64,000 bases of DNA from Candidatus Ozemobacteraceae bacterium. GTDB lineage: Bacteria > Muiribacteriota > Ozemobacteria > Ozemobacterales > Ozemobacteraceae. The stretch spans positions 385-64,384 of the forward strand of contig DATCTT010000187.1 of the NCBI GenBank assembly GCA_036567845.1. The letters run 5' to 3'. Position numbers and translations under genes: made by a program. This document shows, piece after piece, positions 1 to 64,000 of the stretch (within the stretch, counting starts at the first letter, position 1; each line of letters starts with the position of its first letter). The notes beneath the pieces are model-generated. The model had not been told where the DNA came from. It made no database searches and saw nothing but the letters and a program-made list of their open reading frames with translations.

Positions 1-1518
1 GGCCGGCTCGACGAGATCGGGGCTGCCCAGATCCTCGGATTCGGCGATGCCGCCCTTCCGGAAGATCGAGCAGATGCGCGCATGGGCATACTGCAGATAC
101 GGCGCGGTGTTGCCCTGCAGGGCCAGCATGCGGTCGAACGAGAACACATAATCGTTGTTCCGGTTCTGGCTCAGGTCGGCATACTTGATCGCGCCGATAC
201 CGACGGCTTTCGCGACGCGGCGCTTCGTCTCCTCGGCCAGGTCGGCGTTCTTCTCGCAGACCACCGCGTAGGCCCGTTCGACCGCCTCGGCCAGCAGATC
301 AGAGAGTTTGACGTTCTCGCCGGTGCGGGTCTTGAGCGGCTTGTTGTCCTCGCCCAGAACGCTGCCGAACGGCACATGCTCGAACTTCACGGCGCTCCCG
401 TCGGTCCGCGAGGTCCAGCCGCACACCGCCGCCACGTCGAACACCTGGGCGAAATGCAGGGCCTGGCGGGCATCGGTGACGTAGATCACACGGTCGGCCC
501 CCAGCTCCTCGACCCGGTACCGGATGGCGGCCAGATCGAACGTCTCGTAGTTGAAACCCCCGTCGGACTTCTGGATGATGACAGGCAGCGGGCTTCCGTC
601 CTTGGCTTTGAAATGCTCGAGAAACACGCACTGGGCGCCCTGCGACTCGACCAGCTTGCCGCGCCCGCGGACGGCCTCGACGGTTGCCGCAAGCCGGTCG
701 CGGTAGAAGCTCTCGCCCCGCTCGTGCTCGGGAGCCAGCTTCACCCGCAGCTCGTCGTAGATGCGATACACCTCGGCCATCGAGACCCGGGTCACGGTGT
801 GCCAGTCGGTGACGAGGCCGGCATCCCCGTTCTGGAGCTTCACGAGAATCTCGTGACAGGCGGAAGCGGCGGCCGGGTCTTCCTTGCAGGCGGCGCTCGC
901 CTCGCGGTACAGGCTTTCAAGGCGCGCCAGGGTCAGCTCGGTCTCGACGGCCACGCCCCGCGCTTCCAGATCGCGCAGCACCGGGCAGGCTTTCCACAGC
1001 ACCATGGCGATCGGCAGGCCCCAGTCACCGAGATGGTTCTGGCGGATGACGGTTTCGCCGCGGGCTTCGAGCACGCGGGACAGGACGTCGCCGATGATTG
1101 TCGAGCGCAGATGGCCGACATGCATTTGCTTTGCTATATTTACACTGGAATAATCGACCACCACGGTCTGGGGTTTGTCCTCGCGGCGCAACCCGAGATC
1201 GTCGCGGCGGGCGGTTTCCTCCAGAATGCGGCTGATGACCGGGGTGTTCACGAACAGGTTCACGAAGCCGGGCGGGGCGACCTCGACCCGGGCGAACCAC
1301 GCGGTCTCGGTGCGCAGGATTCCCGCGATCTCTTCGGCGAGCTCGAGGGGCCGCTTCTTTGCGGGTTTGGCCAGCCGCATCGCCGTGTTCAGGGCGAAAT
1401 CCCCCTTGTTCCGGTCGGGCGGCGTCTGAAGCTCGAACACGCCGGCCGGGTCGACGCCATACCGGCGCACGGTTTCCGTCAGTTTCGACGAGATCAGGGC
1501 GAGCAGGTGTTTTTTCAC
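1..1518 (-). CDS. argS: Arginine--tRNA ligase ArgS. 3' end of gene lies beyond window start; GTG start at 1518
   Basis: Minus-strand translation reads MKKHLLALISSKLTETVRRYGVD...HVGHLRS..., a class-I aaRS HVGH signature with ArgS-like N-terminus. The ORF is open to the window edge, so it is absent from the ORF track. AGGAG RBS at 1524-1530. Confidence 0.85.
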   Translation of the reverse strand, partial: MKKHLLALISSKLTETVRRYGVDPAGVFELQTPPDRNKGDFALNTAMRLAKPAKKRPLELAEEIAGILRTETAWFARVEVAPPGFVNLFVNTPVISRILEETARRDDLGLRREDKPQTVVVDYSSVNIAKQMHVGHLRSTIIGDVLSRVLEARGETVIRQNHLGDWGLPIAMVLWKACPVLRDLEARGVAVETELTLARLESLYREASAACKEDPAAASACHEILVKLQNGDAGLVTDWHTVTRVSMAEVYRIYDELRVKLAPEHERGESFYRDRLAATVEAVRGRGKLVESQGAQCVFLEHFKAKDGSPLPVIIQKSDGGFNYETFDLAAIRYRVEELGADRVIYVTDARQALHFAQVFDVAAVCGWTSRTDGSAVKFEHVPFGSVLGEDNKPLKTRTGENVKLSDLLAEAVERAYAVVCEKNADLAEETKRRVAKAVGIGAIKYADLSQNRNNDYVFSFDRMLALQGNTAPYLQYAHARICSIFRKGGIAESEDLGSPDLVEPA

Positions 1519-1536
1519 GGACGGTCTCCTGTGGGT

Positions 1537-2643
1537 TCAGGCTTTGGCGCGCATGATCAGCCACACGCCGATGCTGCCGATGATGAAGTTCGGCAGCCAG
1601 ACGCCCAGGAAGGGCGACACGTAGCCCCCGGTCGCGAACGCTTTCCCGGCGGCGAAAAAGACGTAGTACAGGAAAATGATGACGACCGACATGCCGATGC
1701 CGATGCTGGTGCCGGACCGGTTGGTCTGCGTTCCGAGCGGGGCGCCGAGCAGGACGAAGATCAGCGCCGCGAACGGGATCGAGGTTTTCGTCCAGAACTC
1801 GATCCAGTTCTGTTTCAGGGCCTTGCCCGACAGGCCCTTCTTCTGCATCTCCTGGATGTAGCCGTAGAGCTCGCTGATGTTCATGCGGCGCGGGTCCTTG
1901 TTGTCGGGTACGTCGTCCGGGTTCACGTAGTGCGTGTCGATCGGGTAGTCGAGCGTGTCGAAGTAGGTGTAATGGTAATCGGCGCCGGAACTTCGGATGT
2001 CGGAGATCCGGCCATCCCAGAAGACGCATTTGCCGTCGTCGATGCGGGCTTTCGAGGCTTCGATCACGCGGGGGTAGTTTTTGGGCTGCCCCTCATACAT
2101 GATCACGCCGAACATGTCCCGTGAGTCCTTGTTGAACTCGCGCACGAAAAACTTGCGGCCGGGGCCTGCCTCGAAGAACCGGTTTGCCGCGATCTTGGGA
2201 AGCGGCCGTTTCAGCGTCACCTCGCGCCGGAACAGCTTGCTGAACTTGTCGTTTGCGACCGGCACCACCTTCTCATTGAACAGGAACGTGATTGCCGTGA
2301 TTGCCAGCCCTGACACGACGGCCGGCGCCGCGATGCGGGAAAAGCTGTACCCGCCCGCCTTCATTGCGATGACTTCGGAATCTGATGAGAGGCGGCCGAA
2401 CGCGACGAGCGTGCCGAGCAGAATGGCCATCGGAAAGCTGATCACGAGCGTCGGAGGCAGGTTATACACGAAGAAGAGGAAGACGACCGAGAAGGGAACT
2501 CCCTTGGAGAAGATCAGGTTGATCAGCTCCATCATCAGATCGATCAGCCAGATGGCAACGAAAAACGCCATTCCAAACAGGAACGGCTGCAGGAGCTCCG
2601 AAAGGATATACCGGTCGATGGTTTTGAACATGGGTCGCGGCAC
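1537..2643 (-). CDS. LPS export ABC permease, LptF/LptG (YjgP/YjgQ) family
   Basis: 368 aa, N-terminal FKTIDRYILSELL motif typical of LptF/G. Six predicted TM segments with a large periplasmic loop. Immediately upstream of argS on the same strand. Confidence 0.8.
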   Translation of the reverse strand: MPRPMFKTIDRYILSELLQPFLFGMAFFVAIWLIDLMMELINLIFSKGVPFSVVFLFFVYNLPPTLVISFPMAILLGTLVAFGRLSSDSEVIAMKAGGYSFSRIAAPAVVSGLAITAITFLFNEKVVPVANDKFSKLFRREVTLKRPLPKIAANRFFEAGPGRKFFVREFNKDSRDMFGVIMYEGQPKNYPRVIEASKARIDDGKCVFWDGRISDIRSSGADYHYTYFDTLDYPIDTHYVNPDDVPDNKDPRRMNISELYGYIQEMQKKGLSGKALKQNWIEFWTKTSIPFAALIFVLLGAPLGTQTNRSGTSIGIGMSVVIIFLYYVFFAAGKAFATGGYVSPFLGVWLPNFIIGSIGVWLIMRAKA

Positions 2644-2939
2644 ACTGTACCGTGCCCGCCCCCGGATTGCAACCCCGCTTCCTCGAGAGGAAAGATGGAA
2701 ACCACAGACGACGCAGATGGCGCAGATAAATTCCAGAAATTCCCCTTTTTATAAGGACTCCGGCGCATATTGCCAATCAGGTGGTCCAGACGTTCGTGCC
2801 TCCCGGTTTTTCATCGGCGTTCATCTGCCCTGCATCTGCGGATGCGTTCTTGAAGCCGAGGATCATTTCAACGGAGTATCTCGGTGGTGCGTCTCTCGTT
2901 GCCCACCTGAAAAGATCTCCGCGCCCTTTTCGGGGGGAG

Positions 2940-2950
2940 TGTGGTATAAT
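2940..2950 (+). promoter_or_regulatory. Extended -10 promoter (TGgTATAAT) for the J-like/TPR/CSD gene
   Basis: TGTGGTATAAT at 2940-2950, 23 nt upstream of ATG 2974. Weak -35, short leader. Confidence 0.45.
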
Positions 2951-2973
2951 CGCGGCGCACGACCCGCCATCAC

Positions 2974-4428
2974 ATGCAGAATTATTATCAACTCTTCGGT
3001 GTGCCGAATTTCGCCGGTCTGGATGAGATCCAGAAGGCGTATAACCGCATGTACGCCGAACTGTTCACAGGCGACAGCCCTCTTGCGAACATCCCGCGGC
3101 TGAAAGAGCTGAAGGATGCCTTCGACATGATGCTCGACCCTGCGCGGCGCGAAGAATACGACACTCGACTGCGTGAGTTCATCGAGCATCTCGAGAAACG
3201 CTTTGAAGAGGCGACGCGAGCCCTTTCCGAGGACCGGTACCAGGACTGCATCGATATTCTGAAAGAGTGCATCCGCGCGAATCCGCGGGAGCCGGACTTT
3301 TACGAGGCGATGGGGCTTGCCTGCCAGCTTTCGAAGAGGCTCGACGAGGCGGTCAAAGCGTTCCAGCAGGGATTGCAGATCGATCCGAAGAATCCCCAAT
3401 TCCACTGGTATCTCGGAGACCTGTTTCGCGGGCTGCATGACGACGAGAAGGCCGACACGCATTATCTCGACGCCGCGGAGGGGTTCAAAAAGATTCTCGA
3501 GGTCGACCCGCGCAATGCCCAGGCCCTCGAGCTGATGGCCGACACGTATTCCAAGATGAAGTGGTTCGAGGAGTCGCGTGATGTTTACATGCAGCTCGTC
3601 GAGCAGTATCCCTACAAGGCCGGCTATCATCGCGACCTGGGCGGCGTTCTCTATGAGCTGGACGAGCTCGAGGGAGCGGAAGAGCAGCTTCTCGAGGCTC
3701 TGCGCATCGAGGCCGATGACGCTTCGGCGCTGCTGTTCCTGGGCCTCGTCTACTACAAGCGCCGGTTGCTGACTCTGGCCGTTCAGACGCTCGAGGCATC
3801 GATCGATCGGAATCCCGACCAGCCCGAAACGGTGCAGCTCGTCGAGAAGATCCGGGAAGTCCAGGCCCAGATCGGCCGGACTGTCGAAGAGATCACCTAC
3901 CAGCCCGAGCCCGACGCCGTCGTCGAGGGACTGGTGAAATGGTATAACGTCGAGACGGGAATGGGCGTTCTGACCTGCCCGGAGTATCCCGAGGTTCTGC
4001 TGCATTATACGGCGCTTCAGCCGGCCGACCAGGAGACCCTTGCGAAGGGGGATGCCGTGCGGTTCGGCGTCGTGAAGGACAAGATCGGCCCCGTTGCCGT
4101 TCAGATCGAACGCCTGGGCTCGACCCCCGACTCGGATACCCTTCCCGGAACGATCGTCCGGTATGATCCCAAGCTCCGCATCGGGATCATCAAGACATTG
4201 GGCGAACGCGAAATCATGTTCCCCTTTGCTTCGCTTTCCCAGGATCTGATGGAAAACGTCGAGATTGGCCGCGAGGTGCTGTTCGAGACGAAAAGCGTGA
4301 TCGGCCTCTCCGACAAACCGATCGAACAGGCCATCAACATCCGGCCACGCAAAAAGAAGACCCCAGCGCCCGTGCAGCCGCCGGATGCTCCTCCAAAAGA
4401 TCCCAAAGGCACGAACGGCACTCCCTGA
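2974..4428 (+). CDS. Multidomain protein: degenerate J-like domain + TPR repeats + two cold-shock (CSD/S1-like) domains + Lys/Pro-rich tail
   Basis: N-terminus YYQLFGVPNFAGLDEIQKAYNRMY resembles a DnaJ J-domain helix II but lacks HPD. Central region has TPR-like repeats. C-terminal GLVKWYNVETGMGVL and GTIVRYDPKLRIGII resemble CspA-type CSD cores. Confidence 0.6.
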   Translation: MQNYYQLFGVPNFAGLDEIQKAYNRMYAELFTGDSPLANIPRLKELKDAFDMMLDPARREEYDTRLREFIEHLEKRFEEATRALSEDRYQDCIDILKECIRANPREPDFYEAMGLACQLSKRLDEAVKAFQQGLQIDPKNPQFHWYLGDLFRGLHDDEKADTHYLDAAEGFKKILEVDPRNAQALELMADTYSKMKWFEESRDVYMQLVEQYPYKAGYHRDLGGVLYELDELEGAEEQLLEALRIEADDASALLFLGLVYYKRRLLTLAVQTLEASIDRNPDQPETVQLVEKIREVQAQIGRTVEEITYQPEPDAVVEGLVKWYNVETGMGVLTCPEYPEVLLHYTALQPADQETLAKGDAVRFGVVKDKIGPVAVQIERLGSTPDSDTLPGTIVRYDPKLRIGIIKTLGEREIMFPFASLSQDLMENVEIGREVLFETKSVIGLSDKPIEQAINIRPRKKKTPAPVQPPDAPPKDPKGTNGTP

Positions 4429-4564
4429 TCCGCGTCTTCAGCCTATTCCGCGCAATAAGATATAATATTATTTCGTATATTTGATGTGGGTGATTCGTTC
4501 GTCGTATAGGGGTGGGTTTCAACCCCGCGCCTGCAGCTGCGAACTCGCCGATCCCGACCGCGGC

Positions 4565-4610
4565 TTTGTGCCTTTGTGATTCGTTCTCTTTTGTGTCGTT
4601 GTGGTGAACG
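4565..4610. repeat. Degenerate T-rich copy of the octad-repeat arm (ctttgtg...ttgtgtcgttgtggtgaacg)
   Basis: Similar to the consensus right arm CTCTGTGTCTCTGTGGTTCG, in the convergent gap between the TPR gene and the ABC gene. Confidence 0.4.
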
Positions 4611-4622
4611 ATCTCCGGCTGG

Positions 4623-5353
4623 TCACTCCCGCGAGGTGAGGGCGAAGAACGCCTTTTCGAGCGAATTGTCATGCGGGCCGCACACCTCTTCCAGGGGGCC
4701 GGCGGCTCGCAGCGTCCCCTGATCGATGATCGCCGCGTGCGTCACCAGTTTTTCGACGACTTCGAGCACGTGGCTCGAGAACAGCACCGTCGAACCTTCC
4801 TCCGTCATGCGCACCAGCATCGAACGGCAATCCCGAACCGCCTGCGGATCGAGGCCATTGAACGGCTCATCCAGCAGCAGGACGGCGGGGCGGTGCAGGA
4901 CGATTCCTGCGAGCGCCAGCTTCTTCTTCATGCCAAAACTATAATTTACGGTATATTCGCCTGCGGCCGTTTCCAGGTCGAAGAAGCCCAGCAGCTCCCG
5001 GATGCGGGAGTCGCTCTCGGCGCCGGTGATGCCGCGCATGTCGGCGACGAACTCGAGAAACTGCCGGCCGGTCAAATAATCGTACAGGAACACCTCGTCG
5101 GGCAGATACCCGACCCGCGCCCGTACCTCGACGGACTGGCGCGCGACATCGAGGCCGTCGATGCGCGCCGATCCCGATGTAGGCTGGAGCAGGCCCATCA
5201 GCATGCGCAGGGTGGTCGTCTTCCCCGCCCCGTTCGGCCCGAGAAAGCCGAACATCGCTCCGCGCGGCACGTTCAGCGTCAGCCCTGCAACGGCCTGTTT
5301 ATCCCCGTAGCACTTCGTCAGCTGCTCGATCTCGATCATCGTTTCCGCCATGC
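4623..5353 (-). CDS. ABC transporter ATP-binding protein (ABC-2-type ATPase), no adjacent permease
   Basis: Walker A GPNGAGKTT, signature LSGGQ-like region, Walker B LLLDEP. Start placed at internal MAETMIEIEQL (5351-5353) with GAGG RBS, rather than the longer track ORF. Confidence 0.8.
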
Positions 5354-5444
5354 AAATCACCACCCGCCTCTTCCGTCCGCTTCCCCGAGAGAACATATCA
5401 GATACCAGGAACGCTTTACCACCGAGACACGAAAGAGACGAACC

Positions 5445-5546
5445 ACAGAGATGCTCCGTTGAAAAAATCAAGTATTTCAGGACCGAAGGCGAGGAAAACG
5501 CTCATCACAGAGCACACGATGAACACAGAGGTCTCACAGAGATTTC
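5445..5546. repeat. Octad-repeat element: arm fragment cgaaccacagag plus cluster catcacagagcacacgatgaacacagaggtctcacagag
   Basis: Tandem (R)CAC(A/G)GAG octads. Member of the repeat family seen at 8 or more loci in 5.4-14.7 kb. Confidence 0.6.
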
Positions 5547-5629
5547 TTTTCCCCCCATGAAGCCGTTTTCCATGGTGATGGCCCGAGACTTCTAGGGCGA
5601 CGAATGTTCAGAAGAGAACATACCCGATA

Positions 5630-5688
5630 CCGAGACACAGAGGTTGAAGAACAGTTCTTTCTCTGTGTCTCCGTGCCTCTGTGGTTCG
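5630..5688. repeat. Octad-repeat hairpin (gagacacagagg - 16-nt loop - tctctgtgtctccgtgcctctgtggttcg)
   Basis: Inverted CACAGAG/CTCTGTG arms. Right arm is identical in style to those at 12882-12912 and 14630-14660. Confidence 0.65.
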
Positions 5689-5695
5689 TCGGTGG

Positions 5696-6271
5696 TTATT
5701 TCATCCGCTCCTCGTGGCGGCGCTTGAGGGTGCGTGCGTAGGTGGCGAGCTCGGGAAACTCGTCGAATGCGGCGAATGTCGAGCCGTTGTCCCAGAAATC
5801 TCCCAGGGCCCGAAAGCCGGTGTGCTCGTATTCCGAGGCGGTGATCAGCATCTCGAGCTTGTCGATGGCGCGGACGAACCGCGCCTCGACCGACGCGTTC
5901 CCCTCGAACTCGGCGAACAGCTTCTGATAGCGCCCGCCGGCTTCTCCCAGCGGCGCCGTCATGTCCGAAACAGCCGCCTGCTCGGCCTCGGCTTTCTGTG
6001 TCCAGTATTTCAGAGCCGTGTAGGGGATGTCGCCCACCCGGCATTCGCCCAGCTCGTGAACCATCGCCAGCTCGAGCGCATGCGCCCGGTCGAGCCGGTG
6101 GCTGGTGACCTTGTCCGCCAGGAGCATCGTCAGCAGGGCGACCCCGAACGCGTGGTCGGCGATCGACTCGCAGTCCCGGATTCCGCGAAGCTGCCAGCCG
6201 GTCCGCCGGATTTTCTTGAGATTGAGAAAATCATGGAACAGGCCGTCGAGAGTGGTCAGATCGAAGCTCAT
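5696..6271 (-). CDS. HD-domain phosphohydrolase (YfbR-like 5'-deoxynucleotidase family)
   Basis: H..HD motif (HAFGVALL...VHELGE) and a YfbR-like layout. Start at internal MSFDLTTL (6271) with GGAGA RBS 7 nt upstream. Confidence 0.75.
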   Translation of the reverse strand: MSFDLTTLDGLFHDFLNLKKIRRTGWQLRGIRDCESIADHAFGVALLTMLLADKVTSHRLDRAHALELAMVHELGECRVGDIPYTALKYWTQKAEAEQAAVSDMTAPLGEAGGRYQKLFAEFEGNASVEARFVRAIDKLEMLITASEYEHTGFRALGDFWDNGSTFAAFDEFPELATYARTLKRRHEERMK

Positions 6272-6336
6272 GCATCGTCTCCGTCGTGAGTGTGATTGCG
6301 CGTCATGATACCCGCCAAAACGGGCCGGAGCAAACG

Positions 6337-6370
6337 CCGGAAAAAAAGAAGACCGGGGAGTGATCCCCGG
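6337..6370 (-). terminator. Intrinsic terminator/attenuator hairpin on the minus strand, inside the 5' leader of the HD gene
   Basis: On the minus strand: CCGGGGA-tcac-TCCCCGG followed by TCTTCTTTTTTTCC. There is no minus-strand CDS upstream of it, so it lies in the leader of the HD gene (start 6271). Confidence 0.45.
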
Positions 6371-6613
6371 CCCGAAAAATAAGGAGGCAAACAAAACCAT
6401 GATCCCTATCGCCCGGAAGTGAGGATTTCTTGAGAGTCACCTTCGCGACACCCACAGACATCCGCAAACATCCCCAAACACCGCCGCCATTTCCCAAAGA
6501 AAGACAGGCGCAGCGGTACCGAAAATTTTTCTCGGGAATTATCACGACGGATCCCCATTTCCTCTGGACGATGTCGTTTGTTTGATGGATTGCAGGCGTG
6601 CTATCTTGATTAC

Positions 6614-6859
6614 ATGCCTGTCGTTTTCAAATACGAAGGATACCGATTCTTCTTCTTTTCGAACGAAGGGAGCCCGCGTGAGCCTCTTCACATACATGTT
6701 CGGAGAGGGGATTGTCTTGCGAAGATTTGGCTGGATCCTGAGGTGAAGCTTGCAGAATCCTGGGGGTTCAGCCCAGCGGAGCAGAAATTGATCATGCTTC
6801 TCGCCGAAGAAAAACGCGAGATGATCAGGGGGTTTTGGAATGAATATTTCGCACATTGA
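6614..6859 (+). CDS. DUF4160 family protein
   Basis: MPVVFKYEGYRFFFFSNEGSPREPLHIHV is the canonical DUF4160 N-terminus. Confidence 0.7.
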   Translation: MPVVFKYEGYRFFFFSNEGSPREPLHIHVRRGDCLAKIWLDPEVKLAESWGFSPAEQKLIMLLAEEKREMIRGFWNEYFAH

Positions 6860-7112
6860 GCCTCTCGCGATCAACGTGGATTTCGATGAGAATGCCATGT
6901 GGGTGCAGCTTGCTGACGGCCGTCGCCTTGGTGTCCCGCTGGCGTTCTTTCCGCGGTTGTATACCGCCTCGCCCGACCAACTCAAAACGTGTGTCATTAG
7001 TGGCGGCGGTAGAGGATTGCACTGGGAGGCTCTGGATGAAGACATCTCGGTGCGAGGTCTTCTTCTGGGCCTCGGCGACCAGACCGTCGGCGATATGCGG
7101 AAGACAGGTTGA
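6840..7112 (+). CDS. DUF2442 family protein
   Basis: Small protein following DUF4160 with a 20-nt overlap, the usual DUF4160/DUF2442 gene pair. Confidence 0.65.
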   Translation: MNISHIEPLAINVDFDENAMWVQLADGRRLGVPLAFFPRLYTASPDQLKTCVISGGGRGLHWEALDEDISVRGLLLGLGDQTVGDMRKTG

Positions 7113-7981
7113 AACATTCTCGGGTGGAGCATCTCAGAGTCATTCATGATCGTGCCCTTTCATCGGCGGAAAACATGGCATGTGATGAAGTGCTGGGGCG
7201 GTCGATGCTGATTCGGGGCGGGGCGGCGTTTGCCCGGTTTTACCGATGGAGCCCGCCGACGTTGTCGTTCGGCTTTTTTCAGCCTGTCGAGCGATTGATC
7301 GACCCGGCCGCCGCTGCTACCGCCGGGATCGGTCTGGTGCGTCGCTCGTCCGGCGGGAAGATGGTGTTCCATGCCGACGAGATCACGTTCGCGATCGGGA
7401 TGCCCCTGCGGCTGCTCCGGGGTGACGCTCCGGGAAGCTCGGACTTTCTCACCTGTTTCCGGGCCGTCATGCAGCCTCTCGTCGATGCCCTGAGCGCGGC
7501 GGGGGTGCCGGCCCGATTCTCTGCGGATCACGAGATCGAGTCGGGACGGTCAGACCGTATCCATTGCTACGCGGCGGCAGCGGGCCACTCCGTCTATGCG
7601 GGGCCGAAAAAACTCGTGGGGGCAGCCGGCATCGTGAAAGGGGAGATTCTCACGGTTCATGGTTCCCTGCCGATCACGCGCACCCCGCTGCCCGGTACGC
7701 TGTTTCTCGGGCCGGCACGGTCGGCTGTCCTGCCCGATATCGCGGTGCTGACCGATTTCATCGGGGCCGAAGAGATCGGCATGCTTCCGGGGCAGATCGC
7801 CGGGTGTCTTGCTGAGCGGTTCAACCTCGTGACGGCCGAATCGGAATACGAGCCGGTCGAAAGCCGGGAAATCGAGATCCTGAGCCGTGAAAAATACGCC
7901 CGCCTCGACTGGAAATCCCTCCCATCCGCAACCTGGGAAGAATCCCTGGCTTCCGCAGATCTTCAGGACGCCCACGCATAG
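7109..7981 (+). CDS. Biotin/lipoate protein ligase family (LplA/LipB-like, BPL_LplA_LipB domain)
   Basis: N-terminal ...NMACDEVLG...ARFYRWSPPTLSFG resembles the BPL/LplA catalytic-domain opening. ATGA overlap with DUF2442, suggesting one operon. Confidence 0.5.
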   Translation: MKHSRVEHLRVIHDRALSSAENMACDEVLGRSMLIRGGAAFARFYRWSPPTLSFGFFQPVERLIDPAAAATAGIGLVRRSSGGKMVFHADEITFAIGMPLRLLRGDAPGSSDFLTCFRAVMQPLVDALSAAGVPARFSADHEIESGRSDRIHCYAAAAGHSVYAGPKKLVGAAGIVKGEILTVHGSLPITRTPLPGTLFLGPARSAVLPDIAVLTDFIGAEEIGMLPGQIAGCLAERFNLVTAESEYEPVESREIEILSREKYARLDWKSLPSATWEESLASADLQDAHA

Positions 7982-8123
7982 CCCAAAAGCACATCCGCAG
8001 ATGTCGCAGATGACACAGATTCCTTTATAGAAAAAACTTCGAAGGATGTCCGTGGATTCCGATCATCGCGAATCATTCTCCTCGTTTCCTGTATATCCGC
8101 GATCACGGATGTGGTGTGATACC

Positions 8124-8148
8124 CCGGGCGGGTTTGAAACCCGCCCCT
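8124..8148 (+). other. Perfect GC hairpin (gggcgggttt-ga-aacccgccc) downstream of the LplA-like gene
   Basis: 9-10 bp stem. A similar sequence (ggggtgggtttcaaccccgc) occurs at 4503-4525. Possible terminator/REP. Confidence 0.4.
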
Positions 8149-8211
8149 ACGTCCTCTCCGTGTTCGGTGGCTCTGGGAGGTGTGCCCTTCCGTGCCTTCA
8201 CGGTGAAAAAT

Positions 8212-8265
8212 CCTCTGTGCCTCTGTGATGCGTCTCCTCCGTCTCTTGTGGTGAGATGTTCTTCT
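8212..8265. repeat. Solo octad-repeat arm (cctctgtgcctctgtgatgcg...ctcttgtggtgag)
   Basis: CTCTGTG octads in the right-arm orientation without a clear partner. Confidence 0.5.
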
Positions 8266-8341
8266 CTGGGAGGTTGCAAACCGGGGACGGTTTGATTATC
8301 TTTCCTTGATTGTGCTGGAGACGACACAAAAGCCGAATGTC

Positions 8342-10531
8342 ATGCCTGAAATCGAAGTAACACAGCTCCCTCGCGGTGGAACCCTCATCCGGACCCCCGC
8401 GGGTGTGCTGCAGGTCGGGGCAACGCCCGAGACCATCAAGGACACCCTGCACATCATGGGTGATGTGCCGGACACCTTCGTGTTGCCCAACCGGCTCTTC
8501 AGCACCGAGCGCGGCGTCTCGCTGGCCGACATCGAGTTCCCCGCCTATTACAACTATTTCCTCAAGAAGCGCAGCATCAAGGTCATCGGCCAGACGCACC
8601 AGCTCGAGACGATCATGGGCGTGCTGAAAGAGGCCGTGCTCGGCCCCGACTCCATCAGCCTTCAGCGGGAATACCCCTTCGGCGTCAACCGCGAGCTCAT
8701 TCCCGATCTGCGGGCCGAGATGGAGTTCTTCCGCGCGAAAGACGCGTCCGGGCTGCGGAAGATGGAAATGAGCGACATGGCGATCGGCGTCCCGTGGGGC
8801 CCGAACAACCGCGTGCCGTTCGGAACCCTTGCCCTCGAGCGCACCCCGAAGGGCATGCTGCGTGTCGTCGATGGGGCCCGGGTGCTCGCCGAAGTGCCGC
8901 TGGATGTCACGTTCGGTGACCGCCAGTTCCCCGAGCGCAAAAAGCCGTTCGAGCCGCCCCTCTTCGGCGTGACGGTCATCGGCTCGGGCCACGGCTTCGA
9001 TCCGAAGGAGATGACGAGCGGCTTCATCGTCTGGGTGAACCGCCGCGGCATCCTCGTCGACCCGCCCGTCGACTCGACCCACTGGCTCAAGGCGATGGAC
9101 ATCAACCCCCGCCTGATCGACGACTGCATTCTCACCCACTGCCATGCCGACCACGACTCCGGCATTCTGCAGAAGATCCTCGAAGAGAAAAAAATCAATC
9201 TCTATACAACCGAGACGATCATGGAAAGCTGCGTGCGCAAGTATCGCGCGCTGACCGGACTGTCGCACAAGACGTTCGTCGGGCTGTTCCATTTCCATTC
9301 GGTGACGCTGCAAGTTCCGATCCGTATCCATGGCGGTGAGTTCCGGTTCTTCTACACGCTGCACTCGATCCCCACCATCGGTTTCGAGGTGTATTTCCAG
9401 GGAAAAAGCTTCGCCTACTCGTCGGATTCGCTCTACGATCCGCCGACCGTGCGCAAGCTGTTCGACATGGGCGCGATCAACCGGTACCGGATGATCGAGC
9501 TGATGAACTTTCCCTGGCATCACACGGCCATCTTCCATGAGGCCGGCATTCCGCCGATCCACACCCCGATCAAGAACTTGGCCGAGCTGCCCGAGAACGT
9601 CCAGGAGCGGCTGTATCTGATCCACGTGTCGGAACGCTCGATTCCGGCGGGAACGAAGCTGCGCAAGGCTCCGGCCGGCCCCGACGACACGCTGGTGATT
9701 CCCGTCACGGCCCCGGTCAGCAACGAGGCGCTGCAGTATCTCGACGTGCTCAGTCACATCGACCTGTTCTCGGAGCTTCCGATCGAGAAGGCCCGGGAGT
9801 TCCTGACGCTGGTCAAGGTCGAGACCTTCCATGAGGGCGACGTCATTTTCCGGCAGGGAACAGTCGGCGAGCGGTTCTTCATGGTCGTCAACGGTCGTGC
9901 CCAGGTGCGGCGCGACGGCGTCGTGCTGAAGACCTATACCAACAACGATTATTTCGGCGAGACCTCGATGATCCTCAACATGCCCCGCAATGCCGATGTC
10001 GTGGCCGAAAGCGAGCTGAAGGTGCTCGCGATGGATAAATACGACTTCCTGTATTTCATTCGCGGCTCCGAGATCGCCCGGCACATGAAGGTCATCGCCG
10101 AGAACCGCGAATACGACACCTGGACGCTGTTCGACGAAGCCCCGCTGCTGCACGGACTGTCGGCGACGCAGCGCACCCAGCTCCAGGGCATCATGACGCG
10201 GGTCGAGTTCGCCGACGAGAAGATCATCGCGAAGGAAGGCGCCGAGCGCGATACGATCTATCTCGTCGATTCCGGCACCGTCGCGATGTCCCGCTGTGGA
10301 CGCCGGGTGGCCCGGGCGCGGCGCGGCAGCCTGTTCATGCGGATCTACTCGACCCCGGCCCGGGGGCGGCACCGGTTCACCCTGACGGCCGCGGGGCCCG
10401 TGGTCGCATATACGATCGATACGATGGAGTTTTACCGCTTTCTGGAGCGGAATCCGGGGGTGTTCCTGCTGCTGCGCGAGGCGAAGATCCGAGCCCAGAT
10501 CGTCGTCGATGAGCGGAACGGCCGCCCGTGA
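8342..10531 (+). CDS. Fusion protein: N-terminal unknown domain + MBL-fold metallo-hydrolase (class-II phosphodiesterase-like HxHxDH) + two cyclic-nucleotide-binding (CAP-family) domains
   Basis: THCHADHDSG motif (HxHxDH). Two CNB signatures (FFMVVNGRAQV...DYFGETSMI and a second repeat). Alternative TTG/GTG starts at 8306/8312. The 724-aa antisense ORF is rejected. Confidence 0.75.
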   Translation: MPEIEVTQLPRGGTLIRTPAGVLQVGATPETIKDTLHIMGDVPDTFVLPNRLFSTERGVSLADIEFPAYYNYFLKKRSIKVIGQTHQLETIMGVLKEAVLGPDSISLQREYPFGVNRELIPDLRAEMEFFRAKDASGLRKMEMSDMAIGVPWGPNNRVPFGTLALERTPKGMLRVVDGARVLAEVPLDVTFGDRQFPERKKPFEPPLFGVTVIGSGHGFDPKEMTSGFIVWVNRRGILVDPPVDSTHWLKAMDINPRLIDDCILTHCHADHDSGILQKILEEKKINLYTTETIMESCVRKYRALTGLSHKTFVGLFHFHSVTLQVPIRIHGGEFRFFYTLHSIPTIGFEVYFQGKSFAYSSDSLYDPPTVRKLFDMGAINRYRMIELMNFPWHHTAIFHEAGIPPIHTPIKNLAELPENVQERLYLIHVSERSIPAGTKLRKAPAGPDDTLVIPVTAPVSNEALQYLDVLSHIDLFSELPIEKAREFLTLVKVETFHEGDVIFRQGTVGERFFMVVNGRAQVRRDGVVLKTYTNNDYFGETSMILNMPRNADVVAESELKVLAMDKYDFLYFIRGSEIARHMKVIAENREYDTWTLFDEAPLLHGLSATQRTQLQGIMTRVEFADEKIIAKEGAERDTIYLVDSGTVAMSRCGRRVARARRGSLFMRIYSTPARGRHRFTLTAAGPVVAYTIDTMEFYRFLERNPGVFLLLREAKIRAQIVVDERNGRP

Positions 10532-10542
10532 AAGGATAACCC

Positions 10543-11487
10543 ATGATCGACAAGTTCCAGGCGGTGCTGCTCGGATACGCGATCGGTGACGCTCTTGCCG
10601 CGCCGATCGAGGATGTCATCCGCGACCCGGCGATCGGCCATCAGCGCGTGACGGGGTATGTCAAAGCCATGCCGTCCCACCCGGTCGCCCATCTCGAGCC
10701 CGGCCAGTATTCGGATGAAACCCAGATCATGCTGCTCGTGGCCGAGAGCCTCGTCGAGAAACGCTCGTTCTCGGTCGACGATCTCGCCCACCGGTTCGTG
10801 GACTGGTACCAGACCCAGAAGCTGCGCACCGCCTGGCGGTTTCCGGGAAACACGATGATGAAGGCCTGCCGCAAACTCGCGGCCGGCGTTCCCTGGGCGC
10901 AGGCCGGATTCCCGTCGGCCGGCGTCGTCGCTTCGGCCCGGGCTGTTCCTATAGCTCTTGCTATGTGGCGTTCGCCGGGCCTGCTCAAGGATGCCCTCGA
11001 CAAGTCGTGCCGGATCACGCATACCGATCCGCGTGCGGTGGCCGGGGCGATTGTTCTGGCCACGGTGATCCGCATGGGGCTCGAGGGCAGCGAGCCCTCG
11101 GCGGATGTCATCGTGAATGCGGCGATCGAGCGGGCGCAGGGCTTCGCGCCCGAGATCGTCCGGCGGCTCAAGACGATGCGGGATGCGCTTCGCGCCGAAC
11201 CGGCCGTCGCCATGCAGCAGATCGGCGTCAGCGGCTTCGCCATGGAGGCGGTGCCGGCCGCGCTGTACTGGTTCCTGCGGCATCCGCGCAAGTTCGACGA
11301 GATGATCGTCGCCGCCGCCAATGTTGGCGGAGATGCCGACGCGATCGCAGCCATGGCCGGAGCCATGTTCGGCGCGTTCAACGGCCTGGCGGCCATTCCC
11401 GACAAGTGGTTCGACCGGCTCGAGAATGCCCCCCGCATCCGCCAGCTCGGCTGCGACCTCTACCGCCTCTCCACCCCCCAGAAGTAA
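10543..11487 (+). CDS. ADP-ribosylglycohydrolase family protein (DraG/ARH-like)
   Basis: LLGYAIGDALAAPIE and GGDADAIAAMAGAMFGAFNG match the ARH signatures (GDALG...E / GGDTD). Confidence 0.85.
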   Translation: MIDKFQAVLLGYAIGDALAAPIEDVIRDPAIGHQRVTGYVKAMPSHPVAHLEPGQYSDETQIMLLVAESLVEKRSFSVDDLAHRFVDWYQTQKLRTAWRFPGNTMMKACRKLAAGVPWAQAGFPSAGVVASARAVPIALAMWRSPGLLKDALDKSCRITHTDPRAVAGAIVLATVIRMGLEGSEPSADVIVNAAIERAQGFAPEIVRRLKTMRDALRAEPAVAMQQIGVSGFAMEAVPAALYWFLRHPRKFDEMIVAAANVGGDADAIAAMAGAMFGAFNGLAAIPDKWFDRLENAPRIRQLGCDLYRLSTPQK

Positions 11488-11491
11488 GGAA

Positions 11492-11698
11492 GACCGGGAA
11501 TTTTCATCACGGAGAACACGGAGAGCACAGAGAATTCACAGAGAGGACCTTTTGGAAAAGGGTTCTTTGTAAATTCATTCTGATTAGTTTGTTGTTGTGC
11601 TTTTTTATGGTGTTGTAGAGAATCTCTGTGAAACCTCTGTGTCCATTGTGTTCTCTGTGATTCGCTTTTGTCCCTCTCTCCCCCTCAGAAGGGAACAA
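11492..11698. repeat. 207-bp unit, copy 1 of a tandem duplication: octad left arm, ~85-nt AT-rich centre, octad right arm
   Basis: tcacggagaacacggagagcacagagaattcacagagagg ... aatctctgtgaaacctctgtgtccattgtgttctctgtgattcgc. Nearly identical to copy 2. Confidence 0.8.
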
Positions 11699-11880
11699 CA
11701 CCGGGAATTTTCATCACAGAGAACACGGAGAGCACAGAGAATTCACAGAGAGGACCTTTTGGAAAAGGGTTCTTTGTATATTCATTCTGATTAGTTTGTT
11801 GTTGTACTTTTTTATGGTGTTGTAGAAAATCTCTGTGAAACCTCTGTGTCCATTGTGTCCTCTGTGATTCGCTGTTGCTT
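11699..11880. repeat. 207-bp unit, copy 2 (3' tail diverged), ends 20 nt before the moaC start
   Basis: About 97% identical to copy 1 over ~175 nt. Confidence 0.8.
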
Positions 11881-11898
11881 TTTTATAAAGGGGTATAT

Positions 11899-12819
11899 AT
11901 GACTGAATCGCTGACGCATCTCGATCTTGAGGGGCGGGTGAAGATGGTGGACGTGGGGGGCAAGGCCGTCACGAAACGGCGCGCTGTTGCCTTCGGCTCG
12001 GTGCGCGTCGGCGAAAAGGCGCTTTCCCTTCTGCGCGACGGACAGATCGCCAAGGGCGATGCCTGGGCCGCGACCCGGGTGGCGGCTATCATGGCGGCTA
12101 AACGCACATCCGATCTGATCCCCCTGACCCACCCGATCCGCCTCGATGCGGTGAATATCACCCTCGCCCCCTGGGGCGCGGAGCGCGTCGCCATCGTTGC
12201 CGAAGCCGTGGCGAGCGACCGGACCGGTGTCGAGATGGAGGCCATGACGGCGGTTTCGGTTGCCCAGCTGAACCTGTATGACATGGTCAAGGGCGTGACG
12301 AAGGGCGTGATGCTCGAAAGCAGTCGCCTGCTGCTCAAAACCGGTGGCAAAAGCGGCGACTGGATGGGCGACGGCGTCGAAGCCGGCAGGATCGAGAAGC
12401 TCGCGACCAGCCGGGCAAAGGGTATTCCCAAAGATCCGACCGACGAGGTCATGGCCCGGGTCGGGTTTGGCGTCGAGGGGGATGCCCACGGCGGCGACTG
12501 GCACCGGCAGGTTTCCCTGCTCGGGATCGAGAGCATCCGGAAAATGCAGGAGAAAGGTCTGAAGGTGGATTTCGGCTCGTTTGCCGAGAATGTCGCCACC
12601 TCCGGAATATGCCTGTATGAGCTTCCTGTCGGTTCCCTGATCTGGAGCGAGGGCGGCGTTCTGCTCGAAGTGACGCAGATCGGCAAGGAGTGCCACACGA
12701 AGTGCGCCGTCTACCACAAGGCCGGCGACTGCGTCATGCCCCGTGAGGGCATCTTCGCCCGCGTCCTCGCCGGTGGCCCCCTCAAAACCACCCACCCCCT
12801 CCTCGCCATTAGGATGTGA
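11899..12819 (+). CDS. moaC: MoaC (cyclic pyranopterin monophosphate synthase) fused to a C-terminal MOSC domain
   Basis: MTESLTHLDLEGRVKMVDVGGKAVTKRRAVA...IPLTHPI is MoaC. C-terminus FAENVATSGI...LLEVTQIGKECHTKC matches the MOSC beta-barrel / conserved-Cys region. Confidence 0.8.
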   Translation: MTESLTHLDLEGRVKMVDVGGKAVTKRRAVAFGSVRVGEKALSLLRDGQIAKGDAWAATRVAAIMAAKRTSDLIPLTHPIRLDAVNITLAPWGAERVAIVAEAVASDRTGVEMEAMTAVSVAQLNLYDMVKGVTKGVMLESSRLLLKTGGKSGDWMGDGVEAGRIEKLATSRAKGIPKDPTDEVMARVGFGVEGDAHGGDWHRQVSLLGIESIRKMQEKGLKVDFGSFAENVATSGICLYELPVGSLIWSEGGVLLEVTQIGKECHTKCAVYHKAGDCVMPREGIFARVLAGGPLKTTHPLLAIRM

Positions 12820-12833
12820 GTGATGACGAGGGT

Positions 12834-12915
12834 GCACCACAGAGACACGGAGACACAGAGAAAGCGCTCGAAAAAGAATTCTTCTCTGTGCCTCTGTGTC
12901 TCTGTGGTTCGTTGA
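12834..12915. repeat. Complete octad-repeat hairpin (26-nt arms, 19-nt loop) between moaC-MOSC and mobB
   Basis: gcaccacagagacacggagacacagagaa-agcgctcgaaaaagaattc-ttctctgtgcctctgtgtctctgtggttcgttg. Confidence 0.8.
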
Positions 12916-12923
12916 AGCCCCCG

Positions 12924-13361
12924 ATGCGTATCATACGGTTTCTGGGGAGGTCGGGGAGCGGGAAGACGACGCTGATCGATGCTCTGGTGAAGCGGCTTTC
13001 GCACCTCCGGATCGCCGTCATCAAGCACACGCGCCATCCGCTCGACCCGCCGGCGTCCGGCAAGGACACCGCCTGCCACCTGGCCGCGGGGGCCGTCGCC
13101 AGCGCCGGTATCTCGCCCGGCCGAGCCGAGCTGTTCATCCAGGGGGACGTCGAGATCGGCATCGATGCAATGATCGCGTTCGTGGCGGACCGCGTCGATC
13201 TCGTGTTCGTCGAAGGCGCCCGCGAATACGACGCCCCGACCATCCTGATCGGCGATCTCCCAGACGGTTCTATTGCGAGCAATATCATAACCCGCCTGCC
13301 TGTCCATCCGGATGTCCCTCCCGATCTCCCGCAACGCCTTCTCTCGCCCTCTCATCCGTAG
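12924..13361 (+). CDS. mobB: Molybdopterin-guanine dinucleotide biosynthesis adapter MobB
   Basis: MRIIRFLGRSGSGKTTLIDALVKRL is the MobB P-loop N-terminus. Start at internal ATG 12924, just after the repeat. Confidence 0.75.
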   Translation: MRIIRFLGRSGSGKTTLIDALVKRLSHLRIAVIKHTRHPLDPPASGKDTACHLAAGAVASAGISPGRAELFIQGDVEIGIDAMIAFVADRVDLVFVEGAREYDAPTILIGDLPDGSIASNIITRLPVHPDVPPDLPQRLLSPSHP

Positions 13362-13440
13362 GGGGCATCACGATGCGCCCGGAATGTTCTTGGGATATCA
13401 GGATACGGTTTCACCACAGAGGCACAGAGACACAGAGTTC
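13340..13440. repeat. ~110-bp tandem unit, copy A (contains near-palindrome gcatcacgatgc and octad arm tcaccacagaggcacagagacacagag)
   Basis: Direct repeat of 13452-13548, overlapping the mobB 3' end. Confidence 0.6.
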
Positions 13441-13451
13441 GAGCCGAATAC

Positions 13452-13594
13452 CGCCCTCTCGCCCGTAGGGGCGCATCGCGATGCACCTGGGATATTCTCG
13501 AGATATCAGAACCGGTTTTCAATCACGGAGGAACCAAGGCACAGATTCTTCCAAGGGCTCTTCTCTGTGCCTCTGTGTCTCTGTGGTGAAGCGG
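13452..13594. repeat. ~110-bp tandem unit, copy B (perfect palindrome GCATCGCGATGC; degenerate arm caatcacggagg), then loop and full right arm ttctctgtgcctctgtgtctctgtgg
   Basis: Alignable to copy A. Right arm at 13561-13590. Confidence 0.6.
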
Positions 13595-13693
13595 TTTTCT
13601 CGAGGAGCTAACGATCTTCTGGCGGGATGACGATAGGTATCCCGTGATAGGAGACGTCATGATGGTTGGGCTCTGCCGGAATTCCGGGATTCG

Positions 13694-14149
13694 ATGAAGT
13701 ATCTGCTGGCTCTCGATCCGGGTTCCGACAAGTGCGGGTACGCCGTGGTGCGGTATGACCGCTCTCTCGTCGAAAAGGGAGTTGTGTACCTTGCCGAGCT
13801 GCACCGCACGCTTCAGCGCATATGCCGGGCGCCGCTTCCCGAGGTCATCGTGCTTGGCAGCGGAACGGCCGCGGCTGCCGTTTCCCATCTGATCGAAGAT
13901 CTCGATCTCGGCGTCCCCGTCCGCATCGGGGAGGAGCGCAACTCGACCAGGGAAGCGCGCGACCGGTACTTCCGGGATCATCCTCCGACTGGCCTCTGGC
14001 GGCTCGTTCCCCTGGGCCTTCAGATTCCTCCGGTTCCCGTCGACGACTACGCCGCCCTCATCATCGCCGAACGGTACATCATCAAGAACAAATTGGGGGA
14101 AGAGAACGCACCACAGAGGCACGGAGACACAGAGGTCGATCAAGGATGA
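13694..14149 (+). CDS. RuvX/YqgF-family (RNase H-fold) putative Holliday-junction resolvase / pre-16S rRNA nuclease
   Basis: LLALDPGSDKCGYAVV...EVIVLG...STREARDRY...ALIIAERY parallels YqgF motifs (LLGLDLGTKTIGVAV, ...ST.EA). The 3' end runs into the octad arm. Confidence 0.6.
   Translation: MKYLLALDPGSDKCGYAVVRYDRSLVEKGVVYLAELHRTLQRICRAPLPEVIVLGSGTAAAAVSHLIEDLDLGVPVRIGEERNSTREARDRYFRDHPPTGLWRLVPLGLQIPPVPVDDYAALIIAERYIIKNKLGEENAPQRHGDTEVDQG
14106..14134. repeat. Octad-repeat left arm (cgcaccacagaggcacggagacacagagg), just upstream of the GxxExxY gene
   Basis: Partner right arms lie at 14577-14660, on the other side of the gene. Confidence 0.7.
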
Positions 14150-14529
14150 AGTCGGGGATGGATTCATATGAGCTGACGAACGAGGTCATTGGTGCTGCGA
14201 TCGAGGTTCATAAAACCCTTGGACCGGGGCTTCTGGAGTCTATCTACGAAAGATGCCTCTGCCATGAGCTGAGTCTGCGTGGCATCGAATATGTCCAGCA
14301 GCTGGAAATTCCGCTGACCTATAAGGGAATGAGTCTGGACTCGTGTTATCGACTTGACATGATGGTTGTAGACCAGATCGTTGTTGAGGTGAAGTCCATC
14401 AAAACATTCGAGCCAATTCATACGGCTCAGATTCTGACCTATCTTCGATTGACCGGTAAACGACTTGGCCTGTTGATGAACTTCAACTCCCCAGTTCTTT
14501 CCAAAACTATCAAGCGAGTCATCCTCTGA
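14146..14529 (+). CDS. GxxExxY family protein
   Basis: MKSGMDSYELTNEVIGAAIEVHKTLGPGLLESIYERCL is the eponymous GxxExxY motif. Lower GC than neighbouring genes. Confidence 0.8.
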   Translation: MKSGMDSYELTNEVIGAAIEVHKTLGPGLLESIYERCLCHELSLRGIEYVQQLEIPLTYKGMSLDSCYRLDMMVVDQIVVEVKSIKTFEPIHTAQILTYLRLTGKRLGLLMNFNSPVLSKTIKRVIL

Positions 14530-14576
14530 ATATATGCATGGAGTACACGAATGACTCGCCATGAAAGCAGAAAAAC

Positions 14577-14660
14577 TCTGTGCCTCTGTGGGTCGTTGTC
14601 TAATAAAAGCTACCATGGTCTTGTCTTGGCTCTGTGTCTCCGTGTCTCTGTGGTTCGTTG
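14577..14660. repeat. Two direct octad-repeat right arms (ctctgtgcctctgtgggtcgttg ... ctctgtgtctccgtgtctctgtggttcgttg)
   Basis: Inverted relative to the left arm at 14106, so the GxxExxY gene sits inside the loop. Confidence 0.7.
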
Positions 14661-14679
14661 AAAAAGGAAAAATATTTTC

Positions 14680-14708
14680 TTGACTTTCGGAAAGTACACA
14701 AATATACT
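14680..14708 (+). promoter_or_regulatory. Sigma70-type promoter TTGACT-17 nt-TATACT driving the SLH-porin gene with a ~270-nt leader
   Basis: -35 TTGACT 14680-14685, -10 TATACT 14703-14708, exact 17-nt spacer. ATG at 14981. Confidence 0.7.
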
Positions 14709-14980
14709 CTCGGACCAAGGTGTAAGACCTCAAACACCAACCCAGGTGCACGGAAGGAGGTGCAACTGAAGTAGGTAGCCTGATAGGTGCGGTCCCAAAC
14801 CTGAGGGCGAAGAAGACAAGTAGAAGCGAGATCTTAAGGGTGCCAACGGAAAAACTGGAAGGGAACGTGGATACTTCAAGTGAAACCGGAAACACCCCCA
14901 AAAGAGAACAAATCGAACGGATTCTTCCCCGCCAAGTGGTAAAAACTCCAAAAACCAAAATACCGAAAAGGGGAAAATCA

Positions 14981-16840
14981 ATGAAACGCATCTCCATGCT
15001 TCTGGTCCTGGCCCTGGTGCTCAGCACCGTGGCCGCCAGCGCCAATCCGTTCTCCGATGTACCGTTCTCTCACTGGGCTTACGACGCGGTCAACAAGCTC
15101 GCCGCCAAGGGCATCCTTCAGGGTTATCCTGACGGCACCTACAAGGGCGAAAAGCACGTCACCCGCTACGCTCTCGCCATGGTCACCGCCAAGATGCTCG
15201 CCAACGTCGAGCAGATGCTCGAGAAGGGCATTGGCACGAACCTCGTCACCAAGTCCGACCTCCAGACCCTCGAGAAGCTCACCGTCGAGTTCGCTGACGA
15301 GCTGGCTCTTCTGGGCGTGAAGGTCACCGCTCTCGAAGACGACATGCAGGTCGTGAAGGAAGATGTCGCGACCCTGAAGAAGGACGTCGAGGGCATCAAG
15401 GACTACATGGCCAAGGGCGGTATGGAGAAGGTGAAGCTCTCCGGCGACATGCTCGTCCGCCACACCAGCCTGATCACCGACAACGATCTGTTCAATGACA
15501 ACACCCGCGCTTACACGCAGCTCCGCTTCCAGTTCCGCGCGAACATCGACGAGAACGTCACCGCCGTGGCTCGCTGGCACATGCTTGACAGCCAGGAAAT
15601 GACGGTTCCCGGTTCGGGTCAGGGCACCAACGTTGGCGAGCGTGGCGGCCGCTGGGGCAACAACGGCCTCATCGGTGGCAACCGCGACAATCTGGATGCC
15701 GGCGCCGAGATCGACCTGGCCTACTTGAACATCAAAGACATGTTCCGCTTCGGTGGCGACTTCACCTTCGGCCGCAACTTCTATGCGACCGGTCACAGCC
15801 TCCTCCTCAGCGACTACGTCGACGCGATCAAGTATGCCAAGCGCACTGGTGATGTCGATGTCGCCCTGTATTGCATCTATGACCTGCACGTCGGCAGCTT
15901 CGCTGACAAGGCTCTTGCCAATGACTACCGGAACCTCTGGGGCCTGACCCTCGGCACCAAGTATCGCGATCACGACCTCTACCTGAACCTCTTCGGTCAG
16001 GACGAGCCCGCTCGCGTGAACCAGCTCGCCGGTGTGCCCTCTATCCTCACGAATGTTGCTGGCGATCAGAGCAGCGACAAGATGTTCGACATCGAATTCG
16101 GCGGCAAGGGTCCCCTGGGGAAGAACGGTCACTGGGATTATGACCTGGGCTTCGCTTACACCGACTATCAGCTTGATGTTATCACTGGCGCTGGTCTGAA
16201 CTTCATCAGCCCCGAAATGCAGGGTTGGATGGGTCACGCCGCTGTGAAGTGGGATTCCAAGAAAGAGTGGGCCGCGAAACTCGGTTACACCTTCGCTGAC
16301 GACGAGTCTGTCGGCGCCATCAGCCTCGACAACAATCGCCGCTATGACGACGGTATCGAGACCCCCTACGAAGACATCGCCCGTGGCAACACCTACTTCC
16401 GCCGTGGCCTGCTCAACATGAGCGACATCAAGCTCCAGGTCGAGTATCGCCCTCGCAACACCAAGCACTACTTCCGCCTGGCCGGCGACTTCATGGACGA
16501 GCTGAAGGACACTGTGTCCAACGATCTGGCTCGCTATGCAAACGGTGGCAATGCGCGGTTTGTTGGCAATCCGGATCTGAACGCTGGTCAGACCACGAAG
16601 ACCAACACTGCTTATGACATCTACAACAACTTCCTCACCGCTGATCCGAAGGCGACCATCCTGACCTTCGAGTATCGCTATCAGCTGGCTGAGAACACCC
16701 GCATCCGCGTTGGCTACACCGCCTTCGACATGACCGGCGACGCCGTTAAGGGTGCTGCCGCTGTCGCCGCCGGTACCGGCTCGACGGGCCGCGATTGGGA
16801 TTACAACATGTTCTGGGCTGAGCTCTACAGCCGCTTCTAA
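14981..16840 (+). CDS. SLH-domain outer-membrane porin (OmpM/SomA-like: signal peptide + SLH domain + coiled coil + beta-barrel ending in Phe)
   Basis: Signal peptide MKRISMLLVLALVLSTVAASA. SLH motif FSDVPFSHWAYDAVNKLAAKGILQGYPDGTYKGEKHVTRYALA. Heptad-rich linker, aromatic-rich beta-strand region, C-terminal ...YSRF. GGGGAAAATCA RBS. Confidence 0.85.
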   Translation: MKRISMLLVLALVLSTVAASANPFSDVPFSHWAYDAVNKLAAKGILQGYPDGTYKGEKHVTRYALAMVTAKMLANVEQMLEKGIGTNLVTKSDLQTLEKLTVEFADELALLGVKVTALEDDMQVVKEDVATLKKDVEGIKDYMAKGGMEKVKLSGDMLVRHTSLITDNDLFNDNTRAYTQLRFQFRANIDENVTAVARWHMLDSQEMTVPGSGQGTNVGERGGRWGNNGLIGGNRDNLDAGAEIDLAYLNIKDMFRFGGDFTFGRNFYATGHSLLLSDYVDAIKYAKRTGDVDVALYCIYDLHVGSFADKALANDYRNLWGLTLGTKYRDHDLYLNLFGQDEPARVNQLAGVPSILTNVAGDQSSDKMFDIEFGGKGPLGKNGHWDYDLGFAYTDYQLDVITGAGLNFISPEMQGWMGHAAVKWDSKKEWAAKLGYTFADDESVGAISLDNNRRYDDGIETPYEDIARGNTYFRRGLLNMSDIKLQVEYRPRNTKHYFRLAGDFMDELKDTVSNDLARYANGGNARFVGNPDLNAGQTTKTNTAYDIYNNFLTADPKATILTFEYRYQLAENTRIRVGYTAFDMTGDAVKGAAAVAAGTGSTGRDWDYNMFWAELYSRF

Positions 16841-16864
16841 TCCCTTAGCTTAACCAGTCCTCAA

Positions 16865-16897
16865 AGAGCCCCGCGAAAGCGGGGCTCTTTCCTTTTG
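16865..16897 (+). terminator. Rho-independent terminator (agagccccgc-gaaa-gcggggctct + TTCCTTTTG)
   Basis: 10-bp GC stem, GNRA-like loop, T-rich tail, 25 nt after the porin stop codon. Confidence 0.8.
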
Positions 16898-17092
16898 TCC
16901 CGATCCTGGCAGGGCCGGTGCAAGGATTCGGTGGGAAGTGTCTCTCAAGATCGAGCGGCTGAGTTTGTGGCAATCCAAAGAACCGGTCTGTCGTTTGAGA
17001 GGCGTGTGAGCATCGGTGGCCAGTTGACAAAGGGTTGCCGGGGCTTCTACCATACGTCGAAACAGGTCATTTCAATGGAGGAGACGAAACTC

Positions 17093-18070
17093 ATGAAGAA
17101 ACTCGTTTGTGGCCTCGTGATCGTGCTTGCGATGGCGGCCGCGCCGGCGTTTGCCGGGCTGATCGATCTGGTGCCGGCCGATTCGCCGTTCGTCCTCAAT
17201 CTGAACATGGGCAAGCTGCTTGCCTTCGAGCCGATGAAGGCGATGGTCGACGAGACGTTCGGAACGGGCACCCCCGAAGGCAAGAAGGCCCTCGAAGAGT
17301 TCGTTGCCAAGCTCGGTTTCGACCCCTTCAAGCAGCTCGCCAACGTGATGGTCTACTCGTCGGAAGCCGGCTTCAAGGTCGAAGACATGCGGGACCACGT
17401 CGGCATCCTCGTCGACGGCTCGTTCGATGCCAAGAAACTGGTTGAAGGCATCAAGGCCGACACCGAGCTGATGAAGCAGGTCGACCTCGTCGGGTTCGAA
17501 GGCCTGACCGCGATCGCCGGCAAGGACAGCGGCCGCAAGGCGGCGTTCCTCGACGAGAAAACGGCCGTTATGGGCGCCGATGAGATCATCAAGACCACCG
17601 CGACCGTGAAGAACGGTAAGGCCAAGGCCCTGGCGGCCGATCCGGCTTTTGCCGGCATGCTGAAGAAGGTCGACGCGAACGCCGGCATGTGGGGCTGCGC
17701 CCTCGTCACCGCCGACATGAAGGCCCAGGCGAAGTCCAACCCTGTCAGCGCCCCCCTGGCCGCCGCCAATGCGATGTTCCTGAGCGTCACCTTCGGCAAG
17801 GATATGGGCATCAACGCCGCCGCTGAAGTGGCCAAGGCCGACGAGGCCGCGGCCGTCGCCGAGTGCGTCAAGAACTACGTTGCCATGTTCAAGGCCTGGG
17901 CCGTCGATGTGCCCGAACTGGTCGACGTCTTCAAGATGGCGAAGATCGAGACCGACGGCACGACCGTGAAGTTCGGCCTGAACCTGCCCAAGGCCCAGTT
18001 CGACACTTTCGTCGCCAAGATGCAGGAGCGCCTTGCCGCCCCGGCCACCCCTGCTGCTCCCGCCAAGTAA
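17093..18070 (+). CDS. Secreted Ala/Lys-rich hypothetical protein (signal peptide)
   Basis: MKKLVCGLVIVLAMAAAPAFAG signal peptide. GGAGGAG RBS before the second ATG (17093). No recognised catalytic motif. Confidence 0.5.
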   Translation: MKKLVCGLVIVLAMAAAPAFAGLIDLVPADSPFVLNLNMGKLLAFEPMKAMVDETFGTGTPEGKKALEEFVAKLGFDPFKQLANVMVYSSEAGFKVEDMRDHVGILVDGSFDAKKLVEGIKADTELMKQVDLVGFEGLTAIAGKDSGRKAAFLDEKTAVMGADEIIKTTATVKNGKAKALAADPAFAGMLKKVDANAGMWGCALVTADMKAQAKSNPVSAPLAAANAMFLSVTFGKDMGINAAAEVAKADEAAAVAECVKNYVAMFKAWAVDVPELVDVFKMAKIETDGTTVKFGLNLPKAQFDTFVAKMQERLAAPATPAAPAK

Positions 18071-18102
18071 AGGCTGCGCAGGGATATCCCCTGTTGATCA
18101 GA

Positions 18103-18140
18103 GGCGCCGTCCCGGCAAATCGCCGGGGCGGCGTTGTCAT
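18103..18140 (+). terminator. GC-rich hairpin terminator in the convergent gap (gccgtcccggc-aaat-cgccggggcggc + TTGTCATTTC)
   Basis: 11-bp stem with moderately T-rich tail. Between the 17093 gene (+) and the TagA-fusion gene (-). Confidence 0.5.
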
Positions 18141-19930
18141 TTCTGGGGAGCCGGCCGGTTCAGTTTCTCCCGCAGAACGGCGGCGACAAACACCGGAATG
18201 CTCAGCATCCGTCGGAACCTCGATGGTTCTCGATACAGCCGGAACAGCCATTCGAGGGCGAATCTTTGCATCCAGAGCGGCGCGCGCGGCAGACGGCCCG
18301 AAAGAACATCGAAGCTGCCCCCGACGCCGATGGCGATCATGCCCCGGGCAACCGGCCGCAACTTCGCAATGAACTCCTCCTGCCGTGGAACGCCCATCGC
18401 GACGAACACCAGGCGGGGTTGTGCCGCGAGAATCGTTCGGATGACGTCTGCCTCCTCGGCGGAGTCGGGTGCGAAATAGCCATGGTGGGTGCCGGCGACG
18501 GAAAGACCTGGAATGCGCTCCTGGATCTGCTCAACGGCCACCTCGATGATTCCCGGCCTGGCGCCGACGAAATAAACGGATTGATGCGCTTCGGCCGCCA
18601 GGCGACACAGGTCATCCACGAGTCCCACGCCCGGAATGCGTTCGACGATCGGCGTGCCGAGCACATCCGCCGCCCAGACGAGACCGGCTCCATCGGGCAG
18701 AACGAGGGACGCCTGGCTCAGGGCCTGGGCGAACGAGCGGTCATGCCGGGCGCGTTCGAGAGCGAGGGAATCCGCGGTGATCAGGTGGTGAAACCCGTCT
18801 CCCGCTCCAAGCCACGCGGCGATCCGCGCCAGGGCGTTCTGGCGGGAAATCGCGTCGACCGGTGAGCCGAGGATCGTGATGCGCTTCTGCTTGTCGACGG
18901 CTTCCGATCCGGAATCAGCCGGGGCATGGTCTTCCTGGGCCGCGGGGCGGGCGAGAATCCGGATGAACCAGGCCAGAGTGGCAATGACAAGGACGGCGAG
19001 GGCGAGATAGCCCCATGCCGCGGAGCGGCTCGCATACAGCAGAATCGCGAAATTCGGGGTCAGGAACACCAGGCCGGCGATCAGGACGAGACGGCGGCGC
19101 GGCAGACTCCAGGCGAAAGACCGGTGACGCAGGGCGGGGTCCGGCTCATACAGCTCGTTTCCGAGATATGAGAGAAGGATGAGAATGCTGACGAAGGCCG
19201 GAGGCAGCACAAGGACGGCTGCCGGAACAAGAAGCCCGATGCCCAGCAGGGTTTTCGACCGGCCGAGCATCGAGAGGGCGGCGAGAAGCCAGCCGAGGGC
19301 GAGATGCCCCGAGCTTCCCAGAAGGAGCCGCCGGCCCAGGGCGGCCGACACCAGCACCAGAGACGGCGTGACGATCATCGAGAGCGTGAACGAAAAGGCG
19401 GCGGCTGGGGTCGTTTCCTGCCCGGAAAAAAAGAGGAGGAAGGTGAGTCCGCTTCCGAGACACAGCAGCGAGGGCATGCCGAAAATATATGAAGATATAT
19501 ACAGGCTGATGATGATCGGGACAGGCCAGAACACGGCCAGCGCGATTCCGAGCGGATACGACGGATGGGTGACGGTCACGCCTGCCCAGGCGCCGCCGAG
19601 AAAGACGAAAAGCAGATAGGGCAGCAGGACCCGCCAGGTGATCAGGCCGATGTCGTGCAGAAACCCGAGAAGCGCGCAGGCAAACGTGCCGGCGAGCAAG
19701 GCGATCGTTTCGGGGGAGGTTGCCGGTTCCGGGGAGAGAAAGGCGATCAGCACCCCCAGAACGACGGGGAGACCGCCGATGTATGTGCCGCGCCCCAGAT
19801 GCCGGGTTGCGCGTTCGAGCAGGGCGACGCCCGGAACGCGCAGGGAGATGAGAAACAGCGAAAACGCGATTCCCGTGGCGGTCACGAGAATGCTGAGGGC
19901 GAATATCCACCCGATCGTCAACCCGTCCAT
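18137..19930 (-). CDS. Fusion of a polytopic membrane domain (WecA/TagO-like N-terminal motif, tentative) with a C-terminal WecB/TagA/CpsF-family glycosyltransferase
   Basis: C-terminal ~250 aa: ITILGSPVD...VLPDGAGLVWA...VYFVGARPG...RLVFVAMGVPRQEEF...IGVGGSFD is the TagA/WecG fold. N-terminal ~330 aa has ~10 TM helices with RHLGRGTYIGGLPVVLGVL resembling the WecA N-terminal motif. Confidence 0.7.
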   Translation of the reverse strand: MDGLTIGWIFALSILVTATGIAFSLFLISLRVPGVALLERATRHLGRGTYIGGLPVVLGVLIAFLSPEPATSPETIALLAGTFACALLGFLHDIGLITWRVLLPYLLFVFLGGAWAGVTVTHPSYPLGIALAVFWPVPIIISLYISSYIFGMPSLLCLGSGLTFLLFFSGQETTPAAAFSFTLSMIVTPSLVLVSAALGRRLLLGSSGHLALGWLLAALSMLGRSKTLLGIGLLVPAAVLVLPPAFVSILILLSYLGNELYEPDPALRHRSFAWSLPRRRLVLIAGLVFLTPNFAILLYASRSAAWGYLALAVLVIATLAWFIRILARPAAQEDHAPADSGSEAVDKQKRITILGSPVDAISRQNALARIAAWLGAGDGFHHLITADSLALERARHDRSFAQALSQASLVLPDGAGLVWAADVLGTPIVERIPGVGLVDDLCRLAAEAHQSVYFVGARPGIIEVAVEQIQERIPGLSVAGTHHGYFAPDSAEEADVIRTILAAQPRLVFVAMGVPRQEEFIAKLRPVARGMIAIGVGGSFDVLSGRLPRAPLWMQRFALEWLFRLYREPSRFRRMLSIPVFVAAVLREKLNRPAPQK

Positions 19931-19993
19931 GATGAAGTTATCGGCATGAACCGCAGGGGAAGGAGAGAAGGCTGGTCGGCCGGCACGCGCGGG

Positions 19994-20215
19994 TCACGGG
20001 GCGCCCGTGAGTTCCCACTTGACGATGTAGTAGACGAAGCCCCCGAGAATGAAAAACTCGGAGTAGGCCATCAGCGGATACACCTTGCGCTTGGCGTCCC
20101 ACCAGTCCCAGAAAAAGTTGAGGGCGTCGAACACGCTCAGCAGGATCTGCACGATCCAGTAAGCCGCGACGAACACCGCCGTCAGATACGCCGGGATGAT
20201 GTAATAGAGCGCCAT
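19994..20215 (-). CDS. Small 2-TM membrane protein (hypothetical)
   Basis: MALYYIIPAYLTAVFVAAYWIVQILL... Precedes the TagA-fusion gene on the same strand. Confidence 0.35.
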   Translation of the reverse strand: MALYYIIPAYLTAVFVAAYWIVQILLSVFDALNFFWDWWDAKRKVYPLMAYSEFFILGGFVYYIVKWELTGAP

Positions 20216-20282
20216 GCCGCGATGGTAGCACAGTCGGTGCCTTCCTTCAACAGCACGGCTGCATTCCACGCCTGTCCCTCTG

Positions 20283-20311
20283 TTGCGGAAATCTCCCTGA
20301 CAGGCTAGTAT
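20283..20311 (+). promoter_or_regulatory. Candidate promoter TTGCGG-17 nt-TAGTAT at the head of the glycan locus (near-leaderless)
   Basis: -10 ends 10 nt before ATG 20321, in the divergent region. Confidence 0.35.
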
Positions 20312-20320
20312 GGCCGGGCT

Positions 20321-21181
20321 ATGGGCGCGGAAAACACGATGCAGATCACCGGGGCCGATTCCCTGATCGGAGAGGCCCTTGCGGCCGTCCGCGGGGAATT
20401 CCCGTTTGCAGGGTACATGGATGCGACGGGGGAGTCCGCAAGAAATATTGCGAAGATTATTCTTTCCTCGCTTCCCACCGGTTCCTCTGTTCTGGATTTC
20501 GGGTCAGGGCCCTGCGACAAGACGGCCGTTCTCCAGAAACTCGGATACAGATGCACGGCCATCGACGATCTCGGCGACGACTGGCATCGGCTGGACGATA
20601 ACAGGGCGCGGATTCTCGCGTTCATCCGGCACGCGGGGATCGTGTTCCACGAGGCCCCGACGGAGCAGCTCCGCGCGGCAGATGGCCGGCCATTCGACCT
20701 GCTGATGCTGAACGACGTGCTCGAACACCTGCATGACTCGCCGCGGGAGCTGATGAACTCGCTTGTCAGCCTGGTGCGTCCGGGGGGGCACGTTCTGATC
20801 ACCGTGCCGAATGCCGGCAACATCAGAAAACGACTGGCGTTGCTCCTCGGGAAGACCAATCTGCCCGCCTTCGAACTGTACTACTGGCAGGCCGGCCGGT
20901 GGCGCGGGCACGTCCGGGAGTATGTCCGATCCGATCTCCGGCTCCTGGCGGGGTATCTGGGTCTCACGGTTCTCGAGCTGCGCGGCTGTGACCACATGAC
21001 CGGCAAGGTGCCCGCTATTCTGAGGCCGCTATACCGGCTTGTCACAGGCGTATTCGACGGGTTCAAGGACACCTGGATGATGCTGTGCCGCAAGCCGGCG
21101 GACTGGAGTCCCCGATTGGAACTGCCACCCGAGGAATTCAGGAAGATGATGAACACCTATAATGCCTACTCTTTTTCCTGA
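20321..21181 (+). CDS. Class I SAM-dependent methyltransferase
   Basis: VLDFGSGPCD (motif I) and DLLMLNDVLEHL (motif II/post I). Confidence 0.7.
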   Translation: MGAENTMQITGADSLIGEALAAVRGEFPFAGYMDATGESARNIAKIILSSLPTGSSVLDFGSGPCDKTAVLQKLGYRCTAIDDLGDDWHRLDDNRARILAFIRHAGIVFHEAPTEQLRAADGRPFDLLMLNDVLEHLHDSPRELMNSLVSLVRPGGHVLITVPNAGNIRKRLALLLGKTNLPAFELYYWQAGRWRGHVREYVRSDLRLLAGYLGLTVLELRGCDHMTGKVPAILRPLYRLVTGVFDGFKDTWMMLCRKPADWSPRLELPPEEFRKMMNTYNAYSFS

Positions 21182-22355
21182 CCGCAGAATTCCGAATGGT
21201 CGAAAAATTCGGGTTGCCTGGCTGCTGACTCCCGTCACGTATGGCATGGGAGGCACATGGAAACATGTAAGCAACTGGGCCCGAGGTTTTGATCGGGAAC
21301 GATTTGAATGTTGCCTCTTCTTTTGCCCGACGGCTCCGGAAAAAGAACAAGCTATTATGGAACATTTTGCCGGATTCCCCGGCCTTGTCGTGATTCCTGT
21401 CCGTGGATTGTATCCCGTCTCTCGGTGGATCCAAGGGGGGCTGCTGGAGCTGTATGCAGCTCTGAAAAACTGGAAGCCGGATATCCTTCACTCGATTTTT
21501 TTGCAGAGCGATATTGCCGCCGCTCTTGTTGGTCGTCGAGCTGGGATTCAGGTCCATATCTCTTCGTGGGAAAGCGATCCGTGTTACTGGCTTTCGCCAG
21601 GATGGAAGTATCCCCTCAACAATCTGGGATTCAACTACAGCAAACGCCGGATAGATCGGGTTATTGTCATTACCTCGCATATGCGCCGACTGGGGATTGA
21701 CCGATTCCGAATCCCGGCTTCACGCATTTCTCAAGTCCCCGTTGGCTTGCCCCTGGAGGATTTTCCCCGGAGGAAGAACGTTGAGATTTGTGAACGTCCG
21801 TCGAGAAGCATTCGAATCGGGACGATTGCCCGACTGTCTCCGGAAAAACTCGTTGATACGATCATTCGGGCAATTCCCCTGGTGCTGAAAGTCTTTCCTG
21901 ATGCCCGCTTCATTATTGCCGGGGACGGTCCGGAAAAATCACGACTGGAACAGCTTGCCGCTGATCTTGGCGTGGGTTTGAGCACCGAGTTTATCGGGTG
22001 GCAGACGGATATCGGGTCTGTGCTGCAGAATTTGGATATCTTTCTCTTTACATCGAGGGCAGAGGGCTTGCCGCTGGCTGTTCTCGAAGCTCAGGCTGCG
22101 ATGGTTCCCACGATTGCTTCGAGTGTTGGGGGGGTGCCTGATATTATCCGGAATGGGGAAAACGGTCTATTGCTTTCGTCGGCCGCTCCGGAGGAACTTT
22201 CCACTCTTCTTCTGCGATTGATTGGGGACCGGCTTCTTGCGTCATCATTGGCGGAAAATGGCAGAAAGGTTTTCGAATCAAGGTTCTTGCTCGACATTGA
22301 AATGGCTCGTATTCAAGATATATATTTGGAACTTTGGGAACGGGCGTATTCATGA
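21162..22355 (+). CDS. Glycosyltransferase family 4 (GT-B, retaining)
   Basis: C-terminal EGLPLAVLEAQAAMVPTIASSVGGVPDII..GENGLL (EX7E region). Confidence 0.8.
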   Translation: MPTLFPDRRIPNGRKIRVAWLLTPVTYGMGGTWKHVSNWARGFDRERFECCLFFCPTAPEKEQAIMEHFAGFPGLVVIPVRGLYPVSRWIQGGLLELYAALKNWKPDILHSIFLQSDIAAALVGRRAGIQVHISSWESDPCYWLSPGWKYPLNNLGFNYSKRRIDRVIVITSHMRRLGIDRFRIPASRISQVPVGLPLEDFPRRKNVEICERPSRSIRIGTIARLSPEKLVDTIIRAIPLVLKVFPDARFIIAGDGPEKSRLEQLAADLGVGLSTEFIGWQTDIGSVLQNLDIFLFTSRAEGLPLAVLEAQAAMVPTIASSVGGVPDIIRNGENGLLLSSAAPEELSTLLLRLIGDRLLASSLAENGRKVFESRFLLDIEMARIQDIYLELWERAYS

Positions 22356-22382
22356 AAGAGAAATCGCGATGCATTTTATGAT

Positions 22383-23576
22383 GTGGCAGGGGATGTTGCC
22401 GGTGGCTGCGCAATGAACAGAACTGCTTTGAGCGAACGAGTCATTTTGTTTGGCCCGCTTCCGCCGCCCTTCAATGGCCATACTCTGGCTTTTCAGATGT
22501 GTGTCCGGGGATGCGAAGAGCGGGGGCTGCAGCCTCGCGTTATCGACTATAGCCCGAGATGGCCTTCCTTGCGGAGGATTCCTGGAAGCAGGGTGCTCGA
22601 GTATCTCTTCATCCTGCTGCGGTATGGCCGGGCTCTGGTTGGGCGACAGTGTGGGACGGTGTATATCACGCTGAATCAGGCAGTCGACGGCTTGTGCCGC
22701 GATCTGATGCTGATGACTGCCGCCCAGCTGCTTGGATATCGGGTTCTCGTTCATATTCATGGCGGTTGCTATGACGGCGTGCTTAAATCCGCCCCGCCAT
22801 TCGTACGCCACTTGGCTGTGAAAGCCCTCTCGGCCTGTGATGCTGTGATTCTGCTCAGTGACAGGCTCCGGTTCATGTTCGATGCATGGCCCGAGATCCA
22901 GCCGCGGCTCCGTGTCGTGCCCAACGGGCTGCCCTTCGAACCGACGGGCTGTCCGACGGCGCCGAAGGAGATTCGCCCGGGTGAGCCTGTGCGGCTTCTG
23001 TATCTTTCCAACATGATTGCCAGCAAGGGATGGCAGGTTGTCCTGGAATCGGTTGATCGTCTGGTTCGTCATCATGGAATCGATGTGAGGGCAAGATTCT
23101 GCGGAGGTTTCATGGCTTCACCGGAGGATCGGCAGTTTGCCTCTCCCGCCGCTGCCAATGCCTGGTTTGATGCATATATTGTCGATCATGGGCTGGAGGG
23201 CCATGTCCGATACGATTCACATGTGGGGGGGGAGGAAAAAATCCGGGCACTTCAGGAAGCGCATCTGCTTCTCCTGCCATCCTCCTATCCAAATGAAGGA
23301 CAACCACTCACCTTGATCGAGGGCCTGGCATACGGATGCGTGCTTGTGGGAACCCCCTATCGGGCGATCCCAGATATGGCTCGAGATGGGGAAACCGGTC
23401 TTCTTCTTCCGCCTGATGCAGCAATGATAGCTGATGGAATACAAAAGCTGGTGCGCGACCCCGAGCGATTCCGGAACATGAGCGCCTCATCGTTAGCCTT
23501 GTTCCGGAAGGAGTTCCGTTCGGAAATCCATGTTGCCAATATCCTCCGATTGTTGGAGCGTCCTGTCAAAAACTGA
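22383..23576 (+). CDS. Glycosyltransferase family 4
   Basis: EGQPLTLIEGLAYGCVLVGTPYRAIPDMARDGETGLLL. Confidence 0.8.
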   Translation: MAGDVAGGCAMNRTALSERVILFGPLPPPFNGHTLAFQMCVRGCEERGLQPRVIDYSPRWPSLRRIPGSRVLEYLFILLRYGRALVGRQCGTVYITLNQAVDGLCRDLMLMTAAQLLGYRVLVHIHGGCYDGVLKSAPPFVRHLAVKALSACDAVILLSDRLRFMFDAWPEIQPRLRVVPNGLPFEPTGCPTAPKEIRPGEPVRLLYLSNMIASKGWQVVLESVDRLVRHHGIDVRARFCGGFMASPEDRQFASPAAANAWFDAYIVDHGLEGHVRYDSHVGGEEKIRALQEAHLLLLPSSYPNEGQPLTLIEGLAYGCVLVGTPYRAIPDMARDGETGLLLPPDAAMIADGIQKLVRDPERFRNMSASSLALFRKEFRSEIHVANILRLLERPVKN

Positions 23577-23720
23577 ATATGGATTGCCTTGGGACCTGTC
23601 AGAATCGCGGGAACCCCGTTTGACAAAGGCTGGAACGAAGACGTATAGTTTGTGCTGCCCTGAAACGCTGGAATTACTGATGGGACGGAGGCGGTTTTGC
23701 CTCTTCCAGGAGAAGACCTG

Positions 23721-24800
23721 ATGAAAATATCGAAAAATGTCCTGCGTTATCTCTTTGGACGTGGGGCGTTCGGACAGCTGGGTGAGCTGCTGGCGCCTTT
23801 GCGGAGGTCCGCAGACAGCAGGGTTGTGTTCTGTATCGATCACTATTTTAAGAATCGTGGTCTCATCGGACAACTCCCCGCTTCAGACAGGGATGAAGTC
23901 CGGTTCATCGACACAACGCACGAACCTAAAACCACGGGGATCAACCAGCTGGCCGACGAGTTCCGCCGGTTTCCGGTGGGGGAGATCGTTGCCGTCGTAG
24001 GCATTGGCGGCGGGGCTACCATGGACACCGCAAAGGCCATATCCAACCTTCTGACGAATGACGGCCCTGCAGAGCAGTATCAGGGCTGGGACCTTGTCAG
24101 AAAACCGGGCGTTCACAAAATTGGCATTCCCACGATATCAGGCACGGGATCGGAGTCGAGCCGTACCTGTGTCATGACGAATCCGGTGAATGGACTCAAG
24201 CTTGGGATGAACAGCGACCATACGATCTTCGATCAGCTTGTCCTGGATCCCGATCTCTGCATGACGGTTCCGCGAAACCAGTATTTCTATACGGGGCTCG
24301 ATACCTATATCCACTGTATCGAATCGCTGAGTGGACGAAACCGGCACATGCTGGCGGACGCTTTTTCCCATGAGGCGCTGAGGCTCTCGAGGCAGGTGTT
24401 TCTCGAAAGTGACATGCAAGAGGACGCGAACAGAGAGGCTTTGATGACAGCCTCCTATCTCGGAGGATGTGCGATCGCCAACAGCTACGTCGGCCTCGTC
24501 CATCCTTTTTCGGCTGGTCTGAGCGTCGTTCTTGGCCTGCATCACGGGATCGGCAACTGTATCGCGATGCTCGGGATGGAGGAATTCTATCCCAAGGAAT
24601 ATAAAGAATTCATGGCCATGGTGGACCGCCAGCAGGTCGATATCCCCCGGGGTGTCTGCAAGGGCCTTTCTGACGATAAATTCGAGGCGCTGTATCAGTC
24701 GACGATCATCCATGAAAAGCCCTTGGCGAATGCGCTTGGAGATAGTTATCGCTCCATCCTCACCCCTGAAAAGGTAAAGCAGATCTTTCTCAAAATGTAA
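23721..24800 (+). CDS. Iron-containing alcohol dehydrogenase / glycerol-1-phosphate dehydrogenase-like (Fe-ADH superfamily)
   Basis: GIGGGATMDTAKAI (GGGSxxD motif), His-rich metal site (HPFSAGLSVVLGLHHG). Confidence 0.65.
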   Translation: MKISKNVLRYLFGRGAFGQLGELLAPLRRSADSRVVFCIDHYFKNRGLIGQLPASDRDEVRFIDTTHEPKTTGINQLADEFRRFPVGEIVAVVGIGGGATMDTAKAISNLLTNDGPAEQYQGWDLVRKPGVHKIGIPTISGTGSESSRTCVMTNPVNGLKLGMNSDHTIFDQLVLDPDLCMTVPRNQYFYTGLDTYIHCIESLSGRNRHMLADAFSHEALRLSRQVFLESDMQEDANREALMTASYLGGCAIANSYVGLVHPFSAGLSVVLGLHHGIGNCIAMLGMEEFYPKEYKEFMAMVDRQQVDIPRGVCKGLSDDKFEALYQSTIIHEKPLANALGDSYRSILTPEKVKQIFLKM

Positions 24801-24838
24801 ATGCCGGTTTTCGAACCGTCTTCTGTCTGGAGGGACAA

Positions 24839-25999
24839 ATGCCTGGATACGAACTGCTTGGGCAGGAAGAATTTCTCGAGATCAAGGAAATTTTCGACAA
24901 AAGCCGGATTCTTTTCCGACATAGTTTTGACCACCTCAGGAATGGCGTCTACAAAGTCAGGGATTTCGAGCAGGCTTTCGCAAAACGAATGAAGGTTTCC
25001 CATGCCCTTGCCGTATCATCAGGAACTGCGGCACTGCGTGTTGGCCTCGCGGCCATGGGGATCGGGAAGGGAGACGAAGTCATCACCCAGAGTTTCACGT
25101 TCGTCGCAACGGTGGAGGCGATCATCGAGGCGGGGGCAACGCCCATCATCGCTGAAATTGACGAAACGCTGAATATCGATCCGGAAGACCTCAAACGGAA
25201 GATCACCTCGCGCACGAAGGCGGTCATGCCGGTTCACATGCTCGGCACGCCTGCTCGCATGGAAAAGATCCTTGAGATAGCGCGTGCAAACAATCTCCGA
25301 GTGTTCGAAGATTCCGCCTGGGGATGCGGAGGCACTCTCAATGGCCAACCCCTTGGTACGATCGGCGACATGGGCGCCTATAGCTTCGATTTTGCGAAAA
25401 CGATGACCACAGGCGAAGGTGGCATGCTGGTCACGAACAATGCGGAATTCTACGCAAAGGCTGCGGCCTATCATGATCATGGCCATGAAAACAATCCGAA
25501 TTTCCCCCGCTGGGAGGATTCCAGAAGCGGTACGGGGTTCAATTACCGTGTTACCGAGCTGCAGGGTGCCGTCGGGCTGGCTCAATTGAAAAAGCTGGAT
25601 GAAGTTGTCCGAAGGCAGCGTGAAAATGCTGATACCATCTGGACCGCGATCCGGGGAATTCCCGGTATCCAACGCCGCGAACAGCCCTCAGGAAGCGCGG
25701 GAACAGCCGATGCCCTGGTGTTTTTCGTGAACAATGCTGAAACAGCAAAAGCCTGTCGAAAAGCGCTCCTCGAAGCGGGAGCCGGAACGAAGATCCTTCC
25801 CGAAGCCATCACGTGGCATTTTGCCGGAACATGGACTCATATGCCCGAGCTCGTAGCTGCCAACGGAAATGATCTTGCCACGGCGTTTCCAGCATCGCTG
25901 AAAATTCTCGAGCGAGCCGTTGCCCTCCCAATCGTTGTCATGATGAACCCTGAATACCCGCAAAAGGTGGCGACAGCTCTTCGCACAGTCTTGAAGTAA
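24839..25999 (+). CDS. DegT/DnrJ/EryC1/StrS-family PLP-dependent sugar aminotransferase (PseC/LegC-like)
   Basis: Fold-type I AAT layout. SFDFAKTMTTGEGGML (PLP-lysine region). Confidence 0.85.
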   Translation: MPGYELLGQEEFLEIKEIFDKSRILFRHSFDHLRNGVYKVRDFEQAFAKRMKVSHALAVSSGTAALRVGLAAMGIGKGDEVITQSFTFVATVEAIIEAGATPIIAEIDETLNIDPEDLKRKITSRTKAVMPVHMLGTPARMEKILEIARANNLRVFEDSAWGCGGTLNGQPLGTIGDMGAYSFDFAKTMTTGEGGMLVTNNAEFYAKAAAYHDHGHENNPNFPRWEDSRSGTGFNYRVTELQGAVGLAQLKKLDEVVRRQRENADTIWTAIRGIPGIQRREQPSGSAGTADALVFFVNNAETAKACRKALLEAGAGTKILPEAITWHFAGTWTHMPELVAANGNDLATAFPASLKILERAVALPIVVMMNPEYPQKVATALRTVLK

Positions 26000-26029
26000 T
26001 TTCTCAATCTTGAATTAACCGCTCAATTC

Positions 26030-27637
26030 ATGGAACCATTTGCCGTCGTCATCCCCGCTGTCAAGAAGAGCGTCGCCTTTGCGGACGATCTCATCAAAAA
26101 ACTTGATGGGATAACGCTCATTCAGCGCGCAATAGACAAGGCAAAGGCGATTGCTCCGGCGAATGCGATCCTTGTCGTTACCGATTCCCAGGAGATTTCC
26201 CTGATCTGTGAAAGGAATGCCGTGTCCTTCACGTATGACAGGGAAATGAGGCTTCAAAGTGAAGATTTGATCCAGGACCTGAAACCAGTCCTTCGCACAA
26301 TGGCCCGTAGGTTCCAGGATCTTATCGTCCTTTCCCCCTATACCCCGACGTTGCGGCCCGAAGTCATTCGTACCGGATACCGGCTGTTTCAGCAGATGGA
26401 GTATGACCTTCTGACAACCGTCAGAGAGGTTCATCACCGGTTGTATCTCGAGGGGAACAAACAGGCAGAGAGTTCCCAGGCGGTCCGAAACGATGGCAAG
26501 TATCTCGTGGAGGTGAACGGATTTCTCATCCTCCGCTCGAAAGTTGTTGGATCAATCCCCAGTCGGATCGGGACATACCCGGTCGATGACAGCATCGTCG
26601 AGATCCGGAATTATCAGGACTGGTGGGTATGTGAAAAACTCCTCCGCCGGAAGCGGATCGTGTTTCGTGTGATCGGGAACAACGACGTGGGAATGGGGCA
26701 CATTTTCCGCTCCCTGGCACTCGCACACGAAATTTCAAACCATGAGGTCATCTTCGTCTGCGATGAGGAGAGCCAGCTTGCGGTAAATGTCATCGCCGGT
26801 TCGGACTATCTGATCCTCACATTTTCCGGAAAAACGATCGAGCGCGACATCATTGCGTTGAGGCCGGAATTGGTGGTTAATGACATTCTGGATACCAATG
26901 CGGAGTATATCCGGGCGCTTCAGGCGAATGGAATCAAAGTGGTGAATTTCGAAGATCTTGGTACTGGGGCGGCCTGTGCGGACATTACCTTCAACGAATT
27001 ATACGACCGTCACCAAATTGCAGGAAGGAATATCCGGTGGGGACATCGGTATTATTTTTTGAGAGACGAATTTCTCGGTGCCCGGCCGATCGAATTCCGC
27101 GATCCTCCACAGAATGTCCTTATCACCTGTGGTGGAACCGATCCGAATGATCTGACGCGATTTGCCTTGGAGCAGGTGCTTCCCATATGCCGGGAGCATC
27201 ATTTGAAAATTTTTGTGGTGGTTGGCGAAGGGTATCGTCACAGAAAAGAATTGGAAAAACTGATTTTCTCGACGAAGCATGTCGAGATCGAATATTCGTA
27301 TGCCACGGGGGTCATGTCAAAATACATGGAGCGTGCTGATCTGGCGGTTTCCTCGAATGGCAGGACTGTATATGAGCTTGGTCATATGAACATTCCAGCT
27401 ATTGTCATTGCTCAAAATGACCGCGAAAAAACGCATGCATTTTCAACGTTGAAGAATGGGTTCGTCAATCTCGGCTTGTTCGATCCGGGGAAAACCGGCA
27501 AACAATTGAAAAATCATTTCCGCCGTCTCGTCAGCGATGCCGGATGGCGCAGGAAGTTGATGGAAAACGCGAAGAGATTTAATTTTCTCAAAAACAAGCG
27601 GAAGGTCGTTGCCTTGATCGAGGGACTTCTTGCATGA
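26030..27637 (+). CDS. Two-domain protein: degenerate cytidylyltransferase-like N-domain + PseG/SpsG-like UDP-sugar hydrolase (GT28-C-like) domain
   Basis: C-domain RVIGNNDVGMGHIFRSLALAHE parallels the PseG N-terminal G..G.GH..R motif. N-domain resembles CTP_transf_3 but lacks a clean GxSxR motif. Confidence 0.6.
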   Translation: MEPFAVVIPAVKKSVAFADDLIKKLDGITLIQRAIDKAKAIAPANAILVVTDSQEISLICERNAVSFTYDREMRLQSEDLIQDLKPVLRTMARRFQDLIVLSPYTPTLRPEVIRTGYRLFQQMEYDLLTTVREVHHRLYLEGNKQAESSQAVRNDGKYLVEVNGFLILRSKVVGSIPSRIGTYPVDDSIVEIRNYQDWWVCEKLLRRKRIVFRVIGNNDVGMGHIFRSLALAHEISNHEVIFVCDEESQLAVNVIAGSDYLILTFSGKTIERDIIALRPELVVNDILDTNAEYIRALQANGIKVVNFEDLGTGAACADITFNELYDRHQIAGRNIRWGHRYYFLRDEFLGARPIEFRDPPQNVLITCGGTDPNDLTRFALEQVLPICREHHLKIFVVVGEGYRHRKELEKLIFSTKHVEIEYSYATGVMSKYMERADLAVSSNGRTVYELGHMNIPAIVIAQNDREKTHAFSTLKNGFVNLGLFDPGKTGKQLKNHFRRLVSDAGWRRKLMENAKRFNFLKNKRKVVALIEGLLA

Positions 27638-28329
27638 GGAAAATTGTGGGAATCATTCAGGCGAGGATGGGTGCGACCCGCCTCCCCAACAAAATGATGC
27701 TCTGGCTTCACGGGCACCCCATCATCGAATGGGTTGTGCGACGAGCCGGGGCCGCGCAAAAGCTTGATGGGCTTCTCGTGGCTGTCCCGGAGGGAGACGG
27801 CGACGATGTTCTTGCATCATATCTTGTGCGGCAGGGAGTGTCGATCTTCCGTGGGAGTGAGAAGGACGTGGTTGACCGGTTCTATCAGGCTGCGCGCAGC
27901 GTTGGCGCGACTCATGTGGTCCGGATCTGTGCAGACAATCCGTTGATCTGCGGTACGGAAATCGACCATCTGATCGATTACTATTTTGCGAAGAACTATG
28001 ACTATGTCTATAACCATATTCCGAAGAACAACTCCTATCCGGATGGATATGGCGCGGAGATCATCTCCTTCGAAATTCTCGAAAGAATCTGGAAGGAATC
28101 GGTAAAGCCGGAACATCGGGAACACCTCTTGAACTATATATGGGATAATCCAAACGCCTTTTCCATTGCCACATTCGATCCACCGGATGTGAAGCTGGCC
28201 CGGCCCGACGTTCGGCTTGATATCGACCGCATGGCTGACTACGCCATGATGCTTGCCAAACCCCTGCGGATTGACATGGGGGCTAGGGAAATACTGGAAG
28301 TATGGAATGAAGGGGGGGGACACTGTTGA
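27634..28329 (+). CDS. Acylneuraminate/pseudaminate cytidylyltransferase family (PseF/SpsF-like, CTP_transf_3)
   Basis: IIQARMGATRLPNKMM matches the IPARxGSxRLPGK motif. ATGA overlap with the upstream gene. Confidence 0.75.
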   Translation: MRKIVGIIQARMGATRLPNKMMLWLHGHPIIEWVVRRAGAAQKLDGLLVAVPEGDGDDVLASYLVRQGVSIFRGSEKDVVDRFYQAARSVGATHVVRICADNPLICGTEIDHLIDYYFAKNYDYVYNHIPKNNSYPDGYGAEIISFEILERIWKESVKPEHREHLLNYIWDNPNAFSIATFDPPDVKLARPDVRLDIDRMADYAMMLAKPLRIDMGAREILEVWNEGGGHC

Positions 28330-29384
28330 AGAAAAAACTGGCAGATCTGATTGCCTGTGGCCCAAAGAACGAGATTCAACGGCCGTATATCATCGCCGAA
28401 GCCGGTGTGAATCACGAAGGGAGCATGGAGATTGCCTTTCGCCTCATCGCTGAAGCCGCCGATGGAGGGGCTGATGCCATAAAATTTCAGACCTACAAGG
28501 CCGAAACTCTTGCTTCGAGATTCTCACCCTCCTACTGGGATACCTCGAAAGAACCCACACGCAGCCAGTATGAGCTGTTCAAAAAGCATGACCGGTTTTG
28601 GAAGCATGAATGTGAACAACTGAAAGCCGAATGCGATCGCAGGGGAATCGAATTTTTCAGCACGCCGTTCGATATTGAGTCTGCCACATTTCTCAATGAG
28701 ATGATGTCGGTGTTCAAGATTTCCTCCTCAGATATTACGAACCGGCCATTCATCGAGTTCATGTGTGGTTTCAAAAAACCCGTACTTCTTTCTACGGGGG
28801 CATCGTTCCTGCATGAAGTCGAAGAAGCCGTCTCGTGGATCCGACCGTTCGGCGTCCCCTTGGGATTGATGCACTGCGTCCTGAATTATCCGACGGCAGA
28901 TGAGAATGCACATCTTGGAATGATCGGCCAATTGCGTGCGAAGTTCTCCGATTGTGTCATTGGGTATTCGGACCATACGCTGCCTGGCGATATGCACAAT
29001 CTCGAGATTGCCACCCTGCTTGGGGCAGAAATTCTTGAAAAACATTTCACCCACGATAAAACCCTTCCGGGGAATGACCATTATCATGCGATGGACCATG
29101 AAGATCTTCGGCTGTTTCGCCAGTCGTTCGATCGCACCCTGACGGTCATCGGATCCCGTGAGAAAAAGCCGCTGCCCTCCGAACAGCCTGCCAGGGAGAA
29201 CGCTCGCCGCAGCCTGGTTGCTGCCCGCGACATCCCGGAAGGGAAAACAATTGAATATGCCGACCTCACGTGGAAACGCCCGGCCCATGGGATCAGTCCG
29301 AAGGAGATCGCGGGAGTCGTCGGGAAGGTTGCTGCTTGTGCAATAGCCTACGATACGGTTCTCCAATGGTCGATGTTGGGCTGA
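28326..29384 (+). CDS. N-acetylneuraminate synthase family (NeuB/PseI/LegI-like) with C-terminal SAF domain, copy 1
   Basis: YIIAEAGVNHEGSMEIAFRLIAEAADGGADAIKFQTYKAETL is the NeuB TIM-barrel opening. C-terminal SAF (DIPEGKTIEYADLTWKRP). Confidence 0.85.
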   Translation: MKKKLADLIACGPKNEIQRPYIIAEAGVNHEGSMEIAFRLIAEAADGGADAIKFQTYKAETLASRFSPSYWDTSKEPTRSQYELFKKHDRFWKHECEQLKAECDRRGIEFFSTPFDIESATFLNEMMSVFKISSSDITNRPFIEFMCGFKKPVLLSTGASFLHEVEEAVSWIRPFGVPLGLMHCVLNYPTADENAHLGMIGQLRAKFSDCVIGYSDHTLPGDMHNLEIATLLGAEILEKHFTHDKTLPGNDHYHAMDHEDLRLFRQSFDRTLTVIGSREKKPLPSEQPARENARRSLVAARDIPEGKTIEYADLTWKRPAHGISPKEIAGVVGKVAACAIAYDTVLQWSMLG

Positions 29385-29395
29385 GAGCCCCGGCA

Positions 29396-30556
29396 ATGAA
29401 GAAGCTCTCCGAAGAGATCGCGCATTATCTTCAACGGCTGTTTCCCCTGAACCGGAGTCTGACCGGTGAGGGGAATCGTGAAACCCTGCGGATCATCAGC
29501 GAAATCGCTCCCGTCCGCCTTTTTGAGTATCCCTCCGGAAGTCGGATTTATGATTGGATGATCCCGGATGAATGGCATGTTCGTGAAGCCTGGATCAAAG
29601 ACTCCAGCGGCCGAATTCTCGTCGATTTCCTCAGGAACAACCTCCATCTGATGGGGTACAGTGTCCCGGTGCGGCGGACCATGTCGTTTGCAGAATTGCG
29701 GCCGCATCTGCATGTGCACCCGTTCCTGAAAGACGCCATTCCCTACCATACCAGCTACTTCAAGAAACAATGGGGTTTTTGCCTTTCAACCGAACAGCTG
29801 GAAAGCCTGTTCTCCCCTGAGGGGATCTATGAGGTCTGCGTCGACTCTGAGCTGAAGCCGGGAAGCCTTACTGTCGGTGAAATCCTGCTTCCCGGGACCT
29901 CGCAAAAGGAATATCTTGTCTCGACCTACATCTGCCATCCCTCGCTGGCGAATGACAATTTGAGCGGAATCCTCCTGACCGCTCTTCTGGCGCGAGAATG
30001 GGCCACCCGCAAGCGAAACTTTGGATACCGGTTCATCTTTGTCCCGGAAACGCTTGGCGCCCTCGCCTACTGCGCCAACAACGAAGCGGCTGTGAAAGAT
30101 CTCATGGGTGCTTTGGTTGTGACAGGAGTGGGCGGCCCAGGTTCTTTCAGCTACAAGCAGAGCTTTCAGAAAGAACACTTTTTGAATGGCATGGTTGAAG
30201 ATACGCTCAATGAATTGCACCGGGCATTTCTGACCTATCCCTTCGATATTCATGGCTCCGATGAGCGGCAGTATTCCTCGCCCGGATTTCGGATCAATAC
30301 CGTCACGATTTCGCGGGATCGGTACTACGAGTATCCGGAATACCACTCCTCCCTCGATAACCTGGAATTCGTCCGGCCCGAGTATCTCCTTTCCTGTTAC
30401 GAGGCCTATCTCCGGCTCCTCGAAAAAATGGATCAGAACCTCGTATTCATCCGAACCGAGCCTCACGGGGAACCGCGTCTCGGAGCGCGGGGATTGTATC
30501 CCGAGACGGGGGGGGGCAGCGGCCCGAACGGCATGGAAAGAGTGAGCTGGACCTGA
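29396..30556 (+). pseudogene. DUF4910 (aminopeptidase-like) protein truncated by a frameshift in a G9 tract; C-terminal winged-helix segment continues in +1 frame to 30690
   Basis: G9 run at 30507-30515. A G10 would read ...ETGGGQRPERHGKSELDLILWIAFLADGSMNLYEMARKLDVPLEEVYRIALKMEGAGVLRRI* (stop 30690), giving 431 aa, the expected full DUF4910 length. The present frame stops at 30556. Confidence 0.6.
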
Positions 30557-30883
30557 TCCTTTGGATTGCCTTCCTGGCGGACGGTTCCATGAATCTCTAC
30601 GAAATGGCTCGGAAGCTGGATGTGCCTCTCGAGGAGGTATACCGCATTGCCCTGAAGATGGAAGGAGCTGGCGTGTTGCGGCGGATTTAGCGTGGATACT
30701 GTGTGAGGCTGGTTGGAACCGGGGGAAAGCTTGACTAAACCCGGGGGTTCTTGTAGCTTGCTTCTTGGAAACGAGGCGGCAACGCCGGCCGGGAAAGCCC
30801 TGGCGCCGGATGGGCGGGAATACGTCGGAAAACATGCCGCCGGTGAGAAAACTGCGGAACACCCGGAATCCGAGGGAGATATC

Positions 30884-31303
30884 GTGCGCGATTATGCGTT
30901 TTCCGATCTGAAAACCGGGCATCAGGAATCTTTCTCCGTCACTCTTTCGGATGAGATGATGGAACAGTTTAAAAATATAACTGGTGATATTAATCCGTTG
31001 CATCTCGATGCGGAGTATGCCCGGAAGGCCGGTTTCCCAGATCGTGTTGTTTATGGGCTTTTGACCGCATCGTTCTATTCGACCCTCGTGGGGGTGTATC
31101 TGCCTGGAAAGTATGCCCTCTTCCTGGGTGCAAAAAAAATGAATTTCCATCGTCCGGTATTCGTTGGTGACCGGCTGACCGTCACCGGAACGATTGCAAA
31201 TCTGAACGAGGCATTCAAGGTCATCGAAATCAAGGCAACGATCGTGAATCAGCGTTCGGAGCTTGTCTCTGACGCAAGTTTGAATGCCAGTTCCCTGAAA
31301 TGA
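30884..31303 (+). CDS. MaoC-like (R)-specific enoyl/3-hydroxyacyl dehydratase, hot-dog fold
   Basis: FKNITGDINPLHLDAEYARKAGF matches the hot-dog SGD.NP.H.D motif. GTG start at 30884 with GAGGGAG RBS. Confidence 0.7.
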   Translation: MRDYAFSDLKTGHQESFSVTLSDEMMEQFKNITGDINPLHLDAEYARKAGFPDRVVYGLLTASFYSTLVGVYLPGKYALFLGAKKMNFHRPVFVGDRLTVTGTIANLNEAFKVIEIKATIVNQRSELVSDASLNASSLK

Positions 31304-32115
31304 GCCGTTCTGAAACCATGGAGCACATTGCACGAATTCTCGCTGAAAAAACCAGAGACCGATTTGCCACGATTCACATCGATGCTGCCGGTTTGATTCG
31401 GCTGGGCGAGACAAATGACGAGCGCCTGAACAATTTCGAGCGGATCCTGACCACGGCGGAGAGTCTGGGAGGAAACTTTGCTGTTCCCGTTTTTTCATAT
31501 TCTTACGGGAAGAATGAAGTCTTCAACATTCTTGAGACGCCCTCCACGGTTGGCCGGGTCACCGAATACCTGAGGAAACGTCGTCCACATCGGCGGACGG
31601 TCGATCCATTCTTTTCGTTCCTGCTTTACGGAAATGTGGGAATGGCACATTGCCTTGTCCGGGATTATGAATGTTTTGGGGACCAGTCGCTTTTTGCCGA
31701 GCTTCATCAGCTTGACGGGTATGTGTGCTGTATTGGGAATGTCTTTTACAACATTCCGACGGAAGTCCATTATTTTGAACGGAAGTTGGGCGTCGATTAC
31801 CGGTTCAACAAGGAGTTTTCGGGAACGCTCGTGGACGTGGATGGACATCCTCATCCGCAGAAAGCTGTGTATTTTTGCCGGAAAGATCCGAATAGCCTTG
31901 AGGCGGATTTCACGCGACTGGAACGGGATCTTCTCGCGAATTGCCTTTTTGAATATTGGCGCGCGGAAGAGGTCGAGTTCGAAATCCAGGCGATCTCGAT
32001 GCAGCGCCTGTTTGCATTCATTCAGACAAAGGTTGCTGGTAATCCCCACTATCTGTGTTCGCCAGTGGACGCTTACCTCGAAAACAAAAAAAGGCGGAAG
32101 CTGGGGATTATCTGA
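31300..32115 (+). CDS. AAC(3)-family (Antibiotic_NAT fold) N-acyltransferase-like protein
   Basis: ATIHIDAAGL...GNFAVPVFSYSY...VDPFFSFLLYG parallel AAC(3) motifs (VHSSL.. / GTLVMPT.T / DP.F). ATGA overlap with the MaoC gene. Confidence 0.5.
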   Translation: MSRSETMEHIARILAEKTRDRFATIHIDAAGLIRLGETNDERLNNFERILTTAESLGGNFAVPVFSYSYGKNEVFNILETPSTVGRVTEYLRKRRPHRRTVDPFFSFLLYGNVGMAHCLVRDYECFGDQSLFAELHQLDGYVCCIGNVFYNIPTEVHYFERKLGVDYRFNKEFSGTLVDVDGHPHPQKAVYFCRKDPNSLEADFTRLERDLLANCLFEYWRAEEVEFEIQAISMQRLFAFIQTKVAGNPHYLCSPVDAYLENKKRRKLGII

Positions 32116-32117
32116 GT

Positions 32118-33941
32118 ATGAATCCGACGCAAGTGGATCAGGTTTTTCAGTATCCGTTCCAGGGGCAGGAGTTGCTTGCAAAGCAGAATCGGTGGCGGCG
32201 TCTCCTTCTGGAACAGAGTGACTCCTTCGAACCGAAACGCATTGCCATTCTCGGAGGGTCCACCACGTTCAACATCAGGAATCTCCTCGAGCTGTTTCTG
32301 TTGCGGAAGGGGTTCAAACCTACCTTTTATGAATCTGGCTACAACAGATACTTCGAGGAAGCCGTTTTTGAAATGGAGGGCCTGAAGGCATTTCAGCCGG
32401 ACGTGGTGTATATCCATACGACATCCCACAACCTCCTGTATCCGCCCTTGCCGGATGATTCGGCCGAGTGTGTCGAAGAGAAGCTGAATCAGGAGCTTGG
32501 AAGATATCGTCGCATCTGGCAGTCGCTCCAGGATCATTTCCCGTGCGCCATCATCCAAAACAATTTCGAGCTTCCCCTGAATCGGGTTCTTGGAAATCTC
32601 GATTCATCAGCGGTCCAGGGGATGTCCAGATTCATTCTGAGGCTGAATCTGGCCATGGGGGATGCGGTGAGAAGCATGCCCCGCCTGTATATAAATGACA
32701 TCCATTATCTGGCGAGCCTGACGGGGTTGGAGCGCTGGCACGACAGTCGCCTCTGGTATTCCTTCAAGTATGCCCTCAGCTTCGATGCCATGCCCATCCT
32801 TGCGAACAATCTTGCCTCCATTGTCAGTGCCTTGTATGGGAAAACTCAGAAGGCCCTTGTGGTCGATCTCGACAACACCATGTGGGGAGGGGTGATTGGC
32901 GACGATGGACCGTCGGGAATCGAGATCGGGAAGGAAAATCCACGGGCTGAGGCGTTTTCCGACCTGCAGCTCTATGTGAAGAACCTTCACCGGCGTGGAA
33001 TCGTGCTCGCCGTGAGCTCCAAGAATGAAGAGATGATTGCACGAGAAGGGTTTGAGCGCCCGGAGAGTGTCTTGAAACTCACTGATTTCCAGTCCTTCAA
33101 GGCAAATTGGGAGCCCAAGCCCGACAATCTTGTCAAAATCGCTCAGGAGCTGAATCTGGGGCTCGACAGCCTGGTATTTCTCGACGACAACCCGGCGGAA
33201 CGAGAAATCGTTCGGGCCAGGCTGCCCATGGTGAAAGTCCCCCCTCTGGGGGATAGCGTGGAGGAATTCATTGGCCACCTTGACAAGGGCGGCTGGTTCG
33301 AGCCGGTCTTTCTCTCGGCGGACGATCTGGAACGGAACCGGTATTATCACGAAAATCGCAGCCGAGAGGAACTGAAGAACTCCACCTCGACGATTGGTGA
33401 CTTTCTCGCATCCTTGCAGATGACGGCCGAAATTTGCGCGTTTTCTCCCCCCAGCCTCCAGCGGATCACCCAACTCATCAACAAGACCAATCAGTTCAAT
33501 CTGACCACCCGTCGATGCAATCTCGCCGAGGTGGAATCAATGATGAATGGGAAGGAATATATCACCCTGTGTGGCAAGCTCTGCGATAAGTTTGGGGATA
33601 ATGGTTTAATCACGGTCCTCGCGGGGAAGATCACCGGGGATACGGTTGAAATCATCCTCTGGCTGATGAGCTGTCGTGTTCTTCAGCGAGGGGTCGAGGA
33701 TGCAATGATGGACAGGCTGGTGGAGGAGGCCAGGGCCAGGGGAATTCGGAACATCGTCGGGGTTTATCTCCCGACGGCAAAAAATGGCATGGTCAAAGAG
33801 CATTATCTCAAAATGGGATTCACCCGGATGGAAGAGACCGGAGACGAAATGGCAAAATGGATATTCAGGATTCCGGAGAGCTACAGTCCGAGGAACCGCT
33901 TTATCAAAATATCTGCAGTTTCATCGCAAAAAAAGGACTGA
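32118..33941 (+). CDS. FkbH-like protein (HAD-IIIC phosphatase domain + C-terminal GNAT-like domain)
   Basis: LVVDLDNTMWGGVIGDDG (HAD motif I DxDxT), LAVSSKNEE, FLDDNPAERE (motif III). C-terminal domain as in FkbH/OzmB glyceryl-ACP-forming enzymes. Confidence 0.75.
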   Translation: MNPTQVDQVFQYPFQGQELLAKQNRWRRLLLEQSDSFEPKRIAILGGSTTFNIRNLLELFLLRKGFKPTFYESGYNRYFEEAVFEMEGLKAFQPDVVYIHTTSHNLLYPPLPDDSAECVEEKLNQELGRYRRIWQSLQDHFPCAIIQNNFELPLNRVLGNLDSSAVQGMSRFILRLNLAMGDAVRSMPRLYINDIHYLASLTGLERWHDSRLWYSFKYALSFDAMPILANNLASIVSALYGKTQKALVVDLDNTMWGGVIGDDGPSGIEIGKENPRAEAFSDLQLYVKNLHRRGIVLAVSSKNEEMIAREGFERPESVLKLTDFQSFKANWEPKPDNLVKIAQELNLGLDSLVFLDDNPAEREIVRARLPMVKVPPLGDSVEEFIGHLDKGGWFEPVFLSADDLERNRYYHENRSREELKNSTSTIGDFLASLQMTAEICAFSPPSLQRITQLINKTNQFNLTTRRCNLAEVESMMNGKEYITLCGKLCDKFGDNGLITVLAGKITGDTVEIILWLMSCRVLQRGVEDAMMDRLVEEARARGIRNIVGVYLPTAKNGMVKEHYLKMGFTRMEETGDEMAKWIFRIPESYSPRNRFIKISAVSSQKKD

Positions 33942-33948
33942 TCATCGC

Positions 33949-34191
33949 ATGGATGACCAAATGATGCTGAATAAAATACAGGATATATTTCGTGATGTGT
34001 TCGACAAGTCCGACTTGGTCATATCCCGTGAAACGAACTCGGATCAGATCGAAGAGTGGGATTCCCTGAATCACATCAATCTCGTCGTTGCCATCGAGAA
34101 GCAGTTCAAGATCAAATTCACCTTGGCCGAGCTGCAGCCGTTGAAAAATGTCGGGGAAATGATGGATGTGATGCAGAAAAAGCTGTCTTGA
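33949..34191 (+). CDS. Acyl carrier protein
   Basis: ~80 aa with EEWDSLNHINLVVAIEKQFKI (DSL phosphopantetheine site). Confidence 0.7.
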   Translation: MDDQMMLNKIQDIFRDVFDKSDLVISRETNSDQIEEWDSLNHINLVVAIEKQFKIKFTLAELQPLKNVGEMMDVMQKKLS

Positions 34192-34224
34192 AGACAGGCA
34201 ATGGGGAACAGCTGGGAGTAATTT

Positions 34225-34986
34225 GTGGACCAGAAATCAGGGGATGCGGATGTCGTAAATTCCGATGCGCTGTTGGTGATAGGTGCTTCTTCGTCCGTTG
34301 GGAAGGAGTTGATTCGCCTCCTTGCACCTCGTGAATCGAAGATTTTTGCGCATTTTCATCATGACAGGGCGGAACTTGAACGGTTACAGGAGGAGTTCGG
34401 CGCCCGGCTCGTTCTCGTTCAGGCTGATCTCGCGGAAGAAGCATCCGTTGACGCTCTCGTGGAACGGGTCTCATCGGAAGCTCTTCCTCGGAAGATTGTG
34501 TTTCTGGCGGCTCCACCACTCTCTCTGACCAGATTCAAGGACCTTTCGTGGGGGGATTTTCAAAACCATATCGATATCCAGGTGAAAGCTGCCGTGAGGA
34601 TCCTGGGGTGTTTCCTCCCTGCAATGACGACTGCGCGATATGGGCGAGTCGTATTTATGCTGTCGAGTTACACCCTGGGAGTTCCACCGGGTGCGCTTGC
34701 TCATTATGTTCTAGGGAAGTATGCCGTTCTGGGACTCATGAAAGCGCTTGCCGCGGAATACGCGGGAAAGAATATCTGTGTAAATGCTGTTTCGCCATCG
34801 ATGATCACGACGGATTACCTTGCCAATATTCCCGAAAAAATCGTCGAGCTGACAGCGCAACAGCATCCGCGCAAGAAAAATGCTTTGCCAGCAGAAATCG
34901 CTCCGGTTATTGCTTTTTTGTTATCCGAAGGGGCGGGCTATCTCACGGGGGCCAATATTCCCGTGACCGGTGGCTCCCAGTTCTGA
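34225..34986 (+). CDS. SDR-family oxidoreductase (3-oxoacyl-ACP reductase-like)
   Basis: LVIGASSSVGKEL (TGxxxGxG-like), YxxxK (YVLGKYA), NAVSPSMITT. Confidence 0.8.
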   Translation: MDQKSGDADVVNSDALLVIGASSSVGKELIRLLAPRESKIFAHFHHDRAELERLQEEFGARLVLVQADLAEEASVDALVERVSSEALPRKIVFLAAPPLSLTRFKDLSWGDFQNHIDIQVKAAVRILGCFLPAMTTARYGRVVFMLSSYTLGVPPGALAHYVLGKYAVLGLMKALAAEYAGKNICVNAVSPSMITTDYLANIPEKIVELTAQQHPRKKNALPAEIAPVIAFLLSEGAGYLTGANIPVTGGSQF

Positions 34987-35143
34987 CATCCGCGGGCTGG
35001 AGAGTTGCTTTACATGGGACCCAATTCGGGGTATGCTTGCATGCCTCCGAGTGATTGGTGCGCCGATTTTGTGACGTGAAATTCCCGGATGCCGACAGAG
35101 GTGCTTCGGTAGTTGTGCATTGCTGAATATCGGGAGAATACAT

Positions 35144-36367
35144 ATGAGAACAAAAACAAACTCCGTTTCAAACCCTTATTATACATATGGAATGTTATAT
35201 AAATCAGAGAATTTCAAAAACTGGGAGGCGACCAAGGGGGAGAAGTTCAAAAATTACCGCCAGGCTTGGACGGAGCGGGTCAGAAATCAGGATTATGGGC
35301 AGTTCCCGCTGAATCTGAACACCGAGATCACGACGCGCTGCAATCTGAAATGCTCGTTTTGCACACATCTGTCTCTGAAGCCGCATCAGATCGGGGATAT
35401 AACGTTCGATCAGTTCAAACGGCTCATTGATGAGGGTGAACGGTTTGGGTTGCCGACCATCAACATCAATGGCTTGGGGGAGCCGCTTCTCTGCAAGGAG
35501 CTTCCTCGTTTCATCCGGTATGCCAAAGAGCACGGCGTGCTTGACGTCATGTTCCATACGAATGGAACGTTGATGACGGAGGAAATTGCTGAGGAACTGA
35601 TCGATGCCGGCCTGGACCGGATCGTTTTTTCGGTCGACTCCCCGGACAAGAAAACCTATGAGACGATGCGCATTCTGGATGTTCCAACGCCTGTCGGGAA
35701 AGAATCGGCACCTCCAAAAGGGTTCCCGTGGGAAAAGCTGGTGGCGAATGTCCTGAAGTTTGTCGAGGTTCGCAATCGTCGTGGGCTCAAGGCGCCCATC
35801 ATCCGGGCGACCATGGTAGCCACCGAGAAGACGGTGCATCAGGTGCCGGATCTGTTGAAACTGTGGAAGCCGCATGTTGACCACATCACCGTCCAGGATC
35901 TGACCTGGAGAACCAAAATTCTTGATCAGGGCTTCTGGACAAACAAGGAAAACTCCGCTTTGTCTGCAAATTTTGATGCGATCAGAGAAGAGGCGGTTAA
36001 GAGAAACATTCATTTTGTTTGTCCTTACCTGTTCCAGTCTGTTTATCAGTTTTATGGTGGAAATCTCATCCCTTGTGGCAATCCAAATGCACGATCGCAT
36101 ATGATAATGGGGAGATGGGACGAACAGAGCATCCATGAGATTTGGACGGGCAAGGCCTATTCAGAGTTGCGGGCGCTTCACACTTCTGGAAAATGGTATG
36201 AGCATCCGATCTGTAAGGACTGTGACGTTGCTCTGCTCGAACTTTTCAAGGATATGATCTCGAAAAAAATTGCCATTGACTGGCACGCTGGCGAAGTCGA
36301 TGACAGTCTTGCCATCATGGGAGAGCAGCTCGAATCCATTTACCTGGACGAAAAAGGGGCAAAGTGA
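35144..36367 (+). CDS. Radical SAM protein with C-terminal SPASM-type Cys-rich domain
   Basis: CNLKCSFC (Cx3Cx2C). C-terminal Cys cluster (CPY...PCGN...CKDCDVA). Confidence 0.75.
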   Translation: MRTKTNSVSNPYYTYGMLYKSENFKNWEATKGEKFKNYRQAWTERVRNQDYGQFPLNLNTEITTRCNLKCSFCTHLSLKPHQIGDITFDQFKRLIDEGERFGLPTININGLGEPLLCKELPRFIRYAKEHGVLDVMFHTNGTLMTEEIAEELIDAGLDRIVFSVDSPDKKTYETMRILDVPTPVGKESAPPKGFPWEKLVANVLKFVEVRNRRGLKAPIIRATMVATEKTVHQVPDLLKLWKPHVDHITVQDLTWRTKILDQGFWTNKENSALSANFDAIREEAVKRNIHFVCPYLFQSVYQFYGGNLIPCGNPNARSHMIMGRWDEQSIHEIWTGKAYSELRALHTSGKWYEHPICKDCDVALLELFKDMISKKIAIDWHAGEVDDSLAIMGEQLESIYLDEKGAK

Positions 36368-36416
36368 GACGAAATCAGGAGCAATATATGCGCAATATAA
36401 TGCGCAAGGGTTCAGC

Positions 36417-37910
36417 ATGCACCAGCCCCTGAGGGTATTGCTCGTCAATGTGCCTTCCCGCGTTGGGAAAGGCGGTTTCATGTTGCCACTCGGGCTCCTG
36501 TATGTCGCTGGGATCCTCCAGCGTTCAGGGGCCGAGGGGAAAATTTTGGATCTTTATCTGGCCGATTCAGAATCGGCGTTCTTTTCGGACTTGGATGGCG
36601 AAATGGAGCGATTTCGCCCCCAGGTCGTCGGTTTGGGGGGAATCGGTTCTTCGTATTCCTGGGCAAAGACTCTTGCTCTTCGGATACGGGAACGGTGGCC
36701 GCAGGTCCGCATCATCGCCGGTGGGGCTTTGTCCTCCGTTGGCGATCTTCTGCTGAAAAAAGCGGGTGTGGACTGCGTGTTTTACGGGGAGACGGAAAAT
36801 TCGCTTCCGAGATATCTTGAGGCGCTTCGGACGAATGGTGAGATCTGGCGTCTCCCGGGAATTGCTTTTCGGACCGAAGACGGACATGTCCGTTGGAACC
36901 CCCCCTCATCGCAACTGGAAAACCTCGATGAAATTCCGATTCCTCCCTATCACCTCGTTGATTTGCGCCGGTATTGTGTGTCGATCAGGGATTGGATTGA
37001 CATTTATCCATCATTGAATCATTCCTATCCTGGCTTGATCGAAAGGCTGAAAGGGCTGTCGGAATATTATATTCCCATCGTCGGTGGACGGGGTTGTACG
37101 CATTCGTGTTTTTTCTGTTACCGCCACATGAAGGGCGTGCGCAAAAACTCTCCAGCATATCTTGTGCGGCACATGAAGTTTTTGAAGGAAACTTATGGGA
37201 TTGGCGGATTTCAGATATGTGACGAGCTTTTTAACACGGATTCTGACTGGGTCTTGGATTTTTGTCGCCAGATCGATGAAGCACGGCTGAACATATTTTA
37301 TCTGATTGGCGGGGCCAGGGTGGATCGAATGGATGCGCACCTGTTGAAACGTCTTCGTGAAACGGGGTGCATTGAAATCAATTATGGCCAGGAAACGGGT
37401 TCCGATCTCTTGTTGCGTGAGATCAAAAAGGGGGTTGATGCGGCGCAGAACCTTGCCGTTTCCCGGATGACCATCGAAGCTGGAATCCATTGTCCTGTGC
37501 AGCTTGTCCTCGGGATGCCCAGTGAATCGCCGGCAACCATACGCGACACCCTTGCGTTTTTGCGGAAACTTAATGGTTCTTCCATTTCCTTTAATTTCCT
37601 CATTCCCTTCCCAAAGACACCTTCATGGGGATATCTGAAAAAAAGGGGAATACAAGTGGATGAGGAAGAATATCTCCAGGAGGTTGCCCGTGTTGGCGGC
37701 GGGCGTCTGCTTCTCAATCTTACCCGGTATCCAGATTGGATGGTCAGATTTTGGGGGCTTCAGATTTTGCATCTGGCTTCTCTTCTCGCATGCAAAGAAC
37801 AGGGAAGACCCTTGGGATATCTCTTCCGATTTCTCTGGTATCGCGTGAAGGAAATCCTGATCAGGACCCTTTCCCTGTCTCGAAGATGGTTGGGCGTTGG
37901 AGACGCTTGA
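36417..37910 (+). CDS. B12-binding-domain radical SAM protein (class B rSAM, putative C-methyltransferase)
   Basis: N-terminal Rossmann-like B12-binding domain (RVLLVNVP...GLLYVAG). GCTHSCFFC radical-SAM cluster motif. Confidence 0.75.
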   Translation: MHQPLRVLLVNVPSRVGKGGFMLPLGLLYVAGILQRSGAEGKILDLYLADSESAFFSDLDGEMERFRPQVVGLGGIGSSYSWAKTLALRIRERWPQVRIIAGGALSSVGDLLLKKAGVDCVFYGETENSLPRYLEALRTNGEIWRLPGIAFRTEDGHVRWNPPSSQLENLDEIPIPPYHLVDLRRYCVSIRDWIDIYPSLNHSYPGLIERLKGLSEYYIPIVGGRGCTHSCFFCYRHMKGVRKNSPAYLVRHMKFLKETYGIGGFQICDELFNTDSDWVLDFCRQIDEARLNIFYLIGGARVDRMDAHLLKRLRETGCIEINYGQETGSDLLLREIKKGVDAAQNLAVSRMTIEAGIHCPVQLVLGMPSESPATIRDTLAFLRKLNGSSISFNFLIPFPKTPSWGYLKKRGIQVDEEEYLQEVARVGGGRLLLNLTRYPDWMVRFWGLQILHLASLLACKEQGRPLGYLFRFLWYRVKEILIRTLSLSRRWLGVGDA

Positions 37911-37929
37911 CCGGGTGTCCTGAACTCGC

Positions 37930-39438
37930 ATGAATTTTGGACAGAGCATCAGTCGGAATATCAAGTTCGGCATAGGAAGCCGACTTGTTTCCAGTCTCAT
38001 CAATTTTTTTCTGTTTCCCTTCGTTCTCTTTCATGTTGGAAAAGAGACGTATGGGATGTATCTCCTGGTTATGACTGTTACGGGCTATATGGGGTTACTG
38101 GAATTTGGGGTCATGTCTGCGCTGACTAAGTATGTTGCAGAATACAGTTCCAGAAACGAGGGCGAGCGCGCGTGTGAGGTCGTCAATGCAACCCTGACCT
38201 TCTTTTTCTGCGTTGGAGTATTGATTTTCCTTGGGTTGACTGGTTTTTCGGTCGTGTTTTCACAATTTTTCCCCATTTCCCCGGAAAACCACGAAATTGT
38301 TCGGCAGCTGTTCCTGGTTGGTGGTGTGTCTGCCTTGTTCATTTGGCCGCTGAACACTTTTTCCGGAGCGGTGCAGGGGTTGAATCTTTGGACGGTTATC
38401 GCATGGGTGAACATAGGAACGAGTTTCGCCTATGGCGTTGGTGCCTATGCGCTATTGACGAATGGGTATGGAATCGTGGCGTTGTTTGGGTTTAATCAGA
38501 TTGTCACTTGCTTGGGGGCCGTGGTTTATTCCCTTTTCACACGAAAGCTTCTGAAGTTTTCACTTCAATTTCCTTATATGCATTGGCAAATATATTCTAA
38601 AATATTCAGTTTCAGCATGTTCATGTTTCTCAGCAGCGTGCTGAACATTTTCCTCTTTCAGATCCATAATCTTCTGATCGGATATTTTCTCACTCCTGCG
38701 AGTATTTCCCTATATGCGGTTGCCAACAATCTCCAGAGCTATTTGAGGATGATCAATGGAACGTTGGGCGGGCCTCCGTGGACGGTTGCGGCACAGCTGG
38801 AGGGAAAGCGGGACTTCGAGGGGCAACGGAAGCTTGTTTGCAAGGGAACCCGGCTGATGGGGGCCGTCTTCATTCCCATCGTTCTGATTCTCATCGTGTT
38901 TGCGGATTCCTTCATCCCTGCATGGGTAGGCGGGGGCTTTGAGGAAAGTATTGTGGCGACTCGCGTTATTCTTCTCTTCTGGCTTTTCAATGGAACGTTG
39001 GAAATTGCCGGAGGGATGCTTTCGGCAAAGGGGATGGTTCGGGAGAGCCTCAAAATTCAAGTTCTCATGGCAGCCGCAAACATTCTGATCTGCGTTTGCT
39101 GTATCAAAAGCCTCGGAATCTTGGCTGTCGCCCTGGGCCTGACGGTTTCCATGATCGTTGTTGGTTTTCCCCTTTCCCTCCATCTTTCTCTTACAAGCTT
39201 GAACATTGCGTGGGCTGACTTTTTGCGCCGTTCTGTTGCGCCAAACCTTTCGCATTATATATTGGCTGGCATTAGCGCTTGGGCGTTTTCCCGCCTTGCT
39301 GTCGGCCTTTCGCTGAAAGAAGTTGTTGCCCTCATGGGAGCCTCCTACGTTGGGAGCTTGGCACTTCTCTATCTCCTTGTGCTTTGCCCCGAGGAGCAAG
39401 CTGAAGTGAAAAGCCTGCTCCTGCCGGCAAAAGCGTGA
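37930..39438 (+). CDS. Oligosaccharide flippase Wzx (MOP superfamily polysaccharide biosynthesis protein)
   Basis: ~12-14 TM helices and polysaccharide-exporter topology. Lies within the glycan locus. Confidence 0.7.
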   Translation: MNFGQSISRNIKFGIGSRLVSSLINFFLFPFVLFHVGKETYGMYLLVMTVTGYMGLLEFGVMSALTKYVAEYSSRNEGERACEVVNATLTFFFCVGVLIFLGLTGFSVVFSQFFPISPENHEIVRQLFLVGGVSALFIWPLNTFSGAVQGLNLWTVIAWVNIGTSFAYGVGAYALLTNGYGIVALFGFNQIVTCLGAVVYSLFTRKLLKFSLQFPYMHWQIYSKIFSFSMFMFLSSVLNIFLFQIHNLLIGYFLTPASISLYAVANNLQSYLRMINGTLGGPPWTVAAQLEGKRDFEGQRKLVCKGTRLMGAVFIPIVLILIVFADSFIPAWVGGGFEESIVATRVILLFWLFNGTLEIAGGMLSAKGMVRESLKIQVLMAAANILICVCCIKSLGILAVALGLTVSMIVVGFPLSLHLSLTSLNIAWADFLRRSVAPNLSHYILAGISAWAFSRLAVGLSLKEVVALMGASYVGSLALLYLLVLCPEEQAEVKSLLLPAKA

Positions 39439-39540
39439 GCAAGCTTCCAGGGGGGGACATGAGGAGTTCAAAACGGTCTGTCTCAGCGGAGATGAGGCTA
39501 GCAAGCAGCGGTTGAGATAACCCATTTCCGGGAGAACGAT

Positions 39541-41382
39541 ATGCCGCAACGATGTGCAGGAGGGGGCTCTGAAAGAAATCCCGTGGAATTGGTTCTTACG
39601 GGATATCAGCCATTATGGCCTGCCGACGAGTCCAACGCCGTGTTTCTCGGTCCGTGGTGCTTTGCGGACAATTCTCGCCGGCCGTTTGGCCAACAGACAG
39701 AATTTCGACTTATTCCCCCCCCGTCTGGAAACAAATGTGACCTGGTTCGAGATGTTGAGAAAATTGATCACATAACGGACCGCGTCCTGCCCGTTCTGGC
39801 GGAACGCCTCAATGCGTGGTACGGAACGAGATTCAGTGAGCGATTTTGGAAAATTTCAACGATCGCATGGCTTTCGTTTTGGATCGGACTCCTTTATGAA
39901 CGATTTGCCCGACTGAGCAACGCTGCCGATGTATTGGGAAGTGGAGGGTATGTCGTCACGATTCCCAGGCATGCGCTGACCTCTCCCCCAGAAGATTACA
40001 ACCAGGCTGCAAACACCTCTCATCTTCATGAGTTTAACCTTGATGTCTTCGCGATGATCTGCCGCGTTCACGCCTTTCCGGGAATGGAACTCAGAGAGAG
40101 AGAACTTCCGGCCGATGGCGCCTGGCGGGAAAAAGTCGCAGGGCTGTCGGGAAGCTGCCAGCCGATCTCCCCGGGGATTGTACGCCAGGTGGAAGCGTTT
40201 CTCGACAGGCTTTGGAAGAATGTAATCCGACCCGAGGTGCATTGGGGGAAAGTCTATGGAGTCACTCTCGGGGATCGACTGTTCTTCGACTGGCGATTGT
40301 GGAGAAGGACTGGACGCCGCTGCCCGAGGTTGGAACCAATTGTGCCGCAAACCGGAGAAATGGATGCGTTCCGGCGAGAACCTCTCTCTTTCGGGGGTGA
40401 AACACCCTTTGAGAAAATCGTTGAAAAGCTCCTCCCGAAGATTGTTCCGGCTGCAGTGCTGAGGGAAATTCCCCCCCTGGAGCGGGAGGAACGGGTTCGG
40501 CTTTGGGTGGGGAATGATATTTGGCAACAGAGAGAGGCATTCAAGATCGCCAGGGTTGTCGAGGGGGGAGGGGCTTGGGTTTCTGTGCAGCATGGTGCCG
40601 GCTATGGCCAGGGAATGCCATTTCCGAATGGAAAAGTCGAATACGAGGCGAGTGGAAATTTCATCTCCTGGGGCTGGACGCATGAGCATTTCTATCCCTG
40701 CCGGGTGATTCCCCTGCCCTCCCCGATGTTGAGCAAACTTCCGGAGCGGAAACTTTCAGATTCCAGCATCCTGCTTGTAGGGATTGGGTATCCCGTGTAT
40801 CGATATCGGCCCATATACAGCCTCAAGCCGGAAGAAATTCTTCCGTATCTCAAAGACCGTGAAACCTTCATCCTGAATATCGATACCCATCTGAAGTTGC
40901 ACGTCAGATTCAAGCCCTATTTTCGGGATTATGGAGAGGATTCTGTCGGCGCTTTGCGAGGAGTGCTCGATTCAACCCAGATTCTCGACCCCCGAAGCTC
41001 GGTTGGCAGCTGCCTTGCCACGGCCCGGGTTGTTGTCGTCGATCATCTGGGGACAACTCTTTCGGAGTCAATGGCTGCAAATGTTCCGACGATTGCCTTT
41101 TGGCGACCGGAGCACTTTGCGGTTTGCGATGAGGCCAAATTTGCTTTTGAAGCACTCAGGGCTGTCGGAATTCTTCATGACTCGCCGGAGAGCGCAGCCG
41201 TGAAACTCAATCAGATCTTCAATGATCTGGAACGTTGGTGGGCTGATCCGGCCGTTCAGCGTGCCCGAAACCTTTTTTTGGACCATTCCGGGATGGCTGC
41301 TGCAGACTGGCGTTTTCGCTGGCTTACCAGAATCCGAGAACTACTGAACGAAGAGCCTCTTGCCCCCCAGGGGAACCCGTGA
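39541..41382 (+). CDS. Hypothetical 613-aa protein (candidate glycan/nonulosonic-acid transferase; family unassigned)
   Basis: Real ORF by codon usage and context. No motif I can assign with confidence. Confidence 0.35.
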   Translation: MPQRCAGGGSERNPVELVLTGYQPLWPADESNAVFLGPWCFADNSRRPFGQQTEFRLIPPPSGNKCDLVRDVEKIDHITDRVLPVLAERLNAWYGTRFSERFWKISTIAWLSFWIGLLYERFARLSNAADVLGSGGYVVTIPRHALTSPPEDYNQAANTSHLHEFNLDVFAMICRVHAFPGMELRERELPADGAWREKVAGLSGSCQPISPGIVRQVEAFLDRLWKNVIRPEVHWGKVYGVTLGDRLFFDWRLWRRTGRRCPRLEPIVPQTGEMDAFRREPLSFGGETPFEKIVEKLLPKIVPAAVLREIPPLEREERVRLWVGNDIWQQREAFKIARVVEGGGAWVSVQHGAGYGQGMPFPNGKVEYEASGNFISWGWTHEHFYPCRVIPLPSPMLSKLPERKLSDSSILLVGIGYPVYRYRPIYSLKPEEILPYLKDRETFILNIDTHLKLHVRFKPYFRDYGEDSVGALRGVLDSTQILDPRSSVGSCLATARVVVVDHLGTTLSESMAANVPTIAFWRPEHFAVCDEAKFAFEALRAVGILHDSPESAAVKLNQIFNDLERWWADPAVQRARNLFLDHSGMAAADWRFRWLTRIRELLNEEPLAPQGNP

Positions 41383-41411
41383 CACTGGACTCCGGGAGCG
41401 CGATGCATGAT

Positions 41412-42728
41412 TCACGTTGACGTCCGGCAGAGCATGGACAATCGTTCCAGATAGAACGTTTTCGATTCCTCAGCGAGAACCGCGGGAAGATTGACGATCG
41501 TATGACAGGCCTGCTCGCTTTGAAGGCAGCTTCCGGGGGAATACCCCAGCTCCTGAAGAGTGCTGCTGTGAGGCATAATGGGCTCTGTGAACAGAAAGGC
41601 ATCCGTGTCGACGAGGGAACCAAGCCTTTTGCGAAGGGGATCCTCTCGAGGGACCAAGGACAGGATGCGCAAGGGGACGATTTCCAGTCGGGGGTTGCTG
41701 TATGCTTCAGGAACAAATCCCTGCCAGGAGCTGGAACGGAGCAAGTGAAGCGTTTTTTCGAGAATGTCCCGGCGGCGCTCCCGCTCCTGTGGCCAGCGGC
41801 GAAGTTCTCGGCAGGCGATATGAGCAAGGAATGGAGGGAGTGCCGCAGGGTAGGGATAGGGGGTCGAGACGGACGGCAGCCCGAAATCACCATCCAAGAA
41901 GATCGGAGGAGGGGCTTTGCAGAGCCGATGGCGAATGATTCCTGACAGACGGCGGAAAAAGAGGATTCGGGGCCATTTGCAGGGACTTCCATGGCGGGTT
42001 TCTTTCAAAAGTTGATCGTATAAACGCCGCTGGTGCGCGCTCGAAAGGGGCGAAAGGCTTGGGAACAGGCTTTTGATGCGACGGATGACTGCCGGGTCTT
42101 TCGAAAATGCGGCTCCCCCGATCAGGGCATTGAGAGGCTTCGAGTGATCGAATGAAAAAATGGCGGCGTCGGCAAACGTGCCAACCGGTTGGCCATCGAT
42201 TTTTGAATCCAGGGTCAGGGAACAATCTTCGATGATTTTGAGGTGATGCCGAGTTGCGAGGGAGCGCAGAGAATCTATATCGCACGGAATTCCAAACGAA
42301 TGCTGTGCGACGATCACCTTTGTGCGAGGGGTGATACATGCTTCAACGCCTTCTGGCCCGGTCCCAAGGGTTCGAAGGTCGATATCGGAGAAAACCGGTT
42401 TTGCTCCGACGCGCAAGATGGCATTTGCCATGACTCCGCACGTGAAGGCGGGGAGGATGACCTCATCGCCGGGACCGACCCCCCAGCTTTTGAGAATGGC
42501 ATAGAAGGCCATTCTGCCGGATGCAAAAACGACCGCTTCTCCTCCCCCGAGCTGATTCGCCAACGCCTGTTCGAACGCGTGAATTTCCGATGGACTGTCT
42601 GTGGCAACCAGATCGTGCATCGTCTTGCGATCCTGATCGGATACTGCACGGTGCCCTGGAAAAAAACCGAAAAGGACGGGACGTGCAAGGAGAGTGAGCG
42701 CCTTCAAAATAGTCGTACGTATGCTCAT
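41412..42728 (-). CDS. DegT/DnrJ/EryC1/StrS-family aminotransferase with C-terminal extension
   Basis: AFTCGVMANAIL...IIEDCS...SFDHSKPL (PLP-Lys). Confidence 0.75.
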   Translation of the reverse strand: MSIRTTILKALTLLARPVLFGFFPGHRAVSDQDRKTMHDLVATDSPSEIHAFEQALANQLGGGEAVVFASGRMAFYAILKSWGVGPGDEVILPAFTCGVMANAILRVGAKPVFSDIDLRTLGTGPEGVEACITPRTKVIVAQHSFGIPCDIDSLRSLATRHHLKIIEDCSLTLDSKIDGQPVGTFADAAIFSFDHSKPLNALIGGAAFSKDPAVIRRIKSLFPSLSPLSSAHQRRLYDQLLKETRHGSPCKWPRILFFRRLSGIIRHRLCKAPPPIFLDGDFGLPSVSTPYPYPAALPPFLAHIACRELRRWPQERERRRDILEKTLHLLRSSSWQGFVPEAYSNPRLEIVPLRILSLVPREDPLRKRLGSLVDTDAFLFTEPIMPHSSTLQELGYSPGSCLQSEQACHTIVNLPAVLAEESKTFYLERLSMLCRTST

Positions 42729-44488
42729 GGGTTCGTTGATCTGAGAAGCTGCTCCCAGATGCTTGTTTTGATTGGTTCGGAAAGAATGTTCATGGCGGGG
42801 GGCACGATCGCGTTCCGACGGTTGAAGTTTGGTTCGGTTCCGTCGAAAAGCTGTTCCTGAAAAATGGGGAGATCGACGAGGGGGTCAAGATCTATTCTTT
42901 CTGGTATGTATTTCATGGTATTTACTCCGCCCATGAGACACTCGAGCGCTGCGGTGGTTCCAATGTGTATGGCAGACCCCACGCGCGGGATCCATTCATG
43001 GATCGTACCAGAAATGAATGTGAAGGAACTGGGAAGCTCCGGCCGATGCGCGAGAATAAGCGTTTCGGGGCAGTCCGGGTGGGCTTTGAGCAGATATTCA
43101 TGGCCAGTTGTAGCCGAGCGGGTGAGATAGGCAAGCAGATCCAGGGAATACTCGAGAGAGCTTGAAAGAAGAACGAGGGTGCGCTGGGCGCGCACCTCCG
43201 GGGCGGCAGGAGAAAATGGGGCAGGAGAGGTGCTGAAGCGCAGCGAGCCCCCATTCTCGACGGGGCAGGTAAAGCCTGCTTGAATCAGTGCCTTTTGAAA
43301 GAAAGCGCCATTTGCGAGGATGACGTCGGGAAGGGGCATCTCCCTTGCTTCCTGCGGCCCAAGCGCATAATTCAGGAAAAATCTGGGACAGGTGATCGTA
43401 TGGCATGCAGCGATTTTTCCAGAGAAGCGGCTCTCGCGTAACCCTTGAATGGCCATTTTTTCCCAAGGCTGGTTTTCAAAGGGATAAAACAGAATGCTGT
43501 TGGTGAACGTCGCTCGTGATGTCAGTTTGACAAGCGCTTTGCGAACCATGGTCCCATAGAAGATGGTTGCCCATTCCAGAAACCATTGAGAAAGAAGCAG
43601 GGAGGAAACGTCCTTGCTTTCAAATCGCGGAATCGGCTTGTGAAATCTGAAGGAAATTGCCGAAACAAAACAGGTCGCCAAGTCGCGAAGAGAGAGAAGG
43701 TGAATCCAGGGGACCCCGCGCTTCGAGGAATACAGATTTTTCAGAAGTTTCCCGTCCGTGAAAGGCAAGGCAAACACAAGATGGTTGTATCCTGAGCTCT
43801 CGATGCAATCAGAGAGATGCCCGAGATAGGGATCGGTCAGGCGGGAAGAAGTGCCTTCGAAGGAGCGGGGCTCGAGCCACGTTGTCACAATAGCGTGAAT
43901 TGTATCTGGAGCCTTGGAGAGAGGACTTCCGAATTCACGTGAGAGCTTGTAATCCAACCACCAGAGATGAAGACTGGAGATTGCCAGAGAGGCAAGTCTC
44001 CGCAATCCGGCAAGTGTACGGAGTAGGCACTCTTTGAGCAGACCGCGGGGGGGAATTCCCACGATTTTCTCTGGAGGAAGTATCCGGAGGGCGGTATTGA
44101 GCACCCAAGGATCTTCGATGAAGACGATGCAGGGAAACGGTGGCTCGTTTGCCCAGGACTCAAGAAGATGGATGAACACCAAATGAAGAAACAGATCCGA
44201 GGTTAAGGGACTTCGATAGCACGTATTGCTTCCCCACCAGTCGGATTTCTGGGTATTTCCCAATTGCTGAAGCCAAGTGAGAAAACGAGGACGGAGCAGC
44301 TCCGCTTGACGTTGCAGTTCTATGGCGAATGTCCGTCGTGCCGCAAATCCGAAACGCTTTTCGAGGCTGCTCCGATGATGAGCTTTTGTTCCGAAATATA
44401 CCCACTTCCAGCCTTGTGGAAGCGATGGAATATTTTGGCTGTGGGCAAAAGGAACGAGAGTGAGGCCGTGTTGTCTGAAAATGTTCAT
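42725..44488 (-). CDS. Hypothetical 587-aa protein (candidate transferase of the glycan pathway)
   Basis: Trp-rich. Co-directional with, and overlapping by 4 nt, the DegT gene. Confidence 0.35.
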   Translation of the reverse strand: MNIFRQHGLTLVPFAHSQNIPSLPQGWKWVYFGTKAHHRSSLEKRFGFAARRTFAIELQRQAELLRPRFLTWLQQLGNTQKSDWWGSNTCYRSPLTSDLFLHLVFIHLLESWANEPPFPCIVFIEDPWVLNTALRILPPEKIVGIPPRGLLKECLLRTLAGLRRLASLAISSLHLWWLDYKLSREFGSPLSKAPDTIHAIVTTWLEPRSFEGTSSRLTDPYLGHLSDCIESSGYNHLVFALPFTDGKLLKNLYSSKRGVPWIHLLSLRDLATCFVSAISFRFHKPIPRFESKDVSSLLLSQWFLEWATIFYGTMVRKALVKLTSRATFTNSILFYPFENQPWEKMAIQGLRESRFSGKIAACHTITCPRFFLNYALGPQEAREMPLPDVILANGAFFQKALIQAGFTCPVENGGSLRFSTSPAPFSPAAPEVRAQRTLVLLSSSLEYSLDLLAYLTRSATTGHEYLLKAHPDCPETLILAHRPELPSSFTFISGTIHEWIPRVGSAIHIGTTAALECLMGGVNTMKYIPERIDLDPLVDLPIFQEQLFDGTEPNFNRRNAIVPPAMNILSEPIKTSIWEQLLRSTNP

Positions 44489-44717
44489 AACCAGCCGTCA
44501 GAAAAGATGAACAACACCGGTGGTGGGCGAGAAGGTCTCCAAACCGAGGAAGGACCCCACACAATATATTATTGTATTTTGTCGCGGCGGGACGTCAGGG
44601 CAGGCCAGTCTACCGCCTTTCTTGGGTTTTGACAAGGATTCTGGCCGTGCATGGGTTTGCTTTTCTCATGTTCTCGCTGGAATGCGGCGGGCCGCCGGGA
44701 TGGGCTGTCGGGATACC

Positions 44718-44745
44718 TTGCCAATTTCAGCATATCTGCTATACT
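44718..44745 (+). promoter_or_regulatory. Candidate promoter TTGCCA-16 nt-TATACT for the second methyltransferase/DegT/rfb block
   Basis: In the 365-bp divergent intergenic region. Confidence 0.35.
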
Positions 44746-44853
44746 TCCGCCCATCTCGGATGGTTTTGCTGGCGGGATTGATCGCTGGGAGGGAATCCGC
44801 TGGCATGTGAACGGCCTGAGTCGCCAAAAATGACATTGTGATCGAATGTCGGG

Positions 44854-45735
44854 TTGAAAAGCGTGTTGAATAGGAGCCTGCGAAGCACCATGAACATATC
44901 GACGTTCCTCCCGGAAGCTGCAAGAAAATGGGGGCGGGAACTGCTTTTTCGCTTGTTGACACGTTCCCTTCAGAAAGCGGCACAAGAACAGGGGTTGTGG
45001 AAACTTGCAGAACGGCTTGCGTCGATTGTGCCGGACATCAGTGACCAGTATTCGCAGTTCAGGGTTGATACGGAATACCTCCAGCTTAATGTGCGACTCA
45101 TGCATGCGTTCCAGATCGCCTTGGTCCAGGAGGCTTTTTCCCGCAAAGAGATCCGGACGATCGTCGATATTGGTGATTCTTCTGGGACTCATCTGCGATA
45201 TCTTCAGGACCTCTATGCTGGCACTTCCCTGCGCTGCCTGAGCGTGAACCTCGACCCGAAGGCTGTTGAGAAAATCAAGGGAAAGGGGCTCGAAGCTATT
45301 CTGGCGAGAGCGGAGGATTTGCCGGCTTATGATATTCCGGCAGATATGTTTCTCTGTTTCGAAACCCTGGAGCATCTCTCCGACCCGATTCGCTTTCTCC
45401 ATCAATTGGCCACTCATACAAATCCAGAGTTTCTTGTTGCCACTGTCCCTTATCGATCCGTGAGCAGAATGGGACTCCATCACATCCGGAATAAACAGAA
45501 TGACGCCGTATTTGCCGAAAACACCCATCTCTTCGAACTTTGCCCGGCCGACTGGCGGCTTCTGATGCAGCATGCCGGCTGGCAGATCGCCTATGACCGG
45601 ATTTATTACCAGTATCCTCACAGGCATCCTCTTCGGATGATGCGGAGGATTTGGGAGACCATTGATTTCGAAGGCTTTTATGGGACTGTTCTTGTTCGAA
45701 ATGATCGCTGGTCTTCGCTCTATCGTGATTGGTGA
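44854..45735 (+). CDS. Class I SAM-dependent methyltransferase
   Basis: VDIGDSSGTHL (motif I) and ETLEHLSDP. Confidence 0.65.
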   Translation: MKSVLNRSLRSTMNISTFLPEAARKWGRELLFRLLTRSLQKAAQEQGLWKLAERLASIVPDISDQYSQFRVDTEYLQLNVRLMHAFQIALVQEAFSRKEIRTIVDIGDSSGTHLRYLQDLYAGTSLRCLSVNLDPKAVEKIKGKGLEAILARAEDLPAYDIPADMFLCFETLEHLSDPIRFLHQLATHTNPEFLVATVPYRSVSRMGLHHIRNKQNDAVFAENTHLFELCPADWRLLMQHAGWQIAYDRIYYQYPHRHPLRMMRRIWETIDFEGFYGTVLVRNDRWSSLYRDW

Positions 45736-45794
45736 ACGAGCTTGGTTTCTTGGCGTGCTGATAACGGGGTGTTAGGCGCTGGGGAGGTGCAAAA

Positions 45795-46919
45795 ATGATT
45801 CGTCTCTCGAAATCTGTTGTGGGAAAAAGCGAAGCTGACGAGGTGGTGCGGGTCCTTCTCGAGGATGGATATCTGGGGATGGGACGCGAGGTGATGGCAT
45901 TCGAGGAGGAACTGGCCGGCTTTCTGGGAGTTCCCGCCAAGAACATTGCCGTCGTGAATTCCGGGACAGCCGCCCTTCACCTCGCGGTGGCGGCCGCGAC
46001 GCGACCTGGCGACGAGGTGCTGGTGCAATCGCTGACGTTCGTTTCTGACTTTCAAGCCATTACGGCTGCCGGTGCCACGCCCGTCGCGTGCGAAGTCCGG
46101 GAGAGCGATTTCACGATCGATCTTGACGATGCCGAAAAACGTCTCACCCCCCGAACGAAGGCCATCATGCCCGTTCATTATGCCAGCAATCCGGGCGATC
46201 TCGATGCGATCTATGCCTTTGCGAAGAAGCATGATCTCAGGGTCATCGAGGATGCCGCACACGCGTTCGGCTGCACGTGGAAGGGAAAACTGATCGGTTC
46301 TTTTGGTGATATTGCCTGTTTCAGCTTCGACGGGATCAAGAACATCACCAGCGGAGAAGGCGGAGCTGTCGTCTCCGCTGATCCGGAGGTCCTGTCGCGG
46401 GTCCAGGATGCACGGCTTCTCGGGGTCGAGAAGGATACGGAAAAACGGTATGCGGGGCAGCGGAGCTGGGATTTCGACGTGAAGCACCAGGGATACCGCT
46501 ACCATCTGAGCAATGTTCTGGCTGCCATTGGGCGGGTTCAGCTGCGCCGTTTCCGGGCTGAATTCGCCCCGAAGCGGGTTGCCCTCGCGGCACGCTACAG
46601 GGAGCGCCTTGGGAACCAGGCCGGAATTGCTCTGCTGGATGTGACGCTTGGGCCCGTGGTTCCGCATATTCAGCCGATCCGAGTGCTTGATGGGAAGAGG
46701 GACCAGCTCCGGATGCATCTTGATTCCATAGGCATCCAGACGGGAATCCATTACAAGCCCAACCATCTCCTGACGCGTTTTGCTTCGGCGGGGGTGCGCC
46801 CATTTCCCGTCACAGAGCGTGTTTATGGGGAATTTCTTTCTCTTCCCCTCCATCCCGGGCTTGATGAACGTGATGTTGACACGATCTGCACGGAAATTGC
46901 GGATTTCCTGGGGCGGTGA
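45795..46919 (+). CDS. DegT-family sugar aminotransferase (ArnB/WecE/PseC-like)
   Basis: NSGTAALHLAV...DAAHAFG...SFDGIKNITSGEGGAV. Confidence 0.85.
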   Translation: MIRLSKSVVGKSEADEVVRVLLEDGYLGMGREVMAFEEELAGFLGVPAKNIAVVNSGTAALHLAVAAATRPGDEVLVQSLTFVSDFQAITAAGATPVACEVRESDFTIDLDDAEKRLTPRTKAIMPVHYASNPGDLDAIYAFAKKHDLRVIEDAAHAFGCTWKGKLIGSFGDIACFSFDGIKNITSGEGGAVVSADPEVLSRVQDARLLGVEKDTEKRYAGQRSWDFDVKHQGYRYHLSNVLAAIGRVQLRRFRAEFAPKRVALAARYRERLGNQAGIALLDVTLGPVVPHIQPIRVLDGKRDQLRMHLDSIGIQTGIHYKPNHLLTRFASAGVRPFPVTERVYGEFLSLPLHPGLDERDVDTICTEIADFLGR

Positions 46920-46992
46920 TACAATGCGGCCACACTTTGCAAGGCTCATCAACAGCCAGTTTCAACAGAATTCCCACGTGGAATGAGGCTTC

Positions 46993-47766
46993 ATGAAAAC
47001 AGTCATTCTTTGCGGGGGTCTCGGCACCCGCCTGAGCGAGGAAACCGTCGTCAAGCCGAAGCCGATGGTCGAGATCGGCCACAAGCCGATTCTCTGGCAC
47101 ATCATGAAGATCTACGAGGCTCACGGCTTCCGGGAGTTCGTGCTCGCGCTCGGCTACAAGGGCGAGATCGTCAAAGACTATTTCATTCACTATCATGCCC
47201 AGAGCAGCGATATCACGGCCCACCTGGCCACAGGGAACATCTCGTATCAGAACCCCGCGGCCGAGGACTGGCTGGTGCACATGATCGAGACGGGGCGTGA
47301 CACCCTCACGGGCGGCCGGCTCCACCGGCTCGAGCGCGTTCTGCGCCCCGAGGGCACGTTCATGCTCACCTACGGTGACGGCCTCGCCAACGTCGATGTC
47401 ACGAAACTCGTTGCATTCCACCGCTCTCACGGCAAGCTGGCCACCGTCACGGCCGTGCGGCCCCCCGCCCGGTTCGGGGACATCGTGTTCGACGGGAACC
47501 GCGTCATCGAGTTCAAGGAAAAGCCCCAGACCGGCGGCGGCTGGATCAACGGCGGGTTCTTCGTCTTCGAGCCGGAGGTTTTCGACTTCCTTCATGGCGA
47601 CACGACGGTCCTCGAGAAAGATCCGCTCGAAAAGCTCGCGGCAGCTGGCCAGCTCATGTCCTACAAACATGAGGGCTTTTGGCACTGCATGGACACCGTC
47701 CGCGACCGCAACGCTCTCGAGGAGTTCTGGCAGTCGGCCAGCCCGCCCTGGAAGGTCTGGAAATAA
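46993..47766 (+). CDS. rfbF: Glucose-1-phosphate cytidylyltransferase
   Basis: MKTVILCGGLGTRLSEETVVKPKPMVEIGHKPILWHIMKIY is near-identical in style to RfbF/DdhA. Confidence 0.9.
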   Translation: MKTVILCGGLGTRLSEETVVKPKPMVEIGHKPILWHIMKIYEAHGFREFVLALGYKGEIVKDYFIHYHAQSSDITAHLATGNISYQNPAAEDWLVHMIETGRDTLTGGRLHRLERVLRPEGTFMLTYGDGLANVDVTKLVAFHRSHGKLATVTAVRPPARFGDIVFDGNRVIEFKEKPQTGGGWINGGFFVFEPEVFDFLHGDTTVLEKDPLEKLAAAGQLMSYKHEGFWHCMDTVRDRNALEEFWQSASPPWKVWK

Positions 47767-47767
47767 T

Positions 47768-48862
47768 ATGTTTAATGATATTTATCGTGGCCGGAAGGTT
47801 CTGGTGACCGGGCACACGGGATTCAAAGGATCGTGGCTGACCGCCTGGCTGCTGCATCTCGGCGCCGAGGTTGCGGGGTATGCCATCGATGTTCCGAGCA
47901 CGCCGGCGATGTTCGAAATCCTCGAACTCGGGAAGCGGATCCACCACCACCAGGGGGATGTCCGGGACCGGGCTGCGCTTGCAGCGGTAGTCCGAGAGTT
48001 TCAGCCCGAGATCGTGTTTCACCTTGCGGCCCAGGCCCTGGTCCGGAAATCCTATGCCGATCCGGCCTATACCTTTGAAACGAACGGCCTGGGAACCCTC
48101 AACATGCTGGAGTGCATGCGCCAGACCGGTTCCGTCAAGGCCGCCGTCATGATCACCAGCGACAAGTGCTACCGCAACCAGGAATGGACCTGGGGCTACC
48201 GCGAGACGGACCTGCTCGGTGGCGACGATCCCTACAGCGCTTCCAAGGGATGTGCGGAGATCATCGCGCACAGCTACTTCCACTCGTTCTTCCGGCCGAA
48301 CGGCGGCCCGATGGCGGCAACGACCCGGGCTGGCAATGTGATCGGCGGCGGTGACTGGGCTCTGGACCGCATCGTTCCCGACTGCATCCGGGCCTGGTCT
48401 CAGGGACAGCCGGTCACCGTGCGGCAGCCCGAGGCGACGCGCCCCTGGCAGCACGTGCTCGAGCCCCTCAGCGGCTATCTCTGGACGGGGGCGCTCCTGT
48501 GGGAAAAGCGGCCCAGGGCCTGCTTCGAAGCCTTCAATTTCGGCCCGCCCGCGACGGTGAACCAGTCGGTGGGGGAGCTGATCACGGAAATGGCTCTCCA
48601 CTGGCCCGGCGGCCGCATGTTCGTGGACCGTCCGCCCGGCGCGCCTCCCGAGTGCAACCTTCTGAAACTGTGCTGTGACAAGGCTCTGAGCCACCTCGCG
48701 TGGCAGCCCACCCTCACGTTCTCCGAGACCGTCGGACTGACGGCGGAGTGGTATCGCCGGTTCTACGCCGCCGAGCGGAGCAACATGTTCGAATTCACCA
48801 TGAACCAGATTGAGCAGTATATTTCCATTGCCCGGGAGCGGCGGCAGACATGGCTGGCCTGA
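47768..48862 (+). CDS. rfbG: CDP-glucose 4,6-dehydratase
   Basis: VLVTGHTGFKGSWL...YSASKGCAEII (extended SDR; YxxxK). Confidence 0.9.
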   Translation: MFNDIYRGRKVLVTGHTGFKGSWLTAWLLHLGAEVAGYAIDVPSTPAMFEILELGKRIHHHQGDVRDRAALAAVVREFQPEIVFHLAAQALVRKSYADPAYTFETNGLGTLNMLECMRQTGSVKAAVMITSDKCYRNQEWTWGYRETDLLGGDDPYSASKGCAEIIAHSYFHSFFRPNGGPMAATTRAGNVIGGGDWALDRIVPDCIRAWSQGQPVTVRQPEATRPWQHVLEPLSGYLWTGALLWEKRPRACFEAFNFGPPATVNQSVGELITEMALHWPGGRMFVDRPPGAPPECNLLKLCCDKALSHLAWQPTLTFSETVGLTAEWYRRFYAAERSNMFEFTMNQIEQYISIARERRQTWLA

Positions 48863-49332
48863 CGGCCGTTTCCCGGCCACCCATTCCCGGGATGGAACTC
48901 GTCCCTCTCAGACAATTCGTCGACGAGCGCGGTGCCGTCCTGCACATGCTGCGGGCGGATTCAGCCCTGCTGCCCCGGTTTGGCGAGATCTACTTTTCGC
49001 TCGTCAACCCCGGCGTCGTCAAAGGCTGGAAGCGGCATTTCCGAATGACTCAGCATTTCGCCGTTCCCGTGGGACGGCTTCGAGTCGTTCTCGTCGATGA
49101 CCGGAACCCCGCGACACCACCGCTGGTCGAGGAGGTCATCCTCGGCCGGCCCGACCGATACTGCCTGCTCCAGATCCCTCCGGGAGTGTGGTACGGATTT
49201 CAAAGTGTATCGGCCGAACCCGCGCTGGTGGCCAACTGCACCGACATGGTCCATGATCCCGCCGAGAGCGAGACGCGCGATCTCGACAAGGGGCCGCTCA
49301 GCTTCGACTGGCGGTATGAATGCCCGAAATGA
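48850..49332 (+). CDS. Cupin-fold sugar-nucleotide 3,5-epimerase-like (RfbC family)
   Basis: ~150-aa cupin immediately after rfbG. Start may be at MELVPL (48892). Confidence 0.6.
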   Translation: MAGLTAVSRPPIPGMELVPLRQFVDERGAVLHMLRADSALLPRFGEIYFSLVNPGVVKGWKRHFRMTQHFAVPVGRLRVVLVDDRNPATPPLVEEVILGRPDRYCLLQIPPGVWYGFQSVSAEPALVANCTDMVHDPAESETRDLDKGPLSFDWRYECPK

Positions 49333-50279
49333 CGACGTCCGGACAGCCCCTCGTCAGCGTCATCATGAACTGTTACAACAGTTCCGCCTTCCTCCGCGAG
49401 GCGATCGACAGCGTTCTTGCCCAGACCTACCGAAACTGGGAAATCGTTTTCTGGGACAACCAGTCGACGGATGAGAGTGCCGCGATCGTCCGCTCGGTGC
49501 GTGATCCGCGCGTGCGCTACCTGTATGCCCCTCGGCACACCCGGCTTGGAGAGGCGCGCAACCTTGCTGTGCGCGAGGCCCGGGGGGAGTGGATCGCGTT
49601 TCTCGACTGCGACGATCTTTGGACACCGGACAAGCTCGAACGGCAGATGGCGCTTGTCGACGAGGAGGTGCGCACCCGCGGGGTGCCGCCCGGCTTCGTC
49701 TATGGACGGACGACCAGCTTCGGGCCGGGGATCCCGGAGACGCCGTATCTGGAGTATCCGCTCGACAAGCCCCTTCCGGAAGGCGAGTTGCTCGAGTCCC
49801 TTCTCGAGGAGGGCGACCATATCGCGTTTTCCGCCCTCCTCGTCTGGCGAAGGGCCTACTGGGAAATCGGCGGCATCCATCCGGAACTCTCGTTTTCCGA
49901 GGATTACTTCCTTCTTGCCGGGATTGCCGCTTCTCACCGGGCACGGGCGGTCCAGACGGTCTGCTGCCGTTACCGGGATCATGCCTCGAATCTCACGAAA
50001 TCCCTGGTCCTCGAGAGCTTCACGGAGGCCGCCTTCGTCATCCGCTCCTGGATGGATCGTGTGCCGGAAAAGACGCGGGACCGTCTCATGTCATCGCGGC
50101 TTCCGAAACTCGAAACATATGCAGCGCTATGGTATTTTCGCCGGGGCGCCTGGCGTGACGGCCGCAGACATCTGAAAAGAGCGGGAACGCTCTATTACGC
50201 TCTCCGGTATTTCGCCAAGGAGGCGGCGTTCGGCATGATCCGGCTGATGCGCGCCTGTTTGGGGCGCCCTGCGCATTAG
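49320..50279 (+). CDS. Glycosyltransferase family 2
   Basis: VSVIMNCYNSSAFLREAIDSVLAQTY...FWDNQSTD...FLDCDD (DxD). Confidence 0.8.
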   Translation: MPEMTTSGQPLVSVIMNCYNSSAFLREAIDSVLAQTYRNWEIVFWDNQSTDESAAIVRSVRDPRVRYLYAPRHTRLGEARNLAVREARGEWIAFLDCDDLWTPDKLERQMALVDEEVRTRGVPPGFVYGRTTSFGPGIPETPYLEYPLDKPLPEGELLESLLEEGDHIAFSALLVWRRAYWEIGGIHPELSFSEDYFLLAGIAASHRARAVQTVCCRYRDHASNLTKSLVLESFTEAAFVIRSWMDRVPEKTRDRLMSSRLPKLETYAALWYFRRGAWRDGRRHLKRAGTLYYALRYFAKEAAFGMIRLMRACLGRPAH

Positions 50280-51364
50280 GGAGTGCCGATCGGCTCGTCG
50301 ACCTCGTAATCGTGGTGGGCTTTGTGGCCGAGGCAGGACCAGTAGTCCATCGGGGAGATGCCGGTGCCGGGCCGTTTGGCGGTGAGGTTTTCCGGGGTGA
50401 ACGGTTCGCCGGCCTTGATGGGAATGGCGGCAACGAGGCTCTTGCGGGCGATGCCCAGGTTCTTGCGCTCCGACGGGGCGGGCTGCTTCAGGCCGGTTCC
50501 GAGGGCCCGCTCGATCTGCCGGATCCCCGCAACCATCGCCGTGAGCTCCTGAGGCTCGAGCGAGGCCTTGTGGTCGGGGCCGGGAAGCGTTTTATCGAGG
50601 GTGAAATGTTTCTCGATGACACTCGCCCCGCGCGCGACGGCGGCCAGCGGAACCGCGATTCCCGTCGTGTGGTCCGAGAGCCCGACCGGAAGGCCGAAGG
50701 CGTCGCGCAGCGTGTCCATCGCGCACAGATTCACGTCATCGAACGGGGCCGGATACTCGGTTGTGCAGTGCAGCAGCGTGACCTTGGCCTGAAGGTGCGC
50801 CTGGCCGGCCCCCGTGCCGAATGCATCGCGGAACAGGGCGCGGGAAGGCGTCTCACGCCGGCCCGCGTAGCCGAACGCCAGCACGCCGAGCGCCTCCTCG
50901 ACCTCCTGCATCGTCGACATGCCCGTCGAGAGGATCACCGGCAGCCCGGTGCGCGCGATATGCAGCAGAAGCGGGCCGTTCGTGATCTCCCCGGAGGGCA
51001 CCTTGAGCCGCTTCACGCCGAGCCGGACGAGCAGGTCGACGCTTTCCCTGTCGAACGGGGTCGAGAGAAACTCGATGCCGAGCTCCCGGCACCGGGTGAT
51101 GAGCCGCTGATGCGTCTCCTCATCGATTTCGAGTTTCCGGACCATCTCGAGCTGGGATTCCCGTGCATCCGTCGTCTTCGTCTGATACTCGGCTTTCGGG
51201 GCGAACCGGCTGATCACCCGTTCCGCCCTGAAGGTCTGGAACTTGACGATGTCTGCTCCGGCCCGTGCCGCGATCTCGACCAGCTCCAGCGCCAGGTCGG
51301 GCGAGCCGTTGTGGTTGACGCCTGCTTCGGCGATGATCAGCGTGCTCGGTGTGCGATCCGTCAT
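50276..51364 (-). CDS. N-acetylneuraminate synthase family (NeuB/LegI-like) with SAF domain, copy 2
   Basis: LIIAEAGVNHNGSPDLALELVEIAARAGADIVKFQTF. Start at internal MTDRTPS. Confidence 0.85.
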   Translation of the reverse strand: MTDRTPSTLIIAEAGVNHNGSPDLALELVEIAARAGADIVKFQTFRAERVISRFAPKAEYQTKTTDARESQLEMVRKLEIDEETHQRLITRCRELGIEFLSTPFDRESVDLLVRLGVKRLKVPSGEITNGPLLLHIARTGLPVILSTGMSTMQEVEEALGVLAFGYAGRRETPSRALFRDAFGTGAGQAHLQAKVTLLHCTTEYPAPFDDVNLCAMDTLRDAFGLPVGLSDHTTGIAVPLAAVARGASVIEKHFTLDKTLPGPDHKASLEPQELTAMVAGIRQIERALGTGLKQPAPSERKNLGIARKSLVAAIPIKAGEPFTPENLTAKRPGTGISPMDYWSCLGHKAHHDYEVDEPIGTP

Positions 51365-51398
51365 GGGAACTCTCCTCTCGTCTCTGATATCCAAAGGG

Positions 51399-52580
51399 TC
51401 AGCCGGCGGCACCCGCCTCCGGAAGATCGATGAACCGCTTCCGCAGCAGAGCCGTCCAGTCGGGAAGCGAGACCAGATGCGAAACGATGCGCGAGGCCGC
51501 GTGGCCGTCCCCATAGGGACTTTCAACGGTCGAACAGTCCATCTCGAGCGCTTTGGACAACGCCGCGGCGATGGCGTCGCGGGCCGGCGGGCAGTCGATG
51601 ACCGAGGCGGCACGTTCCCGTCCCTGCTGCCGGTCGCCGACGTTGACCGCCGGCTTCTTCAGGGCCGGAGCTTCGTACAGGCCGCTCGAAGAGTTGCCGA
51701 CGACGGCGTCGCAGTGGTGCATGGCGCTGAGATACAGAAGCTGGCCGAGCGACTCGTGGAGGCATGCCGAAGGGTGGCCGGCGATGAAGGCGTCCAGCCT
51801 GGCGCGCAGCGGGGCGGCCCCCGGGTCGGCATTGGGCGCCGTGAAGATCAGGCCGGTGTCCGGTCCGAGCGCGCCGAGGGCGGCGAGCAGCTCGCCGAGC
51901 TGTTCCTCTCCGGGCACCGCCCCAAGGGTCACGGGGTGAAAGGTGACGAGCAGATTACGCTTCCGAAGCCTGAATCCGAGGCGATGCTCGATCTCTTCCC
52001 GTGAAAGCGGCGGAGTCTCCCGGATCACGTCGATGCCGGTGCTTCCGGATACGATGATGCGATGCTCCTCTTCACCAAGCTGGCGCACGCGACGGGCCGA
52101 GGCGGGCGTCGTCACGAAGTGCAGGTGGGATAGCTTTGTGAGGCTGTGGCGGATCGCGTCGTCGAAGGCTCCCTCCGTCACATCCCCGCCTGCGATGTGG
52201 GCGATGGGAATGCGCATCAGAAGCGCAGCGATGGCGGCAGCCAGAATCTCGTACCGGTCGCCGAGAAGGACGATCAATCCCGGCCCGAGACGGGAAAAGG
52301 CGTCTGCGAAACCGGATACGCCCCGGCCCGCCGCCCGGGCCCGCTCGGCACCCGAGTCACCGTCGAGGCCGAGGTCCACCCGTTCATCGATGGAAAATCC
52401 GTCCCGGGCGATGGCATGCCAGGTTTCACCATGGGCCGGGCTGAGATGGGTGCCCGTGATGGCAAGCTGCAGGCGCAGCGTGGGCTGACGGCGGATCTCC
52501 CGCATGACGGGCGCCAGGAGGCCATACTCGGCCCGGGATCCCGTGACCACACAGACGGCACGCGGCTCGGCGGCAGTCAT
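51399..52580 (-). CDS. neuC: UDP-N-acetylglucosamine 2-epimerase (hydrolysing), NeuC/LegG-like
   Basis: VVTGSRAEYGLL...HIAGGDVTEGAFDD...HFVTTPAS match NeuC-type 2-epimerase motifs. Confidence 0.8.
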   Translation of the reverse strand: MTAAEPRAVCVVTGSRAEYGLLAPVMREIRRQPTLRLQLAITGTHLSPAHGETWHAIARDGFSIDERVDLGLDGDSGAERARAAGRGVSGFADAFSRLGPGLIVLLGDRYEILAAAIAALLMRIPIAHIAGGDVTEGAFDDAIRHSLTKLSHLHFVTTPASARRVRQLGEEEHRIIVSGSTGIDVIRETPPLSREEIEHRLGFRLRKRNLLVTFHPVTLGAVPGEEQLGELLAALGALGPDTGLIFTAPNADPGAAPLRARLDAFIAGHPSACLHESLGQLLYLSAMHHCDAVVGNSSSGLYEAPALKKPAVNVGDRQQGRERAASVIDCPPARDAIAAALSKALEMDCSTVESPYGDGHAASRIVSHLVSLPDWTALLRKRFIDLPEAGAAG

Positions 52581-53590
52581 CAGATATTATACCTATCGGT
52601 TTTATAATTTGAAAGATTTTCTGGCCGTGAGAACCACGCAGCCGTTTCGGTCAGGCCCCGCCGGAGGCCGTCTGGGCCCGCGTATTCCGGAGACCAGCCG
52701 AGAAGCGTGCGGGCTTTCGTGTTGTCGGCCCGGAGACGTTCGACTTCGCTTCCGGAGGGGCGGAGGCGCTGGGCATCCGTTTCGATCTCGATTGTTGTTC
52801 CCATGATTTCGGCGATCAGATGCGCCGTCTCGCCGATCGAGATCTCCTCGTTCCGGCCGAGGTTGATGATCTGGCCGAGAGCACCGGGAGCCTGTGCTGC
52901 GGCAATGAAGCCCCTGACGGTATCCGAGACGTGGTTGAAGTCGCGGGTCGGGGTGATGGCACCGAGCCTGATCCGCCGATTCCCGGCCGCGATCTGGGTG
53001 ATGATGGTCGGGATGACGGCCCTGGCCGACTGGCGGGGACCGTAGGTGTTGAACGGACGGATGATAACCACCGGCGTGCCAAAAGAGTGGAAGAATGAAA
53101 GAGCGATCTGGTCGGCCCCGATTTTCGAGGCGGAGTAAGGCGACTGCGGCTGCAGCGGGTGTTCCTCGGTGATCGGGACGAACCGCGCTGTTCCGTAGAC
53201 TTCGCTGGTGGAAGTGTGGACCACCCGTGCCACGCCCAGCTCACGGGCCGCCTGGACCACGTTCAGCGTGCCTTTCACATTCGTATCGATATAGGTGTCG
53301 GGGGAGTGATACGAGTAGGGAATCGCGATCAGGGCCGCCAGATGGAACACCAGATCGCAGCCGGCCATCGCCCGGCGCACGCCATGGGGGTCGCGGATGT
53401 CGCCGGCGAACACGTCGAGCTCGCGCCGGATCTCGGGCGGGCTTTGGTCCAGCCAGCCCCAGCTGCCGAACGAGTTGTAAAGGACGAAGGCGCGCACGCG
53501 GTGTCCCGCGCGGACGAGGGCTTCGGTCAGATGGGAGCCGATGAAGCCGTCGGCGCCGGTGACGAGAATGTGCTTGCCGGTGTCAGGCAT
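52580..53590 (-). CDS. NAD-dependent sugar-nucleotide 4,6-dehydratase/epimerase (extended SDR; PseB/LegB-like candidate)
   Basis: ILVTGADGFIGSHL...YSASKIGAD. Confidence 0.75.
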   Translation of the reverse strand: MPDTGKHILVTGADGFIGSHLTEALVRAGHRVRAFVLYNSFGSWGWLDQSPPEIRRELDVFAGDIRDPHGVRRAMAGCDLVFHLAALIAIPYSYHSPDTYIDTNVKGTLNVVQAARELGVARVVHTSTSEVYGTARFVPITEEHPLQPQSPYSASKIGADQIALSFFHSFGTPVVIIRPFNTYGPRQSARAVIPTIITQIAAGNRRIRLGAITPTRDFNHVSDTVRGFIAAAQAPGALGQIINLGRNEEISIGETAHLIAEIMGTTIEIETDAQRLRPSGSEVERLRADNTKARTLLGWSPEYAGPDGLRRGLTETAAWFSRPENLSNYKTDRYNI

Positions 53591-53844
53591 GGTGAGTCGC
53601 TCCTTGCGGGATCATCCTAGCCCGTTCCCCGTCAGGCTGCAAGGCCGGATGGAGGATAATCCGCCCTGCTTCCCTGCGAGCGGTCTGGCATACAGGAACT
53701 GCGGACGAATCCCTGCGCTCTCGATACCGGAACCGGGTTTCAATTGTGCGCCTTCTTGTTCGATGGATCCTGCCCCTGTATTTGCGCGGGGGCGGGGGTT
53801 GAAGTATGGTGGGAAAGTATCGTTCGAAGGGGAAGGGAGAGGGC

Positions 53845-54813
53845 ATGAAACGGTTCGCTCTTGCTGCATGGATGAGTCTGTTCCTGGCCGGTGCCGCCTT
53901 GGCAGGGCCGAATGTCGTGTTCACCGGGGAGATTTCCGCAAATCCCGATCTGTACAGCCTCGATCTGGCAACGGACCGGGTCGTCAGGCTGACAACCGCT
54001 TCCACGGCCGAAATGCAACCATCCGTGGCGGCCGACGGCAGGACGGTCGCGTTCATTTCTGACGCCGATGGCGCCCCATCGCTATATCTGATGGATGCTG
54101 CCGCTTCAGAGACGGCCTGGCAGCGGGTGAGCCCCGGAATAGGGGCGTATGCCCACCCGGCATTCTCGCCGAACGGGGCGCAGATCGCCGTCAGCTATGC
54201 GCCGGATCCCGAAGCCCCGTTAACCGACACCTGCATCGTCCTCGTCGATCCAAAGGCGAAAAGCCAGACCCTTCTGGTTCGGGGCTCCGATGTGCATCCC
54301 GGCTATGAGGCTGCCGGTGGCCCGATTCTGGTTCTGGATCGGCCGCACTGGATCGATGCGGGGAACCTCCTGTTCGTTGCCCTTGAATATGCCGATGCCG
54401 AGAGTGGCCGTCTGCTCAGCGCGACAGTGTACCGTTTCGACATTGCCGGCAAAACCGTGACTCGCCTCGCCGGCGGGGAGGCATACTTCGATGAGCAGGG
54501 GGCGCCGCGCGGTTTCAAAGCTTCCATGCCCTGGTGCCGGCCTGACGGGAGTCTCGTGACATTCACGGCGATCCAGGGTCATTTCGATCGGACGGCCATG
54601 GCCATGAAGCCGGACGCAAAGGAAAAGCGGGTGCTCCCCATCCGGGATCCCGAGTTCTGGGGACCGGCGATTTCCGTCGGGGGCGAGTTCCTGTATGGAT
54701 TTCGCGGCGATGACGGCCGCCTGGGACTTGCTCTGACCACCAGGGCTGGGAAAGGGCCGCGGCGTGTGATCGGCTTCGGCGGCGCCGCTCTCGATCCGGT
54801 CGTGATTCCCTGA
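53845..54813 (+). CDS. Periplasmic TolB-like beta-propeller (PD40/WD40-like repeats) protein
   Basis: Signal peptide MKRFALAAWMSLFLAGAALAG. Repeated ...SP(D/N)G..IAF.. blades. Confidence 0.55.
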   Translation: MKRFALAAWMSLFLAGAALAGPNVVFTGEISANPDLYSLDLATDRVVRLTTASTAEMQPSVAADGRTVAFISDADGAPSLYLMDAAASETAWQRVSPGIGAYAHPAFSPNGAQIAVSYAPDPEAPLTDTCIVLVDPKAKSQTLLVRGSDVHPGYEAAGGPILVLDRPHWIDAGNLLFVALEYADAESGRLLSATVYRFDIAGKTVTRLAGGEAYFDEQGAPRGFKASMPWCRPDGSLVTFTAIQGHFDRTAMAMKPDAKEKRVLPIRDPEFWGPAISVGGEFLYGFRGDDGRLGLALTTRAGKGPRRVIGFGGAALDPVVIP

Positions 54814-54979
54814 CGGAAAGCGGGTGTACCTGCGGTTTCGAGAAGACGGTCCGTGGATGGGGCCGCCTGGACTGTGCCCGGATGGCCCGAAGATAAATAT
54901 GTAATGATTTAATTTATACCGGTTTCGATACAACCGCTCATGCCCGTCGGGTATGTATCGTCGGGACAGGGATGAAACC

Positions 54980-56710
54980 ATGGATTTTGCGACGCTGAGG
55001 CGGCACGTGGCCGAAACGGCGGCGACCTGGAAGGATCGGCCGCCGATCGTGGCGCGCGCCGTCGATCTGGCCCCATCGGGATTCGGCCTGGTGCTGAAGG
55101 CTACGGCGGGGTGGGAGTGCCTGCAGATTCATCTCAACCCTGAGCAACAGGGGTTCAGGGTCTCGGCGGCCTGGGACGAGGCGCCGGGCGAATCGGCCCT
55201 CACCCGTGCGTTGGCCCGGTATCTGAAGGATGCGCGGATCGAGCGGATCGAGTTGTTCGAAACCTTGCCCGAAAGCGCCAACGACCGCATCGTTCGCTGG
55301 CGGTTTCTGGTGCGGGACCCGTTTTTCGGGACGGTGAACCGGTTTTCCCTGATCGGGGAGTTCACCGGAAGGGTTGCGAATCTGCTGCTGTGCGATGCTG
55401 ACGGGATCGTCATCGAGCAGGCCCGGGCGACCGGGAACAACCGGCCGCGCGAGGAATACCGCCCCCCCGTGACCTCGCCATCGGACCAGGTGAATCCGTC
55501 CGCCGCGTCGAATGAAATCCTTGGAGAAATCCTGGCGGCGCCTCAGCAGACGTGGCCCGACCGCCTCCGCTGTTTTTCGCCGCTCGCCGCAAAGGAGCTG
55601 GCGTTCCGGCGGAATGCCGCACCGGAAAGCGATCCCGTGAGCCTTCTCCTCGATCTGGCCGTCGAGGCTTCGGCGATGGACGGACCGGTGAGGGTGTATC
55701 TGCCTCTCCGCCGGACCCCGATCGTCAGCGCGTTCAATGCTCGGCACCTCGAGGCGCTCGGGGCGGAGGTGCGCGAAACCGCGACGGTGAACCAGGCTCT
55801 GGAGCTGGTCGAGCGGGAACTCCTCCGGCCCAGACGCCTTGAAACCCTTCGCGAACAGGCGATTGCCGGGTTTGAACGTGACCTGCGGACGAAAGAACGG
55901 CTGCTCGAGTCGCAGAGAGCCCTTCAGGCGGAGTATGCCGATGCCGAATGTTGGCGCCGATCTGGCGATCTGCTGCTGACCTACGGGGGCGATATTCCCC
56001 CGCGGGCTTCAGAAGCTCATCTGACGGATTGGGAGACGGGGCGGGAGATGACGATCCCGCTCGATCCGTCCCGGACTCCGGCGCAGAACGCCCAGAAATG
56101 TTTCCATCGCTATAAAAAAGCATTGCGTGGCCGCGAGGAAACCGCCCGACGCGTCGTGGAACTTGAAGCCGAGATCGCCTGGATCCGCGAGCAGATCTGG
56201 CTGTGCGGCCAGGCCGAGACGGCTGCCGACCTCGTCGCCCTGCCTTCAGCCCGACCCCGGAAGAGCCGGCATGCACGCGCAGGCGGCCGTGGTGAGTCTG
56301 ATCGGGCACGGGCGGCTGCGAAGCTGATACGTCCCCTGGTCGAGATCGACGGGTGCCGCTTCTACGTCGGCCGGAACGGGCGTCAGAACGATCTGATCAC
56401 CTTCCAGATCGGTCGTCGCGGCGACATCTGGTTCCACGCGAACGATGTTCCGGGAAGCCATGTCGTTGCCCGTCGGCCCGGAGGAACACCCGGTCCCGAG
56501 GATCTGGTGCGGGGAGCGGCGCTTGCGGCCTGGTTCAGCTTTGCTCGTGACAGTTCAAAAGTTCCGGTCGATTACACCGACATCGCATTCGTGAAGCGCA
56601 TTCCCGGGGGCGGTGCGGGCCGTGTGAACTACACGAACCAGAAAACCCTGTATGTCGATCCCGCAAGTGGAGCGGCCCTGTTGAATGCTTCTGATGATCT
56701 GAAGCATTAG
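54980..56710 (+). CDS. rqcH: RqcH / FbpA-family (NFACT-N ... NFACT-R/DUF814) ribosome quality-control protein
   Basis: C-terminal FYVGRNGRQNDLITFQ...DIWFHANDVPGSHVV is the DUF814 core. Long coiled-coil middle section. Confidence 0.8.
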   Translation: MDFATLRRHVAETAATWKDRPPIVARAVDLAPSGFGLVLKATAGWECLQIHLNPEQQGFRVSAAWDEAPGESALTRALARYLKDARIERIELFETLPESANDRIVRWRFLVRDPFFGTVNRFSLIGEFTGRVANLLLCDADGIVIEQARATGNNRPREEYRPPVTSPSDQVNPSAASNEILGEILAAPQQTWPDRLRCFSPLAAKELAFRRNAAPESDPVSLLLDLAVEASAMDGPVRVYLPLRRTPIVSAFNARHLEALGAEVRETATVNQALELVERELLRPRRLETLREQAIAGFERDLRTKERLLESQRALQAEYADAECWRRSGDLLLTYGGDIPPRASEAHLTDWETGREMTIPLDPSRTPAQNAQKCFHRYKKALRGREETARRVVELEAEIAWIREQIWLCGQAETAADLVALPSARPRKSRHARAGGRGESDRARAAAKLIRPLVEIDGCRFYVGRNGRQNDLITFQIGRRGDIWFHANDVPGSHVVARRPGGTPGPEDLVRGAALAAWFSFARDSSKVPVDYTDIAFVKRIPGGGAGRVNYTNQKTLYVDPASGAALLNASDDLKH

Positions 56711-57396
56711 GAAAGTGAAACTTGTTCAGACAGTGCTAACTTCCAGAAGCGATGGAGCTGGGCCAAGTCGCTTACTTTGAAGCAAGGAATCTTTTCGAAA
56801 TAGGTGTTGTCCGGATGGAGGCGGGCTGTAAAAGGAATTCCCGCCGCTTGAGCTGCTTCGTAATCACTCAAGGCATCACCAACGAAGAGGGCATTGGTTT
56901 GCGCGATGTGTCCCTGAGTGAGTATCGCTTTGATTGCATCCAATTTTGATGTGGGTGCTCCAAAGACACCAGTGAAGTAGCCTCTGAGCGAACGGCGGGA
57001 TAAAATCTGGTCCAGCTCGTCTTGGGGTGTTCCTGAAACGATGTAAAGAGCGGCAGAAGCATGTGCTTCCTCGAGAAATTCCATCGTTCCGGGCACAAGC
57101 GGAGCTTCGAGGACTTTCGCAAAAACAATTTCCTGAAAACGCTTTCCAAGAAGCTGAAAATCTGCTTCTGAAAGTGACCTTTGAAGAATTTCAGAGTAGA
57201 TGTATCGGAACTTCACCCACCGCGAAAGGCCGCCTTGCTCGAGGTGATAGGCCATGATGCGCTGGCGACACTCTTCGCTCTCGCCGGCAAAAATTTCGGA
57301 GAAGGCATCTGTTTTGATTCTGCTCGATTCAAGAATCACGCCGTCGAAGTCGAACAGAAAAGCCCGGATCATCGTTTTGGGAAATGAAGATTCCAT
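56707..57396 (-). CDS. HAD-superfamily hydrolase (phosphatase)
   Basis: FLFDFDGVI (DxDG motif I) and VGDALSDYEAA (motif IV). Confidence 0.7.
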   Translation of the reverse strand: MESSFPKTMIRAFLFDFDGVILESSRIKTDAFSEIFAGESEECRQRIMAYHLEQGGLSRWVKFRYIYSEILQRSLSEADFQLLGKRFQEIVFAKVLEAPLVPGTMEFLEEAHASAALYIVSGTPQDELDQILSRRSLRGYFTGVFGAPTSKLDAIKAILTQGHIAQTNALFVGDALSDYEAAQAAGIPFTARLHPDNTYFEKIPCFKVSDLAQLHRFWKLALSEQVSLS

Positions 57397-57410
57397 CGAA
57401 TTGAAATAAT

Positions 57411-58328
57411 TTATTCTTCCCGCAATTCATCGCAGGAACTTGCAGGATCCAGCCCAAGGTCTGCTGCAATGACCTTTAAACACTCTACCAGTCCCTGCCC
57501 CATATCGATAAATGGATTGGCAACAAGTTTTTTTGCGCAGGAAGGGTGGAATGAATAAGGTGTGACTCCGTAATGGCCGATTTGCGCTTCCTGGATGGTT
57601 TCAAAATGGACCTGATCCCCGAGAATTTCGCGAATCATCCGGAACAGCTCGATTCTCTTCAGTTTTTCGAAACCCGTCAGAATAATGTGCTGATTGGCAA
57701 AGGAGGCATCTTCGATGATGTCCACGGATAGTTTGGCTGCGTCCTGAGCATGGATGTATTCTCGAACATCTTCCGGGTCACCAGCCATGACAAGCTTTTT
57801 TTCTTTTATGGCACGCTGAAGAATACTGTAGATGAAATTGTGCGAATCAGCTCTTTCTCCATAAAGGGAGCCATATCTGACGATCGAGAACTGTGTTCCA
57901 TAGCGAATAAAATATTCTTCGATCAGCTTTTCCGAGGTGTATTTGCTTATGCCGTAAAAAGACCCTTTGCGACTGAAGGCATAAGTGCTGCTGGCATAAA
58001 TAAACCTCTTGACAGATCGACCCCGACATGCCTCAAGGAGGTTCAGATTCCCCACAACATTGTGCTGGATCGTTGGGAGAGGTTTGTGTATTGCTTCGTT
58101 TAGATCTGCGATTCCGGCAAAGTTATAGACGAATGTCTCTTCAGTGCCGATCACTTCACAAACCTTGGGAAGATCGAGAATGTCGCAGTGTCTGAACTCT
58201 TGATTCGGCTTGAGATACTTGGATGGCCGAATATCGGCAACAACGACCTTGTAGCCGCGCTGTGACAGCTCATCGGCCACATAGCTGCCGATGAAACCAC
58301 TTCCTCCGAAGACAACTGCTTTTTTCAT
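57411..58328 (-). CDS. NAD-dependent epimerase/dehydratase (extended SDR)
   Basis: AVVFGGSGFIGSYV, YxxxK. Confidence 0.8.
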   Translation of the reverse strand: MKKAVVFGGSGFIGSYVADELSQRGYKVVVADIRPSKYLKPNQEFRHCDILDLPKVCEVIGTEETFVYNFAGIADLNEAIHKPLPTIQHNVVGNLNLLEACRGRSVKRFIYASSTYAFSRKGSFYGISKYTSEKLIEEYFIRYGTQFSIVRYGSLYGERADSHNFIYSILQRAIKEKKLVMAGDPEDVREYIHAQDAAKLSVDIIEDASFANQHIILTGFEKLKRIELFRMIREILGDQVHFETIQEAQIGHYGVTPYSFHPSCAKKLVANPFIDMGQGLVECLKVIAADLGLDPASSCDELREE

Positions 58329-59245
58329 GACTGTGAGAGCTCCCGAAGCCGTTCAATGGCACATCGTCCCATTGCAATGACAGCGTTTTTGGAATTTCCC
58401 CCGATATGGGGGGTGCAAATGATGTTGGGCAACTCTATCAACTCACGATCCGTCACGGGTTCGTCTTCGTAGACGTCGATTGCTGCACCAGCGATAATTC
58501 CCTTTTTGAGGGCTTCTCTGAGATCCCTCTGGTGAATGATACGCCCTCTTGCAGTGTTGATGAGAAAAGCCGTTGGTTTCATGAGCTTTAACGTGGATTC
58601 CTGGATGAGCCCTTCTGTTTCTGGAGTGAGAGGGGTGTGAATGGAAATGACATCCGCTGTTCGGAACAGCTCCTCTTTTGTTGTTTCGAACAGGCCATTT
58701 TTTTTATAGTAGTCTCTTTGGTCGATAATGTCATTCACCAGAATCCGACAATGAAATGGCTCAAGCATCCGAATAACTTCTTTTCCGATGTGTCCAACTC
58801 CGACGATGCCGACACACAACTGGGAAAGCTCTTGTCCACCGGCTTTTTTCCAATGACCTCGCCGAAGTTCGTAGGAAGAAAAAAAGAGATTTCTGCAGAG
58901 CCCGATCATGAACCCAATCGTCATTTCGGCGACAGAGATGCGATTGACACCGCACCTGCTGCCGATCTGGACATGATGCCGCTGGCAGGCTTCCAGATCG
59001 ATGTTGTCGAGCCCCACCCCATATTTTGCCACAAAGCGTAATGAAGGGAGTTGGCTCAGAAGGGACTCGTCGATCTGCTCCAGACCGATAATTGCACCTT
59101 CCACGCCCTGTAAAAAATCGACGAGGCGGGCTCCCATCAGTTTTTCGCCGGAATCATTGAAAATACTGTCCGGAAAAATTGCCAGAAGTTCGCGACGCAG
59201 AAGCTGGTTATTCGAAAAAGATGGAGAGGTGACAGCGATCTTCAT
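58325..59245 (-). CDS. D-isomer-specific 2-hydroxyacid dehydrogenase (PGDH/GyaR-like)
   Basis: VGIVGVGHIGKEV (NAD fold), catalytic R/E/H triad context (...TARG...H). Confidence 0.8.
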   Translation of the reverse strand: MKIAVTSPSFSNNQLLRRELLAIFPDSIFNDSGEKLMGARLVDFLQGVEGAIIGLEQIDESLLSQLPSLRFVAKYGVGLDNIDLEACQRHHVQIGSRCGVNRISVAEMTIGFMIGLCRNLFFSSYELRRGHWKKAGGQELSQLCVGIVGVGHIGKEVIRMLEPFHCRILVNDIIDQRDYYKKNGLFETTKEELFRTADVISIHTPLTPETEGLIQESTLKLMKPTAFLINTARGRIIHQRDLREALKKGIIAGAAIDVYEDEPVTDRELIELPNIICTPHIGGNSKNAVIAMGRCAIERLRELSQS

Positions 59246-59296
59246 GAGTGTTCCATTCCTGATCTAATTTAGCCAAGTCGCGTTCGCTCGTGGGCT

Positions 59297-60043
59297 CTAT
59301 TCCCCACCGGCTATCGTTATCGTATCATTGGTGATGAAGGTATTATTTTCTGAACCGAGGTAGAAGACTAAATCGGCAACCTCTTCCGGCCGGCCGAGGC
59401 GTTGCATGGGGATCATTGCGGTTCGCCGGGACATATCCTTGGGGAATTTCCGATGAAAATCCGTGTCGATAACCCCAGGGCGAACGGTATTGACAAGAAC
59501 ATTTTTTGAGGCCCCCTCCCGGCCCAGCGTGTGCGTGACTCCCTCAAGAGCCATCTTGGCACAACCATAATGGAGGGAAACTGCGGAACCGCCGTATTTT
59601 GCTGCAATGGAGCTGATATTGACGATACGCCCGAATCCGCGAGCTATCATACAGGGAAAGATACGGCCGGCCAGAATCGTTGGAGCAAAAACATTTACTG
59701 CGAATGTCTTGTGAAGGTCACTCATGCTCAATTCGGCAAAAGGCCTACTGGCGATGTATGTGCCTGCGTTGTTGACAAGCGCGTCAACCGAGAGTTCTCT
59801 GAGATGTGAGGCTATTGATTCAATGCCGTCTTCCGTTGTGAAGTCTGCCTGGTAAAATACGGGAGATTTCCCCTGGCTCTCCAATTCCAGGGACAAGGCT
59901 CGAGCTTTTTCCTCGGAACGGTGGTACTGGCCTGAAACGTCCCAGCCGCCGCGAGAAAATCGCCTGGCAATCGCTTGGCCAATGTCGCTTGTCACTCCCG
60001 TGATGAATACACGGCGTGCTGCTTGTTTCTCTCCCGTGGTCAT
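59297..60043 (-). CDS. SDR-family oxidoreductase
   Basis: VFITGVTSDIGQAI, YGCAKMA (YxxxK). Confidence 0.8.
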   Translation of the reverse strand: MTTGEKQAARRVFITGVTSDIGQAIARRFSRGGWDVSGQYHRSEEKARALSLELESQGKSPVFYQADFTTEDGIESIASHLRELSVDALVNNAGTYIASRPFAELSMSDLHKTFAVNVFAPTILAGRIFPCMIARGFGRIVNISSIAAKYGGSAVSLHYGCAKMALEGVTHTLGREGASKNVLVNTVRPGVIDTDFHRKFPKDMSRRTAMIPMQRLGRPEEVADLVFYLGSENNTFITNDTITIAGGE

Positions 60044-60049
60044 GGGTGA

Positions 60050-60781
60050 TCAGGCAGCAGTGAAACCATGCTTTTTCAACCACCACTCGACGACGGGAAT
60101 TTGCCATTCATAATCGACATCGCAACCAGCCTCCTGCTTGAGCGGGTAGATCTTCTGGCCCATCCATTTCTGCGGGAGGAGCCCCTGCTCAAGATGTTCG
60201 AGATTGTCTGGGCGAACGACGCTGACGGCGACATCGGCAAACCAGGAATCACCTTGACTGTCCCGGTCGCAGTTGAGCGTTTTCGATTCGAAAACATCAT
60301 GGGGAATGAAGGGGTGGAGCAACCCATCGGGGCCGATTTTGCGGGCCCGAAGGGGACTCCACATATTGTATCTGGAAACAGTGACTGCCGAGTCATACGA
60401 TGCATTATTCCGGAGAATCGTAATTCCCTCGTCGATTGTTTCGGGAAGCAGCGTCGCTGCATTGCAGAAAAGAAGAACCATCAGCTCTGGCCGTTGACCA
60501 AGCCGCCGGCAAATCTCTTCATATCCGTGTTTGTAAGCATCTTCGCCCAGCGCTTCCTTCGTGCAAAGGTAGGCCGGCCGTTCGATGACTTCGACTCCTG
60601 TTTGCCGTGCCAATTCCATAAGCCGTTCGTCATCGGTGGAAAGATACACACGATCCACGAGCTTTGCATTTTTCGCGGCATTCATTGGATACCAGGAAAG
60701 CGGTCGTCCCAATACCGGAAACAGATTCTTGCCGGGAAACCCCACACTGCCTTTGCGACCTAGGATTAGTGCTGCGATCAT
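60050..60781 (-). CDS. neuA: N-acylneuraminate (nonulosonate) cytidylyltransferase, CMP-sugar synthetase family
   Basis: MIAALILGRKGSVGFPGKNL matches IIPARGGSKGIPRKN. Confidence 0.8.
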   Translation of the reverse strand: MIAALILGRKGSVGFPGKNLFPVLGRPLSWYPMNAAKNAKLVDRVYLSTDDERLMELARQTGVEVIERPAYLCTKEALGEDAYKHGYEEICRRLGQRPELMVLLFCNAATLLPETIDEGITILRNNASYDSAVTVSRYNMWSPLRARKIGPDGLLHPFIPHDVFESKTLNCDRDSQGDSWFADVAVSVVRPDNLEHLEQGLLPQKWMGQKIYPLKQEAGCDVDYEWQIPVVEWWLKKHGFTAA

Positions 60782-61785
60782 CTGGCCCTTCCTTCCTTGC
60801 TCATTTCCAATGCTCGATATGAACAGCAGTCACAACCTGCATTTTGGTGTGACTCACCCGAAATATGAAGTTTGCGGAGGTGTTTTTCCGCCTCGGAATG
60901 CCAGAGGCTTTTCAAAGAATCAGTGGCGGCGTTTCCCAGCGTCAGGGGCTTCAGGTCCTCAACGCCATGTGCCAGACACGAGAGCACTGTGCCGTCCCAT
61001 AGCACAGTAAGGCGTTGCCAGAGGAAGGGGCATTTGAACTTGCCCGTTTTTCCACGGTGATTGACCCCTGGCCCTTCGTCTCTTGCATCAAGATACCCCA
61101 CTTCGTCAGCGAACTTTCTCCAGTATTCTTTGTACGACTCCCAATGGAGGTTCATTTCGGGAAGCATTACCGTCTGGATGCGAATCTTTGGCGTGGTGCT
61201 TTTCAACCGGGTGCGTATCCGAAGAAGCGTCTCGATGTTTTTGCAGACGAGTGAATAATCTGCGCCCGGCCGATATTGACTGTAACTCTTCGCATCCCAT
61301 CCATCAATGGATATCGAAATGCGTGGCAGACCAGCCTCGATGAGGGCTGTGCTTATTTCCTCGGTTAAAAGCATGGCGTTGGTGTTGAAGTAGCAATCGA
61401 GAATGCCTGCCTTCCGAACCATGCGCACCATATCGACGAGGTGTGGATGGATAAGAGGTTCCCCGCGCAGGCTGAATTTAATGCAGTAAACCCCTTCCCG
61501 CGCTGCTTCGTCGATGAGCTTGCGGAAAAGCTCCATGCTTATGAAACCTCGAGCATGTGGTCCCCATCCCTCATGGGTGGCGGCGCAGTGGGGACAGCGA
61601 AGGTTGCAGGCGCTCGTGGACTCGATGTCAAGATGAAGGGGAAACGGGGCAACGACAGCGTTGATGGGATTGTCTCTCCACTGTCTGCGATATTCCGCAA
61701 ACGCAGCATCCTGAAGGCTGGCATCGAAAACCGAATGCCCGGAACTGTGGAAATTGAGATTTCCCTGTTCTGAATTGCTTGTCAT
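60778..61785 (-). CDS. Radical SAM protein with SPASM-like C-terminal Cys cluster
   Basis: CNLRCPHC (Cx3Cx2C) and C-terminal CDCCSY. Confidence 0.75.
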   Translation of the reverse strand: MTSNSEQGNLNFHSSGHSVFDASLQDAAFAEYRRQWRDNPINAVVAPFPLHLDIESTSACNLRCPHCAATHEGWGPHARGFISMELFRKLIDEAAREGVYCIKFSLRGEPLIHPHLVDMVRMVRKAGILDCYFNTNAMLLTEEISTALIEAGLPRISISIDGWDAKSYSQYRPGADYSLVCKNIETLLRIRTRLKSTTPKIRIQTVMLPEMNLHWESYKEYWRKFADEVGYLDARDEGPGVNHRGKTGKFKCPFLWQRLTVLWDGTVLSCLAHGVEDLKPLTLGNAATDSLKSLWHSEAEKHLRKLHISGESHQNAGCDCCSYRALEMSKEGRAR

Positions 61786-61924
61786 TGAACGCTTCCTATT
61801 CTCTTCGAGCTGCTATCTCAATTGGATTGCGGAAAAGTGCAACGTGGTATGGTAGCGAAAGAAGAGGTGAAATTCAACTCTCATCTCAAGGGAAAGAGAA
61901 AGGAGGGGGGCGTATTTGCGCCTG

Positions 61925-63106
61925 TCAGAGAAGTTTCACGAGGATGGCGGTGAGATCGTCCGCGAAGGGGGTGTCGCCGCCGAACTCGGAGACCTGGCGG
62001 AAAATTCTCTGGAGAAGCGTGTCCGGAGCCTCGGCGTGGCCCTCGCGCAGGGCCGCCTCGAGCCCTTCGACGCCGAAAAAGGCGCCGGCCGCATTCCGAC
62101 GGTCGGTGAACCCGTCCGAGTAGAGCAGCACCAGATCGCCGGGGCCGACCGGCTGCACGGTCTGACTGTACGGCCGCAGCTGCGGAAAGCCCAGCGGCGG
62201 GCAGGAACCCTTCAGCCGGGTGATGGTGCCGCTTCCGGCTGAATAGACGAGAGTCGGCGTGTGGCCCGCTTCGACCCAGGTCATCGTTCCGGCGGACAGG
62301 TCGAACCGCGTGTAGATGAGGGTCGCAAAGCTCCCCAGTTCGAGCAGGTCGCCGCCGAGATCCTCCTGCACCCGCCGCAGAATGCTTTCCGGCTCGGGAA
62401 GCCGGCAGAGACCGGCGGTGCAGGCCTCGACAGCGAGTCGGCCGATCGCCCGCGCGAAGGCGTTCTTCGTGCCGGCCCCGATCATGGCCGAGTGCAGGCC
62501 CTTGCCCATGACGTCCCCGACGAGAAGATCGAAACAGTCCGGCCGGTAGGCGACGAAGTCGATGAAGTCGCCGTCCACTACCTGCGACGGCAGGCTCATG
62601 CTGGCAATCCGGGCGCTCCCCGACTCGGCGGGAATCTTGCCCAGCAGCAGCGTCTGCTGGATCTCGCCGGCGATGCGGATTTCCTGTTCCCGGGCGGCCT
62701 TCTCGGTTTGGATCAGCTCATACTGGTGCAGACCGTTCTCAAGGGCGGAGTTCAGCAGCTCGGGCGGGCAGGGCTTTGTCAGGAACCGGTAGATGTTGCC
62801 TTCGTTGACGGCCTGCATTGCGACCTTGAAATCGAGCTCGCCGGTCAGCATGATGCGCGTCGTGTCCGGTGAAAGCTCCTTCACCTTCGCCAGGAACACC
62901 GCTCCATCCATCCGCGGCATCCGAAAATCCGAGACGACAACGGGAAAGGGCTCTCCATCTGCGATGGCGCGCAGGCCCGCCTCCCCGTCCGGCGCCGTCG
63001 TGACGCTCCATGATCGGCTCAGGATGCGACTGTACGAAGAGAGGATGTTCGGCTCGTCATCCACGAGAAGAATCCGGGGCTTCGGGCTGTCGGACGGTCG
63101 GTTCAT
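61925..63106 (-). CDS. Response-regulator receiver + PP2C (SpoIIE/RsbU-type) Ser/Thr phosphatase
   Basis: ILLVDDEPN...VVVSDFRMPRMDG (REC) and C-terminal PP2C metal-binding Asp motifs. Start at internal MNRPSD. Confidence 0.8.
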   Translation of the reverse strand: MNRPSDSPKPRILLVDDEPNILSSYSRILSRSWSVTTAPDGEAGLRAIADGEPFPVVVSDFRMPRMDGAVFLAKVKELSPDTTRIMLTGELDFKVAMQAVNEGNIYRFLTKPCPPELLNSALENGLHQYELIQTEKAAREQEIRIAGEIQQTLLLGKIPAESGSARIASMSLPSQVVDGDFIDFVAYRPDCFDLLVGDVMGKGLHSAMIGAGTKNAFARAIGRLAVEACTAGLCRLPEPESILRRVQEDLGGDLLELGSFATLIYTRFDLSAGTMTWVEAGHTPTLVYSAGSGTITRLKGSCPPLGFPQLRPYSQTVQPVGPGDLVLLYSDGFTDRRNAAGAFFGVEGLEAALREGHAEAPDTLLQRIFRQVSEFGGDTPFADDLTAILVKLL

Positions 63107-64000
63107 CGGCGCACCTCGTGTAGCGCATGGCGGCAGGCTTCTATCCAGGCCGGAATGCGGGATGTCAGCCCGGCCGCGTCGATCGCGGTCCGGTCGAGTG
63201 CCGGCGCGTCGGGATGCTCGAGAAACGCATTCGCGACGTGGACGGCGATGAGCGGGGAAAGCGTCGCTTGCGCCTGCCGGGCCGGGCGGTGATGGCCGGC
63301 GACGGCTTCCACGACCGTATCCGGCAGGCCCCACAGGGCGAGCAGATAGCCACCGATCTCGGCATGGGAAACCGAGAACTCGGCATACTCGGCGTCGGGA
63401 AACGTCTTCCCTGCCGCCATGCGGCGCTGGACCGGGCGCATATAGGCGGGTATATCGAGCATCAGCAGCTTGCCGATATCGTGCATCATGCCGCCGAGCA
63501 TCGCTTCCTCCGCCATGCGGCCGCTTCCCTTCTCGGCACGCACGATCGCCCGTGCAAGGACCGAGGCCTGGGAGCTGTGCGCCCAGATCTCGTCGAGAGA
63601 AAGGCCCGGGAGCGGAGAATCGGGGGCAGTAAAAAAGAGTTTTACATATAATACGAGAGACTTTATGACGTTCGTCCCCAGGAGCTGGGTTGCCTCGGCC
63701 GGATTCGTCACACGGCGCGGAAGGCCGAAGAAGGCCGAGTTGACGAGCTGGAGCACGCGGCCGGTCATCGAGACGTCTTTCGCGATGATGGCGCCGATCT
63801 GGTCGATCGAGGTACGTTCGGATTCGAGGGCCCGGACCAGCTCGGTGTAGAGGGGGGGCAGGCTCGGCAGGTGGGGAATGCCGCCGATCACCTTCAGCAG
63901 CTCCGGCCGTTTGAGAAGGCGCCGGAGGCCGACAGCCCGGTTGATGGCCGCGACGAGCTGGGCGGCCTGGCAGGGCTTGGCGAGGAACTGGTGGGCGGCC
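63103..64000 (-). CDS. HDOD-domain signalling protein, likely REC-HDOD; N-terminus beyond window end
   Basis: HDOD body (AIIAKDVSMTGRVLQLVNSAFFGL). Upstream in-frame sequence ...AAHQFLAKPCQAAQLVAAINRAV looks like the end of a receiver domain, open to the window edge. Confidence 0.65.
   Translation of the reverse strand, partial: AAHQFLAKPCQAAQLVAAINRAVGLRRLLKRPELLKVIGGIPHLPSLPPLYTELVRALESERTSIDQIGAIIAKDVSMTGRVLQLVNSAFFGLPRRVTNPAEATQLLGTNVIKSLVLYVKLFFTAPDSPLPGLSLDEIWAHSSQASVLARAIVRAEKGSGRMAEEAMLGGMMHDIGKLLMLDIPAYMRPVQRRMAAGKTFPDAEYAEFSVSHAEIGGYLLALWGLPDTVVEAVAGHHRPARQAQATLSPLIAVHVANAFLEHPDAPALDRTAIDAAGLTSRIPAWIEACRHALHEVRR

Follow-up and report, generated by a model that had tools for sequence, protein, structure and literature searches.

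An apparent one-base contraction of a poly-G tract truncates a Cj1295-family gene of a nonulosonic-acid locus in a single metagenome-assembled Ozemobacteraceae genome

The closest described counterpart of the gene reported here is Cj1295 of Campylobacter jejuni NCTC 11168, which encodes a protein of 435 aa and contains a poly-G tract; the reading frame is maintained at G9 and lost at G8 (Hitchen et al. 2010, PMC3068675). Cj1295 is needed for the presence of 5-(2,3-di-O-methylglyceroyl) pseudaminic acid on flagellin, and the G8/G9 switch alters the flagellin glycan (PMC3068675). The authors of that study proposed that Cj1295 removes the 5-N-acetyl group; a swap of the N-acetyl for another acyl group is their hypothesis (PMC3068675). 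Using the tract sequence given in PMC3068675, we retrieved the loci of C. jejuni and C. coli, whose tracts illustrate length variation in this known system. In the C. jejuni species representative (GP013) the Cj1295 orthologue has G11, is split into two frames and shows a T-to-G change after the tract, and Cj1296/7 is also split. In C. coli LMG 9860 the orthologue has G9, followed by a different base context.

Cj1295 belongs to the DUF4910/DUF2172/HTH_47 'aminopeptidase-like' family (PIRSF015244), of which CA_C2195 of Clostridium acetobutylicum is also a member. The zinc ligands of CA_C2195 are His189, Asp195 and His324 (Das et al. 2014, PMC4000134), and in its structure (PDB 3K9T) the winged helix builds the trimer interface via loop 362-368 and helix 389-393 (PMC4000134). 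A third body of work concerns the behavior of such tracts in the laboratory: at tracts of G8 to G11, PCR slippage together with next-generation sequencing error inflates the apparent variants 20-35-fold (PMC4965091).

A member of this family lies in a third-party metagenome-assembled genome (MAG) of an uncultured Ozemobacteraceae bacterium. We analyzed a 64-kb stretch of that assembly, referred to here as the window. The product is deposited as a 386-aa record, HEY9070143.1 ('MAG TPA: DUF4910 domain-containing protein'), encoded by a contig of 65.3 kb. An earlier note on this DNA had placed nine consecutive G at 30507-30515. The nine G are present, offset by one base at 30508-30516 of the + strand, and constitute the longest homopolymer in the window. 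Read from the ATG at 29396, the G9 frame runs through ACG GGG GGG GGC and 12 out-of-frame codons to a TGA at 30554-30556, and the resulting product consists of 374 native residues up to T-G-G-G and 12 out-of-frame residues, SGPNGMERVSWT. When one G is added, the codons become ACG GGG GGG GGG (Thr-Gly-Gly-Gly), translation past the tract proceeds as T-G-G-G-Q-R-P-E-R-H-G-K-S-E-L-D-L-I-L-W..., and the frame ends at a TAG at 30688-30690 after 431 aa. A tract change of ±1 thereby switches the frame, with 386 aa at G9 and 431 aa at G10. Translation reproduced both products that the earlier note had predicted, i.e., a 386-aa DUF4910 ORF stopping at 30556 and, after one slip, a protein of 431 aa reaching 30690 with exactly the tail that had been quoted; the latter is, as had been said, a normal-sized family member. 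The start at 29396 agrees with the family consensus N-terminus. Other gene callers use an alternative ATG at 29366, which yields 441 aa (G10) or 396 aa (G9). Within 30517-30690 there is no start codon suitable for a stand-alone winged-helix domain, the longest product being ~33 aa from an ATG at 30590.

The 431-aa reading matches the Pfam families DUF4910 (E=1.9e-77), DUF2172 (E=1.2e-32) and HTH_47 (E=1.4e-14), all above cutoffs, in a three-domain architecture composed of an M28-like domain, an inserted DUF2172 and a C-terminal permuted winged helix. HTH_47 is matched by residues 353-429, a stretch that includes the tract junction. Thus, the downstream frame, which had been described as protein-like, is real coding sequence. 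In the precomputed domains of the G9 reading (P0001), HTH_47 is lost. The domain is present in 118 of the 120 best relatives. About one-third of the best relatives are ~670 aa long and have the enzyme fused to a cytidylyltransferase domain (PF12804/PF02348), e.g., in Sulfuritalea hydrogenivorans, and these fusions support action on nucleotide-activated sugars.

The best solved relative is 3K9T (E=1.6e-97, residues 16-422). It has the same three domains, a conserved GGG motif and the same His/Asp/His zinc ligands, whose equivalents here (H191, D197 and H327 in 441-aa numbering) are invariant or nearly so in the family alignment. Unlike the window gene, it has no homopolymer issue and is used solely to predict what the truncation removes. 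In the G9 product the catalytic domain, the insert domain and about 20 N-terminal residues of the winged helix are left; 57 residues are missing, including those that correspond to the 3K9T interface helix 389-393. By analogy with that structure, the truncated protein would probably fail to form the trimer and lose activity.

In the 90%-identity cluster of the 386-aa protein there is one other member, a 441-aa protein (P0121, from the ATG at 29366) that is the exact G10 reading. Three contigs, each from a different sample, encode it: (i) Logan SRR2059973, (ii) Logan SRR6476075 and (iii) JGI 3300022663. The tract is G10 in all three and the gene is intact, so that the orthologue comparison proposed in the earlier note returned an uninterrupted ORF in each of these assemblies, which derive from the same population as the window. 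Because these assemblies carry G10 and an intact protein, the gene is not decayed. The tally of tract lengths is G9 in one of four assemblies and G10 in three of four, with no other length. We looked up the G9 products (386 aa and 396 aa) among the recorded assemblies and found no other contig encoding them; G8 and G11 products are absent from the collection, since the 90% cluster has two members only. An exact-pattern scan with the left flank plus G6 gave no match in a metagenome contig collection that evidently does not include the JGI contig bearing the sequence. The population thus normally has G10 and an intact gene, and G9 is confined to one MAG record.

The SRR2059973 contigs, to which further contigs were added through other window proteins, cover 48,560 bases of the window with 0 mismatches, and the sole indel is the G of the tract. 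No other homopolymer differs between the window and SRR2059973, including the 8-mers at 23225, 28312, 31132, 39715 and 58698. The SRR6476075 and JGI 3300022663 contigs come from a strain that differs slightly, with 3 and 8 SNPs across the locus, and also has G10. This strain is 95-98% identical to the window at 1-5.7 kb, as against 99.85-99.9% inside the nonulosonic-acid locus (28124-34492). The glycan locus is thus more conserved than the housekeeping flank, the reverse of the usual pattern, which may reflect a recent transfer or sweep.

The features around the tract are listed in Table 1.

Table 1. Positions in the window of the poly-G tract, its reading frames and the neighboring genes
Feature	Position	Strand	Remark
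Cytidylyltransferase-like N-terminal domain fused to PseG-like UDP-sugar hydrolase, 535 aa	26030..27637	+	both matches below equivalog cutoffs
CMP-sugar cytidylyltransferase-like gene	27634..28329	+	G8 run 28312-28319 in last codons
NeuB-family nonulosonic acid synthase, immediately upstream of the tract gene	28326..29384	+	Pfam NeuB 6.8e-67 and SAF; TIGR03569 8.1e-92, below equivalog cutoff
Whole Cj1295-family gene (DUF4910-DUF2172-HTH_47), 431 aa at G10	29396..30690	+	-1 frameshift in MAG record
ORF as it stands with G9, 386 aa	29396..30556	+	same sequence as NCBI HEY9070143.1
G9 homopolymer	30508..30516	+	G10 in three other assemblies
Last 57 codons and TAG, winged-helix (HTH_47) domain	30517..30690	+	-1 frame relative to upstream ORF
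MaoC-like dehydratase	30758..31303	+	domain match
Aminoglycoside-3-N-acetyltransferase-like acyltransferase, Cj1296/7 homologue	31300..32115	+	Pfam Antibiotic_NAT 2.5e-15; tblastn
FkbH-domain protein	32118..33941	+	TIGR01686 2.3e-86, above cutoff; Pfam FkbH_N
Acyl carrier protein	33949..34191	+	domain match
Short-chain dehydrogenase/reductase	34225..34986	+	domain match

The neighbors (a NeuB-family synthase, a cytidylyltransferase and a PseG-like gene) bear out the claim that the tract lies in a nonulosonic-acid locus. The sugar-modification cluster includes, in addition to the sialic-acid-synthase-like (NeuB-family) gene, DegT aminotransferases, FkbH, an acyl carrier protein (ACP), an N-acyltransferase, a MaoC dehydratase, a short-chain dehydrogenase/reductase (SDR), two radical-SAM enzymes, a Wzx-type flippase and glycosyltransferases. 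In tblastn comparisons the window protein and the C. jejuni Cj1295 orthologue share 31.7% identity over 398 of 431 residues (E=7e-63), through the C-terminal winged helix, and this result is independent of tract repair. The acyltransferase is 38-41% identical to C. jejuni Cj1296/7 (E=3e-19). We infer that the FkbH-domain protein loads a glyceryl unit onto the ACP. The locus is a clear homologue of the glyceroyl-type N-acyl module of Cj1295-Cj1296/7 (FkbH, ACP and acyltransferase), which provides a functional lead for the glycan island.

Several other features of the region were observed. The G8 run at 28312-28319 encodes part of the end of the cytidylyltransferase (…NEGGGHC and stop), 7 nt upstream of the TTG at which the overlapping NeuB-family gene starts, and has the same length in two other contigs (L001 and L003); a slip there would change the way in which these two coupled genes join. 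The FkbH-ACP-SDR module is followed directly by a pair of radical-SAM genes (35144-37910), one with a SPASM domain and one B12-binding, which suggests more tailoring (e.g., methylation) of the sugar or the acyl chain. The proteins encoded at 39541-41382 (613 aa) and 42725-44488 (587 aa) had no Pfam match in our scan, and the precomputed table assigns PF27859 (LIC12162) to the former. The glycan locus (20000-47000) is a low-GC island, with 50-57% GC between flanks of 59-66% and a steadily positive GC skew. A second low-GC sugar-nucleotide cluster occupies 56707-61785 on the - strand and, according to the gene calls of contig L090, comprises a radical SAM/SPASM protein, a CTP_transf_3 cytidylyltransferase, an SDR, a 2-hydroxyacid dehydrogenase, an epimerase and a HAD hydrolase.

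At the protein level the tract falls in a conserved segment. The pattern of this segment in 120 relatives is LYPxTGG[A/G]Q[R/L]P, in which the first two Gly are invariant (120 of 120), the third position is Ala in 84 and Gly in 27, and 79 sequences have the Thr. No gap is needed to fit the G10 reading, LYPETGGGQRPE, to the pattern; G7 would remove one residue. In the 21 intact coding sequences (CDS) of the locus, GGG is used for 35% of Gly residues and ACG for 41% of Thr residues, each being the commonest codon for its amino acid, and the tract is thus an unremarkable spelling of a conserved motif. Given the peptide, ACG-GGG-GGG-GGG arises by chance in ~1.8% of cases. From Markov models fitted to the window (orders 0-3), 0.5-1.2 G/C runs of at least 9 are expected per 64 kb, and the probability that one or more occurs is 39-70%.

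Ten of the 12 G/C runs of at least 7 in the window lie within the glycan locus, and this clustering was considered as a contingency-locus signal and rejected on the basis of a synonymous-codon shuffle of 22 locus CDS. The shuffle gave no significant excess for runs of at least 7 (9 observed vs 5.6 ± 2.2 expected, P=0.09), at least 9 (1 observed vs 0.92 expected) or at least 10 (1 observed vs 0.25 expected, P=0.23). The G run at the tract site is 2-6 bases long in 51 metagenomic relatives; since none exceeds 6, the long tract is lineage-specific. The motif was located in 51 of 80 relatives in that survey and is Gly-Gly-Gly in 3 of the 51, which makes the survey a weak test of how often the motif gives rise to a long G run. 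The genome, which had been described as high-GC, is moderately so, at 57% overall and 50-57% in the locus. An evolved contingency locus is not supported, and phase variation, for which the earlier note had put the tract forward, is no more than a candidate reading: the conserved motif and the codon preference explain the tract, there is no excess of tracts, and G9 occurs in one record.

There are several possible explanations for the G9 call. With moderate confidence, we favor an intact, functional gene of the Cj1295 family with an incidental slippery tract, of which G9 is an artefact or a minor slip variant. The protein would, judging from its domains and neighbors, be an M28-like 'aminopeptidase-like' enzyme with a C-terminal winged helix that acts in a nonulosonic-acid N-acyl modification module. 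The normal sequence of the population would be G10, spelling the conserved Thr-Gly-Gly-Gly in the commonest codons of the locus, and G9 would be a single-base contraction of the slippery tract in one MAG assembly only. The contraction would stem either from a homopolymer miscount (in sequencing, PCR or the assembler) or from an incidental minority slip variant. In neither case would the gene be permanently truncated, nor would an on/off switch have evolved. It resembles known homopolymer frameshift artefacts in being a one-base contraction, at the longest homopolymer of the region, in one assembly only and with the rest identical. Unlike in a data set that is generally error-prone, no other homopolymer disagrees in 48.5 kb. 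There is also a hint against an artefact: if the MAG and the Logan assembly share the same Illumina reads, their disagreement in length would point to a fairly balanced G9/G10 mixture, because two coverage-guided assemblers should both choose the majority length and error alone is seldom balanced. The in vivo slippage to which G10 tracts are prone in all bacteria, the proven poly-G phase variation of the family in Campylobacter and the lineage-specific length of the tract likewise count against the favored explanation. Where the G9 call came from and what the truncation would do are both our inferences, and homopolymer error and phase variation appear about equally likely. Genuine slipped-strand phase variation, i.e., a reversible change between G10 (ON) and G9 (OFF or altered) as in C. 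jejuni Cj1295, is possible, although we think the case leans against it. The ON state would produce the trimeric enzyme and an N-acyl-modified nonulosonic acid on the surface glycan, the OFF state would leave the sugar unmodified, and the MAG sample would have been rich in OFF cells. Such a switch is consistent with the occurrence of both lengths in assemblies that agree at every other base over 48.5 kb, with a fully intact downstream frame (which implies a recent or reversible shift), with the homology to Cj1295 and the proximity of the Cj1296/7 homologue (both being poly-G genes in C. jejuni), with the retention of G10 in two strain lineages and with the concentration of long G/C runs in the glycan locus. 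Against it stand the restriction of G9 to one of four assemblies with no further length seen, the lack of a tract excess once protein sequence and codon usage are held, the identity of the tract with a conserved motif in preferred codons, the invariance of the 7- and 8-mers of the locus across assemblies and the documented technical slippage at G8-G11 (PMC4965091). We regard as doubtful the stronger claim of a bona fide poly-G phase-variable nonulosonic-acid modification gene in an uncultured Ozemobacteraceae lineage, in which the tract would have been acquired independently of Campylobacter at a different site and would toggle the oligomerization winged helix instead of the whole protein, resulting in surface-glycan heterogeneity in an environmental, non-pathogenic population.

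Two further explanations take the G9 sequence as the true state of the gene. A fixed loss of function in the MAG strain would mean either an incipient pseudogene or a 386-aa enzyme that works without its winged helix. The deposited record and its annotation do give a 386-aa protein, and the H/D/H zinc-ligand residues and the entire DUF4910 and DUF2172 matches lie upstream of the shift. We nevertheless consider a fixed loss very improbable, since the otherwise identical SRR2059973 assembly has G10, the tail shows neither a second lesion nor decay, HTH_47 is kept almost throughout the best relatives and the winged helix forms the trimer interface in 3K9T. Alternatively, the G9 gene could be recoded: if either the ribosome shifted by -1 or transcription slipped on the G run, the full-length protein would result. 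A -1 shift on the run does lead into the frame of the full-length protein, and poly-G lets tRNA-Gly re-pair at any position. Recoding is highly improbable, given that the other assemblies encode the protein in a single frame with G10, that the relatives are single-frame too and that the 84 nt downstream fold no better than shuffled sequence (z=+0.70; 153 of 200 shuffles fold at least as well). No Rfam element was found in 29000-31500. The sequence G GGG GGG is not known as a canonical slippery heptamer. A programmed -1 frameshift site was accordingly rejected as a candidate, there being no stimulatory fold, no Rfam match and a single frame in both the relatives and the sister assemblies.

The favored explanation, an intact gene with an incidental slippery tract, and phase variation differ in what they mean for the record and for the biology of the locus. 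If the G9 call is technical, the deposited 386-aa HEY9070143.1 is mis-truncated and is to be read as a 431-aa enzyme. If, on the other hand, a G9/G10 mixture is biological, homopolymer switching of nonulosonic-acid decoration would reach an uncultured environmental lineage in the same enzyme family, which would suggest that this glycan-tailoring step is a recurrent target of stochastic switching, e.g., under phage pressure.

The comparison with Campylobacter poly-G genes made in the earlier note turned out to be closer than had been claimed, in that the gene is a homologue of the phase-variable Cj1295 itself, although the site of the tract is not shared. The two proteins belong to the same family and are of similar size (435 vs 431 aa), both genes are part of a nonulosonic-acid locus and adjoin a homologous N-acyltransferase gene (Cj1296/7), and both contain an intragenic poly-G run that encodes Gly-Gly-Gly and shifts the frame upon a length change of ±1. 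The Campylobacter tract is located in the 5' part of the gene ('LNKTLGGG', ~residue 45), where a slip abolishes nearly the whole protein, whereas the tract in the window gene is located at residues 371-374 of 431, where a slip removes the winged helix only. A Campylobacter tract at the homologous site was therefore rejected: Campylobacter reads 'LYHTLSTAND' there, with no G run. Further, the Campylobacter tracts are strongly anomalous in a genome of ~30% GC, whereas the window tract is within compositional expectation, and both the switching and its effect on the glycan are experimental results for Cj1295, whereas for the window gene they would be predictions. Set beside the Campylobacter system, the window tract would be, at most, a case of homopolymer frame switching of an already known kind in a Cj1295-family gene and, at least, a one-base error in a deposited MAG.

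Follow-up and report, generated by a model that had tools for sequence, protein, structure and literature searches.

What do enzymes of acyl metabolism contribute to a nonulosonic-acid locus? The question is raised by a block of seven genes in a stretch of DNA of 64,000 nucleotides (the window). As judged from their families and neighbourhoods, the most likely answer is that a three-carbon acyl group is built on a carrier protein and attached to an amine of a sialic-acid-like surface sugar. The seven genes belong to a rare, conserved cassette whose source is a MAG of an uncultured anaerobe. Taken as a whole, an earlier reading of the same DNA (the original prediction) is partly supported by the results below.

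Organization of the cassette

The seven genes and families of the original prediction were all recovered in HMM searches: 7/7 ORFs are present on the plus strand where it had placed them, each scores above its Pfam or NCBIfam cut-off, and catalytic motifs are intact. Gaps between successive genes are −4, 2, 7, 33, 157, 49 and 19 bp. The block is flanked by NeuB (28326–29384) upstream and Wzx (37930–39438) downstream, as had been claimed, although a DUF4910 gene (29396–30690) between NeuB and MaoC, part of the same unit, had been missed. The seven genes form the middle of a longer plus-strand cassette of about 17 genes (23.7–41.4 kb), which opens with oxidase, aminotransferase, fusion, cytidylyltransferase, NeuB and DUF4910 genes and closes, after the seven, with Wzx and a LIC12162-family transferase. 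Its features are as follows.

23620–23649, plus strand: Sigma-70-like promoter match (TTGACA-18-TATAGT, 11/12) just 5′ of the first cassette gene; a consensus match only, of a type that may not be the host's
23697–24800, plus strand: KdnB-like iron alcohol dehydrogenase, candidate ulosonate hydroxyl oxidase (PF00465)
24839–25999, plus strand: KdnA-like DegT-family aminotransferase (PF01041, 306 bits)
26030–27637, plus strand: fusion of a cytidylyltransferase-like N-terminal domain and a PseG-like (GT28_C) nucleotide-sugar hydrolase domain
27634–28329, plus strand: CTP_transf_3 cytidylyltransferase, SpsF-like, candidate CMP-ulosonate synthetase (PF02348, 84 bits)
28326–29384, plus strand: NeuB-family synthase copy 1 with SAF domain (PF03102, 226 bits)
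29396–30690, plus strand: DUF4910/DUF2172/HTH_47 protein, Cj1295/CA_C2195 family (PF16254, 260 bits)
30508–30516, plus strand: G9 homopolymer, site of a frameshift in the DUF4910 gene
30884–31303, plus strand: MaoC (PF01575, 76 bits, cut-off 27)
31300–32115, plus strand: AAC(3)-like transferase, NAT (PF02522, 57 bits, cut-off 25)
32118–33941, plus strand: FkbH (TIGR01686, 290 bits, cut-off 146.65; FkbH_N, 46 bits)
33949–34191, plus strand: ACP with DSL serine motif (PF00550, 24.9 bits, cut-off 20.8)
34225–34986, plus strand: SDR (adh_short_C2, 129 bits)
35144–36367, plus strand: radical SAM + SPASM, rSPASM (69 + 36 bits)
36417–37910, plus strand: B12-binding + radical SAM (PF02310, 57 bits; PF04055, 57 bits)
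37930–39438, plus strand: Wzx/MOP-family flippase (Polysacc_synt_3, Polysacc_synt, MatE)
39541–41382, plus strand: LIC12162-family transferase, candidate glycosyltransferase for the modified sugar (TIGR04331, 320 bits, cut-off 225)

Recurrence of the cassette

In a gene-neighbourhood comparison, five further, distinct metagenome loci (L001/2, L003/4, L085, L113 and L114) carried the same genes as a group, and the grouping is therefore not due to chance. CT231, NeuB, DUF4910, MaoC, ACP and rSPASM are 45–74% identical across cassette loci; values for NeuB are 65–68%, for the CTP_transf_3 cytidylyltransferase, which is kept in all of them, 46–56%, and for MaoC, likewise 139 aa in length, 45–60%. 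NAT and FkbH show 57–61% identity in most loci, dropping to 34–36% where they are replaced by another subfamily. In L003, L085 and L113 the place of the fusion is held by homologues (45–52%), and in L001 and L114 by a 217-aa GT2-like protein. Toward the 3′ end, Wzx is 45–46% identical in L001, L085 and L114, where homologues of the B12-domain radical SAM enzyme (44–49%) adjoin Wzx or LIC12162; the LIC12162 family is represented in L001, L003, L085 and L114. The SDR gene is absent from 5/5 sister loci, which excludes lactyl as a product common to the whole family. In 4/5 of them there is an additional radical SAM gene of 537–548 aa, and it never accompanies SDR in the six loci, L085 having neither.

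A carrier-protein acyl module

The FkbH protein consists of FkbH_N, a HAD-IIIC phosphatase and a C-terminal transferase region, with intact motifs (DLDNT; the invariant Cys519 in SCR) and a match to PDB 3slr (BF1531) at E 4e-55. The ACP is 80 aa long with its DSL phosphopantetheine site at residues 38–40. Of 80 genome loci anchored on FkbH, 73 have ACP next to it and 27 contain MaoC, and SDR joins FkbH-ACP-MaoC in 17; FkbH plus ACP is a widespread pair, often accompanied by MaoC and SDR. MaoC is of the hot-dog (R)-hydratase/dehydratase type and retains the hydratase-2 motif GDINPLH, and the SDR is a FabG-like ketoreductase with intact GASSSVG and YVLGK motifs.

On the basis of family membership and the near-universal adjacency of FkbH and ACP, FkbH would dephosphorylate glycolysis-derived 1,3-bisphosphoglycerate (C3) and load glyceryl onto its dedicated ACP. 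MaoC would then dehydrate glyceryl-ACP to (enol)pyruvoyl-ACP, and the SDR would reduce this to lactyl-ACP, steps suggested by the recurrent FkbH-ACP-MaoC-SDR module and by analogy with FR901464 and lankacidin biosynthesis. There, the route from glyceryl-ACP to lactyl-ACP runs through discrete DH-KR proteins (PMC4765723), as proposed here for MaoC and SDR, although the cassette MaoC shares no homology with the pyruvoyl-ACP-forming DH domains of PKSs.

For the AAC(3)-like transferase, an AlphaFold model (pLDDT 82.6) gave AAC(3), FrbF or YokD as all of its top 50 PDB fold matches, and the predicted AAC(3)-fold N-acyltransferase is a candidate acyl-ACP:sugar-amine transferase. Its subfamily is rare, with 12 relatives in a word-indexed search and 186 representatives (E≤1e-30) among 1.84 billion in a profile search. 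Relatives include fusions of PP-binding and Antibiotic_NAT domains (P0291), of MaoC and NAT (P0293, P0316) and of NAT and DUF4910 (P0261, P0333, P0387), and these support transfer from ACP to an amine. Together with the 73/80 adjacency of FkbH and ACP, they bear out the earlier claim of a carrier-protein acyl-building and N-transfer module in a nonulosonate locus. From the same fusions and from Campylobacter jejuni genetics, we infer that the transferase would act with the DUF4910 protein in moving the acyl group from ACP to the sugar amine.

The original prediction knew of no described pathway with this combination, but precedents exist. In the C. jejuni flagellin glycosylation locus, Cj1295 (DUF4910), Cj1296/7 and cj1302 occur together (PMC3068675, PMC7099621); Cj1295 is needed for N5-(2,3-di-O-methylglyceroyl)-Pse (PMC3068675), and cj1302 is an FkbH-domain gene (PMC7099621), so that DUF4910 and FkbH-domain genes share one locus as they do in the cassette. 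Similar in gene content is Clostridium acetobutylicum CA_C2195-2199, in which DUF4910, N-acetyltransferase, ACP and acetyltransferase+HAD proteins are encoded beside spsE/spsF (PMC4000134, 2014). The DUF4910 protein of the window matches PDB 3k9t (CA_C2195) at E 7e-96, and the structure paper describes no recognisable peptidase active site (PMC4000134). The cassette pathway, which includes radical SAM enzymes, is partly precedented and biochemically undescribed.

The sugar and the acceptor amine

The sugar itself would come from enzymes encoded next to the seven genes: the PseG-like hydrolase, the NeuB synthase and the cytidylyltransferase. Within the fusion, residues 4–135 give KdsB/PseF-like matches, and residues 209–464 match TIGR03590 (PseG) at 129.8 bits, under the cut-off of 153.55. 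NeuB copy 1 is divergent and falls short of the equivalog cut-offs for NeuB as well as for PseI (TIGR03569, 308 bits, cut-off 400; TIGR03586, 220 bits, cut-off 340). The dehydratase, first aminotransferase and first N-acylation step of the sugar pathway are absent from the cassette. The LIC12162-family transferase and Wzx would use and export the product. On these gene assignments, the cassette probably builds a nonulosonic-type sugar with an unusual N-acyl group, activates it as its CMP-linked form and exports it, with the seven genes as the acyl-supply and tailoring half of the cassette.

Which amine is acylated may depend on the pair of genes at the head of the cassette, a pair that the original prediction had overlooked. 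The top solved relative of the KdnB-like protein is 5k8c (E 7e-94, 318 bits over 354 residues), which is KdnB, the 3-deoxy-D-manno-octulosonate 8-oxidase of Shewanella; the next distinct family scores 106 bits. For the KdnA-like protein it is 5k8b (E 5e-88, 299 bits; next match 183 bits), the Shewanella 8-amino-3,8-dideoxy-octulosonate transaminase KdnA. By oxidation and transamination the two may install an extra amine. This opens C8 or C9 as acceptor positions beside the N5 or N7 of the original prediction.

Acylation in place of acetylation at N5/N7 of a 5,7-diamino sugar of the pseudaminic or legionaminic type, the KdnB/KdnA-like pair being unrelated to it, is a serious possibility that we place somewhat short of probable. 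It is consistent with the glyceroyl-type group on N5 in C. jejuni (PMC3068675), with the N7-glyceroyl Pse of T. forsythia and V. vulnificus (PMC5378307), with the PseG-like domain and NeuB of the cassette, and with the presence in the window of LegB (518 bits, cut-off 475), NeuC/LegG and a further NeuB. No hexapeptide or GNAT acetyltransferase, PseH/LegH-type included, was found among the scanned ORFs, as the original prediction had stated for the canonical PseH/LegH type. On the other hand, the first two cassette genes of the window, L001/2, L003/4 and L114 encode an alcohol oxidase and an aminotransferase (in L085 DegT alone is visible, at the edge of the stretch fetched), which argues that extra amination is part of the pathway.

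Rather more doubtful is acylation of that extra amine itself, which would sit at C8 if the sugar is a 9-deoxy nonulosonate and at C9/C8 if it is an ulosonate of the Neu/Kdn/Kdo type, giving a tri-amino or omega-amino ulosonic acid. The Shewanella enzymes are by far the nearest relatives of the two proteins, and the promoter-like site lies directly 5′ of the gene pair, but to our knowledge the primary C8-OH of Kdo is the one position at which KdnB is known to act. Moreover, the Fe-ADH/DegT pairs of L001 (compared with solved structures) and of L003 and L114 (blastp grouping) are not of the KdnB/KdnA type, which weakens a specific claim of C8 or C9 amination. An N-acylated 8-amino-3,5,7,8,9-pentadeoxynonulosonic acid does exist in the Flexibacter maritimus O-antigen (PMC3210612).

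The radical SAM enzymes

Both radical SAM proteins of the block have an intact CX3CX2C motif and may tailor the sugar or the acyl group. The rSPASM enzyme has only cysteines 66/70/73 plus 293/311/357/360, giving a four-cysteine Twitch/BtrN-like auxiliary-cluster domain, and BtrN is its top match by sequence and by fold. The B12-domain enzyme, for which C-methylation had been suggested originally, reached the cut-off of no NCBIfam model; its top solved relative (42 bits) is AprD4, a diol dehydratase.

That both enzymes act on the ACP-bound acyl group, for instance by C-methylation, is unlikely. Their genes do lie directly 3′ of the ACP and SDR genes, in L113 and L114 the rSPASM gene is found between NAT and FkbH with an extra radical SAM gene after ACP, and the mutual exclusion of SDR and the 537–548 aa radical SAM enzyme suggests that the latter acts on an acyl intermediate. 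Against this, rSPASM homologues of at least 49% identity adjoin NeuB and DegT with or without FkbH (5/8 long loci with homologues of 49–58% are FkbH-free nonulosonate loci), and remoter relatives, found in the flagellar glycosylation island of C. botulinum and at 60778–61785 of the window, adjoin CTP_transf_3 and NeuB. The rSPASM enzyme thus follows nonulosonate genes rather than FkbH. BtrN and AprD4, the closest relatives of known structure, have amino sugars or aminocyclitols as substrates, and the BtrN-like character of rSPASM makes sugar tailoring more likely than the acyl tailoring originally proposed for it.

It is very improbable that the module N-acylates no sugar and makes instead an O-linked substituent, a lipid anchor or a small metabolite of polyketide type that has only the locus in common with the sugar. 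FkbH is best known from polyketide pathways, and many loci that lack NeuB, NAT and DUF4910 contain FkbH-ACP(-MaoC-SDR), which so serves more than one acceptor. However, domain scans of the cassette revealed neither a ketosynthase nor an acyltransferase nor a thioesterase, the transferase has an amine-acylating AAC(3) fold with ACP fusions among its relatives, and all NAT-subfamily neighbourhoods examined are of this cassette type, with NeuB and cytidylyltransferase genes.

A G tract in the DUF4910 gene

N-acylation of a nonulosonic-type sugar, the reading we prefer, may also be subject to switching. The DUF4910 gene is frameshifted in the window, its reading frame ending at 30556 and the C-terminal wHTH lying in another frame; with one more G, the gene again encodes a full-length protein (about 431 aa). 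The frameshift falls in the G9 tract, which is longer than any other homopolymer of the window (64 kb). Another contig (L112, Logan SRR2059973_20255), otherwise identical over 21,824 bp, has G10 and DUF4910 in frame. This difference recalls the phase variation of C. jejuni Cj1295, and the tract may be an on/off switch for the sugar modification.

Seven genes between NeuB and Wzx

The original prediction described seven genes at 30884-37910 as a carrier-protein acyl module for nonulosonic-acid N-acylation. All seven open reading frames are present on the plus strand, with Pfam or NCBIfam matches to the claimed families above cut-off.

Genes of the seven-gene block
30884-31303, plus strand, MaoC (PF01575, 76 bits)
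31300-32115, plus strand, Antibiotic_NAT, an AAC(3)-like N-acyltransferase, here NAT (PF02522, 57.1 bits; cut-off 25)
32118-33941, plus strand, FkbH (TIGR01686, 290 bits; cut-off 146.65)
33949-34191, plus strand, ACP (PP-binding, 24.9 bits; DSL site)
34225-34986, plus strand, FabG-like SDR (adh_short_C2, 129 bits)
35144-36367, plus strand, radical SAM plus SPASM protein, here rSPASM (69 and 36 bits)
36417-37910, plus strand, B12-binding plus radical SAM protein (PF02310, 56.7 bits, cut-off 32.1; PF04055, 56.9 bits)

The block is preceded by NeuB (28326-29384) and followed by Wzx (37930-39438), with intergenic distances from MaoC to Wzx of -4, 2, 7, 33, 157, 49 and 19 bp, and its catalytic motifs are intact. 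FkbH also matches the HAD-IIIC model TIGR01681 (62.8 bits against a cut-off of 35.75) and carries an extra N-terminal domain, FkbH_N; its HAD motif I reads DLDNT, and Cys519, part of an SCR motif and unchanged across 22 homologues, is a candidate for the cysteine of the acyl-S-enzyme intermediate. The ACP, with its DSL motif, begins 7 bp downstream and gives FkbH the dedicated carrier partner expected of its family. The hydratase-2 motif of MaoC, GDINPLH, with the catalytic Asp and His, occupies residues 33-39. In the SDR we found the cofactor motif GASSSVG and a catalytic pair in YVLGK, and no NCBIfam equivalog model reached its cut-off.

The block is part of a larger conserved cassette

The seven genes lie within a longer run of plus-strand genes (window 23.7-41.4 kb), which we refer to as the cassette. 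Its further members are as follows.

Other genes of the cassette
23697-24800, plus strand, KdnB-like iron alcohol dehydrogenase (Shewanella KdnB the closest solved relative, 318 bits)
24839-25999, plus strand, KdnA-like DegT aminotransferase (Shewanella KdnA the closest solved relative, 299 bits)
26030-27637, plus strand, cytidylyltransferase/PseG-like fusion, upstream of NeuB
27634-28329, plus strand, CTP_transf_3 cytidylyltransferase, upstream of NeuB
29396-30690, plus strand, DUF4910/DUF2172 protein between NeuB and MaoC (matches CA_C2195, 3k9t, E 7e-96)
Downstream of Wzx, plus strand, LIC12162-family transferase (TIGR04331, 320 bits)

A promoter scan returned one single strong promoter-like site, near consensus and directly before the KdnB-like gene (23620-23649), and a terminator scan gave no convincing internal terminator. 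G+C content is 50-55% in the cassette versus 60-66% in the flanks.

Five other distinct metagenome loci (L001/L002, L003/L004, L085, L113 and L114) retain the cassette. Their common order starts with an iron alcohol dehydrogenase and DegT pair, followed by either the cytidylyltransferase-PseG fusion or a small GT2-like protein, and continues with CTP_transf_3, NeuB, DUF4910, MaoC, NAT, FkbH, ACP and the radical SAM/SPASM gene; LIC12162, the B12-radical SAM gene and Wzx also belong to it, and some loci stop short of one end. No ACP was detected in L085. Identity to the window is 45-74% for the CTP_transf_3 protein, NeuB, DUF4910, MaoC, ACP and rSPASM, and 57-61% in most sister loci for NAT and FkbH. 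The FkbH proteins of cassette loci group into two subfamilies, one sharing about 60% and the other about 35% identity with that of the window. In L085, L113, L114, L090 and L097, a different FkbH subfamily takes the place of the window type (30-36% identity; length 625-636 aa for L113 and L114), with the rest of the cassette conserved; the genes around NAT and rSPASM are also in shuffled order there.

Among the six cassette loci, the SDR is present in the window alone. Four of the five sister loci (L001, L003, L113 and L114) have an extra radical SAM gene of 537-548 aa; it never occurs together with the SDR, and both are absent from L085. This gene sits where the SDR would in L113 and L114, immediately 3' of the ACP. 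From their distribution, the two proteins may be alternative processors of an ACP-bound intermediate.

Domain fusions link the AAC(3)-like transferase to its neighbors

The predicted structure of NAT (pLDDT 82.6) gave 50 top PDB fold matches that are all AAC(3), FrbF or YokD, with TM scores of 0.58-0.67. Because a sequence search of the PDB returned zero matches, we regard NAT as a distant member of the AAC(3) family. Its subfamily is rare, with 12 proteins found by word-indexed search and, by profile search, 186 representatives at E<=1e-30 among 1.84 billion; the cassette was present in every subfamily neighborhood inspected.

Ten longer relatives from the NAT profile search were scanned for domains. 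One is an ACP-NAT fusion (P0291) and two are MaoC-NAT fusions (P0293 and P0316), while NAT is fused to DUF4910 in three (P0261, P0333 and P0387) and to a SAM methyltransferase in two others (P0326 and P0342). These fusions are the strongest computational support for a putative AAC(3)-fold enzyme with a carrier protein as acyl donor and with MaoC and DUF4910 as partners. Since ACP-NAT fusions exist, context argues for acyl-ACP instead of acetyl-CoA as the probable donor.

FkbH and ACP form a widespread pair

The 595-aa FkbH family has a great many members, with more than 8000 matches in a protein search, and at least 596 stretches in representative genomes match its profile. At 80 FkbH-anchored genome loci, an ACP adjoins FkbH in 73, MaoC is near it in 27, an SDR in 17 and NeuB in 3; NAT and DUF4910 were each found in 1 of the 80, a single locus accounting for NAT/DUF4910. 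The complete cassette occurs in none of these 80 loci, which sample the broad family and exclude the source genome. On these neighbor counts, FkbH-ACP(-MaoC-SDR) is a general, portable module predicted to supply acyl groups, and with at least 596 representative genomes containing it, its chemistry may be widespread. A literature search found no paper on FkbH in an O-antigen context.

Radical SAM enzymes of the cassette

The radical SAM core predicted for rSPASM is borne out by a CX3CX2C cluster motif (C66, C70 and C73) invariant in 42 homologues. The SPASM assignment held in part: the Pfam SPASM model matches at 36 bits, but the seven-cysteine SPASM motif, which implies two auxiliary clusters, does not fit a C-terminal region with only four cysteines (293, 311, 357 and 360, all invariant). 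These four, spaced C-x17-C-x45-C-x2-C, fit a putative single Twitch-like auxiliary cluster like that of BtrN, in which the spacing is similar. BtrN, from the butirosin pathway, is also the top match of rSPASM by both sequence and fold, at a low score (55 bits) that covers mostly the radical SAM core. BtrN is a radical SAM dehydrogenase that readies an aminocyclitol for DegT-type transamination.

Homologues of rSPASM with 49-58% identity lie in nonulosonate loci that also encode DegT, dehydratases, NeuB and a PseG-like protein, and FkbH is absent from 5 of the 8 long loci among them. More distant relatives of 340 aa adjoin CTP_transf_3 and NeuB in a C. botulinum flagellar glycosylation island (L115), and the window itself encodes a further distant relative at 60778-61785 (335 aa, 36% identical to the C. 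botulinum protein). The family recurs in nonulosonate loci, that island included. Given these neighborhoods, the four C-terminal cysteines and the BtrN best match, we read rSPASM as probably acting on the sugar, with low confidence as to the reaction. In L088, a nonulosonate locus without FkbH, a WbqC-like protein is encoded immediately 3' of the rSPASM homologue (11405-12145).

The B12-domain radical SAM enzyme, which is conserved within the cassette, has C227, C231 and C234 as its cluster motif. It reached the cut-off of no NCBIfam equivalog, the top model being ApyD (129 bits versus 750). Its best solved match is AprD4 of the apramycin pathway, again low (42 bits) and mostly to the radical SAM core; AprD4 is a non-methylating diol dehydratase. 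Methylation by the B12-domain enzyme is possible but unsupported. We treat the likenesses to BtrN and AprD4 as leads rather than as family membership. Our search of the accessible literature found no paper on radical SAM enzymes in nonulosonate biosynthesis or loci.

A KdnB/KdnA-like pair precedes NeuB

The KdnB-like and KdnA-like genes lie side by side, 38 bp apart, and their scores (318 and 299 bits) are well above those of other families. In Shewanella, KdnB and KdnA turn Kdo into 8-amino-Kdo (Kdo8N). The predicted logic is the same here, namely to oxidize an ulosonic acid hydroxyl and then transaminate, but the window pair has a NeuB-family synthase and acylation genes for neighbors and is not part of LPS core biosynthesis; its context is NeuB, not KdsA/KdsB. 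We rejected KdnB/KdnA orthologues as a fixed part of the cassette, because a pair of this type was found in the window only; the iron alcohol dehydrogenase and DegT pairs of the sister loci are not of the KdnB/KdnA type. A literature search found no relevant paper on KdnB and KdnA together. An 8-amino nonulosonate occurs in Flexibacter maritimus (PMC3210612).

A poly-G tract in the DUF4910 gene

Database proteins identical to NAT and rSPASM carry names that point to a MAG of a 'Candidatus Ozemobacteraceae bacterium'; Ozemobacteraceae is a family of the candidate phylum Riflebacteria. In the window, the DUF4910 reading frame breaks at a tract of nine G (G9; 30508-30516) that exceeds every other homopolymer of the stretch in length. 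An independent Logan contig, SRR2059973_20255, is identical over 21,824 bp save for G10 at this site and encodes an in-frame 441-aa DUF4910 protein. Adding one G restores the correct frame; removal of one G leads into the wrong frame. In the sister loci the tract is interrupted. Poly-G switching is known for the C. jejuni DUF4910 gene Cj1295, which is off with G8 and on with G9 (PMC3068675); here the gene is off with G9 and on with G10, and both tracts shift the reading frame. The G9/G10 tract is either a candidate phase-variation switch or a homopolymer assembly error. If it is a switch, poly-G control of one gene family both in C. jejuni and in an uncultured lineage unrelated to it would point to regulation of this modification that is either convergent or conserved.

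Comparison with known systems

The original prediction knew of no described pathway with this combination of genes. Its core of DUF4910, N-acetyltransferase and FkbH turns out to have precedents in C. jejuni and C. acetobutylicum, and it is MaoC/SDR, the two radical SAM enzymes and the KdnB/KdnA-like pair that set the cassette apart. In C. jejuni, Cj1295 is needed for N5-(2,3-di-O-methylglyceroyl)-Pse and adjoins Cj1296/7 (N-acetyltransferase), and cj1302, a gene with an FkbH domain, lies close by; strain NCTC 11168 thus resembles the window in having DUF4910, N-acetyltransferase-type and FkbH-domain genes within a nonulosonate locus (PMC3068675, PMC7099621). The C. jejuni product carries a glycerate-derived N-acyl group, and by analogy a comparable acyl group is predicted here. 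The C. jejuni flagellin glycosylation locus presumably includes an ACP as well.

Unlike C. jejuni, the cassette has no adjacent O-methyltransferase: no methyltransferase for O-methylation of a glyceroyl group was found in 23.7-41.4 kb, and the nearest, at 20321-21181, lies upstream of two glycosyltransferases. Instead it has MaoC, the SDR, two radical SAM enzymes and the KdnB/KdnA-like pair. It is also a Wzx-dependent polysaccharide locus as opposed to a flagellin (Maf) locus, and NAT and FkbH are likened by gene content. T. forsythia and V. vulnificus also have N-glyceroyl Pse; in 2017, genes responsible for N-glyceroyl-type substitution were still called unidentified (PMC5378307).

The surroundings of CA_C2195 in C. 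acetobutylicum comprise DUF4910, spsE (NeuB), spsF (nucleotidyltransferase), an aminosugar N-acetyltransferase, an ACP and an acetyltransferase plus HAD (FkbH-like) protein (PMC4000134). Within CA_C2187-CA_C2199, the core genes of CA_C2195-2199 are held in common with the cassette, but the published table lists no MaoC, SDR, radical SAM or KdnB/KdnA-like genes and assigns no function or product (PMC4000134).

The glyceryl-ACP pathways of FR901464 and lankacidin resemble the cassette in using an FkbH loader, a dedicated ACP, and a dehydratase plus ketoreductase that process a C3 unit on the carrier. In contrast to polyketide FkbH pathways, with their PKS DH and KR domains, the window encodes a stand-alone MaoC hot-dog protein and a FabG-like SDR; its FkbH has the additional FkbH_N domain, and the acyl group is predicted to reach a sugar amine, not a ketosynthase.

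A proposed pathway

Nonulosonic acids adorn flagella, capsules and O-antigens; which N-acyl groups they carry determines antigenicity and recognition by phages or lectins. In the pathway we propose, FkbH would use 1,3-bisphosphoglycerate to put glyceryl on ACP, as expected from its family and context. By analogy, MaoC would dehydrate glyceryl-ACP to pyruvoyl-ACP, and the SDR would reduce pyruvoyl-ACP to lactyl-ACP. Conversion of glyceryl-ACP to lactyl-ACP by discrete DH-KR proteins is known from FR901464 and lankacidin biosynthesis (PMC4765723). The lactyl prediction is limited to the window, since none of the sister loci has the SDR. NAT and DUF4910 would then pass the acyl group on to an amine of the sugar, as the fusions and C. 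jejuni genetics suggest. The sugar would be supplied and activated by the PseG-like hydrolase, NeuB and the cytidylyltransferase; the KdnB/KdnA-like pair may contribute an amine, and the product would be used by the LIC12162-family transferase and exported by Wzx.

As a tentative and, taken whole, rather doubtful proposal, the cassette product would be an undescribed nonulosonic acid with an extra C8/C9 amine from the KdnB/KdnA-like pair, with that or another amine bearing an ACP-built C3 acyl group (lactyl- or pyruvoyl-derived, perhaps radical-SAM-modified) and a skeleton tailored by the BtrN-like radical SAM enzyme, phase-variable through the DUF4910 G9/G10 tract. If true, nonulosonate biosynthesis would gain its first example of radical SAM chemistry, and a terminal amination in it would for the first time have genes assigned. 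The cassette and the ACP-NAT, MaoC-NAT and NAT-DUF4910 fusions jointly define a testable set of FkbH, ACP, MaoC, SDR, AAC(3)-like transferase and DUF4910, and this candidate set gives the long-orphan DUF4910 family a working partner.

Other genes in the window

Further features of the window
14840-16840 and 18137-19930, minus strand, SLH-domain protein and 597-aa WecG/TagA/TarA-like glycosyltransferase with a long N-terminal extension
41412-45627, minus strand, 438-aa DegT-like protein (family match over the N-terminal half only), 587-aa TIGR04326 (LIC13510-type) surface carbohydrate protein (below cut-off) and 352-aa ORF without a family match
45795-48862, separate CDP-hexose pathway: DegT aminotransferase, glucose-1-phosphate cytidylyltransferase (375 bits) and CDP-glucose 4,6-dehydratase (472 bits)
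50276-53590, minus strand, legionaminic-type core: NeuB copy 2 (TIGR03569, 497 bits, above cut-off), NeuC/LegG-type hydrolyzing 2-epimerase and LegB
56707-61785, minus strand, second low-G+C glycan module: HAD hydrolase, epimerase/dehydratase, D-2-hydroxyacid dehydrogenase, FabG-like SDR, CTP_transf_3 and 335-aa radical SAM/SPASM protein

LegB of the legionaminic core matches TIGR04180 with 518 bits against a cut-off of 475, and the core could feed the cassette pathway. Its G+C fraction of 0.64-0.66 matches the flanks and that of the cassette (0.50-0.55) differs, so the core looks native and the cassette acquired. The genes at 41412-45627 all converge on the cassette. An ORF at 19565-20308 (247 aa) is probably spurious, with a low-complexity, charged translation that overlaps the opposite-strand WecG/TagA-like gene. 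The position of the SLH-domain protein and the WecG/TagA/TarA-like gene just upstream of the glycan locus hints at an SLH-anchored surface layer with a ManNAc-containing linkage unit.
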